From NCBI GenBank assembly GCA_965247415.1, contig OZ252007.1, positions 2,416,416 to 2,480,415 of the forward strand: DNA of 64,000 nucleotides, given 5' to 3'. This document shows, piece after piece, positions 1-64,000 of this stretch. The stretch comes from Methylophilaceae bacterium (GTDB lineage Bacteria; Pseudomonadota; Gammaproteobacteria; Burkholderiales; Methylophilaceae). The position numbers were made by a program, and so were the translations under genes. Numbering within the stretch: the first letter of the stretch is position 1; each line of letters opens with the position of its first letter. The notes below the pieces were generated by a model. The model was not told the DNA's origin and ran no database searches. It saw only the letters and a program-made list of their open reading frames with translations.

Positions 1-1
1 G

Positions 2-2275
2 CTGCAATTGCCAGACACACGCGAAATCACGGAAAAAGAAGCGCTGATTACCGCGGCTGAAACTCAATTAACGCTTAAAGAGCAAGAAGTACAAGCGTTA
101 ATGCAAAATGAGCAAACGCTCAATCTCACCTTAAAAAACGCGCGCGAAACGCATCAAACGCAGCAAAAATCATTGCTTCAATTAGAAGCGCAAATGACTT
201 CTTTAGAAAAAATTCAACAAAGCATTCGTGCCGGCAACAATGAAAATTCGCTCAATGGTTGGTTAAAAGAAGTCCGTTTGGATGGAAAAAACCGTTTGTG
301 GCAAAGTGTACGGATGCAAACAGGTTGGGAAACTGCACTAGAAGCCGTGCTGGGCGGAAAATTAAATGCGATTTTACAAAATGATATTAATCTTGAAGAA
401 GCTGGCAAAAAACGCCCACCCAGTGCGCTTACACTGATTTTTGAAGCGAATGCGTCGCCATTACAACAAAAGGCGTCCATACAACATCAGCCAACATTAT
501 TTGATTTAATTGAACAGATTAAGCCTGAAATTGCAACGGTGATTGATGAATGGCTTGCGGGCGTTTATGTGTTGGATGACCATGAAGACGCAACTGCGCG
601 GGCAAAAGAATTATCATCGGGTGCGTTGTTGGTGAATCGCCAAGGCGATATTTATAGCAAACACAGCGTTTCCTATTTTGGCCCGCAAACGATGTTGCAC
701 GGTGTGTTAGAGCGGCAAGCAGAGTTAGATAAGCTAACAAATTCATTGCCCACACTCAAAGCAGAAACAGAAGCCTCTCAGCAAAATTTGATGGCTGTTG
801 AGGCGCAATTAGCCACATTACGCAATGCGCAAAAAAATAGCCAAGATACTTTAAGAACCGCCACGCAAGCGTTACATCAGTTAAAACTGGGCTTGCAACA
901 GCTTATGCAGCAACAGCAAAATATGCTTGCACGGCAATCTGCATTAACCGCCGAACAACAATTTGCGCAACAAAAAAATAGCCAATTGGAAACGGAGAGT
1001 AAACATCAGCAAGAAAAATTAAGCGCGCTTGCGTTAGAAATTGAACAATTAAAAGCTGAAAAAATAGCGAGCGAAACTGAAAAAAACCGTGCTGAACAAA
1101 CCATGCACAGCGCAAGGCACAATTTGCGTCAACTTGAGCAATCTCACCAAGAAAAGCATTTTAATATGCGTTTATTAGAAAATAAATTGGCAGAATTAAA
1201 GACGCGGTTCACGCATTTAGACGAAGAAAAAACACATTTGCTTATACGTGAAACTGATTTAAACGCGCAGTTGAACAACGCAAATACTGAAGAAATTAAG
1301 CAACAATTAGAAACGGCGATTAATGTAAAAATTACTGCTGAAGCCGCGTTAGTGAAAGCGCGTGAAGCCCAACATGCAGCGGAAAATGCCTTGCAGCATC
1401 ATGAGCGCGAACGCATGAAAAATGAGCAAATGTTGCATCCGCTACGTGATAAATTAGAAGCAAGCCGTTTGGCGGAGCAAGAAGCGCGCTTACATTTTGA
1501 GCAATGTCAGGCAGATTTAATGGCTGCTGGCATGAGCGAGCAAACGCTGACAGAATCGTTACAATTACAACAGATTTCAGATGAAAATCGAACGCAAAAA
1601 ATAAAAACACTTGAAAATAATAAAACAAAACTGCTGCAAGAAATTGACGCGTTGGGTGCGGTGAACTTAGCCGCCATTCAAGAATTAGCCACAGAAGAAA
1701 CGCGGCGAAACATTTTGAACCATCAAAGTGAAGATTTAATTGAAGCGAGTGAAACCTTAGAAAACGCTATCAAAAAAATTGATAAAGAAACCCGTGGCCG
1801 CTTGCAAACCACATTTGATGAAGCCAATTTACATTTTAAATCCCTGTTTACAACCTTATTTGGTGGCGGAGAAGCGCGTTTAGAAATGCTGGGCGATGAA
1901 ATTTTAGATACTGGCATGCAAGTATTTGCGCAGCCACCAGGCAAAAAAAATAGCACCATTCATTTGCTCTCAGGCGGAGAAAAAGCACTGACGGCGCTGG
2001 CGCTGGTTTTTGCTTTATTTAAATTAAATCCAGCGCCATTTTGTTTAATGGACGAAGTGGATGCACCATTGGATGATAGTAATACAGAACGCTTTTGCAC
2101 GATGGTGAAACAAATGTCTGAAAAAACCCAATTTTTGTATGTAAGCCACAATAAAATTACCATGGAAATGGCCCAGCAACTCATCGGCGTTACCATGCAA
2201 GAATCGGGGGTTTCTCGGATTGTGGATGTCGATATGGAGCAAGCTGTTCGTTTGGTAGAAGATTTTACTCATTAA
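2..2275 (+). CDS. smc: chromosome segregation protein SMC, C-terminal ~755 aa (5' end lies outside window)
   Basis: The frame is open from the window edge. A long Q/E/L/K-rich coiled coil is followed by the ABC signature LSGGEKALTALALVFA and Walker B FCLMDEVDAPLD. It sits in the conserved smc-zipA-ligA arrangement. Confidence 0.93.
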   Translation: MQLPDTREITEKEALITAAETQLTLKEQEVQALMQNEQTLNLTLKNARETHQTQQKSLLQLEAQMTSLEKIQQSIRAGNNENSLNGWLKEVRLDGKNRLWQSVRMQTGWETALEAVLGGKLNAILQNDINLEEAGKKRPPSALTLIFEANASPLQQKASIQHQPTLFDLIEQIKPEIATVIDEWLAGVYVLDDHEDATARAKELSSGALLVNRQGDIYSKHSVSYFGPQTMLHGVLERQAELDKLTNSLPTLKAETEASQQNLMAVEAQLATLRNAQKNSQDTLRTATQALHQLKLGLQQLMQQQQNMLARQSALTAEQQFAQQKNSQLETESKHQQEKLSALALEIEQLKAEKIASETEKNRAEQTMHSARHNLRQLEQSHQEKHFNMRLLENKLAELKTRFTHLDEEKTHLLIRETDLNAQLNNANTEEIKQQLETAINVKITAEAALVKAREAQHAAENALQHHERERMKNEQMLHPLRDKLEASRLAEQEARLHFEQCQADLMAAGMSEQTLTESLQLQQISDENRTQKIKTLENNKTKLLQEIDALGAVNLAAIQELATEETRRNILNHQSEDLIEASETLENAIKKIDKETRGRLQTTFDEANLHFKSLFTTLFGGGEARLEMLGDEILDTGMQVFAQPPGKKNSTIHLLSGGEKALTALALVFALFKLNPAPFCLMDEVDAPLDDSNTERFCTMVKQMSEKTQFLYVSHNKITMEMAQQLIGVTMQESGVSRIVDVDMEQAVRLVEDFTH

Positions 2276-2276
2276 A

Positions 2277-2690
2277 GTGCGCACTTTTCTTTTAAACTTT
2301 TTGGTAGAAAATTATCAAATTATTTTGATTTGTCTCGCCTTCATTTTTTTATTGTTAAAAATGACTGTTCATTGGCAAGAAAAAATCTTGATTCATGAAA
2401 TCGATCAACTATTAACACCGATTGCGCATGATGTTTTGCTTGAAAAAAAATTACCCACGCCAAACCAAGGGCAACAGCATCTTGAAGCCGTTAAAAAAAC
2501 GTTGCGTGGAATTGATTTAAACGCAACAACAAAGCAAACTGAAATGCAAAAAAATATACATCATCAGAAAAATATTCAAAATAATATTCATGCTTCTAGT
2601 GTGCCAACAAAACAAAAAGATGCTTTTAATGCTGAGATTGATACTTTAATCAGTGATATGGAAAAGCGTGCGCAGTTACGCAAAAAATGA
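2277..2690 (+). CDS. hypothetical small membrane-anchored protein
   Basis: 137-aa ORF (GTG start) between smc and zipA with an N-terminal hydrophobic segment (IILICLAFIFLLL). I recognise no family and the start is uncertain. Confidence 0.3.
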   Translation: MRTFLLNFLVENYQIILICLAFIFLLLKMTVHWQEKILIHEIDQLLTPIAHDVLLEKKLPTPNQGQQHLEAVKKTLRGIDLNATTKQTEMQKNIHHQKNIQNNIHASSVPTKQKDAFNAEIDTLISDMEKRAQLRKK

Positions 2691-2802
2691 GATGTTGCTA
2701 TCAATCCTTAACAAATCAATTTAAACTAGTTGTAAAATTAAGTTTAAATAAATGCAATTTTTTATGTTTATAATTCATTTTTTTGATAGCAAATAAATTT
2801 AA

Positions 2803-4788
2803 TTGGCTGAAATTTTTAAGTTCAATATGTATAACCACTTCCATTTAAGCGCAATATTTTCTGTATCTTCAGCTTCTACGCTCGATACTATGACGGTGTT
2901 TTTTAATCATATTTTTGGAAGCAATCAAACGCCAGATGGATATTTAATGTATTTACTCGTCATGTGTGGACTTGTTGTTATTGGCTTGGTGTTTGTTTAT
3001 AACTGGTGGGAAGAGCGTCGGTTTAACGAACAGGTTGAAAAAAGTTTTTCACCCATTAAAAATGATGCGTTGTTAGATCAAAATAAAAAACAGTTTTTAG
3101 AAAAATTTTCTTCAACCACTGGTTATTTAAGTGACGTTCCAGAATCAGGAATTTTGCATAATAAGCATAGCGATCTTGCAACAGATCATCCTGAAGATCA
3201 CGCTAAATCAATTGATGACGTTTATTCAGAGCTTTTAGACACAATGTCTAAACGCACTAGCCAAAAAAATAAAGTACAAAATGATGTTGATATTTCTAGT
3301 GACACGCAGCCAATATCAAATATTGCTGCTACAGAAACACATTTGCCAGCTTTTGAGTCTGCATATGATGCAAAAGAAGAAATCACAATTGCTAAAGACC
3401 CTGTGCAACACAATGCAATTAAATCAATTATTGATCAAGTATTTAAAAATAAAGGTTTTTTAGGAAAGCCTATCGATACAATCTCGCCAACTATAGATTC
3501 CTCTCCATTTGAAACGCCATCAGCGCAAACGCAAGAGGCTGATTATTTTGTGAATCAGGATTTAACACCACAAACGTTGCCTTCGCAGAGTGCTCCTTCT
3601 CAACAGCCAGAAAAAACAGAATCTGTGTTGGATGCTTTTTTATCTGCAAAAAATGCCATGGAATCACAGGAAACTATAGAAGACTCTGAACCATTGGTTT
3701 TGAATGATCAAATTAAAGAAACGCAAGAGATTGAGTGGGTTGATGATCATGAATTACCGTTAACAACAACGCAAGAAGACAGCAATGCAATGGCTGAATT
3801 AATTGGCCTGAAAGTGGTTGCTAATGCGCCAACCATTCCTACGGTTGATGAAATTCCAACGGTTCATGAAATAGTGCCACAAGAAACCCGCACGCAAGAT
3901 TTAGACAATGCATCATTACCAAAACATTTTAATAGTCAAATAGATTTGATTGGATTGCTTGAGCTCAATACGGGAGCAGCGCTTGGTTTGTTGGTTGAAT
4001 CTTTTTCAGCGTTATATAAAGATTTTGATAAACCCGTTTCATTGCATGTGCAAGATGCGACTAGCCAATGGGTTTTGCTCAACCCTGCTACCGCGCATCA
4101 ATTGTCTCAACCAATTGCTGATCATCAAACAATACGCATTGCATGCGGCATGCAGCTTGCAGATAGAAGTGGTGCGGTTTCAAGAAATATGATTAATCGC
4201 TTTCAATTAGCTTTTGAAGCCATTGCCGTTAATATGGGTGGCCGCGTTGCTTGGCAAAATGAGACAGATGCTTTTTCTCAAGCCATGGCGCTGGATGCAT
4301 TTTGTATTGATGTTGATAAAACCATGTTTTTTCATCTGATGAATGAAGTTTCTGGCCCTTTTACGGGTACAAAATTAAAAGGCTTGGCTGAAGCGCAGGG
4401 AATGAAATTAGCCAATGATGGCTCTTTTAAATATTTTGACAAAAATGATGCAAATATTGCCGAAACGCCTTATGCAGAATTTGTCATGTTTAACCGTGAT
4501 AATCATCCGTTTAACCCTGAAATGTTGAGAACTTCAGTGGTTAAATCGGTGACGTTTCAATTAGATATCCCTCACACAAAATCCAATACACAGGCTTTAG
4601 ATCATATGCTGGCAGTCGCAAAATCACTTGAAGCGGGGCTGAATGCAGTTTTGGTCGATGATAATAATCGTCCGTTGGGTGGCCTGCAAATTGAAAAAAT
4701 TCGTGAGCAAATTAAATCTATTCATGCAACCATGCAGTTGCGTGGCATTGTGCCAGGCTCTGATCACGCACATCGCTTGTTTTCTTAA
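2803..4788 (+). CDS. zipA: cell division protein ZipA (long-linker form)
   Basis: Lies between smc and ligA. It has an N-terminal TM anchor (MYLLVMCGLVVIGLVFVYNWWEERRF), a long acidic P/Q/T/S-rich linker and a globular C-terminal domain. The TTG at 2803 is probably too far upstream; ATG at 2890 or 2947 is more likely. Confidence 0.75.
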   Translation: MAEIFKFNMYNHFHLSAIFSVSSASTLDTMTVFFNHIFGSNQTPDGYLMYLLVMCGLVVIGLVFVYNWWEERRFNEQVEKSFSPIKNDALLDQNKKQFLEKFSSTTGYLSDVPESGILHNKHSDLATDHPEDHAKSIDDVYSELLDTMSKRTSQKNKVQNDVDISSDTQPISNIAATETHLPAFESAYDAKEEITIAKDPVQHNAIKSIIDQVFKNKGFLGKPIDTISPTIDSSPFETPSAQTQEADYFVNQDLTPQTLPSQSAPSQQPEKTESVLDAFLSAKNAMESQETIEDSEPLVLNDQIKETQEIEWVDDHELPLTTTQEDSNAMAELIGLKVVANAPTIPTVDEIPTVHEIVPQETRTQDLDNASLPKHFNSQIDLIGLLELNTGAALGLLVESFSALYKDFDKPVSLHVQDATSQWVLLNPATAHQLSQPIADHQTIRIACGMQLADRSGAVSRNMINRFQLAFEAIAVNMGGRVAWQNETDAFSQAMALDAFCIDVDKTMFFHLMNEVSGPFTGTKLKGLAEAQGMKLANDGSFKYFDKNDANIAETPYAEFVMFNRDNHPFNPEMLRTSVVKSVTFQLDIPHTKSNTQALDHMLAVAKSLEAGLNAVLVDDNNRPLGGLQIEKIREQIKSIHATMQLRGIVPGSDHAHRLFS

Positions 4789-6888
<2,100 letters not shown>

Positions 6889-6955
6889 ATTTTTAGCAAA
6901 ATTTTTCATCAAATCATTGATTGTTAAATATAAATTTTAAAATAGAGAAAAAATA

Positions 6956-7876
6956 ATGAATAAATTCATTGAAAAAAAATTGTTAAAAAATATGTTAAGT
7001 ATTTTTATGATCGCGAGTTGCAATTTAGCTTTTGCACTTAACGATGAAGAAATTGCGTGTAATAAATCGCTCGACAATGGGGATGGGCAAAAAGCATTAA
7101 TGCAAGCAGAAAAATTACTCAAACAAAATTCAACCAATACCAATGCCTTACTTTGCCAAGGGCGTGCCTATCATTTAGTTGGTAAAGATGATGATGCAAT
7201 TAAAACGTATAAACTTGCTGAAACAAGTACAAAAGATGTTTATGACCAAGCCGTAGCAACCATTTTGGCAGGCAATATTTATAAGCGCTTACTGCAATAT
7301 CCACAAGCGCTAGAACGTTATCAGCAAGCCATTGTTTATGCGCAAAACGCTAAAAATAATGCATTACTTTTAGCGGCTTATTTAGGCATGGCTGATGTTT
7401 ATTCTGCAAAAAATGCGCCCATCCAAGCGCTTGAAAATTATCAAAAAGCGTATTCTTACGGCGCAAATGATAACGAACGCGGCGAAACCCTTGAAAAAGT
7501 TGCCGCCGCACATTTTAATTTAAAGCAATATCCGTTAGCGGTTGAACAAGAATTAAAAGCTTATATTATGTTAGAACGCTCTGGCACGCTTGATCAATTT
7601 GCGAATGCAAGCGTGACGTTAGGCCGCTATTATTTGCAAAACAATGATTATGTGGCTTCTGAAAAAATCTTAAATAAAATCATTAAATTTGCCCAAGAAA
7701 ATGGTGGGCCTTTTTATGAAGCGCAAGGCAGTTATGTTTTAGCGCTGGTAAAAGCGGCGCAAAATGATCAAGCAAGTGCAAAAGCTTTAGTTGAAAATGC
7801 GCGCAACATTGCCAAGAAAACACAAGACAAAGCGTTAGAAGCAGAAATTGACCGTGAAACCAAAAATATTTTCTAA
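6956..7876 (+). CDS. secreted TPR-repeat protein
   Basis: Signal peptide MNKFIEKKLLKNMLSIFMIASCNLAFA. TPR-like A/Y/L periodicity is repeated throughout (YHLVGKDDDAIKTYKLA, YQQAIVYAQ, ALENYQKAY). Confidence 0.6.
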   Translation: MNKFIEKKLLKNMLSIFMIASCNLAFALNDEEIACNKSLDNGDGQKALMQAEKLLKQNSTNTNALLCQGRAYHLVGKDDDAIKTYKLAETSTKDVYDQAVATILAGNIYKRLLQYPQALERYQQAIVYAQNAKNNALLLAAYLGMADVYSAKNAPIQALENYQKAYSYGANDNERGETLEKVAAAHFNLKQYPLAVEQELKAYIMLERSGTLDQFANASVTLGRYYLQNNDYVASEKILNKIIKFAQENGGPFYEAQGSYVLALVKAAQNDQASAKALVENARNIAKKTQDKALEAEIDRETKNIF

Positions 7877-7955
7877 TTAAAATGTGTAAGGAATTTTAAT
7901 TGCCAAAGACTAAACCTTAACTGGCTTTTTATTCTTTTCAATTTTGAGAGAAATT

Positions 7956-8984
7956 ATGATTATTTTACCTAAATCAGACATCATTCCATCTGAAATCACG
8001 CCGCAATCCGTTTTTGAGAATCGCAGAACTTTTATCAAGCAAGCTGGCTTTGGTTTGGCGGCGGGTTTAATCAGCCAGCCACTTTTTGCTGCGAACTTAA
8101 GTTCAGGCACAACCGAAGGCGCAGGGCGTTTAATTGGTAGAGCGAACGCACCAGTCACGGCAAAACCAGCCATTAATGGTAAAAAAATAAGTGGTGTGAC
8201 TAAAACCGAGTACGGTAAAGGTGAAAAGCTGACCGAGTTTAAAGATGTGACAAGCTACAATAATTTTTATGAGTTTGGCACTGATAAAAGCGAACCAGCG
8301 ATTAACGCACGACTCTTCAAAACCAACCCTTGGACGGTGGCAATTGAAGGCGAAGTGAAGCAAAACAAAACGCTTAATCTTGAAGATTTATACAAAAAAT
8401 TTCCGCTTGAAGAACGTATTTATCGCATGCGCTGTGTTGAAGGTTGGTCCATGGTAATTCCGTGGGTTGGATTATCTTTAGCCGCCCTTATTAAATGGGC
8501 CGAACCAACAGGCAATGCTAAATTTGTTGAATTTGTCAGTTATTCAGATCGACAACAAATGCCGGGTACCAATTTACCTATTTTAGATTGGCCTTACACA
8601 GAAGCATTGCGCTTGGATGAAGCCATGAATCCACTCACAATGTTAGCGGTTGGCTTGTATGGCGAGGTGTTGCCCAACCAAAATGGCGCACCTATTCGGC
8701 TAGTTGTGCCGTGGAAATACGGGTTTAAAGGCGCAAAATCAATCGTAAAAATCCGCTTTACAGAAAAAATGCCGCAAACCACTTGGATGAAAGCAGGCCC
8801 AACAGAATATGGTTTTTATGCAAATGTAAACCCTGAGGTTGATCACCCACGTTGGACGCAATCTTCTGAAAAACGGATTGGCAATGGTGTTTTTGCGGGG
8901 CGGATTAAAACTAAAATGTTTAACGGCTATGAAAATGAAGTAGGCCAACTTTATGCGGGGATGAATTTAGAGAAAAATTTCTAA
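7956..8984 (+). CDS. msrP: protein-methionine-sulfoxide reductase catalytic subunit MsrP (YedY), molybdopterin
   Basis: Tat-type leader (ENRRTFIKQAGFGLAAG), a YedY-like body (YNNFYEFG, RMRCVEGWS, PIRLVVPWKYGFK) and msrQ immediately downstream. The start is moved from TTG 7944 to ATG 7956. Confidence 0.9.
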   Translation: MIILPKSDIIPSEITPQSVFENRRTFIKQAGFGLAAGLISQPLFAANLSSGTTEGAGRLIGRANAPVTAKPAINGKKISGVTKTEYGKGEKLTEFKDVTSYNNFYEFGTDKSEPAINARLFKTNPWTVAIEGEVKQNKTLNLEDLYKKFPLEERIYRMRCVEGWSMVIPWVGLSLAALIKWAEPTGNAKFVEFVSYSDRQQMPGTNLPILDWPYTEALRLDEAMNPLTMLAVGLYGEVLPNQNGAPIRLVVPWKYGFKGAKSIVKIRFTEKMPQTTWMKAGPTEYGFYANVNPEVDHPRWTQSSEKRIGNGVFAGRIKTKMFNGYENEVGQLYAGMNLEKNF

Positions 8985-9025
8985 TCATCATTTTGATGAC
9001 CGCTTAAATTTTACGGCTATATTTT

Positions 9026-9646
9026 ATGTTAAAACAATTAAAAACACTCAACCAAAATCAAGTTAAAAACATAAAAATAGGATTGTTTATTTTATGTTTA
9101 TTACCAATATTACGTTTAGTTTGGCAAGGATTTAACGACAACTTAAGCGCAAACCCAATTGAGTTTATTGAACGCAACACAGGTTATTGGGCATTATTAA
9201 TATTACTCATCACTTTAAGTTTGACACCGCTTAGGCTAACAACCAAAATTATTTGGCCCGTTCAACTCAGGCGGATGCTGGGTCTTTTTATGTTTTTTTA
9301 TGCGGTTTTGCACCTTATCACCTATCTTTTTCTTGATTATAATTTTGAGTGGTCAGATATTTTAAAAGATATTATTAAACATCCCTATGTATTGGTTGGA
9401 TTTTCAGCCTTTATCTTAACCATTCCGCTTGCGGCAACTTCAAACAACGCCATGATTAAAAAACTGGGAACACGTTGGAAAACATTGCACAAATCAGTGT
9501 ATTTGATCGCAATTTTAGGCGTGATTCACTTTTGGTGGTTAGTTAAAAAAGATTTACGCGAACCCATTTTATTTGCAATCATTTTAACGCTACTGTTGCT
9601 CGTTAGAATTTACTTTAAATACAAAGTTGACTCCGTAAAAAAGTAA
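9026..9646 (+). CDS. msrQ: heme-binding membrane subunit MsrQ (YedZ)
   Basis: 206-aa polytopic membrane protein directly after msrP with ferric-reductase-like TM histidines (AVLHLITY, GVIHFWW). Confidence 0.85.
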   Translation: MLKQLKTLNQNQVKNIKIGLFILCLLPILRLVWQGFNDNLSANPIEFIERNTGYWALLILLITLSLTPLRLTTKIIWPVQLRRMLGLFMFFYAVLHLITYLFLDYNFEWSDILKDIIKHPYVLVGFSAFILTIPLAATSNNAMIKKLGTRWKTLHKSVYLIAILGVIHFWWLVKKDLREPILFAIILTLLLLVRIYFKYKVDSVKK

Positions 9647-9717
9647 CTAATTTTTGTAAGTAATTGAGTTGATTAGCGACTTATGAAAACAAATAAATAC
9701 AACTAGGGGAAAATTAA

Positions 9718-10239
9718 ATGCGCTCATCACTCAACTTAAAGCAACTTTGTGCATTTTATTGTCAGATCACGCAGCAACTCTCCAAAATCGCTCATGATGT
9801 TCCAAACTTTGTGTTGCGCTTGATTCTCGCATGGGAGTTTGGGGAAGCTGGATTTGAAAAACTGCATGGCACAAATTGGTTTGCAGACATCGGTTTCCCA
9901 TTTCCATTTAACTTATTGCCAGCTTCCATCAGTTGGAATGTCGCGCTTTCATTTGAAATTATTGGTGCAATTGCTCTGGTTTTAGGCTTTGCAACAAGAT
10001 TTTTTTCAATCGCATTATTTATTTTAACCATTGTTGCAATTGCCGCCGTGCATTGGCCTGACCATTGGACAACGTTCAATGAGCTATTCAAAGGCTATCG
10101 AATTATCGACGAAGAAAATGATGGTTTTGGTAATTACAAGCTACCGCTTCTTTATATGGTAATGTTTTTACCCTTAATTTTTGGTGGAGCAGGCAGGGTA
10201 AGTGTTGACCATTTTTTAAAACGCTTTTTTAAGAATTAA
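9718..10239 (+). CDS. DoxX-family membrane protein
   Basis: 173 aa with 4 predicted TM segments and a DoxX-like N-terminus (VLRLILAWEFGEAGFEKL). It is stand-alone, not next to an MNIO gene. Confidence 0.6.
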   Translation: MRSSLNLKQLCAFYCQITQQLSKIAHDVPNFVLRLILAWEFGEAGFEKLHGTNWFADIGFPFPFNLLPASISWNVALSFEIIGAIALVLGFATRFFSIALFILTIVAIAAVHWPDHWTTFNELFKGYRIIDEENDGFGNYKLPLLYMVMFLPLIFGGAGRVSVDHFLKRFFKN

Positions 10240-10374
10240 TCAACCAAAATTTTAAAACTAAAGTTTGATGGCTAACGCTGGAATAAATTGAAAATTCATG
10301 TAAAATAAAATTACGCTAAATAACGAGACTTACTTTAAGTTAATAAATCATTAACTTAAGCAGAACTATTAAAT

Positions 10375-10620
10375 ATGTTGATTAAATGCGCGTCTATTAT
10401 TCTTTACATTATTTCTCTTTTATTCTTAGTGTTTTTTTCTTTTGAATACTCGCTAAACAGTTGGAGCGAAGGCAATAATTTAAACTTTACATTATCAATG
10501 ATGCTGATAATTTTACTCATTGCGCTGATTGTTGTCGCTTGCTTCAATTTAATGACATCTATCAACATTTGGCGTGAAATGAAAAAATCAACCAAAGAGC
10601 TTGATCAAATTATCGATTAA
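10375..10620 (+). CDS. hypothetical small membrane protein
   Basis: 81-aa ORF with two hydrophobic segments in a very AT-rich stretch. I recognise no family. Confidence 0.25.
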   Translation: MLIKCASIILYIISLLFLVFFSFEYSLNSWSEGNNLNFTLSMMLIILLIALIVVACFNLMTSINIWREMKKSTKELDQIID

Positions 10621-10664
10621 GTATTCCATCTACTTTCTGCAATTTCTATAAGTAACTAAACGTA

Positions 10665-11405
10665 ATGTTAGCAATTATTGGTGGTACAGGCTTAACCCAG
10701 CTAGAAAACCTCAATATTAAAAAAAGGCTGATCGTCAGAACGCCCTTTGGTGATCCATCACAACCATTAATATTTGGAGAAATTTCTGGAAAAGAAGTGA
10801 TTTTTTTAGCCAGACATGGAAACGGTCACACCATCCCGCCACATGCGGTTAATTATCGGGCAAATATTCATGCGCTGCACGCGCAAGGTGTTACAGAAAT
10901 TGCAGCAATTGCGACTGTTGGCGGGATTCATCTAGCTTTATCAGCAGGTGTGATTGCAATTCCAACACAAATTATTGACTATACGCACGGCAGACAAAAT
11001 ACATTTTTTGATGGTGTCAGTTTACCTGTAAAACATATCGACTTTACCCATCCTTATTGTGAAAACCTTAGAAATAAATGGCTTAAAGCTGCAAAAAATG
11101 CAAATGAACCCATCATTAACGAGGGTGTTTATGCCGTTATGCAAGGCCCACGTTTAGAAACTGCAGCCGAAATTAACCGACTAGAACGTGACGGCGCAAC
11201 CATGGTAGGTATGACAGGCATGCCTGAAGCTGTACTTGCACGTGAACTTGGTATAAGTTACGCAGCCATATGCCCTGTGGCAAACCATGCAGCGGGAAGA
11301 GGCGATAGCGCAGAAGGAATTTTGTACGAAGATTTAATGCACCATCTTGATTTAACCATGAAGCGCGTTCGCAACATTATTACGCAATTAGTTTTGCTGG
11401 AATAA
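10665..11405 (+). CDS. S-methyl-5'-thioadenosine/thioinosine phosphorylase family (PNP family 2)
   Basis: 246 aa. N-terminal IIGGTGL, FLARHG..H.IPPH..NYRAN and MEGPRLET-like QGPRLETAAE motifs are typical of MTAP-type phosphorylases. Confidence 0.8.
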   Translation: MLAIIGGTGLTQLENLNIKKRLIVRTPFGDPSQPLIFGEISGKEVIFLARHGNGHTIPPHAVNYRANIHALHAQGVTEIAAIATVGGIHLALSAGVIAIPTQIIDYTHGRQNTFFDGVSLPVKHIDFTHPYCENLRNKWLKAAKNANEPIINEGVYAVMQGPRLETAAEINRLERDGATMVGMTGMPEAVLARELGISYAAICPVANHAAGRGDSAEGILYEDLMHHLDLTMKRVRNIITQLVLLE

Positions 11406-11407
11406 AT

Positions 11408-11956
11408 ATGGCGATTAGAAAAGTTTTGCGTATGGGCGAGCCTTGTTTACTTTTACAAGCACAAAAGGTCACAAACTTTAATACGCAAGAACTACATCAA
11501 TTAATTCAAGACATGGAAGACACCATGAACGCAATGAATGGCGCTGGCATTGCTGCGCCGCAAATTGGCGTGAGCTTAAGCGTCGTGATTTTTGGAAAAA
11601 AATCAGAAACTGAATCTGTGAACCCGCGCTACCCTGATGCCGAAAGTGTCCCTTACACCGTTCTAATTAATCCAACGCTAACGCCAATCACTGATGAAAT
11701 TGAAGAAGGCTGGGAAGGGTGTTTATCAGTTCCCAATATGCGCGGAATTGTGCCACGCTACAAAAAATTACAATATTCAGGTTATGATCAATACGGACAA
11801 AAAATTGAACGAACCGTACAAAATTTTCATGCGCGCGTTGTTCAACATGAATGCGATCACCTTGAAGGTATTTTGTACCCAATGCGCATCAAAAATTTAA
11901 AAGATTTTGGCTACACTGATGTTTTTTTTCCAAATCAGGATATTCAAGACGACTAA
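11408..11956 (+). CDS. def: peptide deformylase
   Basis: Has all three PDF motifs: GIAAPQIG, EGCLSVP and QHECDHLEG. Confidence 0.95.
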   Translation: MAIRKVLRMGEPCLLLQAQKVTNFNTQELHQLIQDMEDTMNAMNGAGIAAPQIGVSLSVVIFGKKSETESVNPRYPDAESVPYTVLINPTLTPITDEIEEGWEGCLSVPNMRGIVPRYKKLQYSGYDQYGQKIERTVQNFHARVVQHECDHLEGILYPMRIKNLKDFGYTDVFFPNQDIQDD

Positions 11957-12019
11957 TTCTTTGCTATAATGCGGTCTTTCGTTAAACAAGTTCTTGTTAA
12001 CGTCAAAAAATTCAAATAC

Positions 12020-12109
12020 GGAAGAGTGGCAGAGCGGTTTAATGCTACAGTCTTGAAAACTGTCGTGGGTGCGAGCCCACCGTGAGTTCGAATCTCACCT
12101 CTTCCGCCA
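12020..12109 (+). tRNA. tRNA-Ser (anticodon UGA), with encoded CCA
   Basis: Hand-folded: acceptor GGAAGAG/CTCTTCC, anticodon stem ACAGT/ACTGT with loop CTTGAAA (anticodon TGA), long class-II variable arm, T-arm GTGAG-TTCGAAT-CTCAC and terminal GCCA. Confidence 0.95.
12081..12109 (+). repeat. attL core: 3' 29 nt of tRNA-Ser, repeated exactly at 44654-44682
   Basis: CGTGAGTTCGAATCTCACCTCTTCCGCCA occurs at both positions. The flanking bases differ on both sides. Confidence 0.9.
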
Positions 12110-12129
12110 GAATAACTAAGCCAGTACTC

Positions 12130-12390
12130 GTTCTAAGAAGTGCAGGTTTTTTTTGGGCTAAATTTGGGCTATTTAGCCTCGAATTGATGTTATTGATCTC
12201 ATTTGAGTTGTCTGACAATTCTATCCACCGAGCATAAACTTCTAGCAACATTTTCATGTTTACGTGGCCCATCTGTTTTGACACCTACATCGGAGCTCCG
12301 ATCACCTAGCGCCTTTCTTGGAGTGAAATACAACAAGCCTATATCACCGTTTCTGAGCATACCCGCAGTAAAAGTTAATCTTAAGTCAGT
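12130..12390 (-). pseudogene. tyrosine recombinase (integrase) C-terminal remnant
   Basis: Minus-strand translation gives ..DLRLTFTAGMLRNGD.. then an in-frame TAG (12285-12287), then SKQMGHVNMKMLLEVYARWI. These match the box II pattern (HxLRHTF.....G......LGH.....T..Y). No intact N-terminal domain is present upstream. Boundaries are approximate. Confidence 0.6.
12152..12171 (+). repeat. 20-bp motif TTTGGGCTAAATTTGGGCTA (2 x 10-bp TTTGGGCTA unit), copy 1
   Basis: Identical 20-mer at 44554-44573. Both copies lie inside the island, 42 bp from the attL core and 80 bp from the attR core. Confidence 0.8.
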
Positions 12391-12903
12391 GATATTGCAT
12401 ATGCTGTAATAATCGTCTCATTAAATGGCACAGCGGGTTTTTATGATTAGCATATCCTTCGCAGTTCCTGCCGGCTGAAAGATTACCTCGGTAGCTGGCA
12501 GCATAAGTCAAGTTAGTAAAACCACCGCCATCAATCGAACCAGCCAAACGCTCAATGTCAATTGGCAAAACTTTAACGTGAACAATTACGAAACCGTTAA
12601 CTTCGAGCAACCTAACAAAGCGATAAGTTGTTTGCACTCATGTCTGAAGAGGGGTTTGAGATGCACTAAGAAGTCAGATTTATCAGAGGTCATCACTTTA
12701 CATAACAGCCTGAACTCTAGGTTAGTGAATATTCTAGTGGAAAGAGCCACACATAACTATAAAATGAAGCCAATTTCCTATTTGCTAATCAGTGACGATT
12801 GGCTCAAAAATCCCCAAAGCGGAAGTTCAAATATTTCTAGTCTATTACTTATTTTGATCTTAATTATTACTAATAGAAAATCATTTAATAACTATAAATT
12901 TAT

Positions 12904-13383
12904 TTATAACCCCAAATCACTAAGACTAGGATGGTCATCGGGTCGTCTTCCCTGTGGCCAATGAAAAAGTCGCTCAGACTCTTTAATCGTTAAGTTATTA
13001 ATGCTTGCAAAGCGCTTTTTCATCAGGCCGTTTTCATCAAACTCCCAGTTTTCATTGCCGTAAGAGCGAAACCAATTTCCTGCTTCGTCATGCCACTCAT
13101 AAGCAAATCTCACAGCGATACGGTTATCAGTAAATGCCCATAGCTCTTTAATTAGTCGGTACTCATGTTCTCGCGCCCACTTACGAGTTAAAAATGCTTC
13201 AATCTCTGCTCTGCCACGCGGAAACTCTGAGCGGTTTCTCCAAATGCTGTCTGGGGTATAGGCGAGAGCTACGCGCTTGGGATCACGCCCATTCCAACCA
13301 TCTTCTGCCATGCGCACTTTTTGAGAGGCAGTCTCGGCTGTAAATGGTGGAAACGGTGGGCGGCTTTCTGTAGGTGTATTCAT
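12904..13383 (-). CDS. DUF1348 (NTF2/SnoaL-like fold) protein
   Basis: 159 aa. The sequence (PPFT.ETA..KVR.AEDGWN.RDP..V.LAYT.DS.WRNR.EF..GR..I..FL..KW..E..YRL.KELW.F...RIAVRF.YE) is characteristic of the DUF1348 family. Confidence 0.8.
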
Positions 13384-13431
13384 GTAAAAGCTCCTTGATG
13401 AATGAATGTAATAATAGATATTAAACTTCGG

Positions 13432-14028
13432 TTACATCCCAGGCATGCTAACGTATCTGGGTAGTGCTTTGAATCTGGCAAGCCAAGCAATAACAGAAGA
13501 AAAGCGCGATAGATCTACTTTGCCTTCATGCGCGAGGGCAATGTATGGATATAAGGCAATATCTGCAATCGTTGGTGCATCTAATGCTATCCAATCATGG
13601 TTGGTCAGCCGATCCTGCATAATGTTGAGCAACTTTTCTGTGATTTCTTCTGCCTCAACCGGGTTAATTAGTCGACCAAATTTATGATGAAGTCGCAATG
13701 CATTTGGGCCACGTACAATTTCATTGGCGGCGGTAAACAGCCAAGCCATGATTTCTGATAGACGGGCAGAATCGTTAGGCCACCAAACCTCGCCACCGTA
13801 ACGATGGGCTAGGTAGATTAGAATGGCCTGACTATCGCGAATGAGGGTGCCATCATCGTTAAGCACAGGCACTTGCCCGAGCGGGTTCATTGCAAGAAAG
13901 TCTCTGGATTTATGCTCAAGTGAGCTACCATTTACAAGGATGCTTTGGTAGTTTAAGCCTAAAAAACTGAGCATGAGCCGCACTTTGTGACAGTTACCTG
14001 AGAGTGCAAATTCGTAGAGTTTAATCAT
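13432..14028 (-). CDS. glutathione S-transferase family protein
   Basis: The GST N-domain starts at MIKLYEFALSGNCHKVRLMLSFLGL.. and includes QVPVL..DG. The start is set to ATG 14028 because the ORF-track start at 14127 would overlap the upstream gene. Confidence 0.8.
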   Translation of the reverse strand: MIKLYEFALSGNCHKVRLMLSFLGLNYQSILVNGSSLEHKSRDFLAMNPLGQVPVLNDDGTLIRDSQAILIYLAHRYGGEVWWPNDSARLSEIMAWLFTAANEIVRGPNALRLHHKFGRLINPVEAEEITEKLLNIMQDRLTNHDWIALDAPTIADIALYPYIALAHEGKVDLSRFSSVIAWLARFKALPRYVSMPGM

Positions 14029-14050
14029 TGTGTTTCCTATTGTTTGCGTT

Positions 14051-15640
14051 TTATAAGTCGAGCACCAATTTAGGAGTGTTTGCTCGAGACACACAGATAC
14101 ACATCTTCTTGCCGTGTGTGCGTTCACGTTCGGTCAGAGCGGAATCAAGATGCAATGGCGAACCTTCTAACACGTTCACAGCGCAGGTGCCGCAATTGCC
14201 GACCTTGCATTCGGATAAGGTTTTTACCCCCGCAGCTTCTACCGCACTGAGTATGCTTTCATCGGGCGTTACGTATAGGGTTTTGCCAGAGCGACGTAAC
14301 TCAACTTCTATCGCTTGCGCATGAAGAGGCTCTGGCGCAGAAAAGCGCTCAAAACGTATTTGTGTCTCTGCGATGCCGAGCGACAATGCAGCCTGCTGAA
14401 CACCTTTGAGCAAGCGTTCTGATCCGCACACATAAAACAAAGCATCATGCGCGACTTCAGCCATGATTTTTTCAAGGTTAATCGCTTGCTGGGTAGAGAT
14501 ATGCAAGATCAGTCGTTCATCAAACTCATGCTGCAAAGCTTCAACATACGCCATTTCATTCTGCGTGCGGCCGATATAGTGCAAATGAAAAGCGTGACCG
14601 CTTTGTTTAAGTGTTCTCGCCATAGCTAAGATGGGGGTAATGCCAATTCCCCCCGCAATAAGCACAGCGGGTATATCCTCACTTTGTAATGCAAAGTCAT
14701 TGCGTGGTAGTCCACAATGCAGTTGCATGCCTAGCTGATAGTGTTCGTGTATAAAGCGTGAGCCACCCTTGCCTTCAGCCTCATGCAATACCGCAATTTC
14801 GTAGAAATTATTTTGGCTAGGGTTAGAACTAATCGAGTAATTTCGCGTACTGGCTAGTCCATCCGCAAGCATGACTGGCACGCTTAAATGCACCCCTGCA
14901 CTTACTTTGGGCAGCGCTTCCCCAAGTGGGTGACGTAGCTGGTAGGCGCGTATCTTTGGGGTCAGTTGCTGCACGCTTGTAATCACCAGCGACAATTGGC
15001 CTTCCCCTAAAGTTTGCATTGGTGCTTGCCCTGAACTTTGCGCACGTAACTGTTGATTTTCTTCTATCAACGGCTTCAGCACCGCCTCCATTTCGGCCTC
15101 AGTATAGCGTGGGATAATGTGCTGCGGGCAGTTCCACTCCACGGCTTCTACTTGAATCAAAATACCGCGCTCAACACGCGCACGATAGCTCGGCATTTCA
15201 AGACGCGAGATGAGTTCTGGCTCTTCGTCTTGGTGGATGACCCTGGTGGATCCCCATATTTTTAGGCGACGGCGATTGGGATAATCCATCAAAATAATTG
15301 AAATGCGCGGGTTGGCGTTGAGGTTGCCCACGCTCAGATATTGTCGATTGCCTCGAAAATCAGCAAAGCCTATGGTGCGTGCGTCTAGCACTTTTAAAAA
15401 GCCTTGTGGGCCGCCACGGTGTTGTACATAGGGCCAGCCATTTTCGGAAATGGTCGCCATGTAAAGACTATCACGCGCTGCAATAAACTCAGCTTCAAAT
15501 GCGCCGATTTCATTTTTGGGATCATCCGCGAGCTCAAAACCAAGATTACTTTCACGGCTGCCGTAACGTGTTTGGGCCGCTTTGACGCTCTCAGTAAAAC
15601 TAATGGTGGCAAATGCGTTTGGCATATCAGGCCTCTTCAT
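14051..15640 (-). CDS. three-domain oxidoreductase: PNPOx-like FMN-binding domain + FNR-like FAD/NAD(P) domain + plant-type 2Fe-2S ferredoxin
   Basis: 529 aa. The N-terminus has the pyridoxamine-5'-phosphate-oxidase-like split barrel (GWPYVQHRGGPQGFLKVLD...FADFRGNRQY). The middle is a phthalate-dioxygenase-reductase-like flavin/NAD module (RNYSISS, IAGGIGITP). The C-terminus carries CKVGNCGTCAV...C. Confidence 0.8.
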   Translation of the reverse strand: MKRPDMPNAFATISFTESVKAAQTRYGSRESNLGFELADDPKNEIGAFEAEFIAARDSLYMATISENGWPYVQHRGGPQGFLKVLDARTIGFADFRGNRQYLSVGNLNANPRISIILMDYPNRRRLKIWGSTRVIHQDEEPELISRLEMPSYRARVERGILIQVEAVEWNCPQHIIPRYTEAEMEAVLKPLIEENQQLRAQSSGQAPMQTLGEGQLSLVITSVQQLTPKIRAYQLRHPLGEALPKVSAGVHLSVPVMLADGLASTRNYSISSNPSQNNFYEIAVLHEAEGKGGSRFIHEHYQLGMQLHCGLPRNDFALQSEDIPAVLIAGGIGITPILAMARTLKQSGHAFHLHYIGRTQNEMAYVEALQHEFDERLILHISTQQAINLEKIMAEVAHDALFYVCGSERLLKGVQQAALSLGIAETQIRFERFSAPEPLHAQAIEVELRRSGKTLYVTPDESILSAVEAAGVKTLSECKVGNCGTCAVNVLEGSPLHLDSALTERERTHGKKMCICVSRANTPKLVLDL

Positions 15641-15713
15641 CTTTAAATGTTATCTATGTGAGGATTATGGCAAGAACAACTCGCAATAAGAATACTCACG
15701 AAAGACAATTAAT

Positions 15714-15734
15714 TATTTCAATATTTGGAATAAT
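15714..15734 (+). promoter_or_regulatory. 21-nt AT-rich dyad-like motif TATTTCAATATTTGGAATAAT, near-identical to 19806-19826
   Basis: The two copies match at 8 + 9 flanking positions with a 4-nt central variation. This copy lies 74-94 nt upstream of the oxidoreductase start (15640). The other lies in the LysR divergent promoter region. Confidence 0.35.
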
Positions 15735-15748
15735 CTTTCTGAGTAGCG

Positions 15749-16222
15749 CTATTTTGTATTTTGCTGAAAGCGACTCAATAACCATGCATCCATTGAATAC
15801 TTACCAACGCCAGAAACTGCAATCATTGCAAATAGGCTGCCCCAAAGGATGTGTTGCGATAAGGCTACGGGCGGAATATCGACCAAGCTGATGACGGCCA
15901 TGCCATTCACAATACATAAACCGATAGCAGAAAACCGACCCAGCAATCCAGCCGTCAGCAAGATTGGTAAAAGTAATTCGCCACCTGTTCCCATCCATGC
16001 CGCCAGCTCGGGCGGGAGTAAAGGCACGTGGTACTCTTCATTAAATAAAAACAAGGTACTGTCCCAATCCCTCACCTTGGTGAGGCCTGATAAGAAGAAA
16101 ATCTTGGCTAGGTAAAGTCTAGCTATCAATAAGCCTAACGATGTGAGCTTTTCAAGTTGCCCTAGCAACATGTGCTGCCAGTGATAAACGCGGATAAATG
16201 ATGGTGTCTGAATTGTTTTCAT
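15749..16222 (-). CDS. DoxX-family membrane protein of the MNIO/bufferin-type operon
   Basis: Its ATG at 16222 overlaps the upstream stop (ATGA). It is a DoxX-like 4-TM protein (LIARLYLAKIFFLSGLTK) and the last gene of the DUF2282-DUF692-DUF2063-DoxX set. Confidence 0.8.
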   Translation of the reverse strand: MKTIQTPSFIRVYHWQHMLLGQLEKLTSLGLLIARLYLAKIFFLSGLTKVRDWDSTLFLFNEEYHVPLLPPELAAWMGTGGELLLPILLTAGLLGRFSAIGLCIVNGMAVISLVDIPPVALSQHILWGSLFAMIAVSGVGKYSMDAWLLSRFQQNTK

Positions 16223-16989
16223 AATGAATCTCCTAATTGATTTGAGGTAAAGCCTATGGCTAGGCATTGTTGTAATGCACTCTGCAACCAAGGTAATGTT
16301 TTTTCGCCCATGTTGGATGCCTCATTAATTGCATGCGCTAAGCTTTTGCCTTGTAATAGGCTTGAAAAAAACAAATACGCTTCGTGAGTAATGATGGAAA
16401 GTGACGCACGCCAATGCTCACGACTAATAAGCAGATACTGCTGCGCACCCTCCGATAAAGGTTGATTGGCCTGATCTAACCATGTTTCGCGATTTTCCTT
16501 AGCGTGATGGGCCTGCCAAATTTCCAAGAGTGGAAAGCGAGAGGCCATGACGGCCACATAATGTGTCGGGTTTAAATGCAAAAATTGCCCGTCTATGGCG
16601 TTAAGTAAGGCGATAGAAGCAACTGTATGTTCTGGTGTTGCAGCGCGTTTCAAGCGATGACAAAACCAATCAAGTTGTGCTACATCTGCCAGAAAAGGCA
16701 TGTCATGCAGAGTCTCTTGTTGTGATAGCCATTTCGCCAGATGCTCACCCCATTCACCCCAATCGCCAGTGTGCAATGGATGCGCATCATAATAAAGTGC
16801 AGCCACAGCTTGCAGCCCTTCTGCACCAAGCAGTTGATCAAGTGTAGGAAAGCTAATGTCGAGCGTACGTGAAGCGCTTGCAAGCAGGTTGCTGCGATAA
16901 ACCAGAATGCCTTTTGGCGGTATTGCGGCAGTTTTGTGTGCAATAGAACGCGCAAATTGTTCTGGTGAACCGTCAATCACGCTGATCAT
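16219..16989 (-). CDS. DUF2063-domain RiPP maturation partner (BufC/HvfC-like)
   Basis: 256 aa from ATG 16989, which forms an ATGA overlap with the MNIO gene stop. It has the DUF2063 hallmark ..LVYRSNLLASASRTLDISFPTLDQLLG. Confidence 0.8.
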   Translation of the reverse strand: MISVIDGSPEQFARSIAHKTAAIPPKGILVYRSNLLASASRTLDISFPTLDQLLGAEGLQAVAALYYDAHPLHTGDWGEWGEHLAKWLSQQETLHDMPFLADVAQLDWFCHRLKRAATPEHTVASIALLNAIDGQFLHLNPTHYVAVMASRFPLLEIWQAHHAKENRETWLDQANQPLSEGAQQYLLISREHWRASLSIITHEAYLFFSSLLQGKSLAHAINEASNMGEKTLPWLQSALQQCLAIGFTSNQLGDSL

Positions 16990-17846
16990 GATGTAAGCAC
17001 CCCTTGCAAGATGCTCCGTGCGATTTGTGCTTCGGCGACCAAGGCTTCCCAGCTTGGCAAATCGTTGTCCCATTCAATCAGCGTGGGTATTGCGCCAAAG
17101 CGTTTTAAAGCCAAACGATAAGCCTGCCAAACGGTTTCAGATACAGGGTGACTGTGATCATCAATCATCAGCTCGCCTTCGGCTGGTGGCGTGCATCCAG
17201 CAAGATGTATTTCACCAACAACGGTTATGGGGATAGACGCTATCCACTGGCTTACATATTCAATTGGGTTTGGGATAGCGCTATTTGTCGCATTCACGAC
17301 CAAATTATTTAAATCCAACAACAGACCACAACCAGTGCGTTGCGTTAGCTCGGTGAGGAATTCTGTTTCAGACATACTACTGCTGCTAAACGCCACATAA
17401 GCAGAAATGTTCTCCACTAACATCTGTCTCTTTAAGCTGTTTTGTAGCGTATCAACGTTTTCACATAACGCGCCTAAACACGCCTCATTAAACGCTAACG
17501 GTAATAAATCGCCAGCATGCTGTAGTTCATCATGGTGCAGAGTCCATCCATGCGCAGCGTGGTCAGATACCAAAATAGGATTCGTGCGTTCCACTAAACG
17601 TTTAAGCTTTTGCACATGCTGTGGCGCTACACCCGCTTTTGAGCCAAGACCTAATGCCGTGGCGTGCAGACTGATGGGAAAACGAGCGGCCGCTTCATCA
17701 AGCACAGCGATGCTCGCACCCCCGTCTGCAAAAAAATTTTCTGCATGCACTTCCACAAAATCCACCAAAACATCAGAGTTAAGCGCAGCTTCATAATGCG
17801 GGCTTCTAAGACCAACGCCTATCATGTGTTGCGTAACGGTTTTCAT
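16986..17846 (-). CDS. DUF692 / MNIO (multinuclear non-heme iron oxidative) enzyme (BufB/HvfB/MbnB-like)
   Basis: 286 aa with a TIM-barrel DUF692 signature at the N-terminus (IGVGLRSPHYEAAL...VDFVEVHAENF), and later SLHATALGLGS, HLAG and LIEWD. Confidence 0.88.
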   Translation of the reverse strand: MKTVTQHMIGVGLRSPHYEAALNSDVLVDFVEVHAENFFADGGASIAVLDEAAARFPISLHATALGLGSKAGVAPQHVQKLKRLVERTNPILVSDHAAHGWTLHHDELQHAGDLLPLAFNEACLGALCENVDTLQNSLKRQMLVENISAYVAFSSSSMSETEFLTELTQRTGCGLLLDLNNLVVNATNSAIPNPIEYVSQWIASIPITVVGEIHLAGCTPPAEGELMIDDHSHPVSETVWQAYRLALKRFGAIPTLIEWDNDLPSWEALVAEAQIARSILQGVLTS

Positions 17847-17871
17847 GGGCTGATACTGACTTCGTTAACGT

Positions 17872-18156
17872 TTAAGATTTTGTAGACTTAAACTTGGCCT
17901 TGGCTTCAGCATCCACCAGACCATTCAGTGATTTGCATGTGCCTTTTGCAACCAGCTTCCACTCGCCAATATCATTGTTTGTTTTGGACTGACCAGCACA
18001 CGAATGCGTACCTGCTAAATTGGCACAGTCGTTTTGCCCAGCCTTGACGATGCCGTAGCATTTTTCTTTGTTTGGGTCTGCGGCAAAACTGGTTGAAGAA
18101 ATGCCATTGGCAACTAAGCCAGCTAAGGCTGTTGCGAGGAATAATTGATGATTCAT
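17872..18156 (-). CDS. DUF2282 family secreted Cys-containing precursor (bufferin BufA1-type)
   Basis: Sec signal peptide (MNHQLFLATALAGLVANGISSTSFA) followed by the DUF2282 core EKCYGIVKAGQNDCANLAGTHSCAGQSKTNNDIGEWKLVAKGTCKSLNG, which has 4 Cys. An SD-like AAAGGA precedes ATG 18156. Confidence 0.85.
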   Translation of the reverse strand: MNHQLFLATALAGLVANGISSTSFAADPNKEKCYGIVKAGQNDCANLAGTHSCAGQSKTNNDIGEWKLVAKGTCKSLNGLVDAEAKAKFKSTKS

Positions 18157-18181
18157 GATAGTTCCTTTCATTGATTAAAAT

Positions 18182-18514
18182 TTAAATGCCAAAGCCTTCA
18201 TGATGAATGAGCCAACGATTAATCTCTGACTCCGCATGATGACCAACCATTGTGTCTACTAGCTCGCCGTCACGCAGTAGTACCAAAGTCGGCACGCTAC
18301 GCACATTGAAAAACGCGGCAATTTCTTCCTGTTGGTCTATATTCGTTCTGGCAGCAAGCAAATTTGATTTGTAGCGGGATGCGACGCGCTCGAATACGAT
18401 GCCTAAACGTTGGCAAGAGGCGCAACAAGATGACCAAAAATCAATTAACACCCAGCGATGTTGCGTAGCTAGCTCGGCCAAGTGTTCAGTTTTATTAATA
18501 TGAATAATGCTCAT
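18182..18514 (-). CDS. thioredoxin-fold protein with atypical CASC active site
   Basis: 110 aa with the motif LIDFWSSCCASCQRL in the thioredoxin position and no signal peptide. It ends 10 nt upstream of the DUF2282 ORF. Confidence 0.7.
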   Translation of the reverse strand: MSIIHINKTEHLAELATQHRWVLIDFWSSCCASCQRLGIVFERVASRYKSNLLAARTNIDQQEEIAAFFNVRSVPTLVLLRDGELVDTMVGHHAESEINRWLIHHEGFGI

Positions 18515-18570
18515 TTCAGGCTCCTTAAGCTCTGAGCCATCTCAAATGACAAGATGGCTCAGATGATGTC

Positions 18571-19074
18571 TTACAAGTCTTTAGGGGCTTTGTTACGAAG
18601 TTGTGGCCACTCTGACTCAGCTTTTGTCAAATTACCTGGCACGTCTTCTAACCATTTAGTCTGTACTTCTTTGTTAAGGTTGAGGTAGAGCTTGTTGTCC
18701 ACCACACGCCATGCTTGTGGGTCGCCATCAAGCTTTTTACCTAATGCCACGCCCATTGCACAAAAGCCGCCGTACTGAGGTACAAATTTTTCTGAATTTG
18801 CCTTAAATGCATCTCGGTTTTTTGCATTGGCAAAATGGTAGGTTGCGCCTTTGTAAGATGCGGTGAATTTATCGGAACCTTCTACTGGCGCGGCATTTGT
18901 AAAGTAAGCCACAGGGTCGTAGCCTTTAATCGCTACGCCTTGTTTATCCACATTGAGTGCGCTAGTAGAGGTTTCGTCATAGGCAAAGGCCAATTCAGGC
19001 ACAATGGTGACAAGGGTGCTGGTACTTAAAATCGCCGCTAATAGGAGGTGACGGCTAAAAAATTGGGTTTTCAT
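18571..19074 (-). CDS. secreted YHS-domain protein
   Basis: Signal peptide followed by VAIKGYDPVAYFT...KF.ASYKGATYHFANAKNRDAF..NPEKF.PQYGGFC, typical of YHS-domain proteins. Confidence 0.75.
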   Translation of the reverse strand: MKTQFFSRHLLLAAILSTSTLVTIVPELAFAYDETSTSALNVDKQGVAIKGYDPVAYFTNAAPVEGSDKFTASYKGATYHFANAKNRDAFKANSEKFVPQYGGFCAMGVALGKKLDGDPQAWRVVDNKLYLNLNKEVQTKWLEDVPGNLTKAESEWPQLRNKAPKDL

Positions 19075-19124
19075 AATGTGATCCTTTAAAAATAATGAGT
19101 GTTAATGAATAAAATACGCGTGTC

Positions 19125-19670
19125 TTAAGCCGCCACTTTTAATGCCACTTTTGGAAAATCAATATCTAATTGACTGGCTTTACCAATCATGTTGGTCAGT
19201 ACGTTCATGCCTACATGGGTAATAATCTCCACAATCTCAGCATCGCTGTAGCCAGCTGCACGTGCCTCAAGTAACTCCGCAGTCGTCACATCGCCAGTAT
19301 GTTCTGCAATTGAATTAGCCAGTTTGACGGCCACTGCAGCTTTTGCGTCTTGGCTAGTGCCGGCGCGATTTGCAGAGATTTCATCGCCAGTTAAACCAGC
19401 TTTGCGACCAATAGCGGTATGCGCGGATAAACAGTACTCGCAAGAGTTTTGTTGTGCCAAAGCTAGGGCGATACGTTCGCGGGTTTGTGGGTCTAGGCTG
19501 CCTTCATTCGCTATACCATGCAAACCTAAGAATGCACGTAATGCAGCAGGCGAGTTGGCGAATACTTTTAAAAAGTTAGGCACCATCCCTAGTTGTGATT
19601 GAATAGCATCTAGCAATGCTTTTTGCTCTGAATTTGCAGTTTCATTTGTAACAGTAGTAATACGGCTCAT
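19125..19670 (-). CDS. carboxymuconolactone decarboxylase / AhpD-like family protein
   Basis: 181 aa with the AhpD-type CxxC motif in context (QQNSCEYCLSAH). Confidence 0.8.
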   Translation of the reverse strand: MSRITTVTNETANSEQKALLDAIQSQLGMVPNFLKVFANSPAALRAFLGLHGIANEGSLDPQTRERIALALAQQNSCEYCLSAHTAIGRKAGLTGDEISANRAGTSQDAKAAVAVKLANSIAEHTGDVTTAELLEARAAGYSDAEIVEIITHVGMNVLTNMIGKASQLDIDFPKVALKVAA

Positions 19671-19805
19671 GATTTCATTCCTTTTAAAAATAAGATTAAA
19701 TTAAATAGTCGCTTTATGTTGTGTAGCTGTTTGGTACCGTTTAGCGAGTGAGTGCATTGTTCCATCTTTCATTTAGTTAAAGAATATGCAAAAATAACAA
19801 TAAAC

Positions 19806-19826
19806 TATTTCAAATATTGGAATAAT
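19806..19826 (+). promoter_or_regulatory. 21-nt motif TATTTCAAATATTGGAATAAT (partner of 15714-15734)
   Basis: Lies in the 160-bp divergent region between the AhpD-like gene (start 19670, minus) and the LysR gene (start 19831, plus). Confidence 0.35.
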
Positions 19827-19830
19827 TAAG

Positions 19831-20736
19831 ATGGCGGTAGATCGACTTTTATTGATGACGGTGTTTGTGGCAGTGGCCGAAGAGGAAGGATTTGCTGGAG
19901 CAGCGCGGCGTTTGAATATATCGCCGCCCGCAGTGACTAGAGCAATTGCCACATTAGAGCAACACTTGGGGATTAAACTCTTAAATCGTACAACACGTTA
20001 TGTGCGTGTGACGGAAGCTGGTCAGCGTTATCTGGAAGATGCCAAGCGGGTAATCGCGGCAGCAGATGAAGCCGACGAGTCTGTGGTGGGGCTCAATGCG
20101 GAGCCACGCGGACATATCGTCGTCACAGCGTCTGTGCTTTTCGGGCGTTTATACGTGATGTCAGGCATTGTGGACTATATGAAACGCTATACGCAGATGG
20201 AAGTGTCGGCCTTGTTTGTGGACCGCGTCGTCAATATGTTAGAAGAAGGAGTGGATGTCGCTATCCGTATTGGTGAACTGCCAGACTCAAGCTATCGCGC
20301 CATTCGCGTGGGTTCAGTCAGAAGGGTCATGTGCGCTTCGCCAAATTATTTAGAGCAATATGGCATGCCAAAATCGCCTGAGGAGCTTGCGCAACATCAA
20401 ATTATTCTCGCGAGAGGGCTTAACCCGTCACCTGAGATTCGATTTGTAAAGAATGACGCTCCTCTAACAGTAAAAGTAAAACCCAGACTGATGGTGAGCG
20501 ATAATGATTCGGCGATAGAGGCTGCTGTAGAAGGCATGGGTATTACACGTTTGCTTTCTTATCAAATTGCACCACAACTCGCGGATGGCAGCTTGAAAAT
20601 TATTCTCAGTGAATTCGAGACGAAAGCTGTACCCGTGCATATCCTACATAATGAGGGTAGATATAGTTCGGCAAAAATTAGAACGTTTGTGGATTTGATG
20701 GCTGAGCGATTGCGTGCCGATACATCTTTAAATTAG
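19831..20736 (+). CDS. LysR-family transcriptional regulator
   Basis: N-terminal wHTH (FVAVAEEEGFAGAARRLNISPPAVTRAIATLEQHLGIKLLNRTTR) and a typical ~300-aa length. It is divergent from the minus-strand array. Confidence 0.92.
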   Translation: MAVDRLLLMTVFVAVAEEEGFAGAARRLNISPPAVTRAIATLEQHLGIKLLNRTTRYVRVTEAGQRYLEDAKRVIAAADEADESVVGLNAEPRGHIVVTASVLFGRLYVMSGIVDYMKRYTQMEVSALFVDRVVNMLEEGVDVAIRIGELPDSSYRAIRVGSVRRVMCASPNYLEQYGMPKSPEELAQHQIILARGLNPSPEIRFVKNDAPLTVKVKPRLMVSDNDSAIEAAVEGMGITRLLSYQIAPQLADGSLKIILSEFETKAVPVHILHNEGRYSSAKIRTFVDLMAERLRADTSLN

Positions 20737-20759
20737 TGAAATCCCTTTGGAGAGCTGCT

Positions 20760-21674
20760 ATGTCAAAAATCGCCATCGTTCAACACCCCCCCACTTTTTT
20801 AGATCGCGCTAGCGCATTACAAAGAACGGTTTCCGCGATTAACGAAGCAGCAATCAACGGTGCAAAACTTATTGTATTTCCCGAAGCTTTTATTTCAGGT
20901 TATCCCGCTTGGGTGTGGCGTTTAAGGCCAGGCACAGATCGTGAAGCTCTGACCAAACTTCATGCCATGGCGTTAAGCCAAGCTATCAGTTTGCAAAACG
21001 ATGATTTGCTCCCAGTGCGTGAAGCCGCCAAAGCCCATCAAGTCACCGTTGTGTGTGGAATGAATGAGCGAGATAACGAACGCAGCCAAACAACGCTATA
21101 CAACACGGTGGTAACAATTGGGCCAGATGGAGAAGTGTTAAATAGACACAGAAAGCTCATGCCCACAAATGCTGAGCGAACATTTTGGGGGCTTGGAGAT
21201 GCCAGTGGACTAAAGGTGGTAGAAACACCATGCGGAAGAATTGGTAGCCTGATTTGTTGGGAAAACTACATGCCACTCTCAAGAACCGCTTTGTATGAAC
21301 AAGGGATTGAGATTTACATTGCCCCCACTTACGACAGTGGAGAAAACTGGATATGTAGCTTAAGGCATATTGCCCGCGAAGCTGGATGTTGGGTACTTGG
21401 TGCTGGAAATATTTTTCAGGCAAGCGACATTCCAGATACGCTAACAGCAAAACACATCATGTACCCAAACCCAAAAGAATGGGTCAACCCTGGCGATTCT
21501 GTAGTGATTGCGCCTGATGGAACTATTGTGGCTGGCCCCTTGCATCAAGAACAAGGAATTTTGTATGCCGACATTGAGCTACAATCTGTAGTGACTGCTA
21601 GAAGAAGTCATGACGTTGTTGGACATTCGGCACGCAACGATATTTTCCAGCTAAAAATCACATCAACAGAATAA
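20760..21674 (+). CDS. nitrilase / carbon-nitrogen hydrolase family protein
   Basis: Catalytic-triad contexts are present (FPEAF, ..HRKL.P.., GSLICWENYMP). ATG 20760 is preceded by a GGAGA SD-like sequence. Confidence 0.85.
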   Translation: MSKIAIVQHPPTFLDRASALQRTVSAINEAAINGAKLIVFPEAFISGYPAWVWRLRPGTDREALTKLHAMALSQAISLQNDDLLPVREAAKAHQVTVVCGMNERDNERSQTTLYNTVVTIGPDGEVLNRHRKLMPTNAERTFWGLGDASGLKVVETPCGRIGSLICWENYMPLSRTALYEQGIEIYIAPTYDSGENWICSLRHIAREAGCWVLGAGNIFQASDIPDTLTAKHIMYPNPKEWVNPGDSVVIAPDGTIVAGPLHQEQGILYADIELQSVVTARRSHDVVGHSARNDIFQLKITSTE

Positions 21675-21730
21675 TAGTTTATAAAATTAAATGACCGCTT
21701 TGTCCCTAAGATTTTACATTATAAAAACTC

Positions 21731-21784
21731 TTTGCGAATGACTGCTTATCCCCCCCCTGAAAAGCCTATCCGTATTAAATCCCC
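21731..21784 (+). repeat. ~54-bp repeat, copy A (TTTGCGAATGACTGCTTATCCCCCCCCTGAAAAGCC...ATCCCC)
   Basis: Aligns with 32233-32284 in the same orientation. It shares TTTGCGAATG-CTGCTT-TCCCCCC-CTGAAAAGCC----CGTA-TA-ATCCCC. Confidence 0.6.
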
Positions 21785-21858
21785 TACAGCCAGTCAACAA
21801 CTATTCAGCGATTGCCGAAGTTGGTCCATCTGGATTGAATACTTTTGCCGCAATCGAT

Positions 21859-22425
21859 TTACTCAGCTCGCATTGCAATTTTCGGCTTGTGCCAAGCACG
21901 AGACTTCACTACCTTGTCCAGTGGAGTGCCGGCTATTGAATTTGTAAAGTTGCTCATTACCTTGATTGCCAATCCAAGAACAACCTCCAGTGCCTGCTGT
22001 TGCGAGAAGCCTGCGATGAAAAAGGACTCAAGAGCTGCAGGCGATACCTTTCCACGCTCATGAATTAGTGCCTTTGCGAATACATGTAGGGCATGCAGCC
22101 GCGGATCTGGGAGTTGCGCGCCAGCGCGCAAAGCATTTAAATTTGAAGCATCCATACCGGCTTTCTCGGCTAAAAGGCTGTGCCATGGAACGCAGTAGTC
22201 ACATTCGTTCTCGAAGTTAGCCGTGAGGTATACAACTTGTCGCTCGACCGGTGATAGGCTCGTTGTATCAAAGAGATCCCAAGAACTGCTGTAGGCAGCT
22301 AGAAGCGCTGGTGCCGACGCCATAACACGTTCAAGGTTTGGAATCATTCCGAAGTTGCGTCTTGTGGCGGCTAAAGCCTCTTGAGCCACCTCGGGTGCTG
22401 TTGTTTCGTCGTGAAGGGGGAACAT
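21859..22425 (-). CDS. carboxymuconolactone decarboxylase / AhpD-like family protein (second copy)
   Basis: 188 aa with the CxxC motif in context (FENECDYCVPWH). Confidence 0.75.
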   Translation of the reverse strand: MFPLHDETTAPEVAQEALAATRRNFGMIPNLERVMASAPALLAAYSSSWDLFDTTSLSPVERQVVYLTANFENECDYCVPWHSLLAEKAGMDASNLNALRAGAQLPDPRLHALHVFAKALIHERGKVSPAALESFFIAGFSQQQALEVVLGLAIKVMSNFTNSIAGTPLDKVVKSRAWHKPKIAMRAE

Positions 22426-23125
22426 CTTGACTCCTTGGTACTTAGAGGTGGCTAGGCTTGTGATCTAATAACATTATAGAAGCTCATGTTTCTTTAAATT
22501 TACAATTGTGATTGTAACTTGCATGGCTAGTGTTCTTTGTATTTCTCGGTTTTGTTATTTATCGATCTCCTTAATGAAATATTAATATATAGACTCAGGG
22601 AAATATACTTTTGATTAAAAATGTCATGTTTTTCACCAATTTTGCAGAAGAAACTTGAATGCTAGATCTCCTTAGGCGGCCTTTAAAAGTAAAGTCTGTA
22701 TTTCTAAAGTCAGCCAATAAAAGAAAGGCAATATTTAATATTGTGAAGTATTTTGGCAATGATAATTATTCATTTCAAGTTAATTGCCGATTATCTATTA
22801 GTATATAAAAAGATGATCTCTTCAAGTAAGCAAAGCTGCTTAAGCTCACTGAGTGTTAAACTAAAATGCATGAGAATTTTTGAGAAACTGAAGTAAATTG
22901 TGGCACAACACAAAGCTTTGTATTATTTTTAATGGTACCTATCTCAACGTCTACAATAAAAATGCATGCCAAAGTATTCTTCTGGTTGAACATTGGTAAC
23001 GTATTAATGTCTTTATTTTAAATCCCGGTTTTTTTAACAATAACTGGTCAATTTGATGCGGTAATAATTATTCTATTTTTACAGTTTCTCATCCTTAAAT
23101 TAACGTCACAAGTAATTGTTAAAGA

Positions 23126-23782
23126 ATGCGGAGATCATATTTTATGATGGCAATTTGGCAAATGATCATGAACTTTGATGCGCATTTACCTCTATTAGTC
23201 TCCATGCATGAGTATTTCGTGTACTTTCTGTTGTTTGGATTGGTATTTTTGCAAATTGGTGTGCTGCCTTTTTTCTTCTTACCAAGTAATCCGTTTTTGT
23301 TTGTGTGTGGTGCAGTTTGGGCGAGCTCAGGGCTTAATTTACTTTTGCTATTGTTGGTGTTAATGGCAGCAGCAATGCTCGGCAGTTTAAGTGGGTACAG
23401 ATTAGGTCAAAAGGTTGGTCAGGCTTTTTTTGTGGATTATCTGCAATGGCCGAACCAAGTCACATTGGATAAAACCCGCATTTTTTATGATAAACACGGT
23501 GAAAAGGGTTTTATTGTGTCTTTATTTTTACCAGTAGTTCGCACCGTTTCACCGTTTTTGGCGGGTATCACTAAAATGAACCAGCTCAATTTTATGCGCT
23601 CATCCTGCATTGGGGCAGTGATTTGGGTGCTGGCTTGTGTGTTGCCGGGCTATTTTTTTGGCAATATCCCAGTCATTAAAAATCATTTGGGCTTAATCAC
23701 AATGTTGGGCTTGGCGATGGTGATCATCATTTTTTTGCTCAAAAAACTATTGGATACCGTTGCAAAATCCACCAAAGCTTAA
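23126..23782 (+). CDS. DedA-family membrane protein
   Basis: Polytopic membrane protein with DedA/SNARE-associated features (FLQIGVLPFFFLPSNPFLFVCG, ...RTVSPFLAGITKM). The true start is probably downstream, e.g. MNFDAH at 23168. Confidence 0.7.
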   Translation: MRRSYFMMAIWQMIMNFDAHLPLLVSMHEYFVYFLLFGLVFLQIGVLPFFFLPSNPFLFVCGAVWASSGLNLLLLLLVLMAAAMLGSLSGYRLGQKVGQAFFVDYLQWPNQVTLDKTRIFYDKHGEKGFIVSLFLPVVRTVSPFLAGITKMNQLNFMRSSCIGAVIWVLACVLPGYFFGNIPVIKNHLGLITMLGLAMVIIIFLLKKLLDTVAKSTKA

Positions 23783-23906
23783 ATTTACAATAGCTAAGTA
23801 ACAATAGAGTCAGAGTTAAAGTTACTTCGCAAAACATATGAGGCTGTTATGTCACGCATTTCAGCTATTTAGTTGTTATAAAAATTATGTCAATGGTTAA
23901 ACTAAT

Positions 23907-24683
23907 CTATGCTACCTTACTAATTAACCCAGCCTCCAGCCAGCCAGCAATATATTGTGCCGCAGTTGTCATGGCTTGCTCATCATCCATCTCGACTTCT
24001 AGGCTGGCACAGATTTCTCCGAAGGTTGCCCCCATCATTGCCATATTTAAGGTGATGAATTCCATTTCTACAATTTGCCTAAATTGTGAGTTGAAGTTTT
24101 TACGCCAGATGAGCCATGATTGATAAGTGGCTTCTTGCGCAGGTTTTGGTGGTGTTTCTTCAATTTCTAGCGCTTGCCATATTGGTATTGTGTTCCAGTG
24201 CGTGCGTACTATTTTGATGGTAGGTTGAAATTTAAATCTCAGCATAGCCCAGTTTTCTAGTGGAATTTCAGCGAGGTCTTGCAGGCTTAATTCGGGGACA
24301 TCTTCTTCATCAAATGCTAAAGACAATGCCCATTCAAAATCTGCCATCTCGGCGGCGATTGGGTATTGCGATAGTGTAGCAAGTAAATGCTCATGCATTT
24401 GGCTGCCATACCAACGTAAATTGCGGTAGGTTGAAGGATGTGCCGTTATATACTCTCGGGCAGTTTTATTGAATAGCACGTCACCAAGTAAGGCTTTTAG
24501 CTGTGGGTAGGCAGTTGCAAGCGCTTCGACAATGCGTAATCGATAGGCATTATGGTAAATACTAAGGCGTTGTTTTGCGCCTACTTTTTTGTCGTCGATT
24601 ATGGCTTTAACAAAACCTGTACCTTGCGCATCGTCTAACAAATATGCTTGAAAATCAGCTTGAAGTTTAGCTAGATTGTTCAT
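23907..24683 (-). CDS. DUF2063-domain RiPP maturation partner (second locus)
   Basis: The N-terminus LAKLQADFQAYLLDD and RLSIYHNAYRLRIVEALATAYPQLKALLG are DUF2063 hallmarks. Its start forms a 4-nt ATGA overlap with the MNIO gene stop. Confidence 0.8.
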   Translation of the reverse strand: MNNLAKLQADFQAYLLDDAQGTGFVKAIIDDKKVGAKQRLSIYHNAYRLRIVEALATAYPQLKALLGDVLFNKTAREYITAHPSTYRNLRWYGSQMHEHLLATLSQYPIAAEMADFEWALSLAFDEEDVPELSLQDLAEIPLENWAMLRFKFQPTIKIVRTHWNTIPIWQALEIEETPPKPAQEATYQSWLIWRKNFNSQFRQIVEMEFITLNMAMMGATFGEICASLEVEMDDEQAMTTAAQYIAGWLEAGLISKVA

Positions 24684-25516
24684 GCTGCCACCTTTAGCAC
24701 GCTAGATGATAGGTCACGCGCAATTTGCAACTCTTGCACTAAAACATCTAATTCTGGAATATTATCATCACGCTCTATCATGGTGGAAACCTCGCCCAGT
24801 TTTGAGATTGCGTAACTATATAAATCCCACACATGATCTATCACTGGTGCATCGTGCGTATCAATAATGTAGTCGCCATTATTTTGGTGCCCAGCTAAAT
24901 GAATTTGCTGAACGCGATTTTTTGGAACGCCGTTAATAAACGTTTTAGCATCAAATTGGTGGTTGTAACTGCTTACGTAAATATTGTTTACATCTAGCAG
25001 CAAAAGGCAATCTGCTTGCTCGCTAATAAGCGAGATGAACTCCCATTCGCTCATACTCGAATCTACATAGCTTGCGTAGCTAGAGACGTTTTCCAGCAAA
25101 ATTTGGCGACCTAGGTAATCTTGCACAATCTTTACACGCTCGGCTACATGCTTGGCTGTTTCTTCTGTATATGGTAGTGGTAATAAATCATGTAAGTTTT
25201 GGCCGTGCACGCCTGTCCAGCAAAGGTGGTCAGAAATCCATTGAGGTTGAATTCTATCAGCCAGTTTTTTTAAATCTTTTAAATAAGTTGGATCAATTGG
25301 CGCTGTTGAACCAATTGAGAGCGAAACGCCGTGCATCACAACGGGATAATCGGCACGAATTCTGTCTAAAAAATTGAGAGGCAAGCCACCAGGAATCATA
25401 TAGTTTTCTGATAGCGCTTCGAACCAATCAATATTGGGCTTGGAATCTAAAATTTCGTTGTAATGCTCTGATCGTAAACCAAGTCCAAATCCTAATGTTG
25501 GTGGATTGTTACGCAT
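24680..25516 (-). CDS. DUF692 / MNIO enzyme (second locus)
   Basis: 278 aa with LGFGLGLRSEHYNEIL...IDWFEALSENY, VMHGVSLSIGS, IHLAGH and MIERDD. It is paralogous to 16986-17846. Confidence 0.88.
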   Translation of the reverse strand: MRNNPPTLGFGLGLRSEHYNEILDSKPNIDWFEALSENYMIPGGLPLNFLDRIRADYPVVMHGVSLSIGSTAPIDPTYLKDLKKLADRIQPQWISDHLCWTGVHGQNLHDLLPLPYTEETAKHVAERVKIVQDYLGRQILLENVSSYASYVDSSMSEWEFISLISEQADCLLLLDVNNIYVSSYNHQFDAKTFINGVPKNRVQQIHLAGHQNNGDYIIDTHDAPVIDHVWDLYSYAISKLGEVSTMIERDDNIPELDVLVQELQIARDLSSSVLKVAA

Positions 25517-25611
25517 GTTTATCTCAAATAGTAGGGTATTTTACAAACTCAAAATTTGAGCATGGGTTAGTAGCAATTCCCATGCTCAGCTTTAGCACTA
25601 AACCGTCTAAA

Positions 25612-25962
25612 CTAAATCAAGTGACCGCCTTTTGCATCACAATCAGCACCAGTTAATGCTAAGTGCCCATGACCTTTACATTCGTTTTGACCTTTGCAGG
25701 CATTTGCAGCACTTTTGCAAGAACCTTGACCTTTACAAGCATTTGTAGCTGTTTTACAAGAGTTGTGACCTTTACAAGCATTGCCAGCAGTTTTGCAATC
25801 ACTAGTACCCTTACATGAGTTTACTCCTACACATGCACCTACGGTGCTGTTGGCTGCTGTATTGGTGCCTGCACCAGTTGCTGCACAGCCAGCTAAGATA
25901 AGTGCTGCCGCACCAATTGCTAGCAATGCGCCCCGGCGGCCATTATTTGTATTTATAGACAT
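25612..25962 (-). CDS. Cys/Lys-repeat lipoprotein-type precursor peptide (multi-Cys bufferin/HvfA-like class)
   Basis: 116 aa. The leader has an RR motif (NNGRRGALLAIG) and a lipobox (LILAGC). The body contains four tandem 13-14-residue units (VNSCKGTSDCKTAG / NACKGHNSCKTAT / NACKGQGSCKSAA / NACKGQNECKGHGH), giving 10 Cys after the lipobox Cys. It lies directly upstream of MNIO and DUF2063. Confidence 0.75.
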   Translation of the reverse strand: MSINTNNGRRGALLAIGAAALILAGCAATGAGTNTAANSTVGACVGVNSCKGTSDCKTAGNACKGHNSCKTATNACKGQGSCKSAANACKGQNECKGHGHLALTGADCDAKGGHLI

Positions 25963-26226
25963 GATATTTCCTTTCGAGTTTATTAAAAAAATCCACCATT
26001 TCTAATTAAAACTAACATTTAGAAAAGACAGACGATCTAAATACGTGAATTAACACAAAATAGATTCATCATGTGCCACGCATTACTTTGTCGAAATAAT
26101 CTGCAGACCCTTACAATTCGTTTACTTTTATATTGCTTTCTATTCACCGTAATTTAAATTTACAAAATATGTAAGTAAACATTTTCATTTGCGACTAATG
26201 TTGACATTTAATAATCGGAGTTCATT

Positions 26227-26610
26227 ATGAAAGCTTTATTTAAATCAATATTATTAACATCTAATCTTATAGTCGTTGCGACTGCGTTTGCAGAAACTAC
26301 CGCTTTTACTCAATCAGGTTTTAATCAATTACAACAAGAAGGTAAATCTATACTGGTTGAAATTCATGCGCCATGGTGTCCTACTTGTCGCGCGCAAGCA
26401 CCAGTTATTGATATGTTACTCAAGAAAAAAGAGTATCAATCCATTAACGCTTTACGTGTGGATTTTGATAGCCAAAAAGAGGCTTTAAAGGCATTTAATG
26501 TAAGTAGGCAAAGTACATTAATCGTTTATAAAGGGTCGAAAGAGATGGGTCGCAGTACTGGGGATACTTCACCAGCAAATATCGAGAAGTTAATTCAGAA
26601 AGCAATCTAA
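26227..26610 (+). CDS. secreted thioredoxin-family protein (WCPTC)
   Basis: Signal peptide MKALFKSILLTSNLIVVATAFA and active site HAPWCPTCRAQ. Confidence 0.85.
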   Translation: MKALFKSILLTSNLIVVATAFAETTAFTQSGFNQLQQEGKSILVEIHAPWCPTCRAQAPVIDMLLKKKEYQSINALRVDFDSQKEALKAFNVSRQSTLIVYKGSKEMGRSTGDTSPANIEKLIQKAI

Positions 26611-26626
26611 CAAAAATTAAGGATTT

Positions 26627-27361
26627 GTGATCATGATTGCTCATTTTGGTATTTATGGACTTAGTTTCTTAGCTGGAATACTGTCTATACTATCTCCATG
26701 TGTTTTACCTCTTGTCCCCATTATCGTGGGGGCTGCACTTAATACGCATAAATATGGTCCATATACGCTAGCATTTGGATTGGCAATTTCATTCACTGCA
26801 GTTGGGGTCTTTATTGCCACAATTGGCGCATCAATTGGAATAGATCAAGAAGCGTTTAGAACGATTGCAGCCTTACTTTTAATCATCTTCGGTGTGGTAT
26901 TGCTTTCAGGGACTTTGCAGGAAAGATTTGCTAGTGTTACTGCTGGCATTAGTGGATCTGGAAATAACTTATTAAGTAAAGTATCTGCAAACTCATTATT
27001 TGGTCAATTTATTTTGGGATTGTTATTAGGTATTGTATGGAGTCCATGCGTAGGGCCCGTTTTAGGAGCAACCATCACTCTAGCAAGCCAAGGAACTAAC
27101 TTGCTTCACGTGACAATAGTTATGGCAATATTTGGACTTGGTGCAGGCTTACCATTAATCATATTGGGATCGCTTTCAAAACAAATCATGATGAACCTTA
27201 GAGTCAAGTTATTTGCCGCAGGTAAAATTGGCAAACGTATCCTTGGTGTTATTTTATTGCTTGTTGGATTACTAATAATATCTGGATTCGATAAACAATT
27301 TGAAGCTTTAATTGTAAAAGCATCACCAGATTGGTTAATTTCAATTACTACACGATATTGA
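26627..27361 (+). CDS. CcdA/DsbD-family transmembrane thiol-disulfide electron transporter
   Basis: Polytopic protein with the two conserved Cys-Pro motifs (LSPCVLPLVP and WSPCVGPVLG). The start is GTG 26627 or ATG 26633. Confidence 0.85.
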   Translation: MIMIAHFGIYGLSFLAGILSILSPCVLPLVPIIVGAALNTHKYGPYTLAFGLAISFTAVGVFIATIGASIGIDQEAFRTIAALLLIIFGVVLLSGTLQERFASVTAGISGSGNNLLSKVSANSLFGQFILGLLLGIVWSPCVGPVLGATITLASQGTNLLHVTIVMAIFGLGAGLPLIILGSLSKQIMMNLRVKLFAAGKIGKRILGVILLLVGLLIISGFDKQFEALIVKASPDWLISITTRY

Positions 27362-27566
27362 ATGATTTACTTTGATTTAGATGTGGGCATTCGTACCTTA
27401 GTTATCTTAGAAATCCATATTAGTATTTTTTGACATGCCATTATTGGGTAGCCTAACAAGTCAGTTTGAGTTGCATTGAATCATTAAGCAATATAAATAG
27501 TTGATTTGTCTAGTAAGTTTTGAGTATCTACAACGACTAATGCTTATTTAAATAGGATGCGAAGTT

Positions 27567-28358
27567 ATGTTTCTCAAACGAATTAGTAAACCAACAGTTA
27601 TTTGTACTCTCCTATTACCTTTTATTTTATCAACTTTATCAACAACACTTATTGCTGCAGAATGCTCTTCTAAAAGTGGTGCCACCAGAGTTCCATTGCT
27701 TGAGCTATATACTTCGGAGGGCTGTAGTAGTTGTCCTCCCGCTGACAAGTGGCTGAATAGCATGAAGTTAAGTGCTGATAAAGTAGTGCCTTTGGCTTTT
27801 CATGTAGATTATTGGGACTATATTGGATGGAAAGATAGGTTTTCAAAGCCAGAATTCAGTGCACGTCAACATTCGAATGTGGCGTTTAATAAGTCAAGCT
27901 TTGTTTATACTCCGCAATTTAGTTTTAATGGGCAGGATTTTAGAGGTTGGAATGACTCGCGTTTAAATAATTTTGTAGAACAAAGTTTAAAGCAGCCATC
28001 TCGTGCCAACTTGACGCTTGATGAGATTAATCAAGCAAACGGCGAAATTGTAATAAAAGCAACTGCGCAGGTAATTCAATTAGAGGACTCAAAACATTCT
28101 GAAATTTATATTGCAATTTACGAAAATAAATTAGTGAGCAACGTCAAAGCTGGTGAAAATAATGGTCGTGAACTCAAGCATGATTATGTCGTTCGTGATT
28201 TATTGGGAGCTTACCAACTCAACTTAAAAAGCGAATTCTCAAAAAGTATTACTTTAAAGCCTGAATGGAAGGGTCGAAATGCAGGTGCTGTAATATTTGT
28301 ACAAAACTCTCAAAGTGGTGAAATTCTTCAAAGCCTACAGCTACCTTTTTGTATTTAA
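27567..28358 (+). CDS. secreted DUF1223 protein (CxxC)
   Basis: Signal peptide followed by the family hallmark LLELYTSEGCSSCPPADKWL ... AFHVDYWDYIGWKD. Confidence 0.85.
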   Translation: MFLKRISKPTVICTLLLPFILSTLSTTLIAAECSSKSGATRVPLLELYTSEGCSSCPPADKWLNSMKLSADKVVPLAFHVDYWDYIGWKDRFSKPEFSARQHSNVAFNKSSFVYTPQFSFNGQDFRGWNDSRLNNFVEQSLKQPSRANLTLDEINQANGEIVIKATAQVIQLEDSKHSEIYIAIYENKLVSNVKAGENNGRELKHDYVVRDLLGAYQLNLKSEFSKSITLKPEWKGRNAGAVIFVQNSQSGEILQSLQLPFCI

Positions 28359-28445
28359 TTTAAAAAATTTAGATATAAACAATGCGTTAAAGTAACTTCT
28401 TATCTTTTAAACCATGATTCGAGCCATGGTTGAGGTCAAATATAT

Positions 28446-28470
28446 TAAAAAAGCCCATGTGGGCTTTTTT
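28446..28470 (+). terminator. rho-independent terminator
   Basis: AAAAAAGCCC-ATGT-GGGCTTTTTT lies downstream of the DUF1223 gene, 8 nt before the IS left end. Confidence 0.7.
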
Positions 28471-28531
28471 GATTTGTATGACCCGTCCTGAAATAAGTTG
28501 ACACTTTTTGAATTGAATCAAGGAGAGTCAA

Positions 28532-28933
28532 ATGAGCATTGGGATTAAGAGAACACAACGAGATTACACGCTGTCTTTTAAATTGTCGGTTGTTGAACAA
28601 ATTGAGCATGGAGAGCTGACTTATAAAGAAGCCCAGAAACGCTATGGTATACAGGGTAGATCAACGGTATTAATCTGGTTACGCAAGCACGGTCATCTGG
28701 ATTGGTATAATCTTTCATCATCAGATTTACTGAGTACTGAGATGACTAAAAAACCTTCGTTACCACAAACGCCAGAGCAGCGGATTAAAGCTTTAGAGGC
28801 TGAATTAAAAGACGCTAATCTCAAAGCGCAATTGTTCGAAGCCATGCTGGATGTCATCAAGACTGAGTACGGAGTAAAACTCCCAAAAAAGCCTTTAAGT
28901 GCGTCCTTGCCAAAAAAGAAACTCTTCGAATAA
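28532..28933 (+). CDS. IS3-family transposase OrfA (HTH)
   Basis: 133 aa with an N-terminal HTH (YTLSFKLSVVEQIEHGELTYKEAQKRYGIQGRSTVLIWLRKHG) and a leucine-zipper-like C-terminus. A AAA AAG slippery heptamers lie in phase at 28885-28891 and 28912-28918. Confidence 0.9.
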   Translation: MSIGIKRTQRDYTLSFKLSVVEQIEHGELTYKEAQKRYGIQGRSTVLIWLRKHGHLDWYNLSSSDLLSTEMTKKPSLPQTPEQRIKALEAELKDANLKAQLFEAMLDVIKTEYGVKLPKKPLSASLPKKKLFE

Positions 28934-28956
28934 GTACGGCCAAAGCCTGTCGATTT

Positions 28957-29766
28957 GTGGGGATGAGTCGTCAAGCTTATTATCAGCGCTGTGCCACTGA
29001 AGCCAATGTAGCTAACGAGCACCTTCAAGTGCTAACGTTGGTTCGAGAACAACGCATGTTGCAACCTAGGGTTGGTACGCGCAAGCTGCACTACCTGCTT
29101 AAAAACAGCATGACTGAACGTCACATCAAAATGGGACGTGATGGCTTGTTTAATTTACTTCGCAAAGCACGGCTGCTTGTGTTGCCTAGTAGGTCTTATC
29201 ACAAGACAACCAACAGTCATCATCGCTTTTATAAACACCCCAACTTACTGAAGCCAGGGTTGAATCAAGTCATGCCTAGCAGGCCAGAGGAAGTATGGGT
29301 TGCTGATATTACTTATTTGCCAACGCAAACACAAAACACCTATTTGAGTTTAGTGACGGATGCTTACTCCAGAAAGATCGTGGGTTATCACGTAGATGAA
29401 CATATGCAGACCAGTGCAGTGGGTAGGGCGTTGAAGATGGCAGTTAGTGCGAGACGCTCAACCTCCCCCTTGATTCACCACTCGGATAGAGGAATTCAAT
29501 ATTGTTCATCCGAATATCAATCCATTCATCTGCGTAATCAAATAACGTGTTCGATGACCGATGGTTACGACTGTTATCAGAATGCGCTGGCTGAACGTGT
29601 TAATGGTATATTAAAGAATGAGTTTCTACTGACCAAACCCAAGGATTTGGAAGAAGCAAGAAAGATGGTCAAACAATCCATCAAGATTTACAATGAACTC
29701 AGGCCGCATCTAAGCCTAAAATACAAAACGCCTAATGCAGTGCATCAGGCGTTTGAATCAACCTAA
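28957..29766 (+). CDS. IS3-family transposase OrfB (DDE/rve integrase core), expressed as an OrfAB fusion by -1 frameshift
   Basis: DDE core contexts are present (WVADITYL, HSDRGIQYCS, NALAERVNGILKNE). The -1 frame is open from at least 28885 and reads KKETLRISTAKACRFVGMSRQAYY after the second heptamer. Confidence 0.9.
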   Translation: MGMSRQAYYQRCATEANVANEHLQVLTLVREQRMLQPRVGTRKLHYLLKNSMTERHIKMGRDGLFNLLRKARLLVLPSRSYHKTTNSHHRFYKHPNLLKPGLNQVMPSRPEEVWVADITYLPTQTQNTYLSLVTDAYSRKIVGYHVDEHMQTSAVGRALKMAVSARRSTSPLIHHSDRGIQYCSSEYQSIHLRNQITCSMTDGYDCYQNALAERVNGILKNEFLLTKPKDLEEARKMVKQSIKIYNELRPHLSLKYKTPNAVHQAFEST

Positions 29767-30000
29767 AATAGGTAAATAACTGTCAACCTATTTTAGGACG
29801 GGACAGTATGAAGAAATTAACTTGTATACATTTTTATGTGAAATGCTCATTCATTATCTTACTCATAATCCGTTGATGTTGAGTTCATGCTTTTTTAATA
29901 ACAAAGCCCAGGACTTAATCAAGTTATATTTAATTTTGCCGATAAAATTATTGAAAAATACCTGTAATTTAAAGATAGGCAACATAGAGAATTTAACTTA

Positions 30001-31953
30001 ATGAAAAATAAAGTAATTACAAAATTATTGGCTTCGTTCATTACGGTTTTATTACTCGTAGGCACAGTAGTTTATATTAGCAGCACCTCAGTTAAACGCG
30101 TTTCATCAAAAGCCGATCAATTAATCAAATTTGAAATTCCACAGCTAAATGAAATTTCCAACACTCAAAGTCTAATGGCAGAAATTTCAAATAATTTATT
30201 TCAATATTACGCGACGCTCGACAGAGATAATCATGTTAAAAATATACAAAATATCGAACGCATCAAAGAAGATATAAAAAATATTACCTTCATCAATAAG
30301 CAGGGTAACGTTAATCAATTACTTGATGATAGTTTGTTGGCGTTTATTTCTTATGCAAACAAATTAGATACTGAAATGCAATTAGGTGATGGTCGTGATT
30401 GGGATAAATTGCGTGAGTATTTATACGCTGCTCAAGAAAATTCCAAAACAATGATGTATCAGCTTGATACGGCCAAAATTGAGATTGAAAATAGCGTAAA
30501 ACAAAATAGCCTTTCTACTCAACAGGAAGTGAACAAACTCAACTATTTACAACTAGGATTTAGCTTAGCAGTATTGATCGCAGCATTATTTATTCTCGTA
30601 AATTTACATTTCAGAATAAAAGATAAGTCAGCGTTATTTAAACGTGCTTACTTCAATGACATCTCTGATTTACCAAATAGAAAATATTTTGAAGAGAATA
30701 TAGAGAAAATCTTATCTGACAAAAACAATAATCATTTTGGGTTTATGTTGTTGAATTTAGACCGTTTTAGCCTTATCACAGGGTCAATGGGCTATATATT
30801 TGGCGACCTTCTAATTAAAAAGATTTCAGAGTGGTTGGTCAATAGATTGGAAAGTAATGGCAATCCATTTGAAGTTTACCATTTCTCAGGAACTTCATGG
30901 TTAGTGATATTTACAAATATTCAAGATAAAAAACACATGATTAATATCGCAAATAGCATATCAAGCATGTCGACCGTTTCCTTGAATTTAGGTGACCGTG
31001 AAATGACTTGTAGTTGTAGTATTGGCATTTGCTTTAAGCCAGACAATCATATTAGAAGTGAAGAATTACTGAGCAACTTAGATACCTCATTACGCAACTC
31101 AAAAAAATCAGGCGGTAATACTTTTACTTTCTACGATCCGAGTATGAGTGTTGAAGCAAAAAGTTGGATTGATACTGAACAGTCATTAAGAAATGCTATT
31201 GAAAAACGAGAATTTGAACTCTTCTATCAACCAAAAGTGGACGCTCAAACAGGTAAAGTATCAAGCTCAGAAGCTTTGTTACGATGGTCAAAAAACGGTA
31301 CGTTAATTTCCCCCGCTGTTTTCATTCCCATCGCAGAAAAAAGCAATCTTATTTTAAAAATTGGTGACTGGGTACTTATTGAAGCCTGTAAACAGTGGGT
31401 AAATTGGCAGAAAGAGGGTATGCCAGCAATGCCGATTGCCATTAATATTTCTGCCCAACAATTTCAAGAGGCTGATTTCCCAAGCAAAGTTCAAGACGCG
31501 ATTGATAAAACAGGTATTCCAGCACACATGCTTGAATTAGAGATAACTGAAGAAGCTGCAGCACATGATTCAAAACATGTGGTTCAAATTATGAATGAGT
31601 TAAAAAAAATTGGGGTGAGTCTTGCAATTGATGACTTCGGGACGGGCTTTTCTTCACTGTCACATTTGAGTCATTTCCCAGTAAATGTTCTTAAAATTGA
31701 TCGTGCTTTTATTAAAAATATGAACAACTCGGCGACAGATGAATCCATCGTGAAATTAATATTGCAGCTTGCAAAAGTATTGCAATTTAAAGTGGTAGCG
31801 GAAGGTGTGGAAACAGAAATGCAATACCAACAACTGAAAGCTTGGGAATGTAATCTGATTCAAGGCTTCTTGTTTAGTAAGCCTTTGCCGGCAAATCAAT
31901 TTGTAAATCTAGTGATGCAAGAACAACAAACCACTTTGATTAATGCTGCATAG
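30001..31953 (+). CDS. membrane sensor protein with degenerate GGDEF and intact EAL domain (likely c-di-GMP phosphodiesterase)
   Basis: An N-terminal TM, a ~170-aa periplasmic/helical region and a second TM. The GGDEF position reads HFSGTSW. EAL-domain motifs are present (EFELFYQPKV, SSEALLRW, ELEITE, DDFGTGFSSL, LKIDRAFI, AEGVET, QGFLFSKP). Confidence 0.88.
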   Translation: MKNKVITKLLASFITVLLLVGTVVYISSTSVKRVSSKADQLIKFEIPQLNEISNTQSLMAEISNNLFQYYATLDRDNHVKNIQNIERIKEDIKNITFINKQGNVNQLLDDSLLAFISYANKLDTEMQLGDGRDWDKLREYLYAAQENSKTMMYQLDTAKIEIENSVKQNSLSTQQEVNKLNYLQLGFSLAVLIAALFILVNLHFRIKDKSALFKRAYFNDISDLPNRKYFEENIEKILSDKNNNHFGFMLLNLDRFSLITGSMGYIFGDLLIKKISEWLVNRLESNGNPFEVYHFSGTSWLVIFTNIQDKKHMINIANSISSMSTVSLNLGDREMTCSCSIGICFKPDNHIRSEELLSNLDTSLRNSKKSGGNTFTFYDPSMSVEAKSWIDTEQSLRNAIEKREFELFYQPKVDAQTGKVSSSEALLRWSKNGTLISPAVFIPIAEKSNLILKIGDWVLIEACKQWVNWQKEGMPAMPIAINISAQQFQEADFPSKVQDAIDKTGIPAHMLELEITEEAAAHDSKHVVQIMNELKKIGVSLAIDDFGTGFSSLSHLSHFPVNVLKIDRAFIKNMNNSATDESIVKLILQLAKVLQFKVVAEGVETEMQYQQLKAWECNLIQGFLFSKPLPANQFVNLVMQEQQTTLINAA

Positions 31954-32232
31954 CGATTAAAAGATAAAAAATTCAACTTAGATTGGCTGAACACAAATCA
32001 TCTTGAATAATTCCTCTTGATTTCAAAACTGTCCAAATCGTTTGAAAAAGTAATTTCACCACCAAACTTCTTTTAATTAATGTATAGGGTTAAAGAAGTT
32101 AGTAACTTTATGGATAAAGTAAAAAAGTTAAATTGTTTATTCTCAGAATTTTTCATTATTTTTAGCCCCCTTATGTTTGCCCCACGGCTGTTATTCTAGG
32201 TTGTGCCCAAGTTTTTAACAGTTTAAACAATA

Positions 32233-32284
32233 TTTGCGAATGGCTGCTTCTCCCCCCTGAAAAGCCATGGCGTACTAGATCCCC
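32233..32284 (+). repeat. ~52-bp repeat, copy B (partner of 21731-21784)
   Basis: TTTGCGAATGGCTGCTTCTCCCCCCTGAAAAGCCATGGCGTACTAGATCCCC lies in a ~1-kb region with no convincing gene. Confidence 0.6.
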
Positions 32285-33028
32285 AAAGCTGCCTTTCGTA
32301 GTCAAATGATTAATTGATTAAATAGGCCATAATCAATCAGTTATTCTAATTGGATCGAGTCCAAAATAGCGAGCCAAGCTGTTAGACAGGTTAATAGTAT
32401 ATTTAAAAATTTTATTCTATTTTATTTAGGATAGATTTAATCAATATCCACAAGTTTCATATAAAGCTATTGCCTGCAAGGCTAACAGCAGTTGTATTTA
32501 TAGCCCTCCCGTGTAACATTAGCGGGAAACAATGCTTAGTTATTAAAAACCGTCGTAGGGACATGATCACTAATAATCAATTCAATAATGGGAATTATAT
32601 AAAATGAGTGAAGAAAAATCAGTGGGTAGAATTGAATATGAGAAAAGATTTTGTCTTCTTCTAAAAAATTCTTCAACAGCAATTTGAAGCTGGAAAAATA
32701 AGAATAGCATAGGGATTGGATATAGAATAAAACTTTCTAGCCCTTATGGTATGGATTTGATGGTGAAATTGATCTTGATACTGTTGACGGTGTTTTCAGA
32801 TTAATGGCTCTTTGCATTACCGCAATGCATGATCTTGAAGAGTTAAAAAAGGAGGCGTCCTTAAGCGATATACATAATATGTATTTCAAACTTATCGAAG
32901 ACAGTTTCGGTGAATTTTACAAAATTATGCAAAAGCGAGACATATACACTGTTTTTAATATAGCATTTTTCAACTTATCATTTATAAACCGCTGAATTGC
33001 AAACCTAATAAATAAATTGAATTCTATT

Positions 33029-34111
33029 ATGTATAAAATAAAAAAAATAATACATCAATATGATCATAGGAGAAATCTCGATGCCGCTACCATAGCGCTA
33101 ATGGCAGCATCGAAAGTGAATGATACGTTGTTAATACCTGAGCTTTGTAGCACATTCAAAACAATATTTAATTTAGCCGAGTGTGGTTTTTTTTGGTCAA
33201 ACGAACGTGGTGAGTTTTTAGACGCCTGGTGTACGACACCACATTTTTTAAATTTTGACACTTTAAATTCATGTGCGGCATTTCAAGCGGAAGGAGAGCG
33301 TAATTGGCCGACTTTTACTGAAAATGTATTAGCAGGTCCGCTAGCAGGTTATTTAATACCTTTTCAAAACGAGCGCTTGTATGCTTCAGCACATTTTAAA
33401 AGAGTTTATGAGCCACTTAATGTTAAATTTTTATTAGATGTTGTGTTGCATGACGGGCAAAGGCCATATGGCGCATTTTTAATGATGCGCACTTTAGCTC
33501 AAGGGCAGTTTACTGAAGAAGAATGTGATTTTATTGCGAGTTTGATTCCAACCTTAAATGGTATTTTTAAGGAGGAGCAACCTAATGTTACCTATTCAGA
33601 TAAACTTACTACTGGTTTTTCTGTGCTATCAGAAAATGGTGAAGCTAATTATATCGATTCTGTTGCATCTAGCATTGTTTGGGCGCTGGTTTACGATACG
33701 CCAGGTGCGTTTGCCAACCCTACAGCACCAAATTTAAGTAAGCAATTAGAGGCGTTATGTGCGCCTTATTATGAAAAAGCCCTAGAGGGTGAGGAGATGA
33801 TTTTTTCTATTAAAAATAGATGGGGCTGCTTTAATTTAAAGTTTGAAAGTCCATATTCATCCCGTCAAATTTCAGTTCAGTTGCAAAAGCGCGTTCCGCT
33901 ACGCACTGAAATTATCAATAAGCTATATTTGTTAAAGTTAACGCCTATGCAGCAAATTGTGGCTTACCAATTGGCGCTTAATGGGTCAAGACAAGAAATT
34001 GCAGAGTCACTGGGTGTTTCTATTGAAACTGTTACTACGCACATTAAATCTATTTATAAATTAACAGATACGCAATCAAGTCACGGGCTACTCTTAAAAT
34101 TGATAGGTTAG
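33029..34111 (+). CDS. LuxR/GerE-type HTH transcriptional regulator with unrecognised N-terminal domain
   Basis: The C-terminal ~60 aa are LTPMQQIVAYQLALNGSRQEIAESLGVSIETVTTHIKSIYKLTDTQSSHGLL (LuxR-type HTH). I assign no family to the N-terminal ~290 aa. The start is ATG 33029 or TTG 33017. Confidence 0.75.
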   Translation: MYKIKKIIHQYDHRRNLDAATIALMAASKVNDTLLIPELCSTFKTIFNLAECGFFWSNERGEFLDAWCTTPHFLNFDTLNSCAAFQAEGERNWPTFTENVLAGPLAGYLIPFQNERLYASAHFKRVYEPLNVKFLLDVVLHDGQRPYGAFLMMRTLAQGQFTEEECDFIASLIPTLNGIFKEEQPNVTYSDKLTTGFSVLSENGEANYIDSVASSIVWALVYDTPGAFANPTAPNLSKQLEALCAPYYEKALEGEEMIFSIKNRWGCFNLKFESPYSSRQISVQLQKRVPLRTEIINKLYLLKLTPMQQIVAYQLALNGSRQEIAESLGVSIETVTTHIKSIYKLTDTQSSHGLLLKLIG

Positions 34112-34243
34112 CGTCACAAAAAATTCATACCATATCCCCCATTTAGGGGATATAGGTTTGTGTAAACAATTGTTATAATTTTGTGGTATTTAACAAATAC
34201 ACTTCAAAAAGTTGCGTATCATAAATTTTTAAGGGGCAATAAT

Positions 34244-34981
34244 ATGAAAAAAATTTCTAAATTAACATTGGTTTTATTGATGGCAGTAGGTGTTTTAAGT
34301 TCCGGCGTTGTGAATGCGGCATGTAGTGATGTTACAAGAGCGGCATTGCAAGCTGCAGCTGATGGTGTAGTTACTGGTGCAAGTGGCACAGGTGGTTTTG
34401 GTCTTAATATGTGGGTAACAATGGTCGATGAAACTGGCGCTGTTTGTCATGTTGTAACAACAGGGGATACAGGTAAATTAGCTGGTAACGCTGAATGGCT
34501 AGGTAGTCGTGTGATTTCTGCACAAAAAGCCAATACTGCTAATGCTTTTAGTTTAAATGGTGTTTCAATTTCATCAGGTGCTTTATATGCCGCTGTTCAA
34601 CCAGGTGGAAGTTTATTTGGCTTGCAAGAATCTAATCCAGTAAACGCATCTGTGGCATATTCTGGCTCGCCTAATAATTATGGTAAAGCAAATGACCCAT
34701 TAAAAGGTAAACGTATTGGTGGTGTGAATGTATTTGGTGGTGGAATTGCACTATATAATTCAGCCGGTACAAAAGTAGGTGCTATTGGTGTTTCAGGTGA
34801 TACTTCCTGCACCGACCATGCTTTTGCTTGGAAAGTGCGTGAAACGCTTAATTTAGATACCGCGCAAACAAATGATTTTGAGAAATTAAATCTTACAACT
34901 ACTTTTGCTAATTTGGGCGATCATCCAAATTGTGCTTCAGATACTAATTTAAATAACGCAACAGCATTTGGTTTTAATTAA
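34244..34981 (+). CDS. secreted GlcG/HbpS-like (DUF336) protein
   Basis: Signal peptide MKKISKLTLVLLMAVGVLSSGVVNA. DUF336 pattern is present (MWVTMVDETGAV, SRVISAQKANTANAF, GGGIALYN..GTKVGAIGVSGDTSCTDH). An AAGGGG SD precedes ATG 34244. Confidence 0.7.
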   Translation: MKKISKLTLVLLMAVGVLSSGVVNAACSDVTRAALQAAADGVVTGASGTGGFGLNMWVTMVDETGAVCHVVTTGDTGKLAGNAEWLGSRVISAQKANTANAFSLNGVSISSGALYAAVQPGGSLFGLQESNPVNASVAYSGSPNNYGKANDPLKGKRIGGVNVFGGGIALYNSAGTKVGAIGVSGDTSCTDHAFAWKVRETLNLDTAQTNDFEKLNLTTTFANLGDHPNCASDTNLNNATAFGFN

Positions 34982-35005
34982 CAATCTAGTTTGTTGAGTA
35001 AAAAT

Positions 35006-35035
35006 AAACCTCAGATCTCCTGAGGTTTATTTATA
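35006..35035 (+). terminator. rho-independent terminator
   Basis: AAACCTCAG-ATCTC-CTGAGGTTT is followed by a T-rich tract. It separates the DUF336 gene from the pseudopilin gene. Confidence 0.7.
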
Positions 35036-35093
35036 TGTTCACACTTGCTTATTTTGCGTTTAGAATTAAATCACCGTTTATAACTAATTATGG

Positions 35094-35510
35094 GTGTGTA
35101 TAAAAGTGAAAAGTCAGTCTGGTTTTACTTTATTAGGGTTGTTAGTGGTTATGGTGATTGTTGGTTTGTTATCGGGTTATGTTGGACCTAAATATTTCGC
35201 ACAGTTAGGAATGTCTGAAGTGAAATCAGCAAAAGCACAGCTCAATTCACTCAGAAAAGCATTAGATGTCTATCGACTAGATACAGGCAACTATCCAGAC
35301 CAACAACTCAGATTAAGTGCATTAATAGTTGCACCACAAGGTGTAAATGGATGGCAAGGCCCTTATTTATATAAAGCTGTCCTTAACGACCCATGGGGGC
35401 ACCCTTATATTTATAAAATTCCTGATGAGAAAAGTGAACTGGAAATTATTTCTCTTGGTGCGGATGGTCAGGCTGGCGGAAGTGATGAAAACGCCGATAT
35501 TGTCGAATAA
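35094..35510 (+). CDS. GspG-like major pseudopilin with Gly instead of Glu at mature position +5
   Basis: Prepilin leader and cleavage site (KSQSG/FTLLGLLVV) and a GspG body (YRLDTGNYP, GWQGPYL, DPWGHPYIY, SLGADGQAGG). The codon at +5 is GGG. The start is probably GTG 35106. Confidence 0.8.
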   Translation: MCIKVKSQSGFTLLGLLVVMVIVGLLSGYVGPKYFAQLGMSEVKSAKAQLNSLRKALDVYRLDTGNYPDQQLRLSALIVAPQGVNGWQGPYLYKAVLNDPWGHPYIYKIPDEKSELEIISLGADGQAGGSDENADIVE

Positions 35511-35512
35511 TA

Positions 35513-36730
35513 ATGCAATATCAATTACGTGTTTTGCGCGATGGTAAAGCGCCACAGCAGTTTGAGGTTGATGCAACTTCTTCGGGTGAGGCCATAAAAA
35601 AAGCAGAGCAGCAAGGCCTCACGGTACTTCAAATTAAGCCAGCGCAAACAGGTTTTTTTTCTTTTATTCCCAATTTGCTCACTCAAAAAAGTGGTGTTAG
35701 CAATCAAACTTTTCCATTAATCTTATTTTGCCAAGAATTCCGTGTGTTATTTGATGCGGGATTGGCGGTGATGGAAGTGTTAAATACCTTAATTGACAAA
35801 GAGTCTAATTCTCCAACTAAACAAGTGTTAGAAAATTTACTGCAAGCTGTGCAAGAAGGTAAAACGCTCTCACAAGCCATGGCACTGAATCCGCAGGCTT
35901 TTCCAAGTTTGTTGATTGCAACGGTGAGTGCAGCAGAATCTACAGGAGACTTGTCTGAAGCGCTGATGCGCTATAGCCATTATTTAGAAAGCGTGGATTT
36001 ATTAAAAAAGAAAATTGTCAGCGCAACGCTTTACCCAGCAATTGTGAGTACAGTTGGGGTAGTAGTGTTGATTTTTTTAATTGTTTTTGTGATTCCAAAA
36101 TTCAGTAAAATTTATGAAACCCAAGTTAAAACCGTTTCATTGACCACGCAGTTTTTACTAAAGCTGGGTAATTTCTCACAACACTATGGTTTTTTGATGT
36201 TGGTAATATTTGTGGTGTTAGTTGTAGGGATATCTATCAGTATTGCAAACCCTGAAAACAGAAAACGCTTGACTGAAAAAATGTGGAAAATTCCATACCT
36301 TGGTGAGCATTTACGCTTGTATTACCTAACACGGTTCTATCGCACGTTTGCCATGTTATTAAAAAGTGGTATTCCTGTGATGAATGGTTTAACAATGGTA
36401 GAAAACTTATTAGGCGTGCAGTTAAAAAGTAATCTATTGCATGCAAAAAAATTGATTTCAGAAGGAAAGCCTTTTTCAAATGCACTCCAAACGGCAGGCC
36501 TTACTACGCCAGTAGCGATTCGACTATTTAACGTTGGCGAGCAAACAGGTACGCTGGATTTAATGATGGAACGCGCGGCGACTTTTCATGAAGAGCAAAT
36601 GGTGCGTTGGATAGACCGTTTTACCAAAGTGTTTGAGCCTATGCTGATGGCTTTGATTGGCATTATGATTGGGGGGATTGTGCTCATGCTGTATATGCCA
36701 ATTTTTGAATTAGCTAGTGGTATTGAGTAA
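35513..36730 (+). CDS. GspF/PilC-family inner-membrane platform protein (cluster 1)
   Basis: 405 aa with the duplicated T2SSF domain, 3 TM segments and the conserved C-terminus MLMALIGIMIGGIVLMLYMPIFELASGI. Confidence 0.9.
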   Translation: MQYQLRVLRDGKAPQQFEVDATSSGEAIKKAEQQGLTVLQIKPAQTGFFSFIPNLLTQKSGVSNQTFPLILFCQEFRVLFDAGLAVMEVLNTLIDKESNSPTKQVLENLLQAVQEGKTLSQAMALNPQAFPSLLIATVSAAESTGDLSEALMRYSHYLESVDLLKKKIVSATLYPAIVSTVGVVVLIFLIVFVIPKFSKIYETQVKTVSLTTQFLLKLGNFSQHYGFLMLVIFVVLVVGISISIANPENRKRLTEKMWKIPYLGEHLRLYYLTRFYRTFAMLLKSGIPVMNGLTMVENLLGVQLKSNLLHAKKLISEGKPFSNALQTAGLTTPVAIRLFNVGEQTGTLDLMMERAATFHEEQMVRWIDRFTKVFEPMLMALIGIMIGGIVLMLYMPIFELASGIE

Positions 36731-36738
36731 TTAAGCAA

Positions 36739-38391
36739 ATGACCACTGCACATTTTCAACAGCTTTTTCTACAAGCTCGGACCCTATCAGAAAAAAATGG
36801 TCAACGCGCTATTGAGCAATTGGAAACGCTCTCTCAACTTTCACCCCCGATATTTACTGAGCAATTGGCTACTTTGTTTTCTTACCCTGTTTTATCCTTG
36901 GATGAGATGCAAATTTTGACACCCGATTTTCAGCGAATTAATTTCTCAGAAAGTTTGCAATATGAATGTTTGTTGCTAAAACGAGATGAAACTTACTTAT
37001 TTGTATTTGCTGATGTGTATAAGCAAAGTGTCATTGCTTGGGCGGCAGAGCGCATTCAAACGGCATTTGTCACACATTTAGCGCATCGAGCGGATATTGC
37101 TGCATTCTTGGCTAAGCATGAAGATGAAACACGTGCCATGCAAAGTGCGATGCACCATGTGGGCGTGACTAAGCAAGAGGGTGAAACGAAAGAAGAACTT
37201 TCGCTCAATGTGATTGAAGGGGATATTAGCCCCGTCATTAAACTTGTCCGTTCCACGCTTTATGATGCACTTAAAGCAGAAGCAAGTGACATTCATTTAG
37301 TGACAGCACCTGACGGCTTGGTAATTAAATATCGTTTAGATGGTGTATTAACACAAATTGGTGCAATCAATGAATTGTCATTAGCGGAGCAAGTGGTTTC
37401 CCGTATTAAGGTGATTTCTGAGCTTGATATTACCGAGCAGCGTGTGCCACAAGATGGACGCTTTAGAGCCGTTTATCGTGGTCGTGATGTCGATTTTCGT
37501 GTGTCCGTGATGCCAAGTATTCATGGCGAAGATGTGGTGATTCGGGTTTTGGATAAGCAAACACTGGCTGACCAATCGGTTGGTTTGCGTTTAGATGTGC
37601 TGGGCTTTGATGCTGAAACGATGGCGGTGATGCGTGAGCAGTTTGCCATGCCTTATGGAATGGTGTTAGTCACTGGGCCAACAGGCAGTGGCAAAACCAC
37701 AACACTCTATGCGGCTATTAGTGAAATTAATCGTGGTGACGACAAAATTATCACCATTGAAGACCCTGTAGAGTATGAATTAAAAGGGGTTTTGCAGATT
37801 CCCGTGAATGAGAAAAAGGGTCTGACTTTTGCCCGGGGGTTGCGCTCAATTTTACGTCACGACCCTGACCGCATTATGGTTGGGGAAATTCGAGACAGTG
37901 AAACAGCGCAAATTGCGGTGCAATCTGCGTTAACTGGGCATTTGGTATTTACAACTGTACATGCAAATAATGCTTTTGATGTCATTGGGCGCTTTATAAA
38001 TATGGGTGTTGATCCTTATAGTTTTGTTTCAGCCTTAAATATAGTTGTTGCTCAACGATTGTTGCGTGTGAATTGCCCGCAATGTGCAGAAAAGGTTACT
38101 GCAAATATTCCCTATAAAAATATTGTGATTCCAGCCAGTGCGCAATTAAAACGTGGTAAAGGATGCGGTACTTGTCGTGGCACTGGCTACAAAGGACGGC
38201 GTGCAGTGGCGGAAATTTTAATATTAGATGATGAGTTGCGTGAACTTATCGCCAATCGTGGCTCCATTCGACAAATTAAAGAATTGGCAGCCAAAAAGGG
38301 CACACAATTCTTACATCAATCTGCACTGAACATGGCTTTTGCTGGTGAAACAACGATTGAGGAGGTGCTACGTGTTGCTCCCTTGGTCTAA
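36739..38391 (+). CDS. GspE/PilB-family secretion ATPase (cluster 1)
   Basis: Walker A GPTGSGKTT, Asp box, Walker B (IMVGEIRD), His box (LVFTTVHAN) and a tetracysteine motif (CPQC...GCGTCRGTGYKGR). Confidence 0.95.
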   Translation: MTTAHFQQLFLQARTLSEKNGQRAIEQLETLSQLSPPIFTEQLATLFSYPVLSLDEMQILTPDFQRINFSESLQYECLLLKRDETYLFVFADVYKQSVIAWAAERIQTAFVTHLAHRADIAAFLAKHEDETRAMQSAMHHVGVTKQEGETKEELSLNVIEGDISPVIKLVRSTLYDALKAEASDIHLVTAPDGLVIKYRLDGVLTQIGAINELSLAEQVVSRIKVISELDITEQRVPQDGRFRAVYRGRDVDFRVSVMPSIHGEDVVIRVLDKQTLADQSVGLRLDVLGFDAETMAVMREQFAMPYGMVLVTGPTGSGKTTTLYAAISEINRGDDKIITIEDPVEYELKGVLQIPVNEKKGLTFARGLRSILRHDPDRIMVGEIRDSETAQIAVQSALTGHLVFTTVHANNAFDVIGRFINMGVDPYSFVSALNIVVAQRLLRVNCPQCAEKVTANIPYKNIVIPASAQLKRGKGCGTCRGTGYKGRRAVAEILILDDELRELIANRGSIRQIKELAAKKGTQFLHQSALNMAFAGETTIEEVLRVAPLV

Positions 38392-39148
38392 ACCCTTAAT
38401 CTTAACCATCGCTGCACACAGTATTGCGCTTAAAGATTCAAATAGTAAAGTCCACTTGCTATCTAAGCAAACCACAGATTTTGCGAATATTCCAAATGTA
38501 TTAGAGAAAGTTAAAGCGCTTTTTAAAAGGCAATCTGTTGAGATCATACTTTCAAATCATTTTGTAAGATTTTTAGCTTTACCTTGGCAAGCGCACATTG
38601 TGCAACTACAAGATTGGCAAGCCATTGCGCAACACGCGTTTAAAAAAGAATTTGGTGCGATGGCTAACGACTGGAAAGTGGCCGTGCATTTATATGGATT
38701 TGGTCAGCCTATTTTAGCCACAGCGATGGATAAAAGTGCCATTCATCATCTTAATGAAGTTGCTATGCTGATGGATTTTAAAATTCAATCTATCATCCCC
38801 TTATTAAATAAATGTTGGTCGCAACATTTAACAGAAAAAGATTGGCTGCTTATTGTTGAACCGCAAAGGCTATTATTAGCGCAAATGCAAGCATGTATTT
38901 GCAATCAAATGGTGGTTGATATGCCACCATCAGGGCAAGAGCAACAACATGCAACACAATTAGTACAGCGCAGCTTGATGCAAACGCCCGAGACTTTGCG
39001 CCCAAGTCGCGTGCTGACTTACGTAACAAGTGAAATACAGGAAAATTGGCAAAAAAATGGGGATTCCATCATTAAGCTGGTAAATCCAGTGGTGAATAAT
39101 CAACCGCATGCAGTTTGGATGGCAAATTTCTTGGATGACAAATTTTAA
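38372..39148 (+). CDS. PilM/GspL-like assembly protein (cluster 1), family assignment tentative
   Basis: The GTG start overlaps the end of gspE and is preceded by GAGGAGG. It is positional and sequence paralog of 48125-48982 and occupies the PilM/GspL slot before three single-TM proteins. Confidence 0.4.
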   Translation: MLLPWSKPLILTIAAHSIALKDSNSKVHLLSKQTTDFANIPNVLEKVKALFKRQSVEIILSNHFVRFLALPWQAHIVQLQDWQAIAQHAFKKEFGAMANDWKVAVHLYGFGQPILATAMDKSAIHHLNEVAMLMDFKIQSIIPLLNKCWSQHLTEKDWLLIVEPQRLLLAQMQACICNQMVVDMPPSGQEQQHATQLVQRSLMQTPETLRPSRVLTYVTSEIQENWQKNGDSIIKLVNPVVNNQPHAVWMANFLDDKF

Positions 39149-39165
39149 GTCATCAAGCTAATGGA

Positions 39166-39693
39166 TTGAAAGTGAATACAATGCAAAAACCTAATTTTAA
39201 TTTTGTGACTCATTCAGTTTTGAAAAAATCATCGATTGATTTTATCTTAGTTGCATTGGCAATATTATTAGCGGCGATTTTATTTATAGTTTATCAATTT
39301 AAATTAAGTGCATTCAATGATCTTCAAGCAAAAAAAGATGCACAGCCTGTCATCAGGACAAAGCCAATTAATCCACAATTCGCAGAACATTTACAACATT
39401 TTAAGATTGCTCAACATACCCTTAATGTGCCTTGGATGGAAACTTTTAACGCGCTAGAGTTGGTAAAGCAAGCGCATCCAAATGTGCAATTTTTGTCCGT
39501 AGAGCCTAATCTGAACCGTAATGAAATTAAAATTAAAGTGAAGGCAGAAGCATTTGATGAAGTGACCGCTTTACTAGAGTCGTTACGAAAATCACCACTG
39601 TTTAATGAAGCGGAATTAGTGAGTCAGCATATTGAAACCACCGATGAGGAAGTGGTTACTGTATTTGATATACATTTAGGGTGGAAAATATGA
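39166..39693 (+). CDS. PilN-like single-pass membrane protein (cluster 1)
   Basis: A short cytoplasmic N-terminus, one TM (IDFILVALAILLAAILFIVY), then a coiled coil and a small periplasmic domain. The start is uncertain (TTG 39166 or ATG 39181). Confidence 0.45.
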   Translation: MKVNTMQKPNFNFVTHSVLKKSSIDFILVALAILLAAILFIVYQFKLSAFNDLQAKKDAQPVIRTKPINPQFAEHLQHFKIAQHTLNVPWMETFNALELVKQAHPNVQFLSVEPNLNRNEIKIKVKAEAFDEVTALLESLRKSPLFNEAELVSQHIETTDEEVVTVFDIHLGWKI

Positions 39694-40241
39694 GTTTCTT
39701 TTCTATTGAATTAAGTGCAAAAATTAAATGGCAATTAATCCGATTTTTTGACCAAGTTGGTTTGTTAGGTCGCGCCGCTTTATTATTAGTTTTTCTTTTA
39801 ACGGTGCTATTTTTTATCCGTTGGCAGGCATTGCAAAACAAAATAAATACCATGCATCTTGAGGTGCCCGGAATCACAAAAAATACTGATGCATATGTAG
39901 ATCAAGAAAAAATGCTCGCAGATGCGCTCGTCAAATTTCCCAAAGTAGATGATAAAGCGCAAACTTTTAATAGATTGATGCAACTTGCCAATGCGCAAGA
40001 GCTTACGTTAGATGCAGTGACTTATAAAACAAAACATAGCGAAAGCACAGCACCATTAAGTCAAACAATGGTGGATTTTACTTTGATTGCAACTTATCCA
40101 GAAGTGCATGATTTTATTAACAAAGTCATGGTAAGTATGCCTTTTGTGGCGATAGAGCAGCTCAGTTTTACTCGTATTAATAATGAAGATGACGTGATTG
40201 AAGCGCGTATAAAACTACTCTTTAACTTTGTGCTGAATTGA
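39690..40241 (+). CDS. PilO/GspM-like single-pass membrane protein (cluster 1)
   Basis: ATGA overlap with the upstream stop. It has a TM (GRAALLLVFLLTVLFFI) followed by a ~130-aa periplasmic domain. Confidence 0.45.
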   Translation: MSFFSIELSAKIKWQLIRFFDQVGLLGRAALLLVFLLTVLFFIRWQALQNKINTMHLEVPGITKNTDAYVDQEKMLADALVKFPKVDDKAQTFNRLMQLANAQELTLDAVTYKTKHSESTAPLSQTMVDFTLIATYPEVHDFINKVMVSMPFVAIEQLSFTRINNEDDVIEARIKLLFNFVLN

Positions 40242-40246
40242 GTTTA

Positions 40247-40783
40247 ATGACGATGAAAAAAAGCAATGCATGGATATTGTGGGGAGGTTTATTCTTGACG
40301 CTGATATTGACTTGGCGCATGAGCACTCATGATGCTTCAGAGCAGACCGTTTTGCCTATCAGAATATTGGCGCAAACTAACATACCATTGCAAATGCGAG
40401 ATATTCAACCTTTTCAGCAAAGTATTGGTGAGAATGAAAAGTTAACTTTAAGAAAGTCTTATGAAAGCATATCGGATTTATTTGCATTAGCAGAAGTAAA
40501 GGAAGAACCTGCAGAAACAAACCGTAAAAAGTCACAAGTGCAACCTATCATAGTGCCACCTTTGCCTTTTAAATATATCGGGCGCTGGAAAGACCAAACA
40601 CAAACGCTGGTGCTTCTTAGTATGAATGATGAAATTATTTCTGCAAAAGTGGGTGATACCATTTTTAATAAATATCAATTACAAAATGTGACTGAAAATG
40701 CGCAAGTATTAACTTTGCAGTTTTTAAATCAACCTTTTCACCAAACACAGATACTTCAAGTAGGGAAAGCTCAAGATGAATAA
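40247..40783 (+). CDS. PilP-like periplasmic protein (cluster 1)
   Basis: An N-terminal anchor, a linker, then PLPFKYIGRW...TLVLLSMNDEIISAKVGDTIFNKYQLQNV, which resembles the PilP beta-domain pattern. Its end overlaps the secretin start. Confidence 0.45.
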   Translation: MTMKKSNAWILWGGLFLTLILTWRMSTHDASEQTVLPIRILAQTNIPLQMRDIQPFQQSIGENEKLTLRKSYESISDLFALAEVKEEPAETNRKKSQVQPIIVPPLPFKYIGRWKDQTQTLVLLSMNDEIISAKVGDTIFNKYQLQNVTENAQVLTLQFLNQPFHQTQILQVGKAQDE

Positions 40784-42698
40784 AGCCACGCTCATAAAAA
40801 CAGGCTTTTATTTTTTAGTCATTCAATTAGGCATGCATTTAACTGCTTGCGAAACAATGACGGCTAAATTACACACTCAAAAATACGATGTAAATCAACT
40901 AGAGAATCCAAAAGAAGCTAAGCAGATTCCAGAAAAAATTCAAAATATCAATGCGCGTGAAGCTAAAATTCAGCAGTTGATTCAAGATGCGGAGCATGCA
41001 AAGCGTGAAGGAAATTTTGACGAAGCGGCGCGGTTTTATGATGAACTTCTCGCTTATGACTCCAATAATTTGAAAGCGCAAGATGGTTTGTTGCAGTTAA
41101 GTTTAGAGAAAAAACATGCAGAATTATTGGCAGATGCAGAAAACATTTTATCTGAGTCCACAGAAAAAAATCGCTTAGAAAAAATAGAAGCTGCACTTAC
41201 TAAACTGCATAAAATATTATTAGAAAATGCGCAGCACCCTAAAGCGTTGGCGTTGAATCAGCATTTATTAGCGGAACAATTGCAATTAATGCAGGCTAAA
41301 AATGTTAAAAAATTGGCGTTTAACCAACCAGTGACGATGGAATTTAGAGATGTAAATATCAAAATGATTTTTGAGTCACTTTCTAAAATGGCAAAAATTA
41401 ATTTCATTTTAGATAAAGATATTCCAAGTGATCAAAAAGCAACCATTTTTGTAAAGTCGGTTGAGTTTAATGATGCGCTAGATTTATTACTACAAACAAA
41501 TCAATTAGAAAAAAAAGTTCTCAGCGATAACTCTGCCATTATTTATGTGAATGACCCGCTTCGCCAAAGAGAATATAAAGATCTTTCAGTGCGGAGCTAC
41601 ACGTTGGATTACGCAGATGCAAAACAAATGAGTACGATTTTGCGTTCCATGTTAAATATTCGGAATATGGAAGTAGACCCACGTTTAAATGTGTTGCTGA
41701 TTAAAGATTCACCTGAAATTTTACAGTTAGCAGAAAAAATTATTTATGCGCAAGATAAACCAGATCCAGAAGTCTTACTTGAATTGCAAGTGATGGAGAT
41801 TAAGCGCTCATACTTACAAAATCTAGGGGTGAATATGCCCACAGGCGTGAATGTGCCTGTGCCTAGTTCAGGTATTCTCACGGTTAAAGACTTAAGTAAT
41901 GTCACGGGAAGTTCCCTCATGGTCAATGGCGTACCAGGGTTAGTGTTTAATGCCACTAATGGCGATGTGAACTTGCTCGCAAATCCACGTATTCGGGTTA
42001 AGAATAAAGAAGTTGCAAAAATTCATATTGGTGAAAAAGTGCCTGTGTTTACTTCAAATGTCGCATCTACGGGGGTGACATCGCAGTCAATTCAATATAT
42101 TGATGCAGGTCTTAAATTAGAGGTTGAACCTTCAGTAAGCTCAACGGATGATGTCACGATTAAAATCAATCTTAACGTGGGCTCAATCGGCGATAAAGTG
42201 ATCGCCTCAAGTGGTGGCAATCAAAGTGTTGCGTTTAGAGTGGGGACAAGATTAACCAGTACACAGTTGCGTTTGCACGATGGCGAAACGCAATTGCTAG
42301 CAGGGTTAATAGATGACCAAGACCGAAAAAATGTGAGTGGCATTCCAGGGCTATCAAATATTCCTTTGTTAGGAAAGCTTTTTTCTAGTCAAACCGATGA
42401 CAAAGTAAAAACAGAAATTGTACTTTCCATTACGCCGCATATTATTCGGCCAAGAACCCCACAACAAGCACATGAGTCTGAAATTTGGGTCGGTTCAGAA
42501 GGGCGCGCAGGTAAACGTTCAGCAAGTCCGAGATTTGAAAATGGCGCATCACCTTTTATTGTGCCGCAACCGCCAAAACCTGCGCAAACAGCACCAAAAT
42601 CTGAAGAACCATCGAATATTAATATTCCATTACCAACAGGCTTTTCATTAGGAACAGGTTTAACGCCACCGACGAAAGAAGGCGCGGATAAGCAGTAG
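40776..42698 (+). CDS. secretin (GspD/PilQ/MshL superfamily) lipoprotein with N-terminal TPR-like domain (cluster 1)
   Basis: Lipobox (MHLTAC), a TPR/helical region of ~170 aa, an N0-like domain (VTMEFRDVNIKMIFESLSKMAKINFILDKDI) and a secretin core (NPRIRVKNKEVAKIHIGEKVPV; LRLHDGETQLLAGLIDD...SGIPGLSNIPLLGKLF...IVLSITPHII). The C-terminal tail is P/Q-rich. Confidence 0.9.
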   Translation: MNKATLIKTGFYFLVIQLGMHLTACETMTAKLHTQKYDVNQLENPKEAKQIPEKIQNINAREAKIQQLIQDAEHAKREGNFDEAARFYDELLAYDSNNLKAQDGLLQLSLEKKHAELLADAENILSESTEKNRLEKIEAALTKLHKILLENAQHPKALALNQHLLAEQLQLMQAKNVKKLAFNQPVTMEFRDVNIKMIFESLSKMAKINFILDKDIPSDQKATIFVKSVEFNDALDLLLQTNQLEKKVLSDNSAIIYVNDPLRQREYKDLSVRSYTLDYADAKQMSTILRSMLNIRNMEVDPRLNVLLIKDSPEILQLAEKIIYAQDKPDPEVLLELQVMEIKRSYLQNLGVNMPTGVNVPVPSSGILTVKDLSNVTGSSLMVNGVPGLVFNATNGDVNLLANPRIRVKNKEVAKIHIGEKVPVFTSNVASTGVTSQSIQYIDAGLKLEVEPSVSSTDDVTIKINLNVGSIGDKVIASSGGNQSVAFRVGTRLTSTQLRLHDGETQLLAGLIDDQDRKNVSGIPGLSNIPLLGKLFSSQTDDKVKTEIVLSITPHIIRPRTPQQAHESEIWVGSEGRAGKRSASPRFENGASPFIVPQPPKPAQTAPKSEEPSNINIPLPTGFSLGTGLTPPTKEGADKQ

Positions 42699-42700
42699 CC

Positions 42701-43222
42701 ATGTTCAATAAACGTTCAACGAAAGGTTTCTCATATGTGGAAATGGTATTTGTTGTTGCCATGTTGGCGCTCATGGCCGCTGTTGCAACGCCTTATTTGG
42801 AAAAAAATATTCAACGCAAAAAAGAAACTGAGCTTAAACAAAATTTGCGTGAAATTAGAATGGCAATTGATGCTTATAAAGCTGCATTTGATGCGGGAAA
42901 GTTTGCAAAAGGCATTTCTTATAGTGGGTACCCAAAAAATTTAGATGATTTAGTGAATGGCGTAGATGATGTCACAGACCCACAAAAAAAGAAGCTATTT
43001 TTTTTAAGAAAAATACCCGCAGACCCGATGTTTTCAGATGCGCAATTACGTGAATCTCAGAATGATGGCGCAAATGCTGACCCTATTAACCCCGCAGATA
43101 CATGGGGAAAACGTAGTTATGAGAGTGATGCGGATAATCCTAAAGAAGGTCGTGATGTGTATGACATTTTTTCATTAAGCCCTGATGTGGGTGTGAATGG
43201 CATACCATACGCAAAATGGTAA
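42701..43222 (+). CDS. GspG-like pseudopilin A (cluster 1)
   Basis: Prepilin motif KG/FSYVEMVFVV with Glu at +5 and a GspG-like body (YPKNLDDLV, IPADPM). The C-terminus is GIPYAKW. Confidence 0.8.
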   Translation: MFNKRSTKGFSYVEMVFVVAMLALMAAVATPYLEKNIQRKKETELKQNLREIRMAIDAYKAAFDAGKFAKGISYSGYPKNLDDLVNGVDDVTDPQKKKLFFLRKIPADPMFSDAQLRESQNDGANADPINPADTWGKRSYESDADNPKEGRDVYDIFSLSPDVGVNGIPYAKW

Positions 43223-43224
43223 AT

Positions 43225-43605
43225 ATGCATAAAAATGTAATACTTCGTGGCTTTACGATGATAGAACTCATGATTGTGATGGCAATGATTGCAACCATCA
43301 TCGCAATTGCGATGCCACGCTACTTTGACGGCTTGCACCGCACCAAAGAAATGGCATTGAAGCAAAATTTAAAAGAAATGCGTGAGGCAATTGGCCATTA
43401 TCATGAAGATAAAGGACAATATCCAGCAACGTTAGACACGCTGGTTCTGGAGCGTTACTTGCGTTTTATTCCAGTTGATCCCATCACACAGAGTGCAGAA
43501 ACTTGGCAAATTGTAGAGATGTCACAAGGCCAACGCGGTGTTTATGACGTGCAAAGTGGTTCACCCGAGAATGCAGACAGCGGTGTTCCTTATAATAGTT
43601 GGTAA
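43225..43605 (+). CDS. GspG-like pseudopilin B (cluster 1)
   Basis: Prepilin motif RG/FTMIELMIVM with Glu at +5, YPATLDTLV, IPVDPIT and the C-terminus GVPYNSW. An alternative ATG is at 43216. Confidence 0.8.
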   Translation: MHKNVILRGFTMIELMIVMAMIATIIAIAMPRYFDGLHRTKEMALKQNLKEMREAIGHYHEDKGQYPATLDTLVLERYLRFIPVDPITQSAETWQIVEMSQGQRGVYDVQSGSPENADSGVPYNSW

Positions 43606-43608
43606 TGT

Positions 43609-44169
43609 ATGCGTGCTTCTTTGAAAACAAAGCAAATTCAAACCCAAAGAGGCTTTGCTTATATTGTTTTACTTTTTTTAGTGGCCGCTATTTCTGTCAC
43701 CATTGCAATTGTTTCGCAAGATGAAGCAACCTTGCAAATGCGTGAGAAAGAGCGTGATTGGTTGTTTATTGGGCATCAATACCAGCAAGCTATCAAGCGT
43801 TACTATGAAAAATCTCCTGATGGCATAAAAACCTTACCAAATAACATAGATGATTTGGTGTTAGATAGTCGCTTCATAAAGCCAGTCCATCATTTACGCA
43901 AGCCATATTTAGACCCCTTAACAGGAAAAGAATGGGCTTTGATTAGAAACGAAGAAGGCTTTCTTATTGGCGTAAATAGTGAATCGGCCAATCCAGTTTT
44001 TTTGCAACAAATGGTATCGCAGTTAATAGAGTCTTCCAGTGCTATTTCGCAGCATACAGATGTGAAATTTGTATTTAAAGTAGATGATGCAGAGTCTGAA
44101 GATTCAAATGAAAATCAAGAGATCGATAATTTAGATAGCGTTGAATCCGAAGCTATTGTTAGCCAGTAA
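43609..44169 (+). CDS. pseudopilin-like protein lacking Glu5 (cluster 1)
   Basis: RG/FAYIVLLFLVAAI has a prepilin-like hydrophobic N-terminus with Val at +5. The C-terminal tail is acidic. Confidence 0.5.
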   Translation: MRASLKTKQIQTQRGFAYIVLLFLVAAISVTIAIVSQDEATLQMREKERDWLFIGHQYQQAIKRYYEKSPDGIKTLPNNIDDLVLDSRFIKPVHHLRKPYLDPLTGKEWALIRNEEGFLIGVNSESANPVFLQQMVSQLIESSSAISQHTDVKFVFKVDDAESEDSNENQEIDNLDSVESEAIVSQ

Positions 44170-44553
44170 CTAATTCTATGTAGATGCAGATTGCGCACAT
44201 TCATTTGTGTGATTCATAGAAGACGTTTCAACATAATTGGGGTGAATTAAGTTGGGGACCTCTTGGGTCTCTAAGACATTTAATTTGATAAATTTATTCA
44301 AAGAAACATAGTTTTTCTACATCTAGATCACCTACAGGGCAATTAAGATGAATGTCAGCTTTAGAGAGTAAGTATGAATATAAAAAATCAGACGGGCAGC
44401 TTATCCCCCATTCTGTTGAAAAACTCCTAATGGCAATATCTAGACCTATCTGGTCTTCATCAGCACTTATCTGAGTTTTATAGCTATACAGGTAGACCGT
44501 ATGTACCTGCGCTAAATAGCCAAGTATTCGCAATTCGGGAATGGCAAAAAACG

Positions 44554-44573
44554 TTTGGGCTAAATTTGGGCTA
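44554..44573 (+). repeat. 20-bp motif TTTGGGCTAAATTTGGGCTA, copy 2
   Basis: Identical to 12152-12171. It lies 80 bp inside the island relative to the attR core. Confidence 0.8.
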
Positions 44574-44653
44574 AAATTGAGTTGAACTATGTACAACCAT
44601 GTTCACTAAGTTATTGATGTGTATAGCTATGTATAACCATGTTTTATATGTTG

Positions 44654-44682
44654 CGTGAGTTCGAATCTCACCTCTTCCGCCA
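44654..44682 (+). repeat. attR core: orphan copy of the 3' 29 nt of tRNA-Ser
   Basis: Exact match to 12081-12109. No remaining tRNA body lies upstream of it. Confidence 0.9.
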
Positions 44683-45247
44683 ATTTTATTCAATACAATC
44701 AATGAGTTATATATTTTTTACTTTAGTTTTGTACAATATTTGTACTAAAAAGTAAATTGTTAACTTTTTCGATTTCTTTTGACTTGTCAGCTGAATCAAT
44801 CCATTTTGCATAAACCTACAAGTAACTGTAGTCAGGGTCTGTCACACCTTGCTTGTGATACAAGATAATTGTGGCAATTATTCCCGCGATAAAAAATAAA
44901 GCAATCTAAAGCTTAGTGATGAATAAGCTTTCAATTTTTTTATAAAAAAGTCTTTTTATTTAATTACCTTTAGAAATGGTTTCTGAGTTGAATTGCTTCT
45001 GAGGATTTTTTTTCTTGCAAAGGTATCTTAATGCAAAGACATCTTAATAAAGTCTACTTGAAAAATTAGAAATAAATTCCAAGGTTTGGCTACTCTGATA
45101 TATTTTTTTTAAGTTAATCTTTTCAAGATTCACCTCATAAACACTATTGCTGGCTGTCACAATTCTGCAATCTCTTTGTCATCATTAATCGTTAATATTG
45201 GCTGGTTAAAAGCAACATGTTTGTTGTTGACGATGGGTGAAATGTTC

Positions 45248-46432
45248 ATGGAATTTCAGGTAAAAGCAGTGCGTGGTGGGGCAGTGGTTTTTTTAAACCT
45301 TGTTGCTAATCATGCAGAAGATGCACTTTTGCAAGCGCGTGCGCGTGGTTACGCGCCTATATCAGCGCGTCCTGAAAAAAAATCAATACTGGCTGTAGGT
45401 AATACTAAAAAATTTCCGTTAGATCTTTTTAGCCAAGAGTTATTAGCGTTGCTTGAGGCTGGCATGAATTTGGTTGAAGCAATTGAAGCGCTCACAGAAA
45501 AAGAGGAGCGTTCTGAGGTGAAAAGCGTACTAGATGCCTTATTGCAATCGTTATATCAAGGGCAAACTTTATCTGCCGCGTTAGAGCAACAAGCGTCAAT
45601 TTTTCCTGTGCTATATATCTCTACCGTGCGCGCTAGTGAAAAATCGGGCGATTTGCCGGAAGCGCTTACACGTTATGTGAAATATGCTGAACAACTAGGT
45701 GTGCTAAAGAAAAAAATTGTAAGTGCTTCCATTTACCCGATGTTACTTTTAGCGGTTGGTAGTTTAGTGATTCTTTTTTTACTTGGCTTTGTAGTACCTA
45801 AATTTAGCAAAATTTATGAGGGCACGGGCGGCGATTTGCCGTGGATGTCTCAAGTGTTGATGGCTTGGGGGGTGTTGTTAGAAACACATGGCGAAGCAAT
45901 GTTGATTGGCTTGTTTGTTGCCGTGATTTTTTTAGTAATCGCACTTTCTCAACCAGCAACAAAAAAATGGATTGCGCAACTATTTTGGCGGATTCCAGCA
46001 TTTGGTAAAAAATTAAAAACCTATCAACTTGCTAGGTTTTATCGCACATTAGGCATGTTGCTCAAAGGTGGTACGGCGATTACTGCTGCCATGCAATCTG
46101 TCGCTGGCTTGCTTGACACCGCTTTGCAAAAAAATATGAATCAGGCGATTTTGGCAATATCTGAGGGTCAATCGCTTTCTGTTGCGTTTGAACAAGCTGG
46201 GCTGACTACACCCGTTGCGCTCAGAATGTTAAGGGTGGGTGAGCGGGGCGGCAATATCGGCGACATGATGGAGCGTGTTGCCAGCTTTTATGATGAAGAA
46301 CTTTCGCGTTGGATAGATTGGTTTACCAAATTATTTGAGCCAATTTTAATGCTTTTTATTGGCTTGGTGATTGGTGTCGTTGTCTTGCTACTTTATATGC
46401 CAATTTTTGAGCTAGCGGGCAATATTCAATGA
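45248..46432 (+). CDS. GspF/PilC-family platform protein (cluster 2)
   Basis: Paralog of 35513-36730 with the same C-terminus (ILMLFIGLVIGVVVLLLYMPIFELAGNI). The start is set to ATG 45248 (MEFQVKAVRGG) by alignment with its paralog. Confidence 0.9.
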   Translation: MEFQVKAVRGGAVVFLNLVANHAEDALLQARARGYAPISARPEKKSILAVGNTKKFPLDLFSQELLALLEAGMNLVEAIEALTEKEERSEVKSVLDALLQSLYQGQTLSAALEQQASIFPVLYISTVRASEKSGDLPEALTRYVKYAEQLGVLKKKIVSASIYPMLLLAVGSLVILFLLGFVVPKFSKIYEGTGGDLPWMSQVLMAWGVLLETHGEAMLIGLFVAVIFLVIALSQPATKKWIAQLFWRIPAFGKKLKTYQLARFYRTLGMLLKGGTAITAAMQSVAGLLDTALQKNMNQAILAISEGQSLSVAFEQAGLTTPVALRMLRVGERGGNIGDMMERVASFYDEELSRWIDWFTKLFEPILMLFIGLVIGVVVLLLYMPIFELAGNIQ

Positions 46433-48144
46433 TGATTGATACGCGCAATATACTTGAATTAGAAAGCATGCCTGCCATGTTAATTAATCCCATGCAAATC
46501 AAGCAGGCAAAGCTACAAGCGGCTTCGCAACAACGACGTGTGGTGGATGTGTTGGAAGATTTATTGGCAGTTGATCAAGCAGAATTTTTACAATCGCTCA
46601 GCAAAACATTTCAATATACCGCCATCAGCATGAAAGAAATGCATGCATTAAATGTTGCGTTTGATGTCATTTCATTTACCCAAGCCCAACAAAAAGAATG
46701 CATTGCTTTTGCGCAAGCAGATCAAAAAGTCATCATTGTGTTTGCAGATCCATTCAATGAAAATCTCTATGAATGGATTCTTTCAATCATGCAGCGCCCA
46801 TTTGAATGTCGCTTGGCGCATCGCAAAGATTTAGCCGCTTATTTGGCGCGGCACGAAGAAAGCATGCGTGCGATGGACGGTTTGCAGCAAAATCACGCAA
46901 GTTTAACGGCGGAATCTGATGAAGCTGTGACGCATCTATCCTTAAAATCAATTAATGAAGATACCAACCCGATTGTTAAACTGATTAATTCCACCTTGTA
47001 CGATGCATTAAAAGCGCAAGCCAGTGATATTCACATGGAATGCACACCGCTTGGTCTGGCAATTAAATACCGGATTGACGGCGTGATGGCGCATGTGGCC
47101 GGTATGCAGGGCATTGAAAATGCTGATCAAGCCATCTCGCGCATTAAAGTCATGGCGCAGCTAGACATTTCAGAACGGCGTATTCCGCAAGATGGCCGCT
47201 TTAAGGTAATTGTGCAAAATCGTGATGTAGATTTTCGTGTTTCCATTATGCCAAGTTCGTTTGGTGAAGATGCAGTATTGAGGGTGCTAGATAGAAAATC
47301 GTTAACTGAAGAAGCGCAAGGCTTGAGTTTGCATTCTTTAGGATTTGATGAAGATATTATTTTGCAATTTAGACAATTAGCCAGCGAGCCTTACGGCATG
47401 GTGCTGGTAACTGGGCCTACTGGTAGCGGGAAAACAACTTCTTTGTATGCCGCCATTACTGAGGTGAATACTGGCGTTGATAAAATTATTACCATTGAAG
47501 ATCCTGTGGAATATCAATTACCTGGTGTGTTACAAATTCCAGTGAATGAGAAAAAAGGGCTTACTTTTGCCAGAGGCTTACGTTCAATTTTACGGCACGA
47601 CCCTGACAAAATTATGGTGGGTGAAATTCGTGACCCAGAAACTGCACAAATTGCTGTGCAAGCAGCCCTGACAGGGCATTTGGTGTTTACCACAGTGCAT
47701 GCCAACAGCGTGCTGGATGTAATTGGTCGTTTTATGCATATGGGCGTAGACCCATACAATTTTGTTTCAGCAGTCAATGGTATTGTGGCACAGCGCTTGA
47801 TAAGAGAAATTTGTACGCATTGTGCAGAAGATTTTTACCCCAACGCAGCGTTATTAAAAGCTTCTGGATTAACACCAGAAGTGGCTTCCACCATGCGTTT
47901 TAAATTTTCAAAAGGGTGCGGACATTGCCGTGGCACAGGCTACAAAGGGCGCAAAGCAGTGGCGGAACTTTTAGTGCTCAATGATGAATTGCGTGAAATG
48001 ATTGTGGCGCGTGACCCAATTAGAAAGTTGAAGGAAGCCGCAAAGCGTTCTGGTATGCGCACCATTCGAGAAGCTGCGCTGGATGCAGCAGGGCGCGGAC
48101 TTACCACATTACAGGAGATTAATCGTGTCACTTTTGTCGCCTAA
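46429..48144 (+). CDS. GspE/PilB-family secretion ATPase (cluster 2)
   Basis: Walker A GPTGSGKTT, IMVGEIRD, LVFTTVHAN and CTHC...GCGHCRGTGYKGR. The ATPase core looks highly similar to the cluster 1 copy by eye. ATGA overlap with gspF. Confidence 0.95.
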   Translation: MMIDTRNILELESMPAMLINPMQIKQAKLQAASQQRRVVDVLEDLLAVDQAEFLQSLSKTFQYTAISMKEMHALNVAFDVISFTQAQQKECIAFAQADQKVIIVFADPFNENLYEWILSIMQRPFECRLAHRKDLAAYLARHEESMRAMDGLQQNHASLTAESDEAVTHLSLKSINEDTNPIVKLINSTLYDALKAQASDIHMECTPLGLAIKYRIDGVMAHVAGMQGIENADQAISRIKVMAQLDISERRIPQDGRFKVIVQNRDVDFRVSIMPSSFGEDAVLRVLDRKSLTEEAQGLSLHSLGFDEDIILQFRQLASEPYGMVLVTGPTGSGKTTSLYAAITEVNTGVDKIITIEDPVEYQLPGVLQIPVNEKKGLTFARGLRSILRHDPDKIMVGEIRDPETAQIAVQAALTGHLVFTTVHANSVLDVIGRFMHMGVDPYNFVSAVNGIVAQRLIREICTHCAEDFYPNAALLKASGLTPEVASTMRFKFSKGCGHCRGTGYKGRKAVAELLVLNDELREMIVARDPIRKLKEAAKRSGMRTIREAALDAAGRGLTTLQEINRVTFVA

Positions 48145-48982
48145 CCGACTGATGTCGCGCAATCAATTGAGCCTGTTAATCAGTGCAAATGAAATTACTC
48201 TGCAACACATCAAGGGTTGGTTAAGCCCGCGTGTGGCGCTTCAAGCACAAGTTAATTATGCGTCTGCTGATGGCGATAAATGGCGAGAAGCACTTCTTCA
48301 AATAGACACATTATTTTCAAAAATAAAAGTACCCGCAAAAACCCCGTTAAAAATTGTGCTATCCAGTGAATGCTTAAGATTTTTAACCTTGCCAGCGCAA
48401 CACGCTTTTTTGCCAGAGGCTGAAAAAAACGCTTATGCAAAGGCTTTTTATGATGAAGTGTATGGTGAGCGCGTGAATGATTGGGAAATTAGGCAAGATG
48501 ATGCGCCGCCCCATTTACCATCCATTTCCGTTGCGATGGATAAATTCTTGCTGGAGCAGCTTATAAAAATAGCAGAAAAATATCAGCTCATATTAACCAC
48601 GGTTGAGCCTTATGTGATGACAGCGGTGAATCATTTAAAAAAAGAAATTGGTTGCACGGATGGTTTTTTAGCGATGATTGAAAATAATCGACTGGTGTTA
48701 ATTCAATTGCAAGGTGGGCATTTAATAAATTTAAAAATCGAGGCGATTGGACAAGAATGGCAAACCAGCTTGCATCAAATGTTGTTGCGTGAAAGTTTGC
48801 TAGCCGCAGAAAAAGCAGGCGCTCAAGATAACATTTTAGAAAAACCAACTGTATTGTTATATGCACCACACATTACAAACGCAAAAATCCAAAAAATTGC
48901 TGATTGGCCCATCACCATGATTGGTCAACAGGGACAATCAGTTGTCACGCATACGAATGCCTTGATGGAGGCCTTGGTGTGA
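48125..48982 (+). CDS. PilM/GspL-like assembly protein (cluster 2), tentative
   Basis: The GTG start overlaps the end of gspE and is preceded by AGGAG. It occupies the same position as 38372-39148 and has a similar N-terminus. Confidence 0.4.
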   Translation: MSLLSPNRLMSRNQLSLLISANEITLQHIKGWLSPRVALQAQVNYASADGDKWREALLQIDTLFSKIKVPAKTPLKIVLSSECLRFLTLPAQHAFLPEAEKNAYAKAFYDEVYGERVNDWEIRQDDAPPHLPSISVAMDKFLLEQLIKIAEKYQLILTTVEPYVMTAVNHLKKEIGCTDGFLAMIENNRLVLIQLQGGHLINLKIEAIGQEWQTSLHQMLLRESLLAAEKAGAQDNILEKPTVLLYAPHITNAKIQKIADWPITMIGQQGQSVVTHTNALMEALV

Positions 48983-49557
48983 ATCAAAAATTAACAATTT
49001 CATTTATCAATGTTGATACATTTTCAATCAAACAATGGACTTGGATCAGCGTAATTTTGCTTGGCTTCAGTTTGATGATGTTTGTACAAATGGGTGTGGT
49101 TTATTTTAAACACCAACAAGCATTAACAGAATTACAAGAAAAGTTTGCGCGTAAGCAAATGACACGTGTGCAAAAAGATCATGCTTCGATTCAACATAAA
49201 ATGCCTGTTTCAGAAATTAAACTCAGTATCACGCAAAAAAAACAAATCAATGAAACCATCAGCGAGTTAGTCGTTGATTGGGATTCACTTTTTCAAACCA
49301 TTGAAAACACCCTGCTTGAAGAAATTGCAATCTTAGAAATCAGCCCTAATAGCAAGAAAAAATTAATTGTGATTCGCGGTGAAGCAAAAACTCTGAAAGC
49401 CGTATTTGCCTACATCAAATCGCTGGATGACACAGCAAATTTATCAAAAGTATATTTGCAAACGCACAGTGTTGATGAGGCAAATGTGAGTAAACCCGTG
49501 AGTTTTACCGTTTCAGCAGAGTGGCAACGCCATTCATCTTTTGAGGAGCAACCATGA
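48979..49557 (+). CDS. PilN-like single-pass membrane protein (cluster 2)
   Basis: The GTG start overlaps the upstream TGA. It has a TM (WTWISVILLGFSLMMFVQMGVVYF) followed by a coiled coil. Confidence 0.45.
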   Translation: MNQKLTISFINVDTFSIKQWTWISVILLGFSLMMFVQMGVVYFKHQQALTELQEKFARKQMTRVQKDHASIQHKMPVSEIKLSITQKKQINETISELVVDWDSLFQTIENTLLEEIAILEISPNSKKKLIVIRGEAKTLKAVFAYIKSLDDTANLSKVYLQTHSVDEANVSKPVSFTVSAEWQRHSSFEEQP

Positions 49558-50138
49558 TGCAAATAAACGCTCATTATTTTATGTGGATGCTAAATAAAGC
49601 CAGTAAAAACTTAGGGGTTTGGGGCTTGACCGCGATTGTCATTTTATTGGCGACTGTTTTTTTCTATACATCAAAAATATTGCCAATGGAGCAAGAAATA
49701 CGCGATTTAAATACACGTTTGCTCTTGCAGGGAACAGTGCCAACTACTGAGAGTATTGTAGAAACTAAACCTAAACAAAATACGGCTGAAGAAGTTTCAA
49801 TTTTTTATCATCGTTTTCCAGAGGTTGCAACATTACCCAATTGGCTGGAAGCCATTGATGAAGCGGCCATTCATGAACAGTTGGCATTAAATCGTGGCGA
49901 CTACAAACTGAATAAAGTGAGTAAAGCTGCAACAACACTTAAAGAAAACTCCTTAACACGTTACGAAATTATGTTGCCAGTGAAGGGTAGTTACATTCAA
50001 ATTAGAAAATTTATTGCAACCATTTTGCGGCAGTTGCCGATGCTTGCTTTGTCTGATTTTCAAATCACGAGAGAAAATGTTTCATCTGCAACAGTGGACG
50101 CCAATTTACTCTTTGTGTTGTTTTTAAAAGAGCATTAA
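49554..50138 (+). CDS. PilO/GspM-like single-pass membrane protein (cluster 2)
   Basis: ATGA overlap with the upstream gene. It has a TM (VWGLTAIVILLATVFFY) and a periplasmic domain. Confidence 0.45.
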   Translation: MMQINAHYFMWMLNKASKNLGVWGLTAIVILLATVFFYTSKILPMEQEIRDLNTRLLLQGTVPTTESIVETKPKQNTAEEVSIFYHRFPEVATLPNWLEAIDEAAIHEQLALNRGDYKLNKVSKAATTLKENSLTRYEIMLPVKGSYIQIRKFIATILRQLPMLALSDFQITRENVSSATVDANLLFVLFLKEH

Positions 50139-50159
50139 TGATGAATCTACTAATAATAG

Positions 50160-50831
50160 ATGCACGCTAAGATGCAAGCTGTTAAACAATCATCCAACAA
50201 ATTTTTGTATTTTTTACTGGCTGTTACAGTACTCATCACCCTTTGGACAGCGATGAGCGATGAAACGCAATCGGACTCACAGAACGAATCAACCATGACC
50301 TTGGTACAACCCGCAAAAGCGAATATCAATGAAAATAAAATAACGCAATCTGATAAAAATCCTCAACCATCAAATAAAACATCTGAACCTAAAGACGCAA
50401 TTGAAAATGAGGAAACCGTAACATTTCCTTGGGCTGCACTTGAAAGAGCAAATTCTGCGGAAATCACACAAGATGTGTTCAAGCCGCATTCTTGGTTAGT
50501 TGTGGTTCCACCACCACCGCCTGCGCCAGAGCCGCCACCAGAACCACCACCGCCGCCAACCGCACCGCCTGCACCGTTTCAATATATTGGAAAAATGGAA
50601 AACTCTCCTAATGCAGGAAAAGTATTTTTAATGCAAAACAAGCAGTTTTATTACGTGGCAGTTGGTGAAAATATCAATCAAGAATGGCGATTAGATAAAG
50701 AAGAAACCAATGTGTTGCGACTGACTTATTTACCCCTTGATTTACCACAAGTATTGATTAAATCAGCTAAACGTAAAGTTGCTGTTTCACAAGATGCTGC
50801 TAGTGAACCAATCAATGAAACAAATTATTAA
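50160..50831 (+). CDS. PilP-like periplasmic protein with poly-proline linker (cluster 2)
   Basis: An N-terminal TM, the linker PPPPPAPEPPPEPPPPPTAPPAP, then FQYIGKME...KVFLMQNKQFYYVAVGENINQEWRL, which is homologous to the cluster 1 PFKYIG domain. Confidence 0.45.
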   Translation: MHAKMQAVKQSSNKFLYFLLAVTVLITLWTAMSDETQSDSQNESTMTLVQPAKANINENKITQSDKNPQPSNKTSEPKDAIENEETVTFPWAALERANSAEITQDVFKPHSWLVVVPPPPPAPEPPPEPPPPPTAPPAPFQYIGKMENSPNAGKVFLMQNKQFYYVAVGENINQEWRLDKEETNVLRLTYLPLDLPQVLIKSAKRKVAVSQDAASEPINETNY

Positions 50832-50856
50832 TAAAAAATCATTCAAAGTAGAATTT

Positions 50857-52800
50857 ATGAAGTTAACAAGAAAAATTTATCTATTGTCATTATTGCTGAC
50901 AGCCTTGCAACTGACTGCTTGTGCAACAGCGCCTTGGGATGAACCAAAAAAAACTAATTTGACCCCAGAAGAAAAGGTAAAAATTGCAACCGAAAAATTT
51001 AATAGAAACTCAGATTCAACTAAAACCCGTAAAGAATTACTAATCGCTAAAGAAGAGTCTGTGAATGCATTGATTAAAGAATCAAAAGTAGCGCATGCTA
51101 ATCAACAATATGATAAAGCAGATGAATTATATTCGCGCGTGTTAAATATTTCACCGGAAAATGTCACTGCCTCAAATGGGCGTGCAGATATTGCAAGAGT
51201 AAGTTCGCAGCAAAAGCAATTAGATCTAGCAAAAAAAATGATTGAAGAAAACAAGCTAGAAGCTGCAAAAGAAATTGCGCGCGATGTGCTTCTACAAGAG
51301 CCAAAAAATGCCAAAGCAAAAGAATTGCTAGAAGTGATTAATAAGAAAACAGGCGTTAGCAAAGCCAGCCCCGCAAAATTGAAACCTAATTCTGATAAAC
51401 AAGTGACATTAGAATTGCGGGACGCAGAAGTAAAAGTTGTTTTTGAAGCGTTATCACGCGCAACAGGCATCAATTTTATTTTAGATAAAGACATTAAGCC
51501 CAATACCAAAGCCACCATTTTTGTGAAAAAAATGCGTATTGAAGATGCCATTGAAATTGTGCTTTCAAGCAACGGCTTGCAGAAAAAAGTGTTATCTGAA
51601 AATACCGCGTTGATTTATCCAAATACACCTGCAAAATTAAAAGATTATCAAGATTTAGTCATTCGCAATTTTTACTTAACCAATACCAACGCCAAACAAG
51701 TAGCGTTGCTGGTTAAAACCATGCTCAAAACAAAAGATGTATTTATAGATGAGCGCTTAAATATGTTTGTAATGCGTGATCGCCCAGAGGTGATTCGGCT
51801 GGCTGAAAAATTAGTCGCCGCCAATGATTTAGCTGATCCTGAGGTCATGCTTGAAATAGAAGTATTAGAAGTAAGCCGCACGCGCTTACAAGAGCTTGGA
51901 ATTGTCTATCCCAATCAAGTGTCTGTTTTAACGCCAGCAACCTTGACTGTTGAAGCATTGAAAGCTTTAAAATCTGCTAACTATGCAGTTTCACCCAATC
52001 CAGCGTTAAACTTCAAAAAAACCACGGGCGATGTGAATTTGCTATCTAACCCAAGAATTCGTGTTAAAAATAATGAAAAAGCCAAAGTTTTGGTAGGCGA
52101 TAAAGTGCCTATTATTACCACCACTTCTACCGCCAATGTTGGAATTTCAGAAAGTGTTCAATATGTGGATGTTGGTTTAAAAGTGGATGTAGAACCACGC
52201 ATTTTGTTAGATGATTTTGTGAATATTAAAGTTGGTTTAGAAGTGAGTTCATTAGGTGAAAAAACGGTGACCAGAAATGGCACAACCGTTTACACCATAG
52301 GCACGCGTAATGCCAATACCTTACTGCGATTAAAAGATGGTGAAACGCAGGTTTTAGCGGGTTTAATTTTGGATGATGAACGTAAAAATGCCAGCAAATT
52401 ACCGGCTTTAGGTGATATTCCAATTTTGGGTCGGTTATTTTCTAGCCAAGAAGATAAGAAAAGTAAAACGGAAATTGTGCTCGCCATTACGCCAAAAGTG
52501 TTGGGCAATATTCGTCAACCAGAAGGCGATGAAATGGAGTATTGGTCTGGCACAGAATCTGTGATTTCTGATACGCCGCGCGTGACCTTACCTGCTCAAA
52601 ATGCACCTCAGGATAGAACTCGTCCATCTAATCCTGAGCCTGTTTCACTACCTGGCGGTGGTGTTGTGATGGAGAATCTTGTGGCACCAAACCCACAAGA
52701 AAATTTACTTCCAGGCGAATCAATCGTTCCAACGGAACCTGCCTCAGTAGAGCAATTGGTTCCGCTTGATGCTAGTCAAACTGAAATGCCAAATCAATAA
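50857..52800 (+). CDS. secretin lipoprotein with N-terminal TPR-like domain (cluster 2)
   Basis: Lipoprotein signal MKLTRKIYLLSLLLTALQLTAC, a helical/TPR region, an N0-like domain (VTLELRDAEVKVVFEALSRATGINFILDKDI), a secretin core (NPRIRVKNNEKAKVLVGDKVPI; LRLKDGETQVLAGLILDD...LPALGDIPILGRLF...IVLAITPKVL) and a P-rich tail. An alternative start is ATG 50815. Confidence 0.9.
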   Translation: MKLTRKIYLLSLLLTALQLTACATAPWDEPKKTNLTPEEKVKIATEKFNRNSDSTKTRKELLIAKEESVNALIKESKVAHANQQYDKADELYSRVLNISPENVTASNGRADIARVSSQQKQLDLAKKMIEENKLEAAKEIARDVLLQEPKNAKAKELLEVINKKTGVSKASPAKLKPNSDKQVTLELRDAEVKVVFEALSRATGINFILDKDIKPNTKATIFVKKMRIEDAIEIVLSSNGLQKKVLSENTALIYPNTPAKLKDYQDLVIRNFYLTNTNAKQVALLVKTMLKTKDVFIDERLNMFVMRDRPEVIRLAEKLVAANDLADPEVMLEIEVLEVSRTRLQELGIVYPNQVSVLTPATLTVEALKALKSANYAVSPNPALNFKKTTGDVNLLSNPRIRVKNNEKAKVLVGDKVPIITTTSTANVGISESVQYVDVGLKVDVEPRILLDDFVNIKVGLEVSSLGEKTVTRNGTTVYTIGTRNANTLLRLKDGETQVLAGLILDDERKNASKLPALGDIPILGRLFSSQEDKKSKTEIVLAITPKVLGNIRQPEGDEMEYWSGTESVISDTPRVTLPAQNAPQDRTRPSNPEPVSLPGGGVVMENLVAPNPQENLLPGESIVPTEPASVEQLVPLDASQTEMPNQ

Positions 52801-52824
52801 CCGCTTGGATGTTGAACGATTGTG

Positions 52825-53301
52825 ATGTTAAAAAGGCGCATCAAAGGATTTACCTTAATTGAACTCATTACCACAGTTGTGATTGTTGCAATTTTGGCAG
52901 TAGTGGCAACGCCAATGTTGAAAGTGACTGTTCAACGTAAAAAAGAGAGTGAATTGCGTGAAAACTTACGCCTTATTCGACAGGCAATTGATGCATATAA
53001 ACTTGCTTCAGATGAAGGGCGTATCAAAAAAAATATTGATCAAACTGGCTATCCACCTAATTTAGAAATACTGGTAGAAGGTGTCACAGATATTAAAGCG
53101 CCTAAAGCACAAAAGATAAAATTTTTGCGAAGAATTCCGCTAGACCCCATGCTGAATGAGCAAGTGCCAGATGAAAAAAAATGGGGATTACGCAGTTATG
53201 GAAGCGATGAAAAAAATCCAACAGAAGGTGAAGATGTGTACGACGTTTATTCGTTAAGTTCAGCCATTGGATCTAATAAAGTGCCTTATTCTCAGTGGTA
53301 A
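52825..53301 (+). CDS. GspG-like pseudopilin A (cluster 2)
   Basis: KG/FTLIELITTV with Glu5, YPPNLEILV and IPLDPM. The C-terminus is KVPYSQW. Confidence 0.8.
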   Translation: MLKRRIKGFTLIELITTVVIVAILAVVATPMLKVTVQRKKESELRENLRLIRQAIDAYKLASDEGRIKKNIDQTGYPPNLEILVEGVTDIKAPKAQKIKFLRRIPLDPMLNEQVPDEKKWGLRSYGSDEKNPTEGEDVYDVYSLSSAIGSNKVPYSQW

Positions 53302-53314
53302 ATTTTTTATCACC

Positions 53315-53728
53315 ATGAAAACATCTATAAGCTTCCAATTTGAATTGAAGTTAAAGCCCGCAATATTGGGTTTTACATTGGTTGAACTTTTAGTGGTTTT
53401 GGCTATATTAGCATTACTGATGACTATAGCAACGCCGCGCTACTTTAATGGCATTGACCGCGCAAAAGAATCGGCACTCAAGCAAGATTTAGCGACCTTA
53501 CGTGAAAGTATCGATCAATATTATTTAGATAAAGGCAAGTATCCAAGCACTTTAGAAGATTTAATTACCCATGAATATATCCGTAAACTCCCTGTCGACC
53601 CAATGACAGAAAGTGCAGAAACTTGGCAGGTTGTTCCGCCAGAGCCACCCTTAGAAGGTGATATTTATGATATTCACAGCGGGGCGACCGCAACTGCGAA
53701 AGATGGTAGCAAATATTCTGATTGGTAA
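53315..53728 (+). CDS. GspG-like pseudopilin B (cluster 2)
   Basis: LG/FTLVELLVVL with Glu5, YPSTLEDLI and LPVDPMT. The C-terminus is GSKYSDW. The start is set to ATG 53315. Confidence 0.8.
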   Translation: MKTSISFQFELKLKPAILGFTLVELLVVLAILALLMTIATPRYFNGIDRAKESALKQDLATLRESIDQYYLDKGKYPSTLEDLITHEYIRKLPVDPMTESAETWQVVPPEPPLEGDIYDIHSGATATAKDGSKYSDW

Positions 53729-54395
53729 TTCACGCCCACAAGTTGGATTTACTTACATGGGCTTATTGATGGTGCTAGCAATTTCAAGCATTGCGATGGC
53801 TGTGGTTGGCATTGTTTGGCACAAAGAAATGCAACGCGAACGTGAAAAAGAGCTCAAATTTATTGGCGAATCTTATAAAAAAGCGATTGGTAGTTATTAT
53901 GAGAGCAAAGTAAATGGGACAAAACAATTTCCCGAAAAGTTAGAAGAATTGCTTTTGGATGAACGCTTTCCAACCGTTAAACGCCATATTAGAAAATTAT
54001 ATGCTGACCCCTTTAATACAAAGCCACTCAACTTAGAAAAATCTTGGGGATTGGAATTGCAGCAGGGGAGAATTATTGGCGTTTATAGCTTGTCAGAAGA
54101 AAAAATCATTCAGCAAAATGATCAACATTCAAACAAACCAATAAAGTACAGCGAAATGAAATTTATCTATGTTCCAACCGCTACAAGCGCGCCAACCGTA
54201 GATACTAAATCACTTGATCAATTAGCGTTGCCTGAATCTTCAGCAACACACTTGCAATTACCAGAAACGCAGTCAGCTAAAGGTGAGCCAAACAATCAAA
54301 ATCAAGCAGACTCAAATGCGGAAACACATGTTCAAATTCCAGAAACACTGAATAATGTGCGTGCTATTAATGCACCAGCCATTTCAAAACCATAA
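53703..54395 (+). CDS. pseudopilin-like protein lacking Glu5 (cluster 2)
   Basis: VG/FTYMGLLMVLAISS with Gly at +5. It is homologous in position and N-terminal half to 43609-44169 (shared YY/YYE..P.G.K..P....DL.LD.RF....H.RK.Y.DP). Confidence 0.5.
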   Translation: MVANILIGNSRPQVGFTYMGLLMVLAISSIAMAVVGIVWHKEMQREREKELKFIGESYKKAIGSYYESKVNGTKQFPEKLEELLLDERFPTVKRHIRKLYADPFNTKPLNLEKSWGLELQQGRIIGVYSLSEEKIIQQNDQHSNKPIKYSEMKFIYVPTATSAPTVDTKSLDQLALPESSATHLQLPETQSAKGEPNNQNQADSNAETHVQIPETLNNVRAINAPAISKP

Positions 54396-54430
54396 TTGAC
54401 ATGAATTTTAAAATCATGCGAATTTTAAAA

Positions 54431-55189
54431 TTACGTGAATTTTTTATATAAACTCATCACCTTAGGTACATATTTTTGCGTTTCTTGGTAAGGTGGAATT
54501 TTACGATTGTGTTTGAGTACCGCTGGCAAGCCCGCATTGTAAGCCGCTAAACTTAATTTCACGTCACCATTAAACACTTTAAGCAAATCTTTAAGCAGTT
54601 TTGCGCCCGCCAAAATATTTTGTTTTGGATCTTTACGGTCTGTAACTTTATAAAATTTGGCGGTGGCAGGCATAATTTGCATTAAACCATAGGCTCCTTT
54701 TGCAGAGCGAGCGTGTGGATTATGGTTTGATTCTGCAGAAATAATCGCATGAATCAACGCAGGAGCTACTGAAGTCATCCTCGCTGCCAACTGTACTTCT
54801 TTGTTAAATGGTAAGTTTTTAACGAGATTACTAGATTTTTTATTGTTTGCATCATCAGAACTATTTGCAAACTTATTTTGTTGAATATTATTATTTGTAA
54901 GAACGATGGTATTTTCAGCGTTTGTTTCAAGCAACACTTCATCAACACTTGCTAGTGCGTTGATATCTTCTTGGTTTATTTGAATCTCAGTGCCAACTCC
55001 AGCAATTACAATCGCTTCGTTTTGTTCTTCAATTTTAAATGTATACGCAATATTTTCTTGTGTGTTGCTGATAACAATCTCATCCGTTTGCGCCATATCA
55101 ACCAAAACATCTGCATGACTCAAGCTGATGCTTGCGTTTAAGCAAAGCATTAACAAAAGACTTAATCTCTTTAGCGATGGTTTTAGCAT
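54431..55189 (-). CDS. soluble lytic murein transglycosylase (SLT domain) protein
   Basis: Signal peptide. The C-terminal SLT domain has the catalytic context AIISAESNHNP.A.S.KGAYGLMQIMPATA ... AYNAG. Confidence 0.85.
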   Translation of the reverse strand: MLKPSLKRLSLLLMLCLNASISLSHADVLVDMAQTDEIVISNTQENIAYTFKIEEQNEAIVIAGVGTEIQINQEDINALASVDEVLLETNAENTIVLTNNNIQQNKFANSSDDANNKKSSNLVKNLPFNKEVQLAARMTSVAPALIHAIISAESNHNPHARSAKGAYGLMQIMPATAKFYKVTDRKDPKQNILAGAKLLKDLLKVFNGDVKLSLAAYNAGLPAVLKHNRKIPPYQETQKYVPKVMSLYKKFT

Positions 55190-55423
55190 AACGCCAATAT
55201 AGCGAATGAATATGACAGCAATAAGAAATGGAATTATAAATAGTCAATTTTTGGTCTATTCAAACACTATTCGCATGTTTATAGTTTTAAAGAACACATT
55301 AAATCTGTCATAAAAAAGTCAAAAAAATTACTTTTTTTATAAACAAAAGTGTCATTTTTTCTTCATTGTTACGTCATTATGAAACTGGATAATCTTAAAA
55401 ATTTCATAACAACCAATTGAAAA

Positions 55424-56275
55424 GTGAATGAGATGTTCATGGACACCTTGATGGCGCGTTCGCAAGTAACAAGCAATGCAAGCTTTAATCCGACACGAGA
55501 AGAAGAACTTACCCTCACCGATGAGCAGCGGCACGTCTTTATGGAGGTTGTGGAGGAGTCACTTAAAATTAGCCAAAATATTCATTTATTTAAATGGCTG
55601 CAAGGTGGTTTTCAATATTTACTCGGTCATGAGGTGATGGTGTTTGGCGTAAAAGACAATCATGAAAATCTTTATAAATTTGAATATTTAACCAGCGTTC
55701 GCTATTTTAACGATGCTAAGTTAGACGAGGCCATCAAAGAAAATTCTGGCATCATCCAACGCGCTATCAACGCATGGAAAGTGGCTTCAGTGCCGCTTTT
55801 CGTGACTAATTTACTGCAAGATGGCATGCACAACCAATTTGCCGTCATGAACATTAATGAAGATGAGTTAAACGACTCAGAGTTACAAAGTTTTATAGTG
55901 CATGGCTATGGCGAGCATAATTCAATTGTTATATTCGGCAGGTTACACAAAAAACCATGCGCTGAAATCGCAAAAATTTTAGAAATGCTCATGCCGCATT
56001 TGCATTGCACCTTAAGTAACTTACTCACCGGAAAAGTAAAAACCTTACAACCTGTTGTTAAAACCAATAAAAAGTTGAGCAGTAGAGAATCGCAAGTGAT
56101 TCAATATTTATACTTGGGAAAAACCAACTGGGAAATTTCTACCATTTTAGAAGTGAGTCCACTGACAGTAAAAAACCACGTACAAAATATTATTAAAAAA
56201 TTAAACGTCACTAACAGAAGGCAAGCGGCAACCAAAGCAGCAAAAATGGGCATTATTAAGCAGCATTCATCTTAA
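55424..56275 (+). CDS. LuxR/GerE-type regulator, EpsA-like (PEP-CTERM locus regulator type)
   Basis: C-terminal HTH LSSRESQVIQYLYLGKTNWEISTILEVSPLTVKNHVQNIIKKLNVTNRRQA. The ~280-aa size and the position next to a PEP-CTERM gene resemble the EpsA family described for Methylobacillus EPS loci. The start is ambiguous (GTG 55424, ATG 55433 or ATG 55439). Confidence 0.7.
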   Translation: MNEMFMDTLMARSQVTSNASFNPTREEELTLTDEQRHVFMEVVEESLKISQNIHLFKWLQGGFQYLLGHEVMVFGVKDNHENLYKFEYLTSVRYFNDAKLDEAIKENSGIIQRAINAWKVASVPLFVTNLLQDGMHNQFAVMNINEDELNDSELQSFIVHGYGEHNSIVIFGRLHKKPCAEIAKILEMLMPHLHCTLSNLLTGKVKTLQPVVKTNKKLSSRESQVIQYLYLGKTNWEISTILEVSPLTVKNHVQNIIKKLNVTNRRQAATKAAKMGIIKQHSS

Positions 56276-56359
56276 TAAAATCAATACTTTAAAATAATAC
56301 TTTAAAGTAAATTATTCAATAATTTACTTTAATTTTGACATTATTATTGAGACTACTTT

Positions 56360-57124
56360 CTATTTCTTCTCTACATTTTTGTTAATTGCAGCAATTAATT
56401 CTTGTGGATTTTGAGTCATTTCACCATTTTGTAAGCAAATGGTGGGTGTGCCTAACACACCAATTTCATCCGCCAGTTTTTCATTGCTTTCCAATGGATT
56501 CTTACACGTTGCTTTTTCTGGCGCGGTTTCTTTCACCATATAATTTGACCAAGCAGCCACTTTATCTTTTGCACACCAAATAGATTCCGCTTTTTGTGCT
56601 GCATCTGGGTGTAATTCTTTCAGTGGGAATAAGAAAATGTAGGCTGTGTAATCCGTTACATTTAATTTCTCTAAACCTTGTTCTAATTTTTTGCAAAATG
56701 GGCAATCAGGGTCAGAAAATACCGCAAATTTATATGCACCAGTTCCTTTTTTAATTTCAATGGCGTTGTTGACAGGCAGCGTTTCAAATTTGATACTGGT
56801 CAGCTTTTTTAAGCGTTCCTCAGTTAAGTTCTTTTTATTTTCATCATCAATTAGCATCCCGCCAGTGATCACATATTTGACGTTTTTATCGACATAAAAA
56901 ATATTTCCATTAGCAAACACTTCATACAAGCCAACAATGGGTGAAGCTGTCACGCTTTTAATGTTGAGCGGTGGTTTTCGATTCACTAAATTATTTTTAA
57001 TGGTTTGAATATCTGTTTCGGTTTGATTGGTTTCAGCACCAATAGAATTGGGGGCAAATGTTGAAAAAAGTAAAGCCGTTGAGATGGCAATCAAACTTTT
57101 TTGCAAGTGATGTTTTTGTTGCAT
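56360..57124 (-). CDS. periplasmic thiol:disulfide interchange protein DsbC/DsbG family
   Basis: Signal peptide, an N-terminal dimerisation-type domain and a thioredoxin domain with FSDPDCPFCKKLE. Confidence 0.85.
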   Translation of the reverse strand: MQQKHHLQKSLIAISTALLFSTFAPNSIGAETNQTETDIQTIKNNLVNRKPPLNIKSVTASPIVGLYEVFANGNIFYVDKNVKYVITGGMLIDDENKKNLTEERLKKLTSIKFETLPVNNAIEIKKGTGAYKFAVFSDPDCPFCKKLEQGLEKLNVTDYTAYIFLFPLKELHPDAAQKAESIWCAKDKVAAWSNYMVKETAPEKATCKNPLESNEKLADEIGVLGTPTICLQNGEMTQNPQELIAAINKNVEKK

Positions 57125-57301
57125 AGGTCTTTCCTAATTTAATGATGCGGTGAAATATAAATACATTATTTTAGTAAAGCTACATGACGTAAATATGACC
57201 AATTTTTGCAGTGTCTATTTGATTCTTTAAATAGGCATGGTTAATCATTTCAGTTCATCAATTTCAATTACCCAGCGCATTTTAATTCGTAAATTTTGTA
57301 A

Positions 57302-57327
57302 AAACATAGTCCGAACGGACTATGTTT
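57302..57327. promoter_or_regulatory. perfect 26-bp palindrome AAACATAGTCCG-AA-CGGACTATGTTT
   Basis: 12-bp arms with a 2-bp spacer. It lies in the 555-bp divergent region between dsbC/G (minus) and the PEP-CTERM gene (plus). A second small dyad, TTTGTT-GCG-AACAAA, overlaps at 57325-57339. Confidence 0.5.
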
Positions 57328-57679
57328 GTTGCGAACAAATGTCACATTCAAAGCCAATAATCGCGATATAAATTTGTGTCAATGTAACTAATGTTTTAGA
57401 AAACAAGTTTTAAGTGCATTTCAAATATGACAACTAAATATAGATTCAATGGCAGTTGCAATATCAAACCATTGTGTTTTATAGCCCAAAAGGACTAGGT
57501 TTGCATCATCAGATATTCACTTTAAAACTTTAACATCACGTTGCATTAAAGTTTTTGATGTTTTAAGTGATTTAAGTAGTTGATTTTAATGTGGTTGTTT
57601 TAAAGGTAAGTCGCTTAAAAGCAGCTTACTTAATTTTGTAGGCTGTTGTTTTTTATGTAGTTAATTTAGGAGAAATACA

Positions 57680-58525
57680 ATGAAATTTAAATTTAAACGT
57701 CTAGCGGTTGCAGTGGCTTTATCTGCTGTTGCGGTTTCTGCTCAAGCGGAGATCAACAGTGGTAGCTCAACTAACTCTGAGTTGTTTTTCAGTGCTTGGA
57801 ATGGTGACAATGGTTACACATTTGATTTGTCATCAGCATTAACTTTGAACGATATTGTTGGTGCAGATGGTACAAACGCCGCAAACTTCGTTACAAATTT
57901 ACCAACTTTTGCAGCTGGTACAGTTTTATTTGATGGTGCGTTAACAGGATTTAATAGCTCATTTTCGTCTACGACTGGTGTGGAGTGGAACTTAGCCGCA
58001 TTCGATAACAATGGTTTAAAACGTTTTATTTCAACACAAGACGTATCAACATCTGGCTCAATTGCCTCTTCAAATTTAATCGTGTCTCAAGCTGCAGCGG
58101 CAATGGAATCATATTCTGGCGCTGTAAATGGAAACATGGTTGATTTAACTGTACCTGCTGACTCTTATGCAAACACTTTAAGTACGGATGGTACGGCTTA
58201 TGCTGGCACTTGGGGTTCTACATGGAATAATAATCTTGTCGACTCAACCAATGTAATGGGTGCAACCTCTGCTTTAGGGTTTTATGCACGCTCATCACAA
58301 TCAGCTGCTCAAGGTAACGCTGCACCAATTTTTGCTCAACTTGGTTTAACAGCACGTACTTACCAAGGTGCAGGCAATGAGTGGCGTTTAGAGTTAGCTG
58401 CCTTACCTGCTACAAATCCTATTGACCCTGTTGCGGCAGTGCCTGAACCAGAATCATACGCGATGATGTTGGCTGGATTAGCATTATTAGGTGGCGTTTC
58501 TCGTCGTCGTAACAACAAAGCTTAA
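57680..58525 (+). CDS. PEP-CTERM sorting-domain protein
   Basis: Signal peptide MKFKFKRLAVAVALSAVAVSAQA, a low-complexity S/T/A/G/N-rich body and the C-terminal VPEPESYAMMLAGLALLGGVSRRRNNKA (PEP motif, TM and basic cluster). Confidence 0.92.
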   Translation: MKFKFKRLAVAVALSAVAVSAQAEINSGSSTNSELFFSAWNGDNGYTFDLSSALTLNDIVGADGTNAANFVTNLPTFAAGTVLFDGALTGFNSSFSSTTGVEWNLAAFDNNGLKRFISTQDVSTSGSIASSNLIVSQAAAAMESYSGAVNGNMVDLTVPADSYANTLSTDGTAYAGTWGSTWNNNLVDSTNVMGATSALGFYARSSQSAAQGNAAPIFAQLGLTARTYQGAGNEWRLELAALPATNPIDPVAAVPEPESYAMMLAGLALLGGVSRRRNNKA

Positions 58526-58684
58526 TTGCTGAATGGCTATGGTGTAGATGTCAAGTTTATATACATCATAGCCAGTTAATCAAATAACTATTTTATTAAA
58601 CCTAAATTTAGGTTTATGGCATAACTTTGCCTAAATTTTCGTTAATTGCTTTTAATTACATAATTTTTTAGAGGAAAATTTCAA

Positions 58685-60190
58685 ATGAAATATTCAAAAA
58701 TCGCACTTGCTTGTGGATTGGCACTTTCAGCCATGGCAGCACAAGCCGCTGGACCAACAATTCCAGCTGGTACAGTGACAATTTACTTTTCTGGAGCTTC
58801 AGCTCCAGATAACTTTTTAAACGATACAATTAAAGATATGCTTACCAATGAAGTTGCAATTCGTGGTACAGCGAATGCAAATAGCTATCGTGCTTTCTTA
58901 GGTCAAGCTACTGCTAACGTACCTGGTGTTACTGCAGGCACTAACATTTTACTCATCAAACGTTCAAAAGGTGGTTCTGTTTGGGGTGTTGATCCGGTCG
59001 CGCGTGCGCAACGTGTTGAGGTGTTAGATTTAAATAACTGTACAGCTGTAACACCTACAACTGCGGATCCATACTCATGGGCATGCGGTACGAAAGGTGT
59101 GGATCCAGGTACATCTGGCTATGTTAATACTACTGCAAATACAGGTTTAATCCCTGATTTTGGTATATCTGACGTTGAGCCAAAATTATTTAAAGCGCCC
59201 TATAACACTGAAAATGGTGCTGCAGCTCTTACTTCAACTGAGTTGGCTAGATTAACCGCTAGCCCAGTCAATCAAATTATGATGGGGATTGTTGCAACCA
59301 ACGCTGTTGCTGCAACAACACACATTAGCCGTACGCAGTATGGCGCGATGTTAGCTGGTCAGTTTGACACTTGGGAGCAAATTGATGGTTCACAAGATCC
59401 AGTTGTTGTTTGCCGTCGTGTAAATGGTTCTGGTACACAAACTTCCTACAACTGGTTCTTCTCAGGGTTCCCATGTAATGGCGGCTCTTCAACTAACATG
59501 TTGCCAAAAACAGTCGCTGACAGCTACGGTTATGACGGTGCGCATGCCGGCACTACTTTAGATCCAATCTTAGTTGATCCTTCTGCCGGTTACACTGTGG
59601 TAGAAAATTCAGGTTCAGGCGACGTACGTAATTGCCTAACAGCTGCAAATGCTGGTACTGACCATACAGTTACTGGCTCAAATGGTAAAGTTTACAAAGT
59701 ATTGTTCTCAGCAGTGGGTGGCCCATCAAAAGCAATTGGTGTGCTTTCTTTAGACAGCTACGTTACAGCAGCCTCATCTCCTAATTACAGCTTCCGTATG
59801 TTAGATGGCGCAGGCACATTTAACGGTGTAACACAAGCTGCTTCAGCAGGTGCAACAGGTATTGCACCATCAAAAGCAAACTTGGTAAATGGCAAATATG
59901 ACTTTGTAGTTGAGTTATCAATGCAAAGGCGTAACCAAGCTGTGACTTTAGCAGGTGGTGAAGTAGTTGCTGCTCCATCAGCTGTTCAAACAGCATTCTT
60001 TACACAATTAGTTAAAAACTTAGGTAGCACTAAATATACTGCAAATGATGGCGGTACATTTACAACAACACCAAATGCATTTGCTTCACTACCAACAGCT
60101 GCTAGCTATTCAGCTAAACCAAACTTTGTAAACCGCTACACACGTAACTCTGATACTTGCCAAGCCTTGCAAGGTAAACCATCACTTTAA
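58685..60190 (+). CDS. large secreted protein of unknown function (possibly periplasmic-binding-protein-like fold)
   Basis: Signal peptide MKYSKIALACGLALSAMAAQA, 501 aa. The segment RRVNGSGTQTSYNWFF is reminiscent of PstS-like PBP motifs, but I cannot assign a family. Confidence 0.4.
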   Translation: MKYSKIALACGLALSAMAAQAAGPTIPAGTVTIYFSGASAPDNFLNDTIKDMLTNEVAIRGTANANSYRAFLGQATANVPGVTAGTNILLIKRSKGGSVWGVDPVARAQRVEVLDLNNCTAVTPTTADPYSWACGTKGVDPGTSGYVNTTANTGLIPDFGISDVEPKLFKAPYNTENGAAALTSTELARLTASPVNQIMMGIVATNAVAATTHISRTQYGAMLAGQFDTWEQIDGSQDPVVVCRRVNGSGTQTSYNWFFSGFPCNGGSSTNMLPKTVADSYGYDGAHAGTTLDPILVDPSAGYTVVENSGSGDVRNCLTAANAGTDHTVTGSNGKVYKVLFSAVGGPSKAIGVLSLDSYVTAASSPNYSFRMLDGAGTFNGVTQAASAGATGIAPSKANLVNGKYDFVVELSMQRRNQAVTLAGGEVVAAPSAVQTAFFTQLVKNLGSTKYTANDGGTFTTTPNAFASLPTAASYSAKPNFVNRYTRNSDTCQALQGKPSL

Positions 60191-60235
60191 TTGTGCGCAT
60201 TTTACAAGTTAAAAGTTAAGTAGCTTTTAGATTTG

Positions 60236-60266
60236 CCTCTCTCTAATTTTAGGGAGAGGATTTTTG
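60236..60266 (+). terminator. probable rho-independent terminator
   Basis: CCTCTC...GAGAGG stem followed by TTTTT, 45 nt after the stop at 60190. Confidence 0.5.
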
Positions 60267-60369
60267 TTTAGTAAAAGTTGTTTTTTCGAGCGTTTTTTTA
60301 TCAGTGTAGTAAAAAGAATGCTCGAAAAATAATTTTTAATGTGTTGAAAGTTTTTTAGGATTTAAGCCA

Positions 60370-63300
60370 ATGAATCACGGTATTTATCGTCTTGTTTTTA
60401 ATGAAGTACGTGGACTTTGGATGGTGGTTGATGAACATGCACGTAGCCATCAATCTGGTAAAAATGGTGCTAGGGCAAGTAATCGCCGCAACTCAAAAAG
60501 TAAGCAAACCAGTTTTTGGATAGTTTTACTTGGCATTACGACTGCCATGCTGGGCTTGTTTGCTGATCAAACATTAGCTGCAGGCAATTTACCTGCAGGC
60601 ACACTTCCAACAGGGCTGGAAGTCAAAGCGGGCAATATCAATTTAAGTAACCCAAGTGCTACTACCTTAAATATTAATCAAAGTAGCGTTAAAGGCATTA
60701 TGCAGGGCACCAATTTTAATATTGGTACTGGAGCGGCCGTTAATTTTAATCACACAGGCGGTGCGGGTTCTGCCACATTAATACGTATTAATGGCCCTAA
60801 AAGCGTCATTGAAGGTGCGCTTAATTCCCCAAATGGTGCTGTTCATCTCATCAATCAAAACGGTATTTTATTTGCTAACGGTGCACGGGTTGATGTGAAT
60901 GGTTTAGTTGCTTCTGCATTAGATGTAAAAGACAGTGATTTTTTAAGTGATTTAGGCCATTTTAATTCATATTTAGATGGTGGCCGCGCCGCTTATGTTT
61001 GGGGTGGCGATAATGAAGGCTTTAAAACCGTTTTAGTACAAGTTGAGCCTGACGCAAATATTAAGGCAAAACTGGGTAGCTCTGTGATGTTGTTTGCGCC
61101 TACTGTTGTCAACCAAGGTAGCATTCAAACTACAGAAGGCCAAGTAGCCATGGCTGCTGGTGCAAAAGTTTATATTTCTGTCGCGCCAGATATTAACTCT
61201 GGCACCAATGTAAAAGATGTTTATAACTACACTAAAGATTCGCCTTACCGAGCATTGGCTGGCGTTTTAGTTGAAGTGGATTCCTACAAAGAGCCAGCAG
61301 TTCCTGCAACAGAGTCCACGCCAGAAATTCCAGAAGTGGACATTAAAGGCCAAGTGACGAACGACACCATGGGGCGCATTTTGGCGCAACGCGGTAATGT
61401 AACCATGGCTGGTTTTTTGGTAAACCAAAGTGGGCGAGTGACCGCAACTTCTTCAGTGAATCAAAAAGGGTCAATTCGCTTATTAGCCAGAGATACACTG
61501 GAAAACAATAATGGCAATATTGAAGTTGTAAAGTCAGACGACTCTCAAACGCAAACGCTTTCTCAGCGTTTAAGTGAAATTCAAGCATCTGGAAATAATA
61601 AATTAATTACTGCAAGCCGTGCTGGCACGCTGACGATTGGTAAAAATAGCATTACAACCGTGCTAGGTGAAGATAAAGCGTCTTTAGTAAAAGCTAACGC
61701 ATTATTTTCTAACGCCCAAGCTGGGGAGCCAGCAGCCACAAATGGTGAAGTAAGTTATAAACAGAAAGTCATTAACGCGCTGAATAATTACAAGGTGGAT
61801 GATAAAGGAAAAGTAATCCTTGATAGTAAAGGCAAACCAATGGTTGTTGCGCCACCAACCATTAGCGATGACCAAGTTTACAATTCTGCCACGATTGAAG
61901 CGGTTGGTCGGCAAGTGAATATTGAAGATAACGCAAAAGTTGTGGTGCCTGGTGGTTACATCAATATTGCTGCGCAAAAAAATGGCTCACAATTTAATGT
62001 GGATAACACCAATATTTTTGATCCAGAATCCCGTGTTTATTTAGGCAAAAATACGCTGATTGATGTGGCAGGCTTGCAAAATGTGGCTGTTTCAATGGAA
62101 AGCAATTTTGTAAAACGCCTGTTAACGCTTACAGACTTAAATGACAATTCGCTTAACCGTGATGGCTTTTTATACCGCAAAGAGGTTTGGTTTGATATTC
62201 GCAACGCGCCAGACTCACGCGTGGCAAATTTATCAGGCTTTATTTCGCAAGTACCGCGCAGTTTAGGCGAAAAGTTAGCAAGTGCTGGCAAAGTGGATAT
62301 TAAATCTGAAGGTGATGTTATTCAGCGCGCGGGTTCAAAAATTGACGTTTCTGGCGGAAGCATAAAATATAGCGATGGTGTGAATAAAGAAACTTGGGTT
62401 AAAGACGCAAGTGGTAAATTTTATTCTTTAGGCAATGCCCCTGTTGATGTCAAATTTACAGGGTTTTACGGTGGTAAAAATTCTATCGGAAAACGTGAAA
62501 ACGGTTATGTAGAAGGTAAAATTGCAGGTGATCTTGATATTGCAGCTTATAAAATTGCCTTGGATGGCGAAGTTAAAGGCGGTGCGATTTATGGCCCTAA
62601 ACAACGTGAAGCTGATAACTTAGGTGGAAAACTTAAAATTAATGTGATGACCCCAAGCACAGGGGAGCTTACCAATGTTAATTTTGGAAAAACTCAAAAC
62701 ATTGAAGCATTAAACTCTTTATTTGATGTTGGTTCAGCAGAAACAAATCCTGATTTTAGAAAACTAACAGAATCCCGCAGCAAAACGGTGGAGTTAGATT
62801 CAGCCCTGCTCAGTAAAAGTGGGCTTGAGTCAATTAAGGTTAAGGCGCAAGGCAATATCACAGTTAATAGTGCATTAAATTTGGCAGATGGCGCAAGTTT
62901 AAATTTGGCTGGGAACAGCATAGATATTAACCAAAATATTGTCGCTAGAGGCGGCAAAATTAGTCTAACAAGTACATTTGTTGAAACCAGCCCAATTAAT
63001 AATATTACTTTAGCCAATGGCATTACCTTAGATGTTTCTGGTAACTGGATAAATGATATTAAACAAAGCATTCTGCCAAGAGTTGTGACGAATGGCGGCT
63101 CTGTTACTATCAACTCTGCCGATGAAATAACGCTCGGCGGAAATAGCTTGGTGGATGTTTCCGCAGGTGGTTGGGTAAGGTTAAATAACAAAGTTGTACA
63201 AATTGCAGATTCAGGTAAAGCAGGTGAAATTAACATTGCTACCCAGCGAGGGCAGGGCGGCAATGTCAACCCATACACCTACAAAGCACCCGTTTTAGAC

Positions 63301-64000
63301 GGAGAATTAAGAGGTTTTGGTTTTGGTAATCACGGCGGCAGTTTGTCGATTACCGCACCATTTATCACGATTGGCAATGCCGGCTTTGGTGATGCACGTG
63401 AGTTTTTAGCAACACCTGATTTTTTTAAAAATAATGGTTTTACCAATTTTAAATTAACTGGGCGCGATGGCGTAGTGGTGCGTGATGGCACAAACGTTGA
63501 AGTTACTGCTAAAAATTATGTACTTGATAAAAATTATCATTTAAAAGAAACAGGCAGCCATGTACATGATTTTGCAAAAATTACTCAACTGCCAGAGCAT
63601 TTAAGAAGTTCAACCAAGCTTTCATTATTTACAGAAGCAACGGATGTTATTACTCCTGCAGAAGCTTTCACTAAATCAAACATAGCCCGCGGAAGTATTT
63701 TGATTGGGCAGAGCGCAAGCATCAATGTTGAATCAAATGGCCAGCACGTTGATACGCATGGCGTGAAATCTGCACCAAGCATTTCACTCTCAGCTTGGGA
63801 TAATCAAATTACAGTGTTAGGCACCCTTAAAGCATTGGGGGGTGATATTTCGCTCACCATGAATGGCGACCCAACCACTGAAAGCGATAATGGCTACAAT
63901 GCGTCGCAAGCCATTTGGTTGGGCGGACAAGCCAATTTGTTAGCAGGTGGTTATACACGTACTATTCCAAACAGAAACGGTACGCGCGAAGGGACCGTTT
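60370..64000 (+). CDS. two-partner-secretion exoprotein (TpsA, filamentous-hemagglutinin-like), 5' 1210 codons; 3' end outside window
   Basis: It is absent from the ORF track because no stop occurs before the window end. I checked the frame at both ends. It has an extended signal peptide region (MNHGIYRLVFNEVRGLWMVVDEHA), a TPS domain (LNINQSS..GIMQGTNFNIG..AVNFNH....ATLIRING.KSVIEGALNSPNGAVHLINQNGILFANGARVDVNGLVASALDV) and then G/N/V/I-rich beta-helix repeats. Confidence 0.9.
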   Translation, partial: MNHGIYRLVFNEVRGLWMVVDEHARSHQSGKNGARASNRRNSKSKQTSFWIVLLGITTAMLGLFADQTLAAGNLPAGTLPTGLEVKAGNINLSNPSATTLNINQSSVKGIMQGTNFNIGTGAAVNFNHTGGAGSATLIRINGPKSVIEGALNSPNGAVHLINQNGILFANGARVDVNGLVASALDVKDSDFLSDLGHFNSYLDGGRAAYVWGGDNEGFKTVLVQVEPDANIKAKLGSSVMLFAPTVVNQGSIQTTEGQVAMAAGAKVYISVAPDINSGTNVKDVYNYTKDSPYRALAGVLVEVDSYKEPAVPATESTPEIPEVDIKGQVTNDTMGRILAQRGNVTMAGFLVNQSGRVTATSSVNQKGSIRLLARDTLENNNGNIEVVKSDDSQTQTLSQRLSEIQASGNNKLITASRAGTLTIGKNSITTVLGEDKASLVKANALFSNAQAGEPAATNGEVSYKQKVINALNNYKVDDKGKVILDSKGKPMVVAPPTISDDQVYNSATIEAVGRQVNIEDNAKVVVPGGYINIAAQKNGSQFNVDNTNIFDPESRVYLGKNTLIDVAGLQNVAVSMESNFVKRLLTLTDLNDNSLNRDGFLYRKEVWFDIRNAPDSRVANLSGFISQVPRSLGEKLASAGKVDIKSEGDVIQRAGSKIDVSGGSIKYSDGVNKETWVKDASGKFYSLGNAPVDVKFTGFYGGKNSIGKRENGYVEGKIAGDLDIAAYKIALDGEVKGGAIYGPKQREADNLGGKLKINVMTPSTGELTNVNFGKTQNIEALNSLFDVGSAETNPDFRKLTESRSKTVELDSALLSKSGLESIKVKAQGNITVNSALNLADGASLNLAGNSIDINQNIVARGGKISLTSTFVETSPINNITLANGITLDVSGNWINDIKQSILPRVVTNGGSVTINSADEITLGGNSLVDVSAGGWVRLNNKVVQIADSGKAGEINIATQRGQGGNVNPYTYKAPVLDGELRGFGFGNHGGSLSITAPFITIGNAGFGDAREFLATPDFFKNNGFTNFKLTGRDGVVVRDGTNVEVTAKNYVLDKNYHLKETGSHVHDFAKITQLPEHLRSSTKLSLFTEATDVITPAEAFTKSNIARGSILIGQSASINVESNGQHVDTHGVKSAPSISLSAWDNQITVLGTLKALGGDISLTMNGDPTTESDNGYNASQAIWLGGQANLLAGGYTRTIPNRNGTREGTV

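Follow-up and report, generated by a model that had tools for sequence, protein, structure and literature searches.

Does a short cysteine-rich reading frame that joins a lipoprotein-like leader to a run of Cys-Lys units encode a new kind of metal-binding lipopeptide, or does it belong to a family that has already been described? This question is raised by a locus in a 64-kb stretch of DNA, referred to here as the window. The reading frame lies on the minus strand (25612..25962, stop codon included), starts with ATG and encodes 116 aa. The observation made in a preliminary description of the locus holds, and that the gene is real is supported both by a family profile match (E = 1.2e-30) and by dN/dS values of 0.05-0.15 against nine orthologues, which place it under strong purifying selection. 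A Shine-Dalgarno sequence, AAGGA, can be read 6 nt before the start codon (25969..25973, minus strand), and its GGA/AGGA block is kept in the alignment of upstream regions.

The family, left unnamed in the preliminary description, was identified by profile search. The product scores 105.5 bits against BufA2 (NF050166), a "bufferin-type metallophore" model of NCBIfam with a curated cutoff of 60, and 2847 homologues were found. A Pfam search with the precursor returned no matches; there is no Pfam model for BufA2, a family represented only in NCBIfam. The gene, bufA2, encodes the precursor of a type-2 bufferin (Buf2, the 'Cys-Lys' captophorin group). Since it is a real bufferin-precursor gene, with a predicted lipid anchor and four cassettes instead of two, it adds some interest to a described family but is in essence an ordinary member of it. 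Taken as a whole, the locus quite probably provides a Methylotenera-like betaproteobacterium of the Methylophilaceae with a lipid-anchored Buf2 precursor that is MNIO-modified and sequesters copper. A six-frame scan of the window for a second CK-rich precursor found none, with no other ORF carrying at least two CK[GTS] motifs. Tandem bufA genes are present in some related loci.

The product has Cys at residues 26, 44, 50, 56, 63, 69, 76, 82, 89, 95 and 108. The eight from 50 to 95 are each followed by K and then by G, T or S, with a spacing that alternates between 6 and 7, as had been described earlier. They fall in four tandem cassettes (residues 48-99; 25666..25821, minus strand), each of the form N-x-C-K-G-x-x-x-C-K-x-x-x. 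Four tandem units had been recognised before at a length of 13-14 residues; the number stands, and each unit is exactly 13 residues long. At the DNA level, Tandem Repeats Finder reports a 39-bp period with 2.9 copies, 79% matches and a score of 140, and cassettes 2 and 3 are identical at 31 of 39 nt.

Comparison with relatives suggests how this arrangement came about. In an alignment of 73 sequences (A1), the invariant Cys are C44, C50, C56, C89, C95 and C108, which are the six Cys of the Buf2 pattern, while the four further Cys of the bufA2 product (63, 69, 76 and 82) fall in inserted cassettes. Relatives are separated from it by clean 13- or 26-residue gaps and have two, three or four cassettes; set against relatives of 89 aa, the bufA2 product has a clean 26-residue insert. 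The core owes its ten Cys to the insertion of two extra 13-residue cassettes, which is a modestly new point.

In Buf2 of Caulobacter vibrioides, the central Cys show shifts of -4 Da and become 5-thiooxazoles, and CysI and CysVI are unmodified (PMC11626156). By analogy, the cassette Cys are predicted sites of 5-thiooxazole formation. The equivalents of CysI and CysVI are Cys44 (25831..25833, minus strand) and Cys108 (25639..25641, minus strand), both invariant columns in A1, and Cys44 is predicted to stay unmodified and to form a disulfide with Cys108. An AlphaFold2 model built from the 73-sequence alignment is too poor (mean pLDDT 49.5, pTM 0.30) to serve a fold search or a count of metal sites; only the terminal strand (residues 42-45, with Cys44) and terminal helix (residues 105-110, with Cys108) of this low-confidence model resemble the published Buf fold. 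The computed monoisotopic mass of the mature peptide without modification is 8667.86 Da. Its end had been called His-rich, which is inaccurate: the 91-residue mature part has only four His, and they are partly conserved.

The precursor begins with a signal peptide (residues 1-25; 25888..25962, minus strand) that fits lipoprotein patterns. In a pattern-based test, it shows a positively charged n-region with R9 and R10, a hydrophobic core of 13-15 residues (h-region GALLAIGAAALIL) and a lipobox, L23-A24-G25-C26 (25885..25896, minus strand), with Cys26 as the predicted lipidated N-terminus of the mature protein. The lipoprotein criterion was [LVI][ASTVI][GAS]C after the hydrophobic core, with the Cys between residues 15 and 35, and the site fits both the G+LPP and the PROSITE-core patterns. 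With its Arg residues at 9-10, the leader breaks the old PROSITE side rule, which asks for a K or R among residues 1-7. A lipobox is found in 112 of the 120 closest clusters and in 34 of 150 distant representatives, with no instance of Asp at +2; the earlier opinion that the lipobox is a good one is thus well founded. Residues 27-43 (25834..25884, minus strand) form an Ala/Thr/Gly/Asn-rich linker, or tether, which is the most variable and most gapped part of A1. The preliminary description had placed GACVG directly after the lipobox Cys and in doing so skipped the 15 linker residues in between (AATGAGTNTAANSTV).

The preliminary description was also aware of no MNIO product for which such anchoring had been characterised, a view that the literature does not support. 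About 16% of Buf2 bufferins had already been predicted to be lipoproteins (PMC12452194), and a triacylated, MNIO-modified DybA and the copper-peptide NedA were demonstrated experimentally in E. coli in 2026, modification coming first and triacylation after in both (PMC13056109).

bufA2 is the first gene of a bufA2-bufB2-bufC2 operon. The second gene, bufB2 (24680..25516, minus strand), encodes an MNIO (DUF692) bufferin maturase, with 386 bits against MNIO_BufB (NF050167, cutoff 310) and E = 1e-111 against Pfam MbnB_TglH_ChrH. The start of the third, bufC2 (23907..24683, minus strand), overlaps the bufB2 stop by 4 nt, and its product is the DUF2063 partner (Pfam DUF2063, 79.6 bits, cutoff 27.2). 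A PDB sequence search with BufC2 gave no match, and no signal peptides were found in BufB2 and BufC2. About 70 of 80 related loci, drawn from several phyla, share the order bufA-bufB-bufC, in agreement with the earlier proposal that the peptide is an MNIO substrate. BufB2 also reads IERDDNIP where PDB 3BWW has LERDFNFP (ERDD versus ERDF). Asp instead of Phe at the FonB-Phe250 position, beside the catalytic Asp, is a signature of MNIOs that act on Cys-Lys substrates (PMC13097082), and BufB2 carries this Asp. Iterative processing of up to 8-10 Cys by a single enzyme, as once proposed, fits the data on Buf2, oxazolin and fontiphorin (PMC11626156, PMC13097082). The expected number is eight; Cys26 would go to lipidation, and Cys44 and Cys108 align with the unmodified, disulfide-forming CysI and CysVI of Buf2.

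Together, these features suggest the following pathway. The operon would be transcribed from an ECF, SigF-like promoter under envelope, copper or oxidant stress. In the cytoplasm, BufB2 and its partner BufC2 would oxidise the eight cassette Cys (C50-C95), each C-K Cys becoming a 5-thiooxazole at -4 Da per site, as in C. vibrioides Buf2. The precursor would be exported by Sec, after which Lgt, LspA and Lnt would lipidate Cys26 and remove residues 1-25, and the Lol system would probably sort the lipoprotein to the outer membrane, the +2 residue being Ala. A structural disulfide would join Cys44 and Cys108. A linker of about 17 residues would tether the resulting 91-residue lipoprotein, which would sequester copper in the periplasm with up to four thiooxazole pairs, twice those of an ordinary 6-Cys Buf2. 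This extra metal capacity would follow from the insertion of the two additional 13-residue cassettes. In published work on C. vibrioides, bufferin 1 is selective for copper, and growth under copper stress was tested for both the buf1 and the buf2 cluster (PMC11626156).

The promoter deserves separate attention. A putative ECF (SigF-like) promoter of bufA2, TGTAAGG-N15-CGAC(AAA), lies at 26090..26115 on the minus strand. TGTAAGG-N15-CGAC has a single exact match in the window, where 0.02 would be expected by chance; its columns are invariant across an alignment of 14 upstream regions, and the spacer is exactly 15 nt in 65 of the 67 motif instances of related loci. The site is similar to that of Caulobacter sigmaF, GTAACC-N16-CGAA (PMC3511200), but differs in its -35 bases (GTAAGG in the window) and by 1 nt in spacing. 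A second, divergent copy, TGTAAGT-N15-CGAC, stands before trx-ccdA (26170..26195, plus strand) with a PWM score of 18.2, the third best in the window, and a weaker one, AGTAAGT-N15-CGAC (27512..27537, plus strand; PWM score 16.2), before a DUF1223 gene (27567..28358). About 30 related loci have an exact copy of the motif ahead of a DUF1223 gene that adjoins bufABC. Within the window, bufA2 also has the motif in common with msrP (msrPQ), and msrP is a classical member of the SigF regulon (PMC3511200, PMC4436054). A conserved SigF-like motif common to bufA2, msrPQ, trx-ccdA and DUF1223 would be another modestly new point. Of the window ORFs of at least 150 aa that were scanned with Pfam or NCBIfam, none matched an ECF sigma factor or NrsF, and a search upstream of the window's buf1 cluster gave no SigF-like motif. 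The conserved TGGCAC block of the 5' UTR was also considered as a sigma-54 element and discarded on visual inspection, its GG-GC spacing being wrong. In one related locus (L026), a similar motif site lies before a divergent trx.

Several alternatives to this pathway were weighed. One concerns export: the preliminary description saw a twin-arginine-like motif and a possible Tat route, by which the precursor would leave the cytoplasm folded or cofactor-loaded and then be lipidated as a Tat/SPII lipoprotein. R9-R10 followed by G-A-L does satisfy the minimal TatP regex RR.[FGAVML][LITMVF], and RR is kept in the five closest orthologues although neighbouring n-region residues vary. However, few relatives have this pattern (9 of the 120 closest clusters and 3 of the 150 distant representatives), and most carry K-G or R-N-G at that position in front of the same mature domain. 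The full Tat consensus, [ST]RRx[FL][LIV]K, matches none of the sequences (bufA2 reads G-R-R-G-A-L-L), and Tat-signal models gave no match to the product except one at 11.6 bits, against a cutoff of 48. Furthermore, the h-region is the most hydrophobic of the six signal peptides in the window (maximum 12-residue Kyte-Doolittle mean 2.73, versus 1.48 for MsrP, which has a textbook NRRTFIK Tat signal), and the Buf1 signal peptide functions as a Sec signal (PMC11626156). Tat export was rejected on the rarity of RR, the missing consensus and the hydrophobic h-region, and we consider it highly improbable. Still harder to credit is an unmodified, metallothionein-like Cys-rich lipoprotein that binds metal through plain thiolates, with the adjoining MNIO acting elsewhere. 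A sizeable share of Buf precursors does lie away from MNIO genes (PMC12452194), and the window holds a second MNIO cluster (buf1, 15749..18171). Yet the A-B-C linkage is tight and conserved, the Cys-Lys specificity residue of BufB2 suits the bufA2 substrate, and all MNIO-DUF2063 systems that have been tested act on the Cys-rich peptide encoded beside them (PMC11626156, PMC13097082).

The remaining alternative retains the biosynthesis and anchoring and changes the main role to a redox one. Here, the thiol-bearing thiooxazoles would scavenge oxidants or hypochlorite in the periplasm as a sacrificial sink and would be recycled by co-regulated Trx-CcdA and DUF1223, by analogy with MrpX and MsrP of the SigF regulon in Azospira. 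The presence of the same motif before msrPQ, a periplasmic thioredoxin with CcdA and the CxxC protein DUF1223 favours such a role, as does the position of the motif-bearing DUF1223 gene beside bufABC in the related loci. Azospira SigF responds to reactive chlorine species, not copper (PMC4436054), and some bufferin forms have been seen to contain an additional labile S-S bond that links modified residues (PMC11626156). Against this, the experimental phenotypes of bufferins concern copper, for which bufferin 1 is selective (PMC11626156), related captophorins bind copper too (PMC13097082), and co-regulation is read from the motif only. A mainly redox function is unlikely, and copper sequestration by a Sec-exported, MNIO-modified lipoprotein is the preferred reading.

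A tentative proposal, which may well not hold in full, would connect the cassettes with the promoter. In Buf2 lipoproteins of the Methylophilaceae and some other lineages, a copy-variable 13-residue, two-Cys cassette (2, 3 or 4 copies giving 6, 8 or 10 core Cys) could adjust how many thiooxazole metal sites a peptide tethered to the outer membrane carries. MsrPQ would share a SigF-type envelope-stress regulon with this peptide, and so would Trx-CcdA and the CxxC protein DUF1223, a dedicated reducing branch in the periplasm that would either recycle the peptide or keep its thiooxazole thiols reduced. In the bufferin literature examined, no mention was found of the cassette polymorphism or of the link to DUF1223 and Trx-CcdA.

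Among known systems, Bufferin 2 of C. vibrioides (BufA2, CCNA_03001, with BufB2/BufC2; BUF_6/12Cys; NF050166) resembles the locus in several ways. These include an HMM score above the cutoff, N-x-C-K-G and C-K-T motifs with six conserved Cys, a signal-peptide-bearing precursor in a precursor-MNIO-DUF2063 cluster without DoxX, and putative SigF-type control. However, its signal is of the SPI type, whereas the bufA2 product is a predicted SPII lipoprotein, and the Buf2 family has been described with 6 Cys (90%) or, by duplication of the whole domain, 12 Cys, compared with 10 core Cys here. The host also differs, being a betaproteobacterial methylotroph, and no sigma factor gene was found close by among the window ORFs scanned.

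NedA of Neisseria dentiae, a lipidated oxazolin-type RiPP-lipoprotein for which copper sequestration at the membrane has been proposed (PMC13056109), likewise has an SPII signal, a repeated Cys motif and an MNIO with a DUF2063 partner. It is modified in the cytoplasm and then triacylated, as predicted for the window peptide. Its repeats are E-G-K-C-G (Lys-Cys) and its enzyme is of the HvfB type, whereas the window MNIO falls below the HvfB cutoff (282.6 versus 360) and has Asp instead of Phe. Oxazolin (HvfA), fontiphorin (FonA) and bulbicupramide (MmrA), all EGKCG-repeat captophorins, also consist of short tandem Cys cassettes, whose number varies between strains. In HvfA, FonA and MmrA, one MNIO turns every cassette Cys into 5-thiooxazole and the products bind copper, both of which are predicted for bufA2. 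They differ in their 17-residue units with two EGKCG motifs, Lys-Cys orientation, predicted beta-helix and separate family HMM. Membership of the oxazolin / Buf_EGKCG (HvfA) group was rejected on the lack of an EGKCG motif, the HvfB score and an HvfC score for BufC2 of 40.7 (cutoff 142). Methanobactin (MbnA/MbnB) was rejected as well: the MbnB model gives 73 bits against a cutoff of 325, and the bufA2 precursor has a signal peptide, unlike the MbnA type of precursor, a short leader-core peptide without one that goes with an MbnB-type MNIO. Bufferin 1 (BufA1, DUF2282) is encoded in the same window (17872..18171), within the buf1 cluster. It is similar in its type of enzyme pair, its signal peptide, a disulfide between outer Cys and the conversion of central Cys to thiooxazoles, the latter two being predictions for bufA2, and differs in having four Cys, no C-K cassettes, a DoxX gene in its cluster and an SPI signal.

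With more than 20,000 known clusters, bufferins and captophorins rank among the most abundant classes of RiPPs and are tied to tolerance of copper and oxidative stress. The bufA2 locus does not overturn the current understanding of bufferins. It offers a clean natural case of predicted Buf2 lipoprotein anchoring together with core expansion by cassette insertion, both known so far mostly from surveys, in a group of abundant freshwater methylotrophs. With the product as substrate, one could conveniently ask how eight sites are handled by a single MNIO and whether metal capacity rises with the number of cassettes. The promoter motif provides a testable handle on the regulation of Buf2 clusters, which are without sigma factor genes of their own, and nominates DUF1223 and Trx-CcdA as functional partners.

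The intergenic region behind bufA2 holds one more feature, a hairpin with a 10-bp stem just after the stop codon (25557..25588, minus strand; TGAGCATGGG ... CCCATGCTCA, then AAUUUUGAG; z = -1.98). It was not flagged by a simple terminator scan with a loop limit of 3-8 nt, the loop here being 12 nt. Most of 31 related loci have a hairpin of 8-19 bp in the equivalent position; the sequences differ, and several are followed by U-tracts. Lying between the genes for precursor and enzyme, the hairpin may act as a partial terminator or stabilise the transcript, and its conservation after bufA is a further modestly new point.

The ORF at 25612..25962 (minus strand) encodes a BufA2 lipoprotein precursor of a known family, that of the type-2 bufferins (Buf2); its four-cassette core is modestly unusual, and its regulatory context is informative. 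The 116-aa product scores 105.5 bits on the NCBIfam model NF050166 'BufA2 family periplasmic bufferin-type metallophore' (cutoff 60, E = 1.2e-30), while a Pfam search of the precursor gave no match. The ORF is confirmed at the position originally given, with an ATG start and a ribosome-binding site (AAGGA) 6 nt 5' of it. Strong purifying selection acts on bufA2, for which comparisons with nine orthologues (dS up to 1.8) gave dN/dS values of 0.05-0.15; it is therefore very unlikely that the ORF is not translated. Overall, the observation made in the preliminary description is confirmed and its interpretation is partly supported.

The leader MSINTNNGRRGALLAIGAAALILAG is followed by the predicted lipidation Cys (Cys26), a 17-residue linker of Ala, Thr, Gly and Asn ending in ...VGAC44VGV, the four 13-residue cassettes NSCKGTSDCKTAG, NACKGHNSCKTAT, NACKGQGSCKSAA and NACKGQNECKGHG, and the C-terminal tail HLALTGADC108DAKGGHLI. 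As first described, each of the eight cassette Cys (residues 50-95) is followed by Lys and then G, T or S, with spacing that alternates between 6 and 7. The four tandem units also stand, each of 13 residues, but 15 linker residues had been omitted. At the DNA level, the repeats appear as a 39-bp period (2.9 copies, 79% matches, Tandem Repeats Finder score 140), with cassettes 2 and 3 identical at 31/39 nt. No second ORF of BufA2-like composition was found among the window ORFs.

bufA2 opens a three-gene operon. The second gene, bufB2 (24680..25516, minus), encodes an MNIO (DUF692) enzyme that reaches 386 bits on NF050167 'MNIO family bufferin maturase' (cutoff 310) and stays under the cutoffs of the HvfB, ApyH, MbnB and ChrH models. 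The third, bufC2 (23907..24683, minus), encodes a DUF2063 protein and overlaps bufB2 by 4 nt. This is the same architecture as in published buf2 clusters, which comprise precursor, MNIO and DUF2063 genes without DoxX (PMC11626156, PMC12452194). A search of 5.8 billion proteins returned 2847 BufA2 homologues, with Methylophilaceae and Methylotenera supplying the closest ones. Among 80 genomic loci fetched, the best of which is 97% identical and comes from an uncultured Methylophilaceae MAG, bufB and bufC lie directly 3' of the precursor in about 70, bearing out the proposed adjacency of such repeat peptides to MNIO genes. Alignment of BufB2 with PDB 3BWW places ERDD where the EGKCG-type enzyme has ERDF. 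Asp at this position is a reported signature of MNIOs with Cys-Lys, not Lys-Cys, substrates (PMC13097082, the source of the 'Cys-Lys' precursor group and of the class name 'captophorins'), and the enzyme and its Cys-Lys substrate therefore match.

A hairpin with a 10-bp stem (25557..25588, minus) immediately follows the bufA2 stop. Most of 31 loci compared carry one at the same spot, differing in sequence; several resemble canonical terminators, and many have a U-tract 3' of the hairpin. Its probable role is to set the precursor-to-enzyme ratio, as a leaky terminator or a stabiliser, which suggests that more precursor than enzyme is made.

Cassette number varies among relatives. In an alignment of 73 relatives, C44, C50, C56, C89, C95 and C108 are invariant and make up the six-Cys pattern of Buf2, and the length differences between the 89-, 102- and 115/116-aa forms are accounted for by clean gaps, each exactly 26 or 13 residues long. 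The window protein is therefore an ordinary Buf2 core whose Cys number has been raised to 10 by two inserted cassettes. Of the 120 closest clusters at 90% identity, 6 core Cys occur in 54, 10 in 52 and 8 in a few. A further search, exhaustive over 1.84 billion proteins (1547 matches, E ≤ 0.001), provided 150 more distant representatives at 50% identity: 117 have 6 Cys, 12 have 12 (mostly whole-domain duplications), only 3 are laid out with 10 Cys, and other internal expansions appear in a handful. For Buf2, a published survey gives '6 conserved Cys in 90% of cases and 12 in the remainder' (PMC12452194), so the cassette-insertion form is a minor variant not spelled out there. In EGKCG-type relatives, variable cassette number is well known (PMC12538549). 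One of the distant representatives, the 144-aa lipoprotein P0188, has GHGHGHGHSHG after the lipobox and a different internal expansion, with C-K-[GAT]-K-K-D-N-S repeats and 12 core Cys; this indicates that core expansion arose independently in several lineages. Some relatives carry two tandem bufA2 genes before one bufB (loci L023, L027, L033, L034 and L066; proteins P0021/P0114), and on one Methylophilaceae contig the two copies are of 94 aa (6 Cys) and 115 aa (10 Cys). At tandem loci, a single enzyme would serve precursors differing in cassette number.

The proposed lipobox is well supported. The N-terminus matches the G+LPP and PROSITE-core lipoprotein patterns at Cys26; 112 of the 120 closest clusters likewise have a lipobox, as do 34 (23%) of the 150 distant representatives. 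Across both sets, the residue after the lipobox Cys is Ala in 126 cases and Asp in none. In E. coli, the +2 rule governs Lol-dependent sorting of lipoproteins, and by this rule BufA2 is predicted to be sorted to the outer membrane. In an 85%-identical orthologue (L009:1074-1421), LILATSAA replaces LILAGCAA, so that the lipobox Cys is lost while the RR and the whole core are kept. Either this orthologue is soluble in nature or the assembly contains an error here.

Export through the Tat pathway, also raised initially on the basis of the leader's RR, is highly improbable. The RR is kept in the five nearest orthologues, which leaves Tat a residual chance, but RR-G-A-L meets only the minimal TatP regular expression. 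The consensus [ST]RRx[FL][LIV]K is matched by none of the 120 close clusters and 150 distant representatives, and an RR pattern occurs in just 9 and 3 of these, respectively, the rest having K-G or R-N-G before the same mature domain. Tat-signal models do not match BufA2, and its h-region is the most hydrophobic of six signal peptides in the window (12-residue Kyte-Doolittle mean 2.73). By comparison, the Tat signal of MsrP (7944..8984), NRRTFIKQAGFGLAAGLISQPLFA, is a textbook one, and its h-region averages 1.48.

By analogy with homologues, BufB2C2 would convert the eight cassette Cys to thiooxazoles, and the precursor would then be exported by Sec and processed at Cys26 by Lgt, LspA and Lnt. 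The mature peptide, presumably with a Cys44-Cys108 disulfide, would be tethered to the outer membrane through its ~17-residue linker and sequester copper. In a low-confidence model of BufA2, the only Buf-fold-like elements are a strand (42-45) containing Cys44 and a helix (105-110) containing Cys108. BufB2 and BufC2 have no signal peptides, which fits the published order for RiPP-lipoproteins of cytoplasmic modification before export and lipidation (PMC13056109). In C. vibrioides Buf2, each of four central Cys loses 4 Da (5-thiooxazoles) and CysI and CysVI form a disulfide; bufferin 1 binds copper 1:1 in a 2N/2S site, and growth under copper stress was tested for the buf1 and buf2 clusters (PMC11626156). 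Assuming two heterocycles per site, as in Buf1, BufA2 might speculatively hold up to four metal sites. The earlier statement that this anchoring mode is uncharacterised for MNIO products is out of date, since a lipoprotein prediction already applies to about 16% of Buf2 (PMC12452194) and MNIO-made RiPP-lipoproteins were demonstrated in 2026, when DybA and the EGKCG peptide NedA were obtained in triacylated, modified form and subsets of bufferins with SPII signals were listed (PMC13056109). No experimental study of a Buf2-type lipoprotein is apparent in this cited bufferin and RiPP-lipoprotein literature.

Across 14 aligned upstream regions, a putative promoter motif, TGTAAGG...CGAC(T/A)AA, is invariant, and the spacer is exactly 15 nt in 65 of 67 instances at related loci. 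The bufA2 copy (26090..26115, minus) is the sole exact match in the window, where 0.02 are expected by chance. Loci bearing the motif include Planctomycetales, Brocadiaceae, Undibacterium, Methylobacter and Burkholderiaceae. TGTAAGG-N15-CGAC resembles the Caulobacter sigmaF site GTAACC-N16-CGAA, whose regulon is yedY (msrP), buf1 and buf2 (PMC3511200). A position weight matrix built from related loci ranked the site before msrP (7881..7916, plus) best in the window, at 24.5, followed by that before bufA2 (23.2). Lower scores were obtained before a divergent trx-ccdA pair (26166..26201, plus; 18.2), DUF1223 (27508..27543, plus; 16.2) and an HvfX-family DoxX gene (9651..9686, plus; 11.9), and at 56018..56053 (minus; 15.5), a site with some 830 bp between it and the closest minus-strand ORF downstream. 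No sigma factor gene was found among the window ORFs scanned. Further conserved blocks lie 3' of the putative promoter in the bufA2 5' UTR (25980..26085, minus) at many loci, with the consensus GTGTGGCAnnnGATGAATCTAnTTTGT...CACGTAT, and may represent either an RNA element or a site for a regulator.

The motif-bearing genes at 26166..28358 (plus) encode a periplasmic thioredoxin (WCPTC), a CcdA/DsbD-TM protein and a secreted CxxC protein, DUF1223; at locus L026 of a bufA2 relative, trx-ccdA is divergent too and again comes with a similar motif site. In about 30 Methylophilaceae loci (within L002-L055), DUF1223 is convergent just past bufC with its own exact motif copy; no paper linking it to bufferins was found. 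In the window, DUF1223 is on the other side of the cluster, and DedA follows bufC, as in the nearest relative (L001). A two-ORF pair directly after DUF1223 (28532..29766, plus) was read as a putative IS3-family transposase, and together with the DedA-for-DUF1223 swap suggests local rearrangement.

Further away, msrP (469 bits), msrQ and the DoxX gene lie in a row (7881..10239, plus). The latter matches an HvfX-family 'Cu-binding RiPP maturation protein' (129.5 bits, cutoff 80), and this detached copy may serve the buf2 cluster, which itself lacks DoxX. About 8 kb from bufA2 is a Buf1-type cluster (15749..18171, minus), comprising bufA1 (17872..18171; DUF2282 precursor, 4 Cys), an MNIO gene (16986..17846; BufB model 303.8 bits, just below the 310 cutoff), DUF2063 (16219..17073) and DoxX (15749..16291), all on the minus strand. 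No SigF-like motif was found 5' of it; upstream on the same strand (18182..19670) are genes for a cytoplasmic-type thioredoxin, a YHS-domain protein and a CMD/AhpD-like protein. Two similarly organised pilus or type II secretion-like gene sets (35513..43222 and 45176..54395, plus), with PilN/PilO and pseudopilins bearing N-methylation motifs, and with an EpsA-type regulator, a PEP-CTERM protein and a DsbC homologue nearby, appear unrelated to bufA2.

What the first reader, a model, noticed from the sequence alone, without database searches (positions are those of the whole stretch)
33029..44169. Cluster 1: complete non-canonical type-IV-filament / T2SS-like machine carried on the island
The gene order is LuxR-type regulator, secreted DUF336 protein (with its own terminator), GspG-like, GspF, GspE, a PilM/GspL-like protein, three single-TM PilN/O/P-like proteins, secretin, then three pseudopilin-like genes. 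It mixes T2SS-type pseudopilins (GspG fold motifs) with a T4P/MSH-like alignment module. It has a lipoprotein secretin bearing its own TPR domain. It lacks recognisable GspC, GspH-K minor pseudopilins, a prepilin peptidase and a retraction ATPase. Nearly all junctions are overlaps (ATGA, or GTG overlapping TGA), indicating one tightly coupled operon. It does not fit the textbook gsp, pil or msh gene orders and it is mobile-element cargo.
Basis: partly seen in the sequence, partly recalled or inferred. Interest (0 to 1): 0.75.

Follow-up and report, generated by a model that had tools for sequence, protein, structure and literature searches.

The report
Unorthodox type II secretion-like gene cluster
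The genes are real and form a complete secretion machine of a widespread but unstudied type already noted in Ralstonia as an "unorthodox type II secretion system"; here it sits on a tRNA-Ser island beside an exported small-molecule-binding protein, and its main filament subunit carries a probably disabling mutation.

Summary
Window 33017-44169 encodes, on one strand and tightly packed, a LuxR-type regulator, an exported DUF336/GlcG/HbpS protein, GspG, a GspF-like platform, a GspE/PilB-like ATPase, four small proteins, a secretin and three pseudopilins.

I assigned the four small proteins by structure and profile. They are a cytoplasmic GspL/PilM domain, PilN, GspM/PilO, and a PilP/GspC-HR-like protein. 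The GspC and GspL roles are therefore filled.

The cluster fits no curated class. E, F and D fall below every NCBIfam equivalog cut-off; only GspG passes.

It is not unique. The same 11-gene order occurs in 12 Methylophilaceae-type loci, in Jeongeupia, Rubrivivax and Janthinobacterium, and in the Ralstonia solanacearum megaplasmid, where the literature calls it an "unorthodox T2SS". The GspL-like protein has 2,265 cluster representatives. No functional study was found.

A 29-bp repeat of the tRNA-Ser 3' end brackets 12110-44682, which supports island carriage. A gspG-less paralogous cluster follows at 45176-54395.

The most likely function is dedicated protein secretion. Neighbouring cargo candidates vary by lineage: DUF336 protein, chitinase, metalloproteases.

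One caveat applies to this genome. Its GspG has Gly in place of the invariant Glu+5 and Leu in place of an invariant Pro, unlike a 99%-identical sibling, so the machine may be impaired.

The parts
33017..34111 (+). LuxR-type regulator: C-terminal HTH and an N-terminal ~300 aa of unknown fold. An alternative start lies at 33029.
   Evidence: GerE E 2e-4, below the cut-off. Present in the 99%-identical sibling contig L026. Not orthologous to the ~208-aa LuxR genes that follow the cluster in other loci; only the HTH is similar.
34244..34981 (+). Exported DUF336/GlcG/HbpS-family protein (245 aa, Sec signal peptide). Candidate cargo or periplasmic partner.
   Evidence: PF03928 E 2e-9. Lies directly upstream of gspG in 12 of 12 type-1 loci examined. 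Best solved relative by sequence is EfgA, 6bws, E 7.8e-6. More than 8000 homologues at 58-76% identity.
35002..35032 (+). Terminator-like hairpin after the DUF336 gene. A promoter-like site follows at 35038-35066.
   Evidence: dG -16.8 kcal/mol, z -5.3, no shuffle as stable. TTCACA-17-TAGAAT, 10 of 12 matches.
35094..35510 (+). Major pseudopilin GspG. It carries Gly instead of the invariant Glu at mature position +5 (codon 35136-35138, GGG) and Leu instead of the invariant Pro of the P-x-D-P-W motif.
   Evidence: TIGR01710 138.7 bits, above the cut-off. hhalign against E. coli GspG 99.9%. Substitutions shown.
35513..36730 (+). Inner-membrane platform protein (GspF/PilC family).
   Evidence: PF00482, two copies. 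GspF 280 bits, below the 424 cut-off.
36739..38391 (+). Assembly ATPase (GspE/PilB family) with an N1E/MshEN-type N-domain, Walker A and a tetracysteine motif.
   Evidence: PF00437 E 1e-124. GspE 481 and PilB 459 bits, both below cut-offs. PDB sequences: PilB 347 against GspE 333 bits. Motifs.
38372..39148 (+). Cytoplasmic GspL/PilM-type actin-like domain (258 aa); the start overlaps the ATPase gene by 20 nt.
   Evidence: No Pfam hit. AF2 model pLDDT 85.6, pTM 0.84. Foldseek: PilM 5eox E 7e-12; cyto-EpsL 1yf5 and GspL 4pht TMt 0.62-0.63. Fused to PilN in relatives.
39166..39693 (+). PilN-like bitopic protein, equivalent to the TM plus periplasmic half of GspL.
   Evidence: PF05137 E 1.6e-7. 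hhalign against HofN 47%.
39681..40241 (+). GspM/PilO-like bitopic protein.
   Evidence: T2SSM_b E 0.0024 and XpsM-type GspM E 5.6e-5, both below cut-offs. The cluster 2 paralogue hits PilO at E 7e-4.
40238..40783 (+). PilP/GspC-HR-like protein: N-terminal TM helix, Pro-rich linker, C-terminal beta domain.
   Evidence: No Pfam hit. Conserved PPLPFKYxGR motif. AF2 beta domain pLDDT 73-88. The top 11 Foldseek hits are PilP or PulC/GspC HR, TMt up to 0.71, E 0.03-0.4. The profile's best PDB hit is PilP 2ivw, E 3.9.
40776..42698 (+). Lipoprotein secretin: lipobox LTAC, TPR-like helical region, STN/N0, one Secretin_N and the secretin core.
42701..43222 (+). GspG-fold pseudopilin paralogue psA (Glu+5 present); the most conserved small subunit of the family.
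   Evidence: TIGR01710 E 4e-10, below the cut-off. hhalign against GspG 97.6% over 103 columns. Alignment A7 has 59% column identity.
43216..43605 (+). GspG-fold pseudopilin paralogue psB (Glu+5 present).
   Evidence: N_methyl; TIGR01710 E 1e-11. hhalign against GspG 98.6%.
43609..44169 (+). Pseudopilin-like protein psC with a class III-type leader but no Glu+5 (as in GspK).
   Evidence: Alignment A6. Leader motifs. Best hhalign match is the GspK N-terminus at 53%, which is weak.
12081..12109 (+). 3' end of tRNA-Ser(UGA), gene 12020-12109: left copy of the 29-bp direct repeat (attL-like).
44654..44682 (+). Right copy of the 29-bp repeat (attR-like). The island 12110-44682 ends 485 bp after the cluster.
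   Evidence: Exact match; 0 expected in shuffles.
45176..54395 (+). Paralogous second cluster (F2-E2-L2-N2-M2-P2-D2-psA2-psB2-psC2) just outside the island, without a gspG.

Best explanation
Cluster 1 is a self-contained type II secretion-like (pseudopilus) machine. It belongs to the family known from Ralstonia solanacearum genomes as the 'unorthodox T2SS'.

Proposed mechanism (inferred from homology with T2SS and T4aP parts):
- The hexameric ATPase E1 docks through its N-domain on the cytoplasmic GspL-type protein L1.
- L1 is tethered to the membrane by the PilN-like protein. The two are one polypeptide in most relatives.
- The PilN-like and GspM/PilO-like proteins form the periplasmic alignment pair.
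- The membrane-anchored PilP/GspC-HR-like protein links them to the N0 domain of the secretin.
- The secretin is a self-piloting lipoprotein with an N-terminal TPR module. Together with the lipid anchor, this presumably replaces a separate pilotin.
- On the GspF-like platform, GspG is polymerised into a short pseudopilus. Priming or capping is done by three GspG-derived paralogues, one lacking Glu+5, instead of GspH-K.
- The pseudopilus pushes folded periplasmic cargo through the secretin.
- A prepilin peptidase must be supplied from elsewhere in the genome.

The cargo is probably encoded next door and differs between lineages. In Methylophilaceae-type organisms, including this window, the best candidate is the exported DUF336/EfgA-like protein.

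In this genome the cluster arrived on, or became part of, a 32.6-kb tRNA-Ser island. Its GspG carries E+5G and P-to-L changes at invariant positions, so this copy may be crippled.
For: Parts list and domain assignments:
- Pfam and NCBIfam hits.
- Secretin lipobox.
- L1 fold matches cyto-GspL and PilM. L-N fusions occur in relatives.
- P1 beta domain matches PilP and the GspC HR domain.
- G, psA and psB are GspG-fold proteins.
- The ATPase motifs are intact.

Family membership:
- Invariant order G-F-E-L-N-M-P-D-psA-psB-psC in 16 loci and in L022/L023.
- The Ralstonia OE1-1 megaplasmid has gspG-F-E, four hypothetical genes, a TPR secretin and three pseudopilins. This matches the published description (PMC5080846).
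- L and P profiles hit the Ralstonia hypothetical genes at E 2.6e-7 to 1.8e-15 and 8.8e-25.
- The L family has 2,265 representatives.

Evidence for a secretion role:
- A GspG-type major subunit with the C-terminal SLGADGxxGG...NADI loop.
- No retraction ATPase in the cluster.
- Adjacent genes encode exported proteins or enzymes that vary by lineage: the DUF336 protein in 12 of 12 type-1 loci; a GH18+CBM5/12 chitinase directly upstream of gspG in Jeongeupia; an M4 peptidase directly upstream in Janthinobacterium; an M10 peptidase downstream in L001.
- A differently ordered non-canonical T2SS-like cluster in Shewanella vesiculosa needs its secretin to deliver the neighbouring cargo P49 (PMC6971210).

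Island.

GspG substitutions.
Against: - No experiment exists on any member of this family. Secretion rather than pilus display is inferred.
- The secretin and alignment module score closer to T4aP parts.
- The DUF336 gene has its own terminator-like hairpin. It also occurs without any such cluster next to it in Methylomonas, so the link may be regulatory or coincidental rather than cargo and machine.
- The P1 structural matches are individually not significant (E 0.03-0.4) and come from a shallow-alignment model (pLDDT 64 overall).
- GspM/PilO and psC assignments are weak.
- The TPR signal in D1 itself is below Pfam cut-offs.
- No integrase was found at either island end.
- MacSyFinder and a proper phylogeny could not be run.
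Confidence: 0.6

Rival explanations
1. It builds a surface type IV pilus (T4aP/MSH-like adhesin or uptake fibre) rather than a periplasmic pseudopilus that secretes proteins.
For: The secretin scores higher against PilQ (99 and 89 bits) than GspD (73 bits) and has the STN plus single N-domain layout of PilQ. The PilN, PilO and PilP-like parts match Hof/Pil references better than Gsp ones. E2 scores PilB above GspE. A GGDEF-EAL gene lies upstream at 30001-31953.
Against: The major subunit is an equivalog-level GspG of 138 aa, and all other pilin-like genes are GspG derivatives. There is no PilT or PilU, no PilA-type pilin, no PilY1/PilC-type adhesin and no AMIN domains. The ATPase N-domain lacks the MshE c-di-GMP motif. 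Variable exported enzymes lie next to the cluster in other lineages.
Confidence: 0.2
2. In this particular genome cluster 1 is a non-functional or decaying copy, crippled by the GspG E+5G and P-to-L substitutions. Any activity depends on the GspG-like paralogues or on cluster 2.
For: Glu+5 and the Pro are invariant in 18 relatives, including E. coli GspG and a 99.1%-identical sibling contig. GspG shows 4 non-synonymous against 2 synonymous differences from the sibling, while the ATPase fragment has 0 against 5. Glu+5 is required for assembly of PulG-type pseudopilins (established knowledge, not tested here).
Against: All eleven machine genes are intact and of normal length. Two GspG-fold paralogues keep Glu+5. 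The change is a single A-to-G transition and could be a sequencing error or a laboratory-acquired mutation.
Confidence: 0.35
3. It is a canonical, already characterised system (orthodox T2SS or MSH pilus) that only looks odd because of divergence.
For: GspG passes the equivalog cut-off. Homologues or analogues of GspC, L, M, D, E and F are all present.
Against: E, F and D fail the GspE, GspF, GspD, PilB, PilC, PilQ and MshL cut-offs by wide margins. There are no GspH, I, J, K, N, O or S genes, no PDZ domain in the GspC-like protein, and one N-domain instead of N1-N3. The gene order differs from gsp and msh. Ralstonia carries this type in addition to an orthodox 12-gene T2SS (PMC5080846).
Confidence: 0.03
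4. The DUF336 protein is not the cargo. It is an independently transcribed periplasmic protein that happens to sit upstream, and the machine exports other proteins encoded elsewhere.
For: The gene has its own hairpin and a downstream promoter-like site. The same protein family stands alone in Methylomonas and is far more abundant and more conserved than the machine's specific parts.
Against: It is adjacent and co-oriented in 12 of 12 type-1 loci despite different flanking genes. It is exported (signal peptide, four Cys).
Confidence: 0.4

Closest known systems
'Unorthodox T2SS' clusters of the Ralstonia solanacearum species complex (chromosomal and megaplasmid; Li et al. 2016, PMC5080846; PMC6428702)
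   Same: Identical gene order: gspG-F-E, four 'hypothetical' genes, a TPR-bearing secretin, then three pseudopilins. BLAST homology of G (55%), F (35%), E (57%), D (40%), psA (44%), psB (45%) and psC (35%). Profile homology of the first and fourth hypothetical genes. The window's cluster 2 is closer still: F 44%, E 56%, D 42%, psA 51%, psB 52%, psC 40%.
   Different: Cluster 1 belongs to a separate subtype found in Methylophilaceae-type genomes, with a DUF336 gene upstream and often a fused L-N protein. The Ralstonia clusters have only been catalogued, so no function is known to transfer.
Canonical T2SS (Gsp/Pul/Eps/Xcp)
   Same: GspG major pseudopilin, GspE/F-type motor and platform, cytoplasmic GspL-type domain that should bind the ATPase N-domain, GspM-like partner, an HR-type domain next to the secretin, and no retraction ATPase.
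   Different: GspL is split as in PilM/PilN. The GspC equivalent lacks a PDZ or coiled-coil domain. The secretin is PilQ-like, with one N-domain plus TPR and a lipid anchor. GspH, I, J and K are replaced by three GspG paralogues. There is no GspO, N, S, A or B. E, F and D are below the equivalog cut-offs.
T4aP alignment subcomplex PilMNOPQ (and E. coli HofMNOPQ)
   Same: Five-gene module in the same order (M-N-O-P-Q equivalents) with matching topologies. PilN Pfam hit, PilP-like fold, PilQ-like secretin scores.
   Different: The L1 domain is the size of cyto-GspL (TMt 0.62-0.63 against 0.42 for PilM). The P protein is TM-anchored rather than a lipoprotein. The secretin has TPR instead of AMIN domains. 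The module is embedded between the motor and pseudopilin genes. There is no PilA, PilT or PilY1.
HxcQ-type liposecretin of the Pseudomonas aeruginosa Hxc T2SS (recalled from the literature, not tested here)
   Same: A secretin that is itself a lipoprotein and so may not need a separate pilotin; part of a second, specialised T2SS with a neighbouring dedicated substrate.
   Different: Hxc otherwise has the full GspC-M gene set, and no TPR module is reported.
Non-canonical T2SS-like translocon of Shewanella vesiculosa HM13 (PMC6971210)
   Same: A second, reduced T2SS-like cluster with four 'hypothetical' genes before the secretin and the cargo gene (P49) next to it. Secretin disruption mislocalises the cargo. 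This is the only functional precedent found for such reduced clusters.
   Different: Different order (G-E-F, then pseudopilins including a GspK-like protein, then the hypothetical genes, then D). It is gammaproteobacterial and vesicle-associated.

Membership tests
Canonical T2SS (Gsp) | Major pseudopilin GspG | tested here: met
   TIGR01710 138.7 bits against a cut-off of 88.85. hhalign 99.9% to E. coli GspG. Glu+5 is replaced by Gly in this genome.
Canonical T2SS (Gsp) | GspE, GspF and GspD at equivalog level | tested here: not met
   GspE 481 against 630; GspF 280 against 424; GspD 148.5 against 351 bits.
Canonical T2SS (Gsp) | Minor pseudopilins GspH, I, J and K | tested here: not met
   The three extra pilin-like genes match GspG over the globular domain (97.6% and 98.6%) or only the N-terminal helix of GspK (53%). 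There is no H, I or J match beyond the N-terminal helix.
Canonical T2SS (Gsp) | GspC with HR plus PDZ or coiled-coil domain; GspL as a single bitopic protein; GspM | tested here: inconclusive
   An HR/PilP-like beta domain is present but there is no PDZ. The GspL cytoplasmic fold is present but split from its TM and periplasmic half here, and fused in relatives. The GspM signal is weak.
Canonical T2SS (Gsp) | Prepilin peptidase GspO/PilD available | not testable with these tools
   None in the 64-kb window. The rest of the genome is not available.
Type IVa pilus | PilB, PilC and PilQ at equivalog or subfamily level, and a PilT retraction ATPase | tested here: not met
   PilB 459.5 against 675.65; PilC 209 against 700; PilQ 158.7 against 284. 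No PilT-type gene lies in the window.
Type IVa pilus | PilMNOP alignment module next to the secretin | tested here: met
   PilM/GspL fold, PilN Pfam hit, PilO/GspM weak, PilP-like fold, in that order upstream of the secretin.
MSH pilus | MshL secretin; MshE with an N-terminal c-di-GMP-binding motif; mshIJKLMNEGF order | tested here: not met
   MshL 92 against 250 bits. No RLGxx(L/V/I)(L/V/I)xxG motif in E1 or E2. The gene order is different.
'Unorthodox T2SS' of Ralstonia solanacearum | About 10-kb cluster with seven recognisable gsp-type genes and four hypothetical genes between gspE and gspD | tested here: met
   Published description in PMC5080846. Locus L017 shows the same order. The window cluster has the same order.
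'Unorthodox T2SS' of Ralstonia solanacearum | Sequence homology of each component, including the hypothetical genes | tested here: met
   BLAST finds G, F, E, D, psA, psB and psC for cluster 1, plus N and M for cluster 2. HMM profiles of L and P that excluded Ralstonia hit its first and fourth hypothetical genes at E 1.8e-15 and 8.8e-25.
tRNA-integrated genomic island | Direct repeat of the tRNA 3' end flanking the insert | tested here: met
   29-bp exact repeat at 12081-12109 and 44654-44682; 0 expected by chance.
tRNA-integrated genomic island | Integrase gene at an island end | tested here: not met
   No integrase-like ORF or remnant at 12110-12960 or 44170-44700. Only an IS3 transposase at 28532-29766.

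The most novel reading that the evidence does not exclude
In obligate methylotrophs this machine may be a dedicated exporter for a conserved, exported EfgA-like DUF336 protein. EfgA is the cytoplasmic formaldehyde sensor of Methylorubrum and is the closest solved relative of this protein. Exporting such a protein would place a small-molecule (formaldehyde, aldehyde or haem) binding or sensing protein in the periplasm, on the cell surface or in the medium. That would be a new link between one-carbon metabolism and a T2SS-like system. It would also be the first cargo assigned to the whole 'unorthodox T2SS' family, whose pseudopilus tip is built from GspG paralogues rather than GspH-K.
Probability: 0.15. 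Interest if true: 0.7.

Novelty: new member of a known kind. Interest (0 to 1): 0.45.

Why it matters
The family is common. The L protein has thousands of 50%-identity clusters, spread across Betaproteobacteria and including the plant pathogen Ralstonia. Yet it has no assigned function, no class in the usual T2SS/T4P/MSH scheme, and four of its eleven genes are still annotated 'hypothetical'.

This analysis assigns those four genes to cyto-GspL/PilM, PilN, GspM/PilO and PilP/GspC-HR. Relatives carry the L and N parts either fused or split, which gives a living intermediate between GspL and PilM-PilN.

The analysis also nominates lineage-specific neighbouring cargos: the DUF336 protein, a chitinase and metalloproteases. 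That makes the family directly testable.

For this particular genome the practical message is caution. The cluster is island-borne and intact in gene content, but its major pseudopilin carries changes at two invariant positions.

Tried and rejected
1. Methylotenera mobilis lead. The 'unique Type II secretion / pilus genomic island' of M. mobilis JLW8 (mmol_1380-1409, strongly methanol-induced; PMC3728764) looked like a direct precedent. The supplementary tables show it is a Tad/Flp locus (CpaB, TadE, Flp pilin, A24 peptidase), so it is not this system. The two older papers it cites could not be read.

2. Sequence-profile searches of the L and P families against PDB sequences gave nothing significant. 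The psC profile gave only pilin N-terminal helices. Structure prediction was needed.

L1 was modelled with 9 sequences and P1 with only 4, so the P1 model is weak outside its beta domain.

4. An exact look-up of the ATPase found no contig. Cluster look-ups gave no names, so the organism could not be identified beyond 'relatives are Methylotenera/Methylophilaceae MAGs'.

5. I searched for a gspG remnant belonging to cluster 2 and found none.

6. I searched for an integrase remnant at the island ends and found none.

7. The MshE-type c-di-GMP motif is absent from both ATPases.

8. The LuxR gene was tested as a conserved partner. The window's LuxR is not orthologous to the LuxR genes downstream of the cluster in other loci.

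9. Phylogenetic placement of E and D against reference T2SS, T4aP, MSH, T4bP and Tad sets, and MacSyFinder classification, could not be done. HMM cut-offs and PDB bit scores were used as a substitute.

Full report
**1. Observation**

The window carries 13 co-oriented ORFs between 33017 and 44169.

| Coordinates | Assignment | Evidence |
|---|---|---|
| 33017-34111 | LuxR-type HTH protein | weak GerE hit |
| ORF 34181-34981 (probable start 34244) | DUF336/HbpS-like protein with a Sec signal peptide | PF03928 E 2e-9 |
| 35094-35510 | GspG | TIGR01710, 138.7 bits, cut-off 88.85 |
| 35513-36730 | GspF-family platform | Pfam T2SSF |
| 36739-38391 | GspE/PilB-family ATPase | Pfam T2SSE |
| 38372-39148 | no Pfam hit | see section 2 |
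| 39166-39693 | PilN | Pfam PilN |
| 39681-40241 | GspM/PilO | weak hits |
| 40238-40783 | no Pfam hit | see section 2 |
| 40776-42698 | secretin | STN + Secretin_N + Secretin |
| 42701-44169 | three pilin-like proteins | see section 2 |

From gspG to the last gene, every junction is either an overlap or a gap of at most 32 bp.

A stable hairpin follows the DUF336 gene (dG -16.8 kcal/mol, z -5.3). A promoter-like site precedes gspG. The DUF336 gene is therefore probably a separate transcription unit.

There is no prepilin peptidase, no PilT-type ATPase and no GspH-K orthologue in the cluster or anywhere in the window.

**2. The unassigned proteins**

*The 258-aa protein after the ATPase.*
- It has only nine word-indexed homologues.
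- It gave a confident AlphaFold model (pLDDT 85.6, pTM 0.84).
- Its best structural matches are PilM (E 7e-12) and the cytoplasmic domains of EpsL/GspL (E about 1e-10).
- It matches GspL in size (TMt 0.62-0.63 against 0.42 for PilM).
- In most relatives this protein is fused to the following PilN-like protein, giving a ~435-aa polypeptide with the architecture of GspL. In the window the two are separate, as in PilM/PilN.

*The protein just upstream of the secretin.*
- It has an N-terminal TM helix, a Pro-rich linker and a conserved C-terminal domain with the motif PPLPFKYxGR...GD..Y.V.
- A shallow-alignment model gives that domain pLDDT 73-88.
- Its eleven best PDB matches are all PilP or the HR domain of PulC/GspC (TMt up to 0.71).
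- The individual E-values are 0.03-0.4, so none is significant alone. The assignment rests on convergence with the profile hints (PilP 2ivw; HofP), the topology and the gene position.

*The pilin-like proteins.*
- psA and psB are GspG-fold paralogues (hhalign 97.6% and 98.6% over the globular domain).
- psC has a class III-type leader but no Glu+5, as in GspK. Its assignment remains weak.

*The secretin.*
- It has a lipobox (LTAC), conserved across the family.
- It has a TPR region. The signal is sub-threshold in D1, but above Pfam cut-offs at the same position in the paralogue D2 and in the Ralstonia homologue.

**3. Classification**

- E, F and D miss every NCBIfam equivalog or subfamily cut-off for GspE, PilB, GspF, PilC, GspD, PilQ and MshL.
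- Against solved structures, E1 scores PilB 347 and GspE 333 bits. D1 scores PilQ 99 and 89 against GspD 73.
- The ATPase keeps Walker A and the tetracysteine motif but lacks the MshE c-di-GMP motif.

The cluster is therefore a mosaic by similarity: a T2SS-type filament, a T4aP-type alignment module and secretin, and a motor in between. MacSyFinder could not be run.

**4. It is a family, and a known one**

Local BLAST mapping shows the invariant order G-F-E-L-N-M-P-D-psA-psB-psC in all 16 loci first collected and in further loci. Two subtypes exist.

- *Type 1* (= cluster 1) is found in Methylotenera/Methylophilaceae MAGs. It always has the DUF336 gene directly upstream.
- *Type 2* (= a second cluster in this window, 45176-54395) is found in Burkholderiales, Rubrivivax, Jeongeupia and Janthinobacterium, and on Ralstonia solanacearum megaplasmids.

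The Ralstonia literature describes exactly this. It reports 'unorthodox' T2SSs with seven core genes and four hypothetical genes between gspE and gspD, present in addition to the orthodox 12-gene system (PMC5080846; PMC6428702).

Profiles of the L and P families built without Ralstonia sequences hit the first and fourth hypothetical genes of the Ralstonia cluster (E 1.8e-15 and 8.8e-25).

An exhaustive profile search finds 2,265 50%-identity clusters of the L protein (1,284 at E<=1e-10).

I found no functional study of this family. The nearest functional precedent is a differently ordered reduced T2SS-like cluster in Shewanella vesiculosa. Its secretin is needed to deliver the neighbouring cargo P49 (PMC6971210).

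**5. Function**

The case for secretion is inferential. It rests on three points:
- an equivalog-level GspG with the typical C-terminal loop;
- no retraction ATPase or adhesin genes;
- neighbouring genes for exported proteins that change with lineage.

| Lineage | Neighbouring gene |
|---|---|
| Type-1 loci (12 of 12) | DUF336 protein upstream of gspG |
| Jeongeupia (chitinolytic) | GH18 + CBM5/12 chitinase immediately upstream of gspG |
| Janthinobacterium | M4 metallopeptidase immediately upstream |
| L001 | M10 peptidase downstream |

*The DUF336 protein.*
- It is exported and highly conserved (58-76% identity in more than 8000 hits).
- Its closest solved relative by sequence is EfgA, the formaldehyde sensor of Methylorubrum (E 7.8e-6; PMC8153426).
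- By eye, the K, S and D residues of the EfgA pocket align with AQK, GVSG and TD in the window protein. These residues are widely conserved in DUF336 proteins, so this does not discriminate.

*Points against a strict cargo relationship.*
- The gene has its own terminator-like hairpin.
- In Methylomonas the orthologue stands alone.

**6. Island**

The 3' 29 bp of tRNA-Ser(UGA) (12081-12109) recur exactly at 44654-44682, with 0 expected by chance. The repeat delimits a 32.6-kb segment that ends 485 bp after cluster 1.

The segment also carries an IS3 element, a GGDEF-EAL gene, redox genes and two MNIO/DUF2063 pairs. No integrase or remnant was found.

In other genomes the type-1 cluster sits in different places:
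- between housekeeping genes: queC and rpsP, or gluQ and DEAD-box helicases;
- next to a tRNA-Pro/Arg/His array, in one case with integrase and Abi genes inserted.

The family therefore moves around, but island carriage is specific to this genome. Cluster 2 begins just outside the right repeat and has no gspG of its own.

**7. A caveat on 'complete'**

The window's GspG reads GFTLLG, where all 18 relatives read GFTL[LI]E. The relatives include E. coli GspG and a 99.1%-identical metagenomic sibling contig. The change is a single GAG-to-GGG transition at 35136-35138.

A second substitution replaces the invariant Pro of the P-x-D-P-W motif.

Against the sibling, gspG has 4 non-synonymous and 2 synonymous differences. 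The adjacent ATPase fragment has 0 and 5.

Glu+5 is required for assembly of type IV pilins and pseudopilins (established knowledge). Unless this is a sequencing error, the major subunit of this copy is likely impaired.

**8. Verdict**

- The system is a real, non-textbook T2SS-like machine. It is a new member, with its own methylotroph-associated subtype, of a widespread and already catalogued but uncharacterised family.
- Interest is moderate. It comes from the testable cargo hypotheses, the fused and split GspL/PilMN forms, and the GspG-paralogue minor pseudopilins, rather than from uniqueness.

Noticed in passing
window 45176-54395: A second, paralogous ten-gene cluster (F2-E2-L2-N2-M2-P2-D2-psA2-psB2-psC2) starts just outside the island's right repeat. 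Identities to cluster 1 are E 53%, F 41% and D 38%. It is closer to the Ralstonia, Janthinobacterium and Jeongeupia type. It has no gspG of its own and no remnant of one.
   Followed up: partly
window 35136-35138 and the Pro codon of the P-x-D-P-W motif in gspG: GspG has Gly instead of the invariant Glu+5 and Leu instead of an invariant Pro. A 99.1%-identical sibling contig (L026, Logan SRR31776080) has the canonical residues.
   Followed up: yes
window 12081-12109 and 44654-44682; also 12152-12171 and 44554-44573: An exact 29-bp repeat of the tRNA-Ser 3' end delimits a 32.6-kb island without a recognisable integrase. A second exact 20-bp repeat (TTTGGGCTAAATTTGGGCTA) lies just inside each end and is unexplained; it may be an arm-type site.
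   Followed up: partly
window 23907-25962 and 15749-17846 (minus strand): There are two MbnB/TglH/ChrH-family (MNIO, PF05114) plus DUF2063 gene pairs inside the island. One pair has a Cys-rich ORF with a signal peptide and 39-nt tandem repeats (25612-25962). The other has a DoxX gene. They resemble bufferin-type RiPP loci (own knowledge, not tested).
   Followed up: partly
window 28532-29766: An IS3-family element (orfA plus an rve-domain orfB) lies inside the island, immediately upstream of a 4HB_MCP-GGDEF-EAL gene (30001-31953).
   Followed up: partly
window 54431-60190: Downstream of cluster 2 lie an SLT lytic transglycosylase (minus strand), a LuxR/GerE regulator (55424-56275), a DsbC-type isomerase (56360-57124), a PEP-CTERM protein (57680-58525) and a 501-aa exported protein without Pfam hits. 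A link of these to cluster 2 was not examined.
   Followed up: no
loci L001, L003-L009 versus window, L002, L010, L022, L023: The cytoplasmic GspL-like protein and the PilN-like protein are one fused ORF (~432-445 aa) in some close relatives and two ORFs in others. Fusion or fission has therefore happened recently within one subtype.
   Followed up: partly
L019-L021 (Methylomonas genomes): A 67%-identical orthologue of the exported DUF336 protein sits alone between pgpA and a HEAT-repeat gene, with no T2SS-like cluster nearby. This protein family is conserved across beta- and gammaproteobacterial methylotrophs.
   Followed up: partly
L018 (Janthinobacterium lividum plasmid NZ_CP139977.1): In this member gspG lies at the 3' end of the cluster, after the three pseudopilin genes, and an M4 metallopeptidase gene precedes gspF. 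The position of gspG is therefore not fixed in the family.
   Followed up: no
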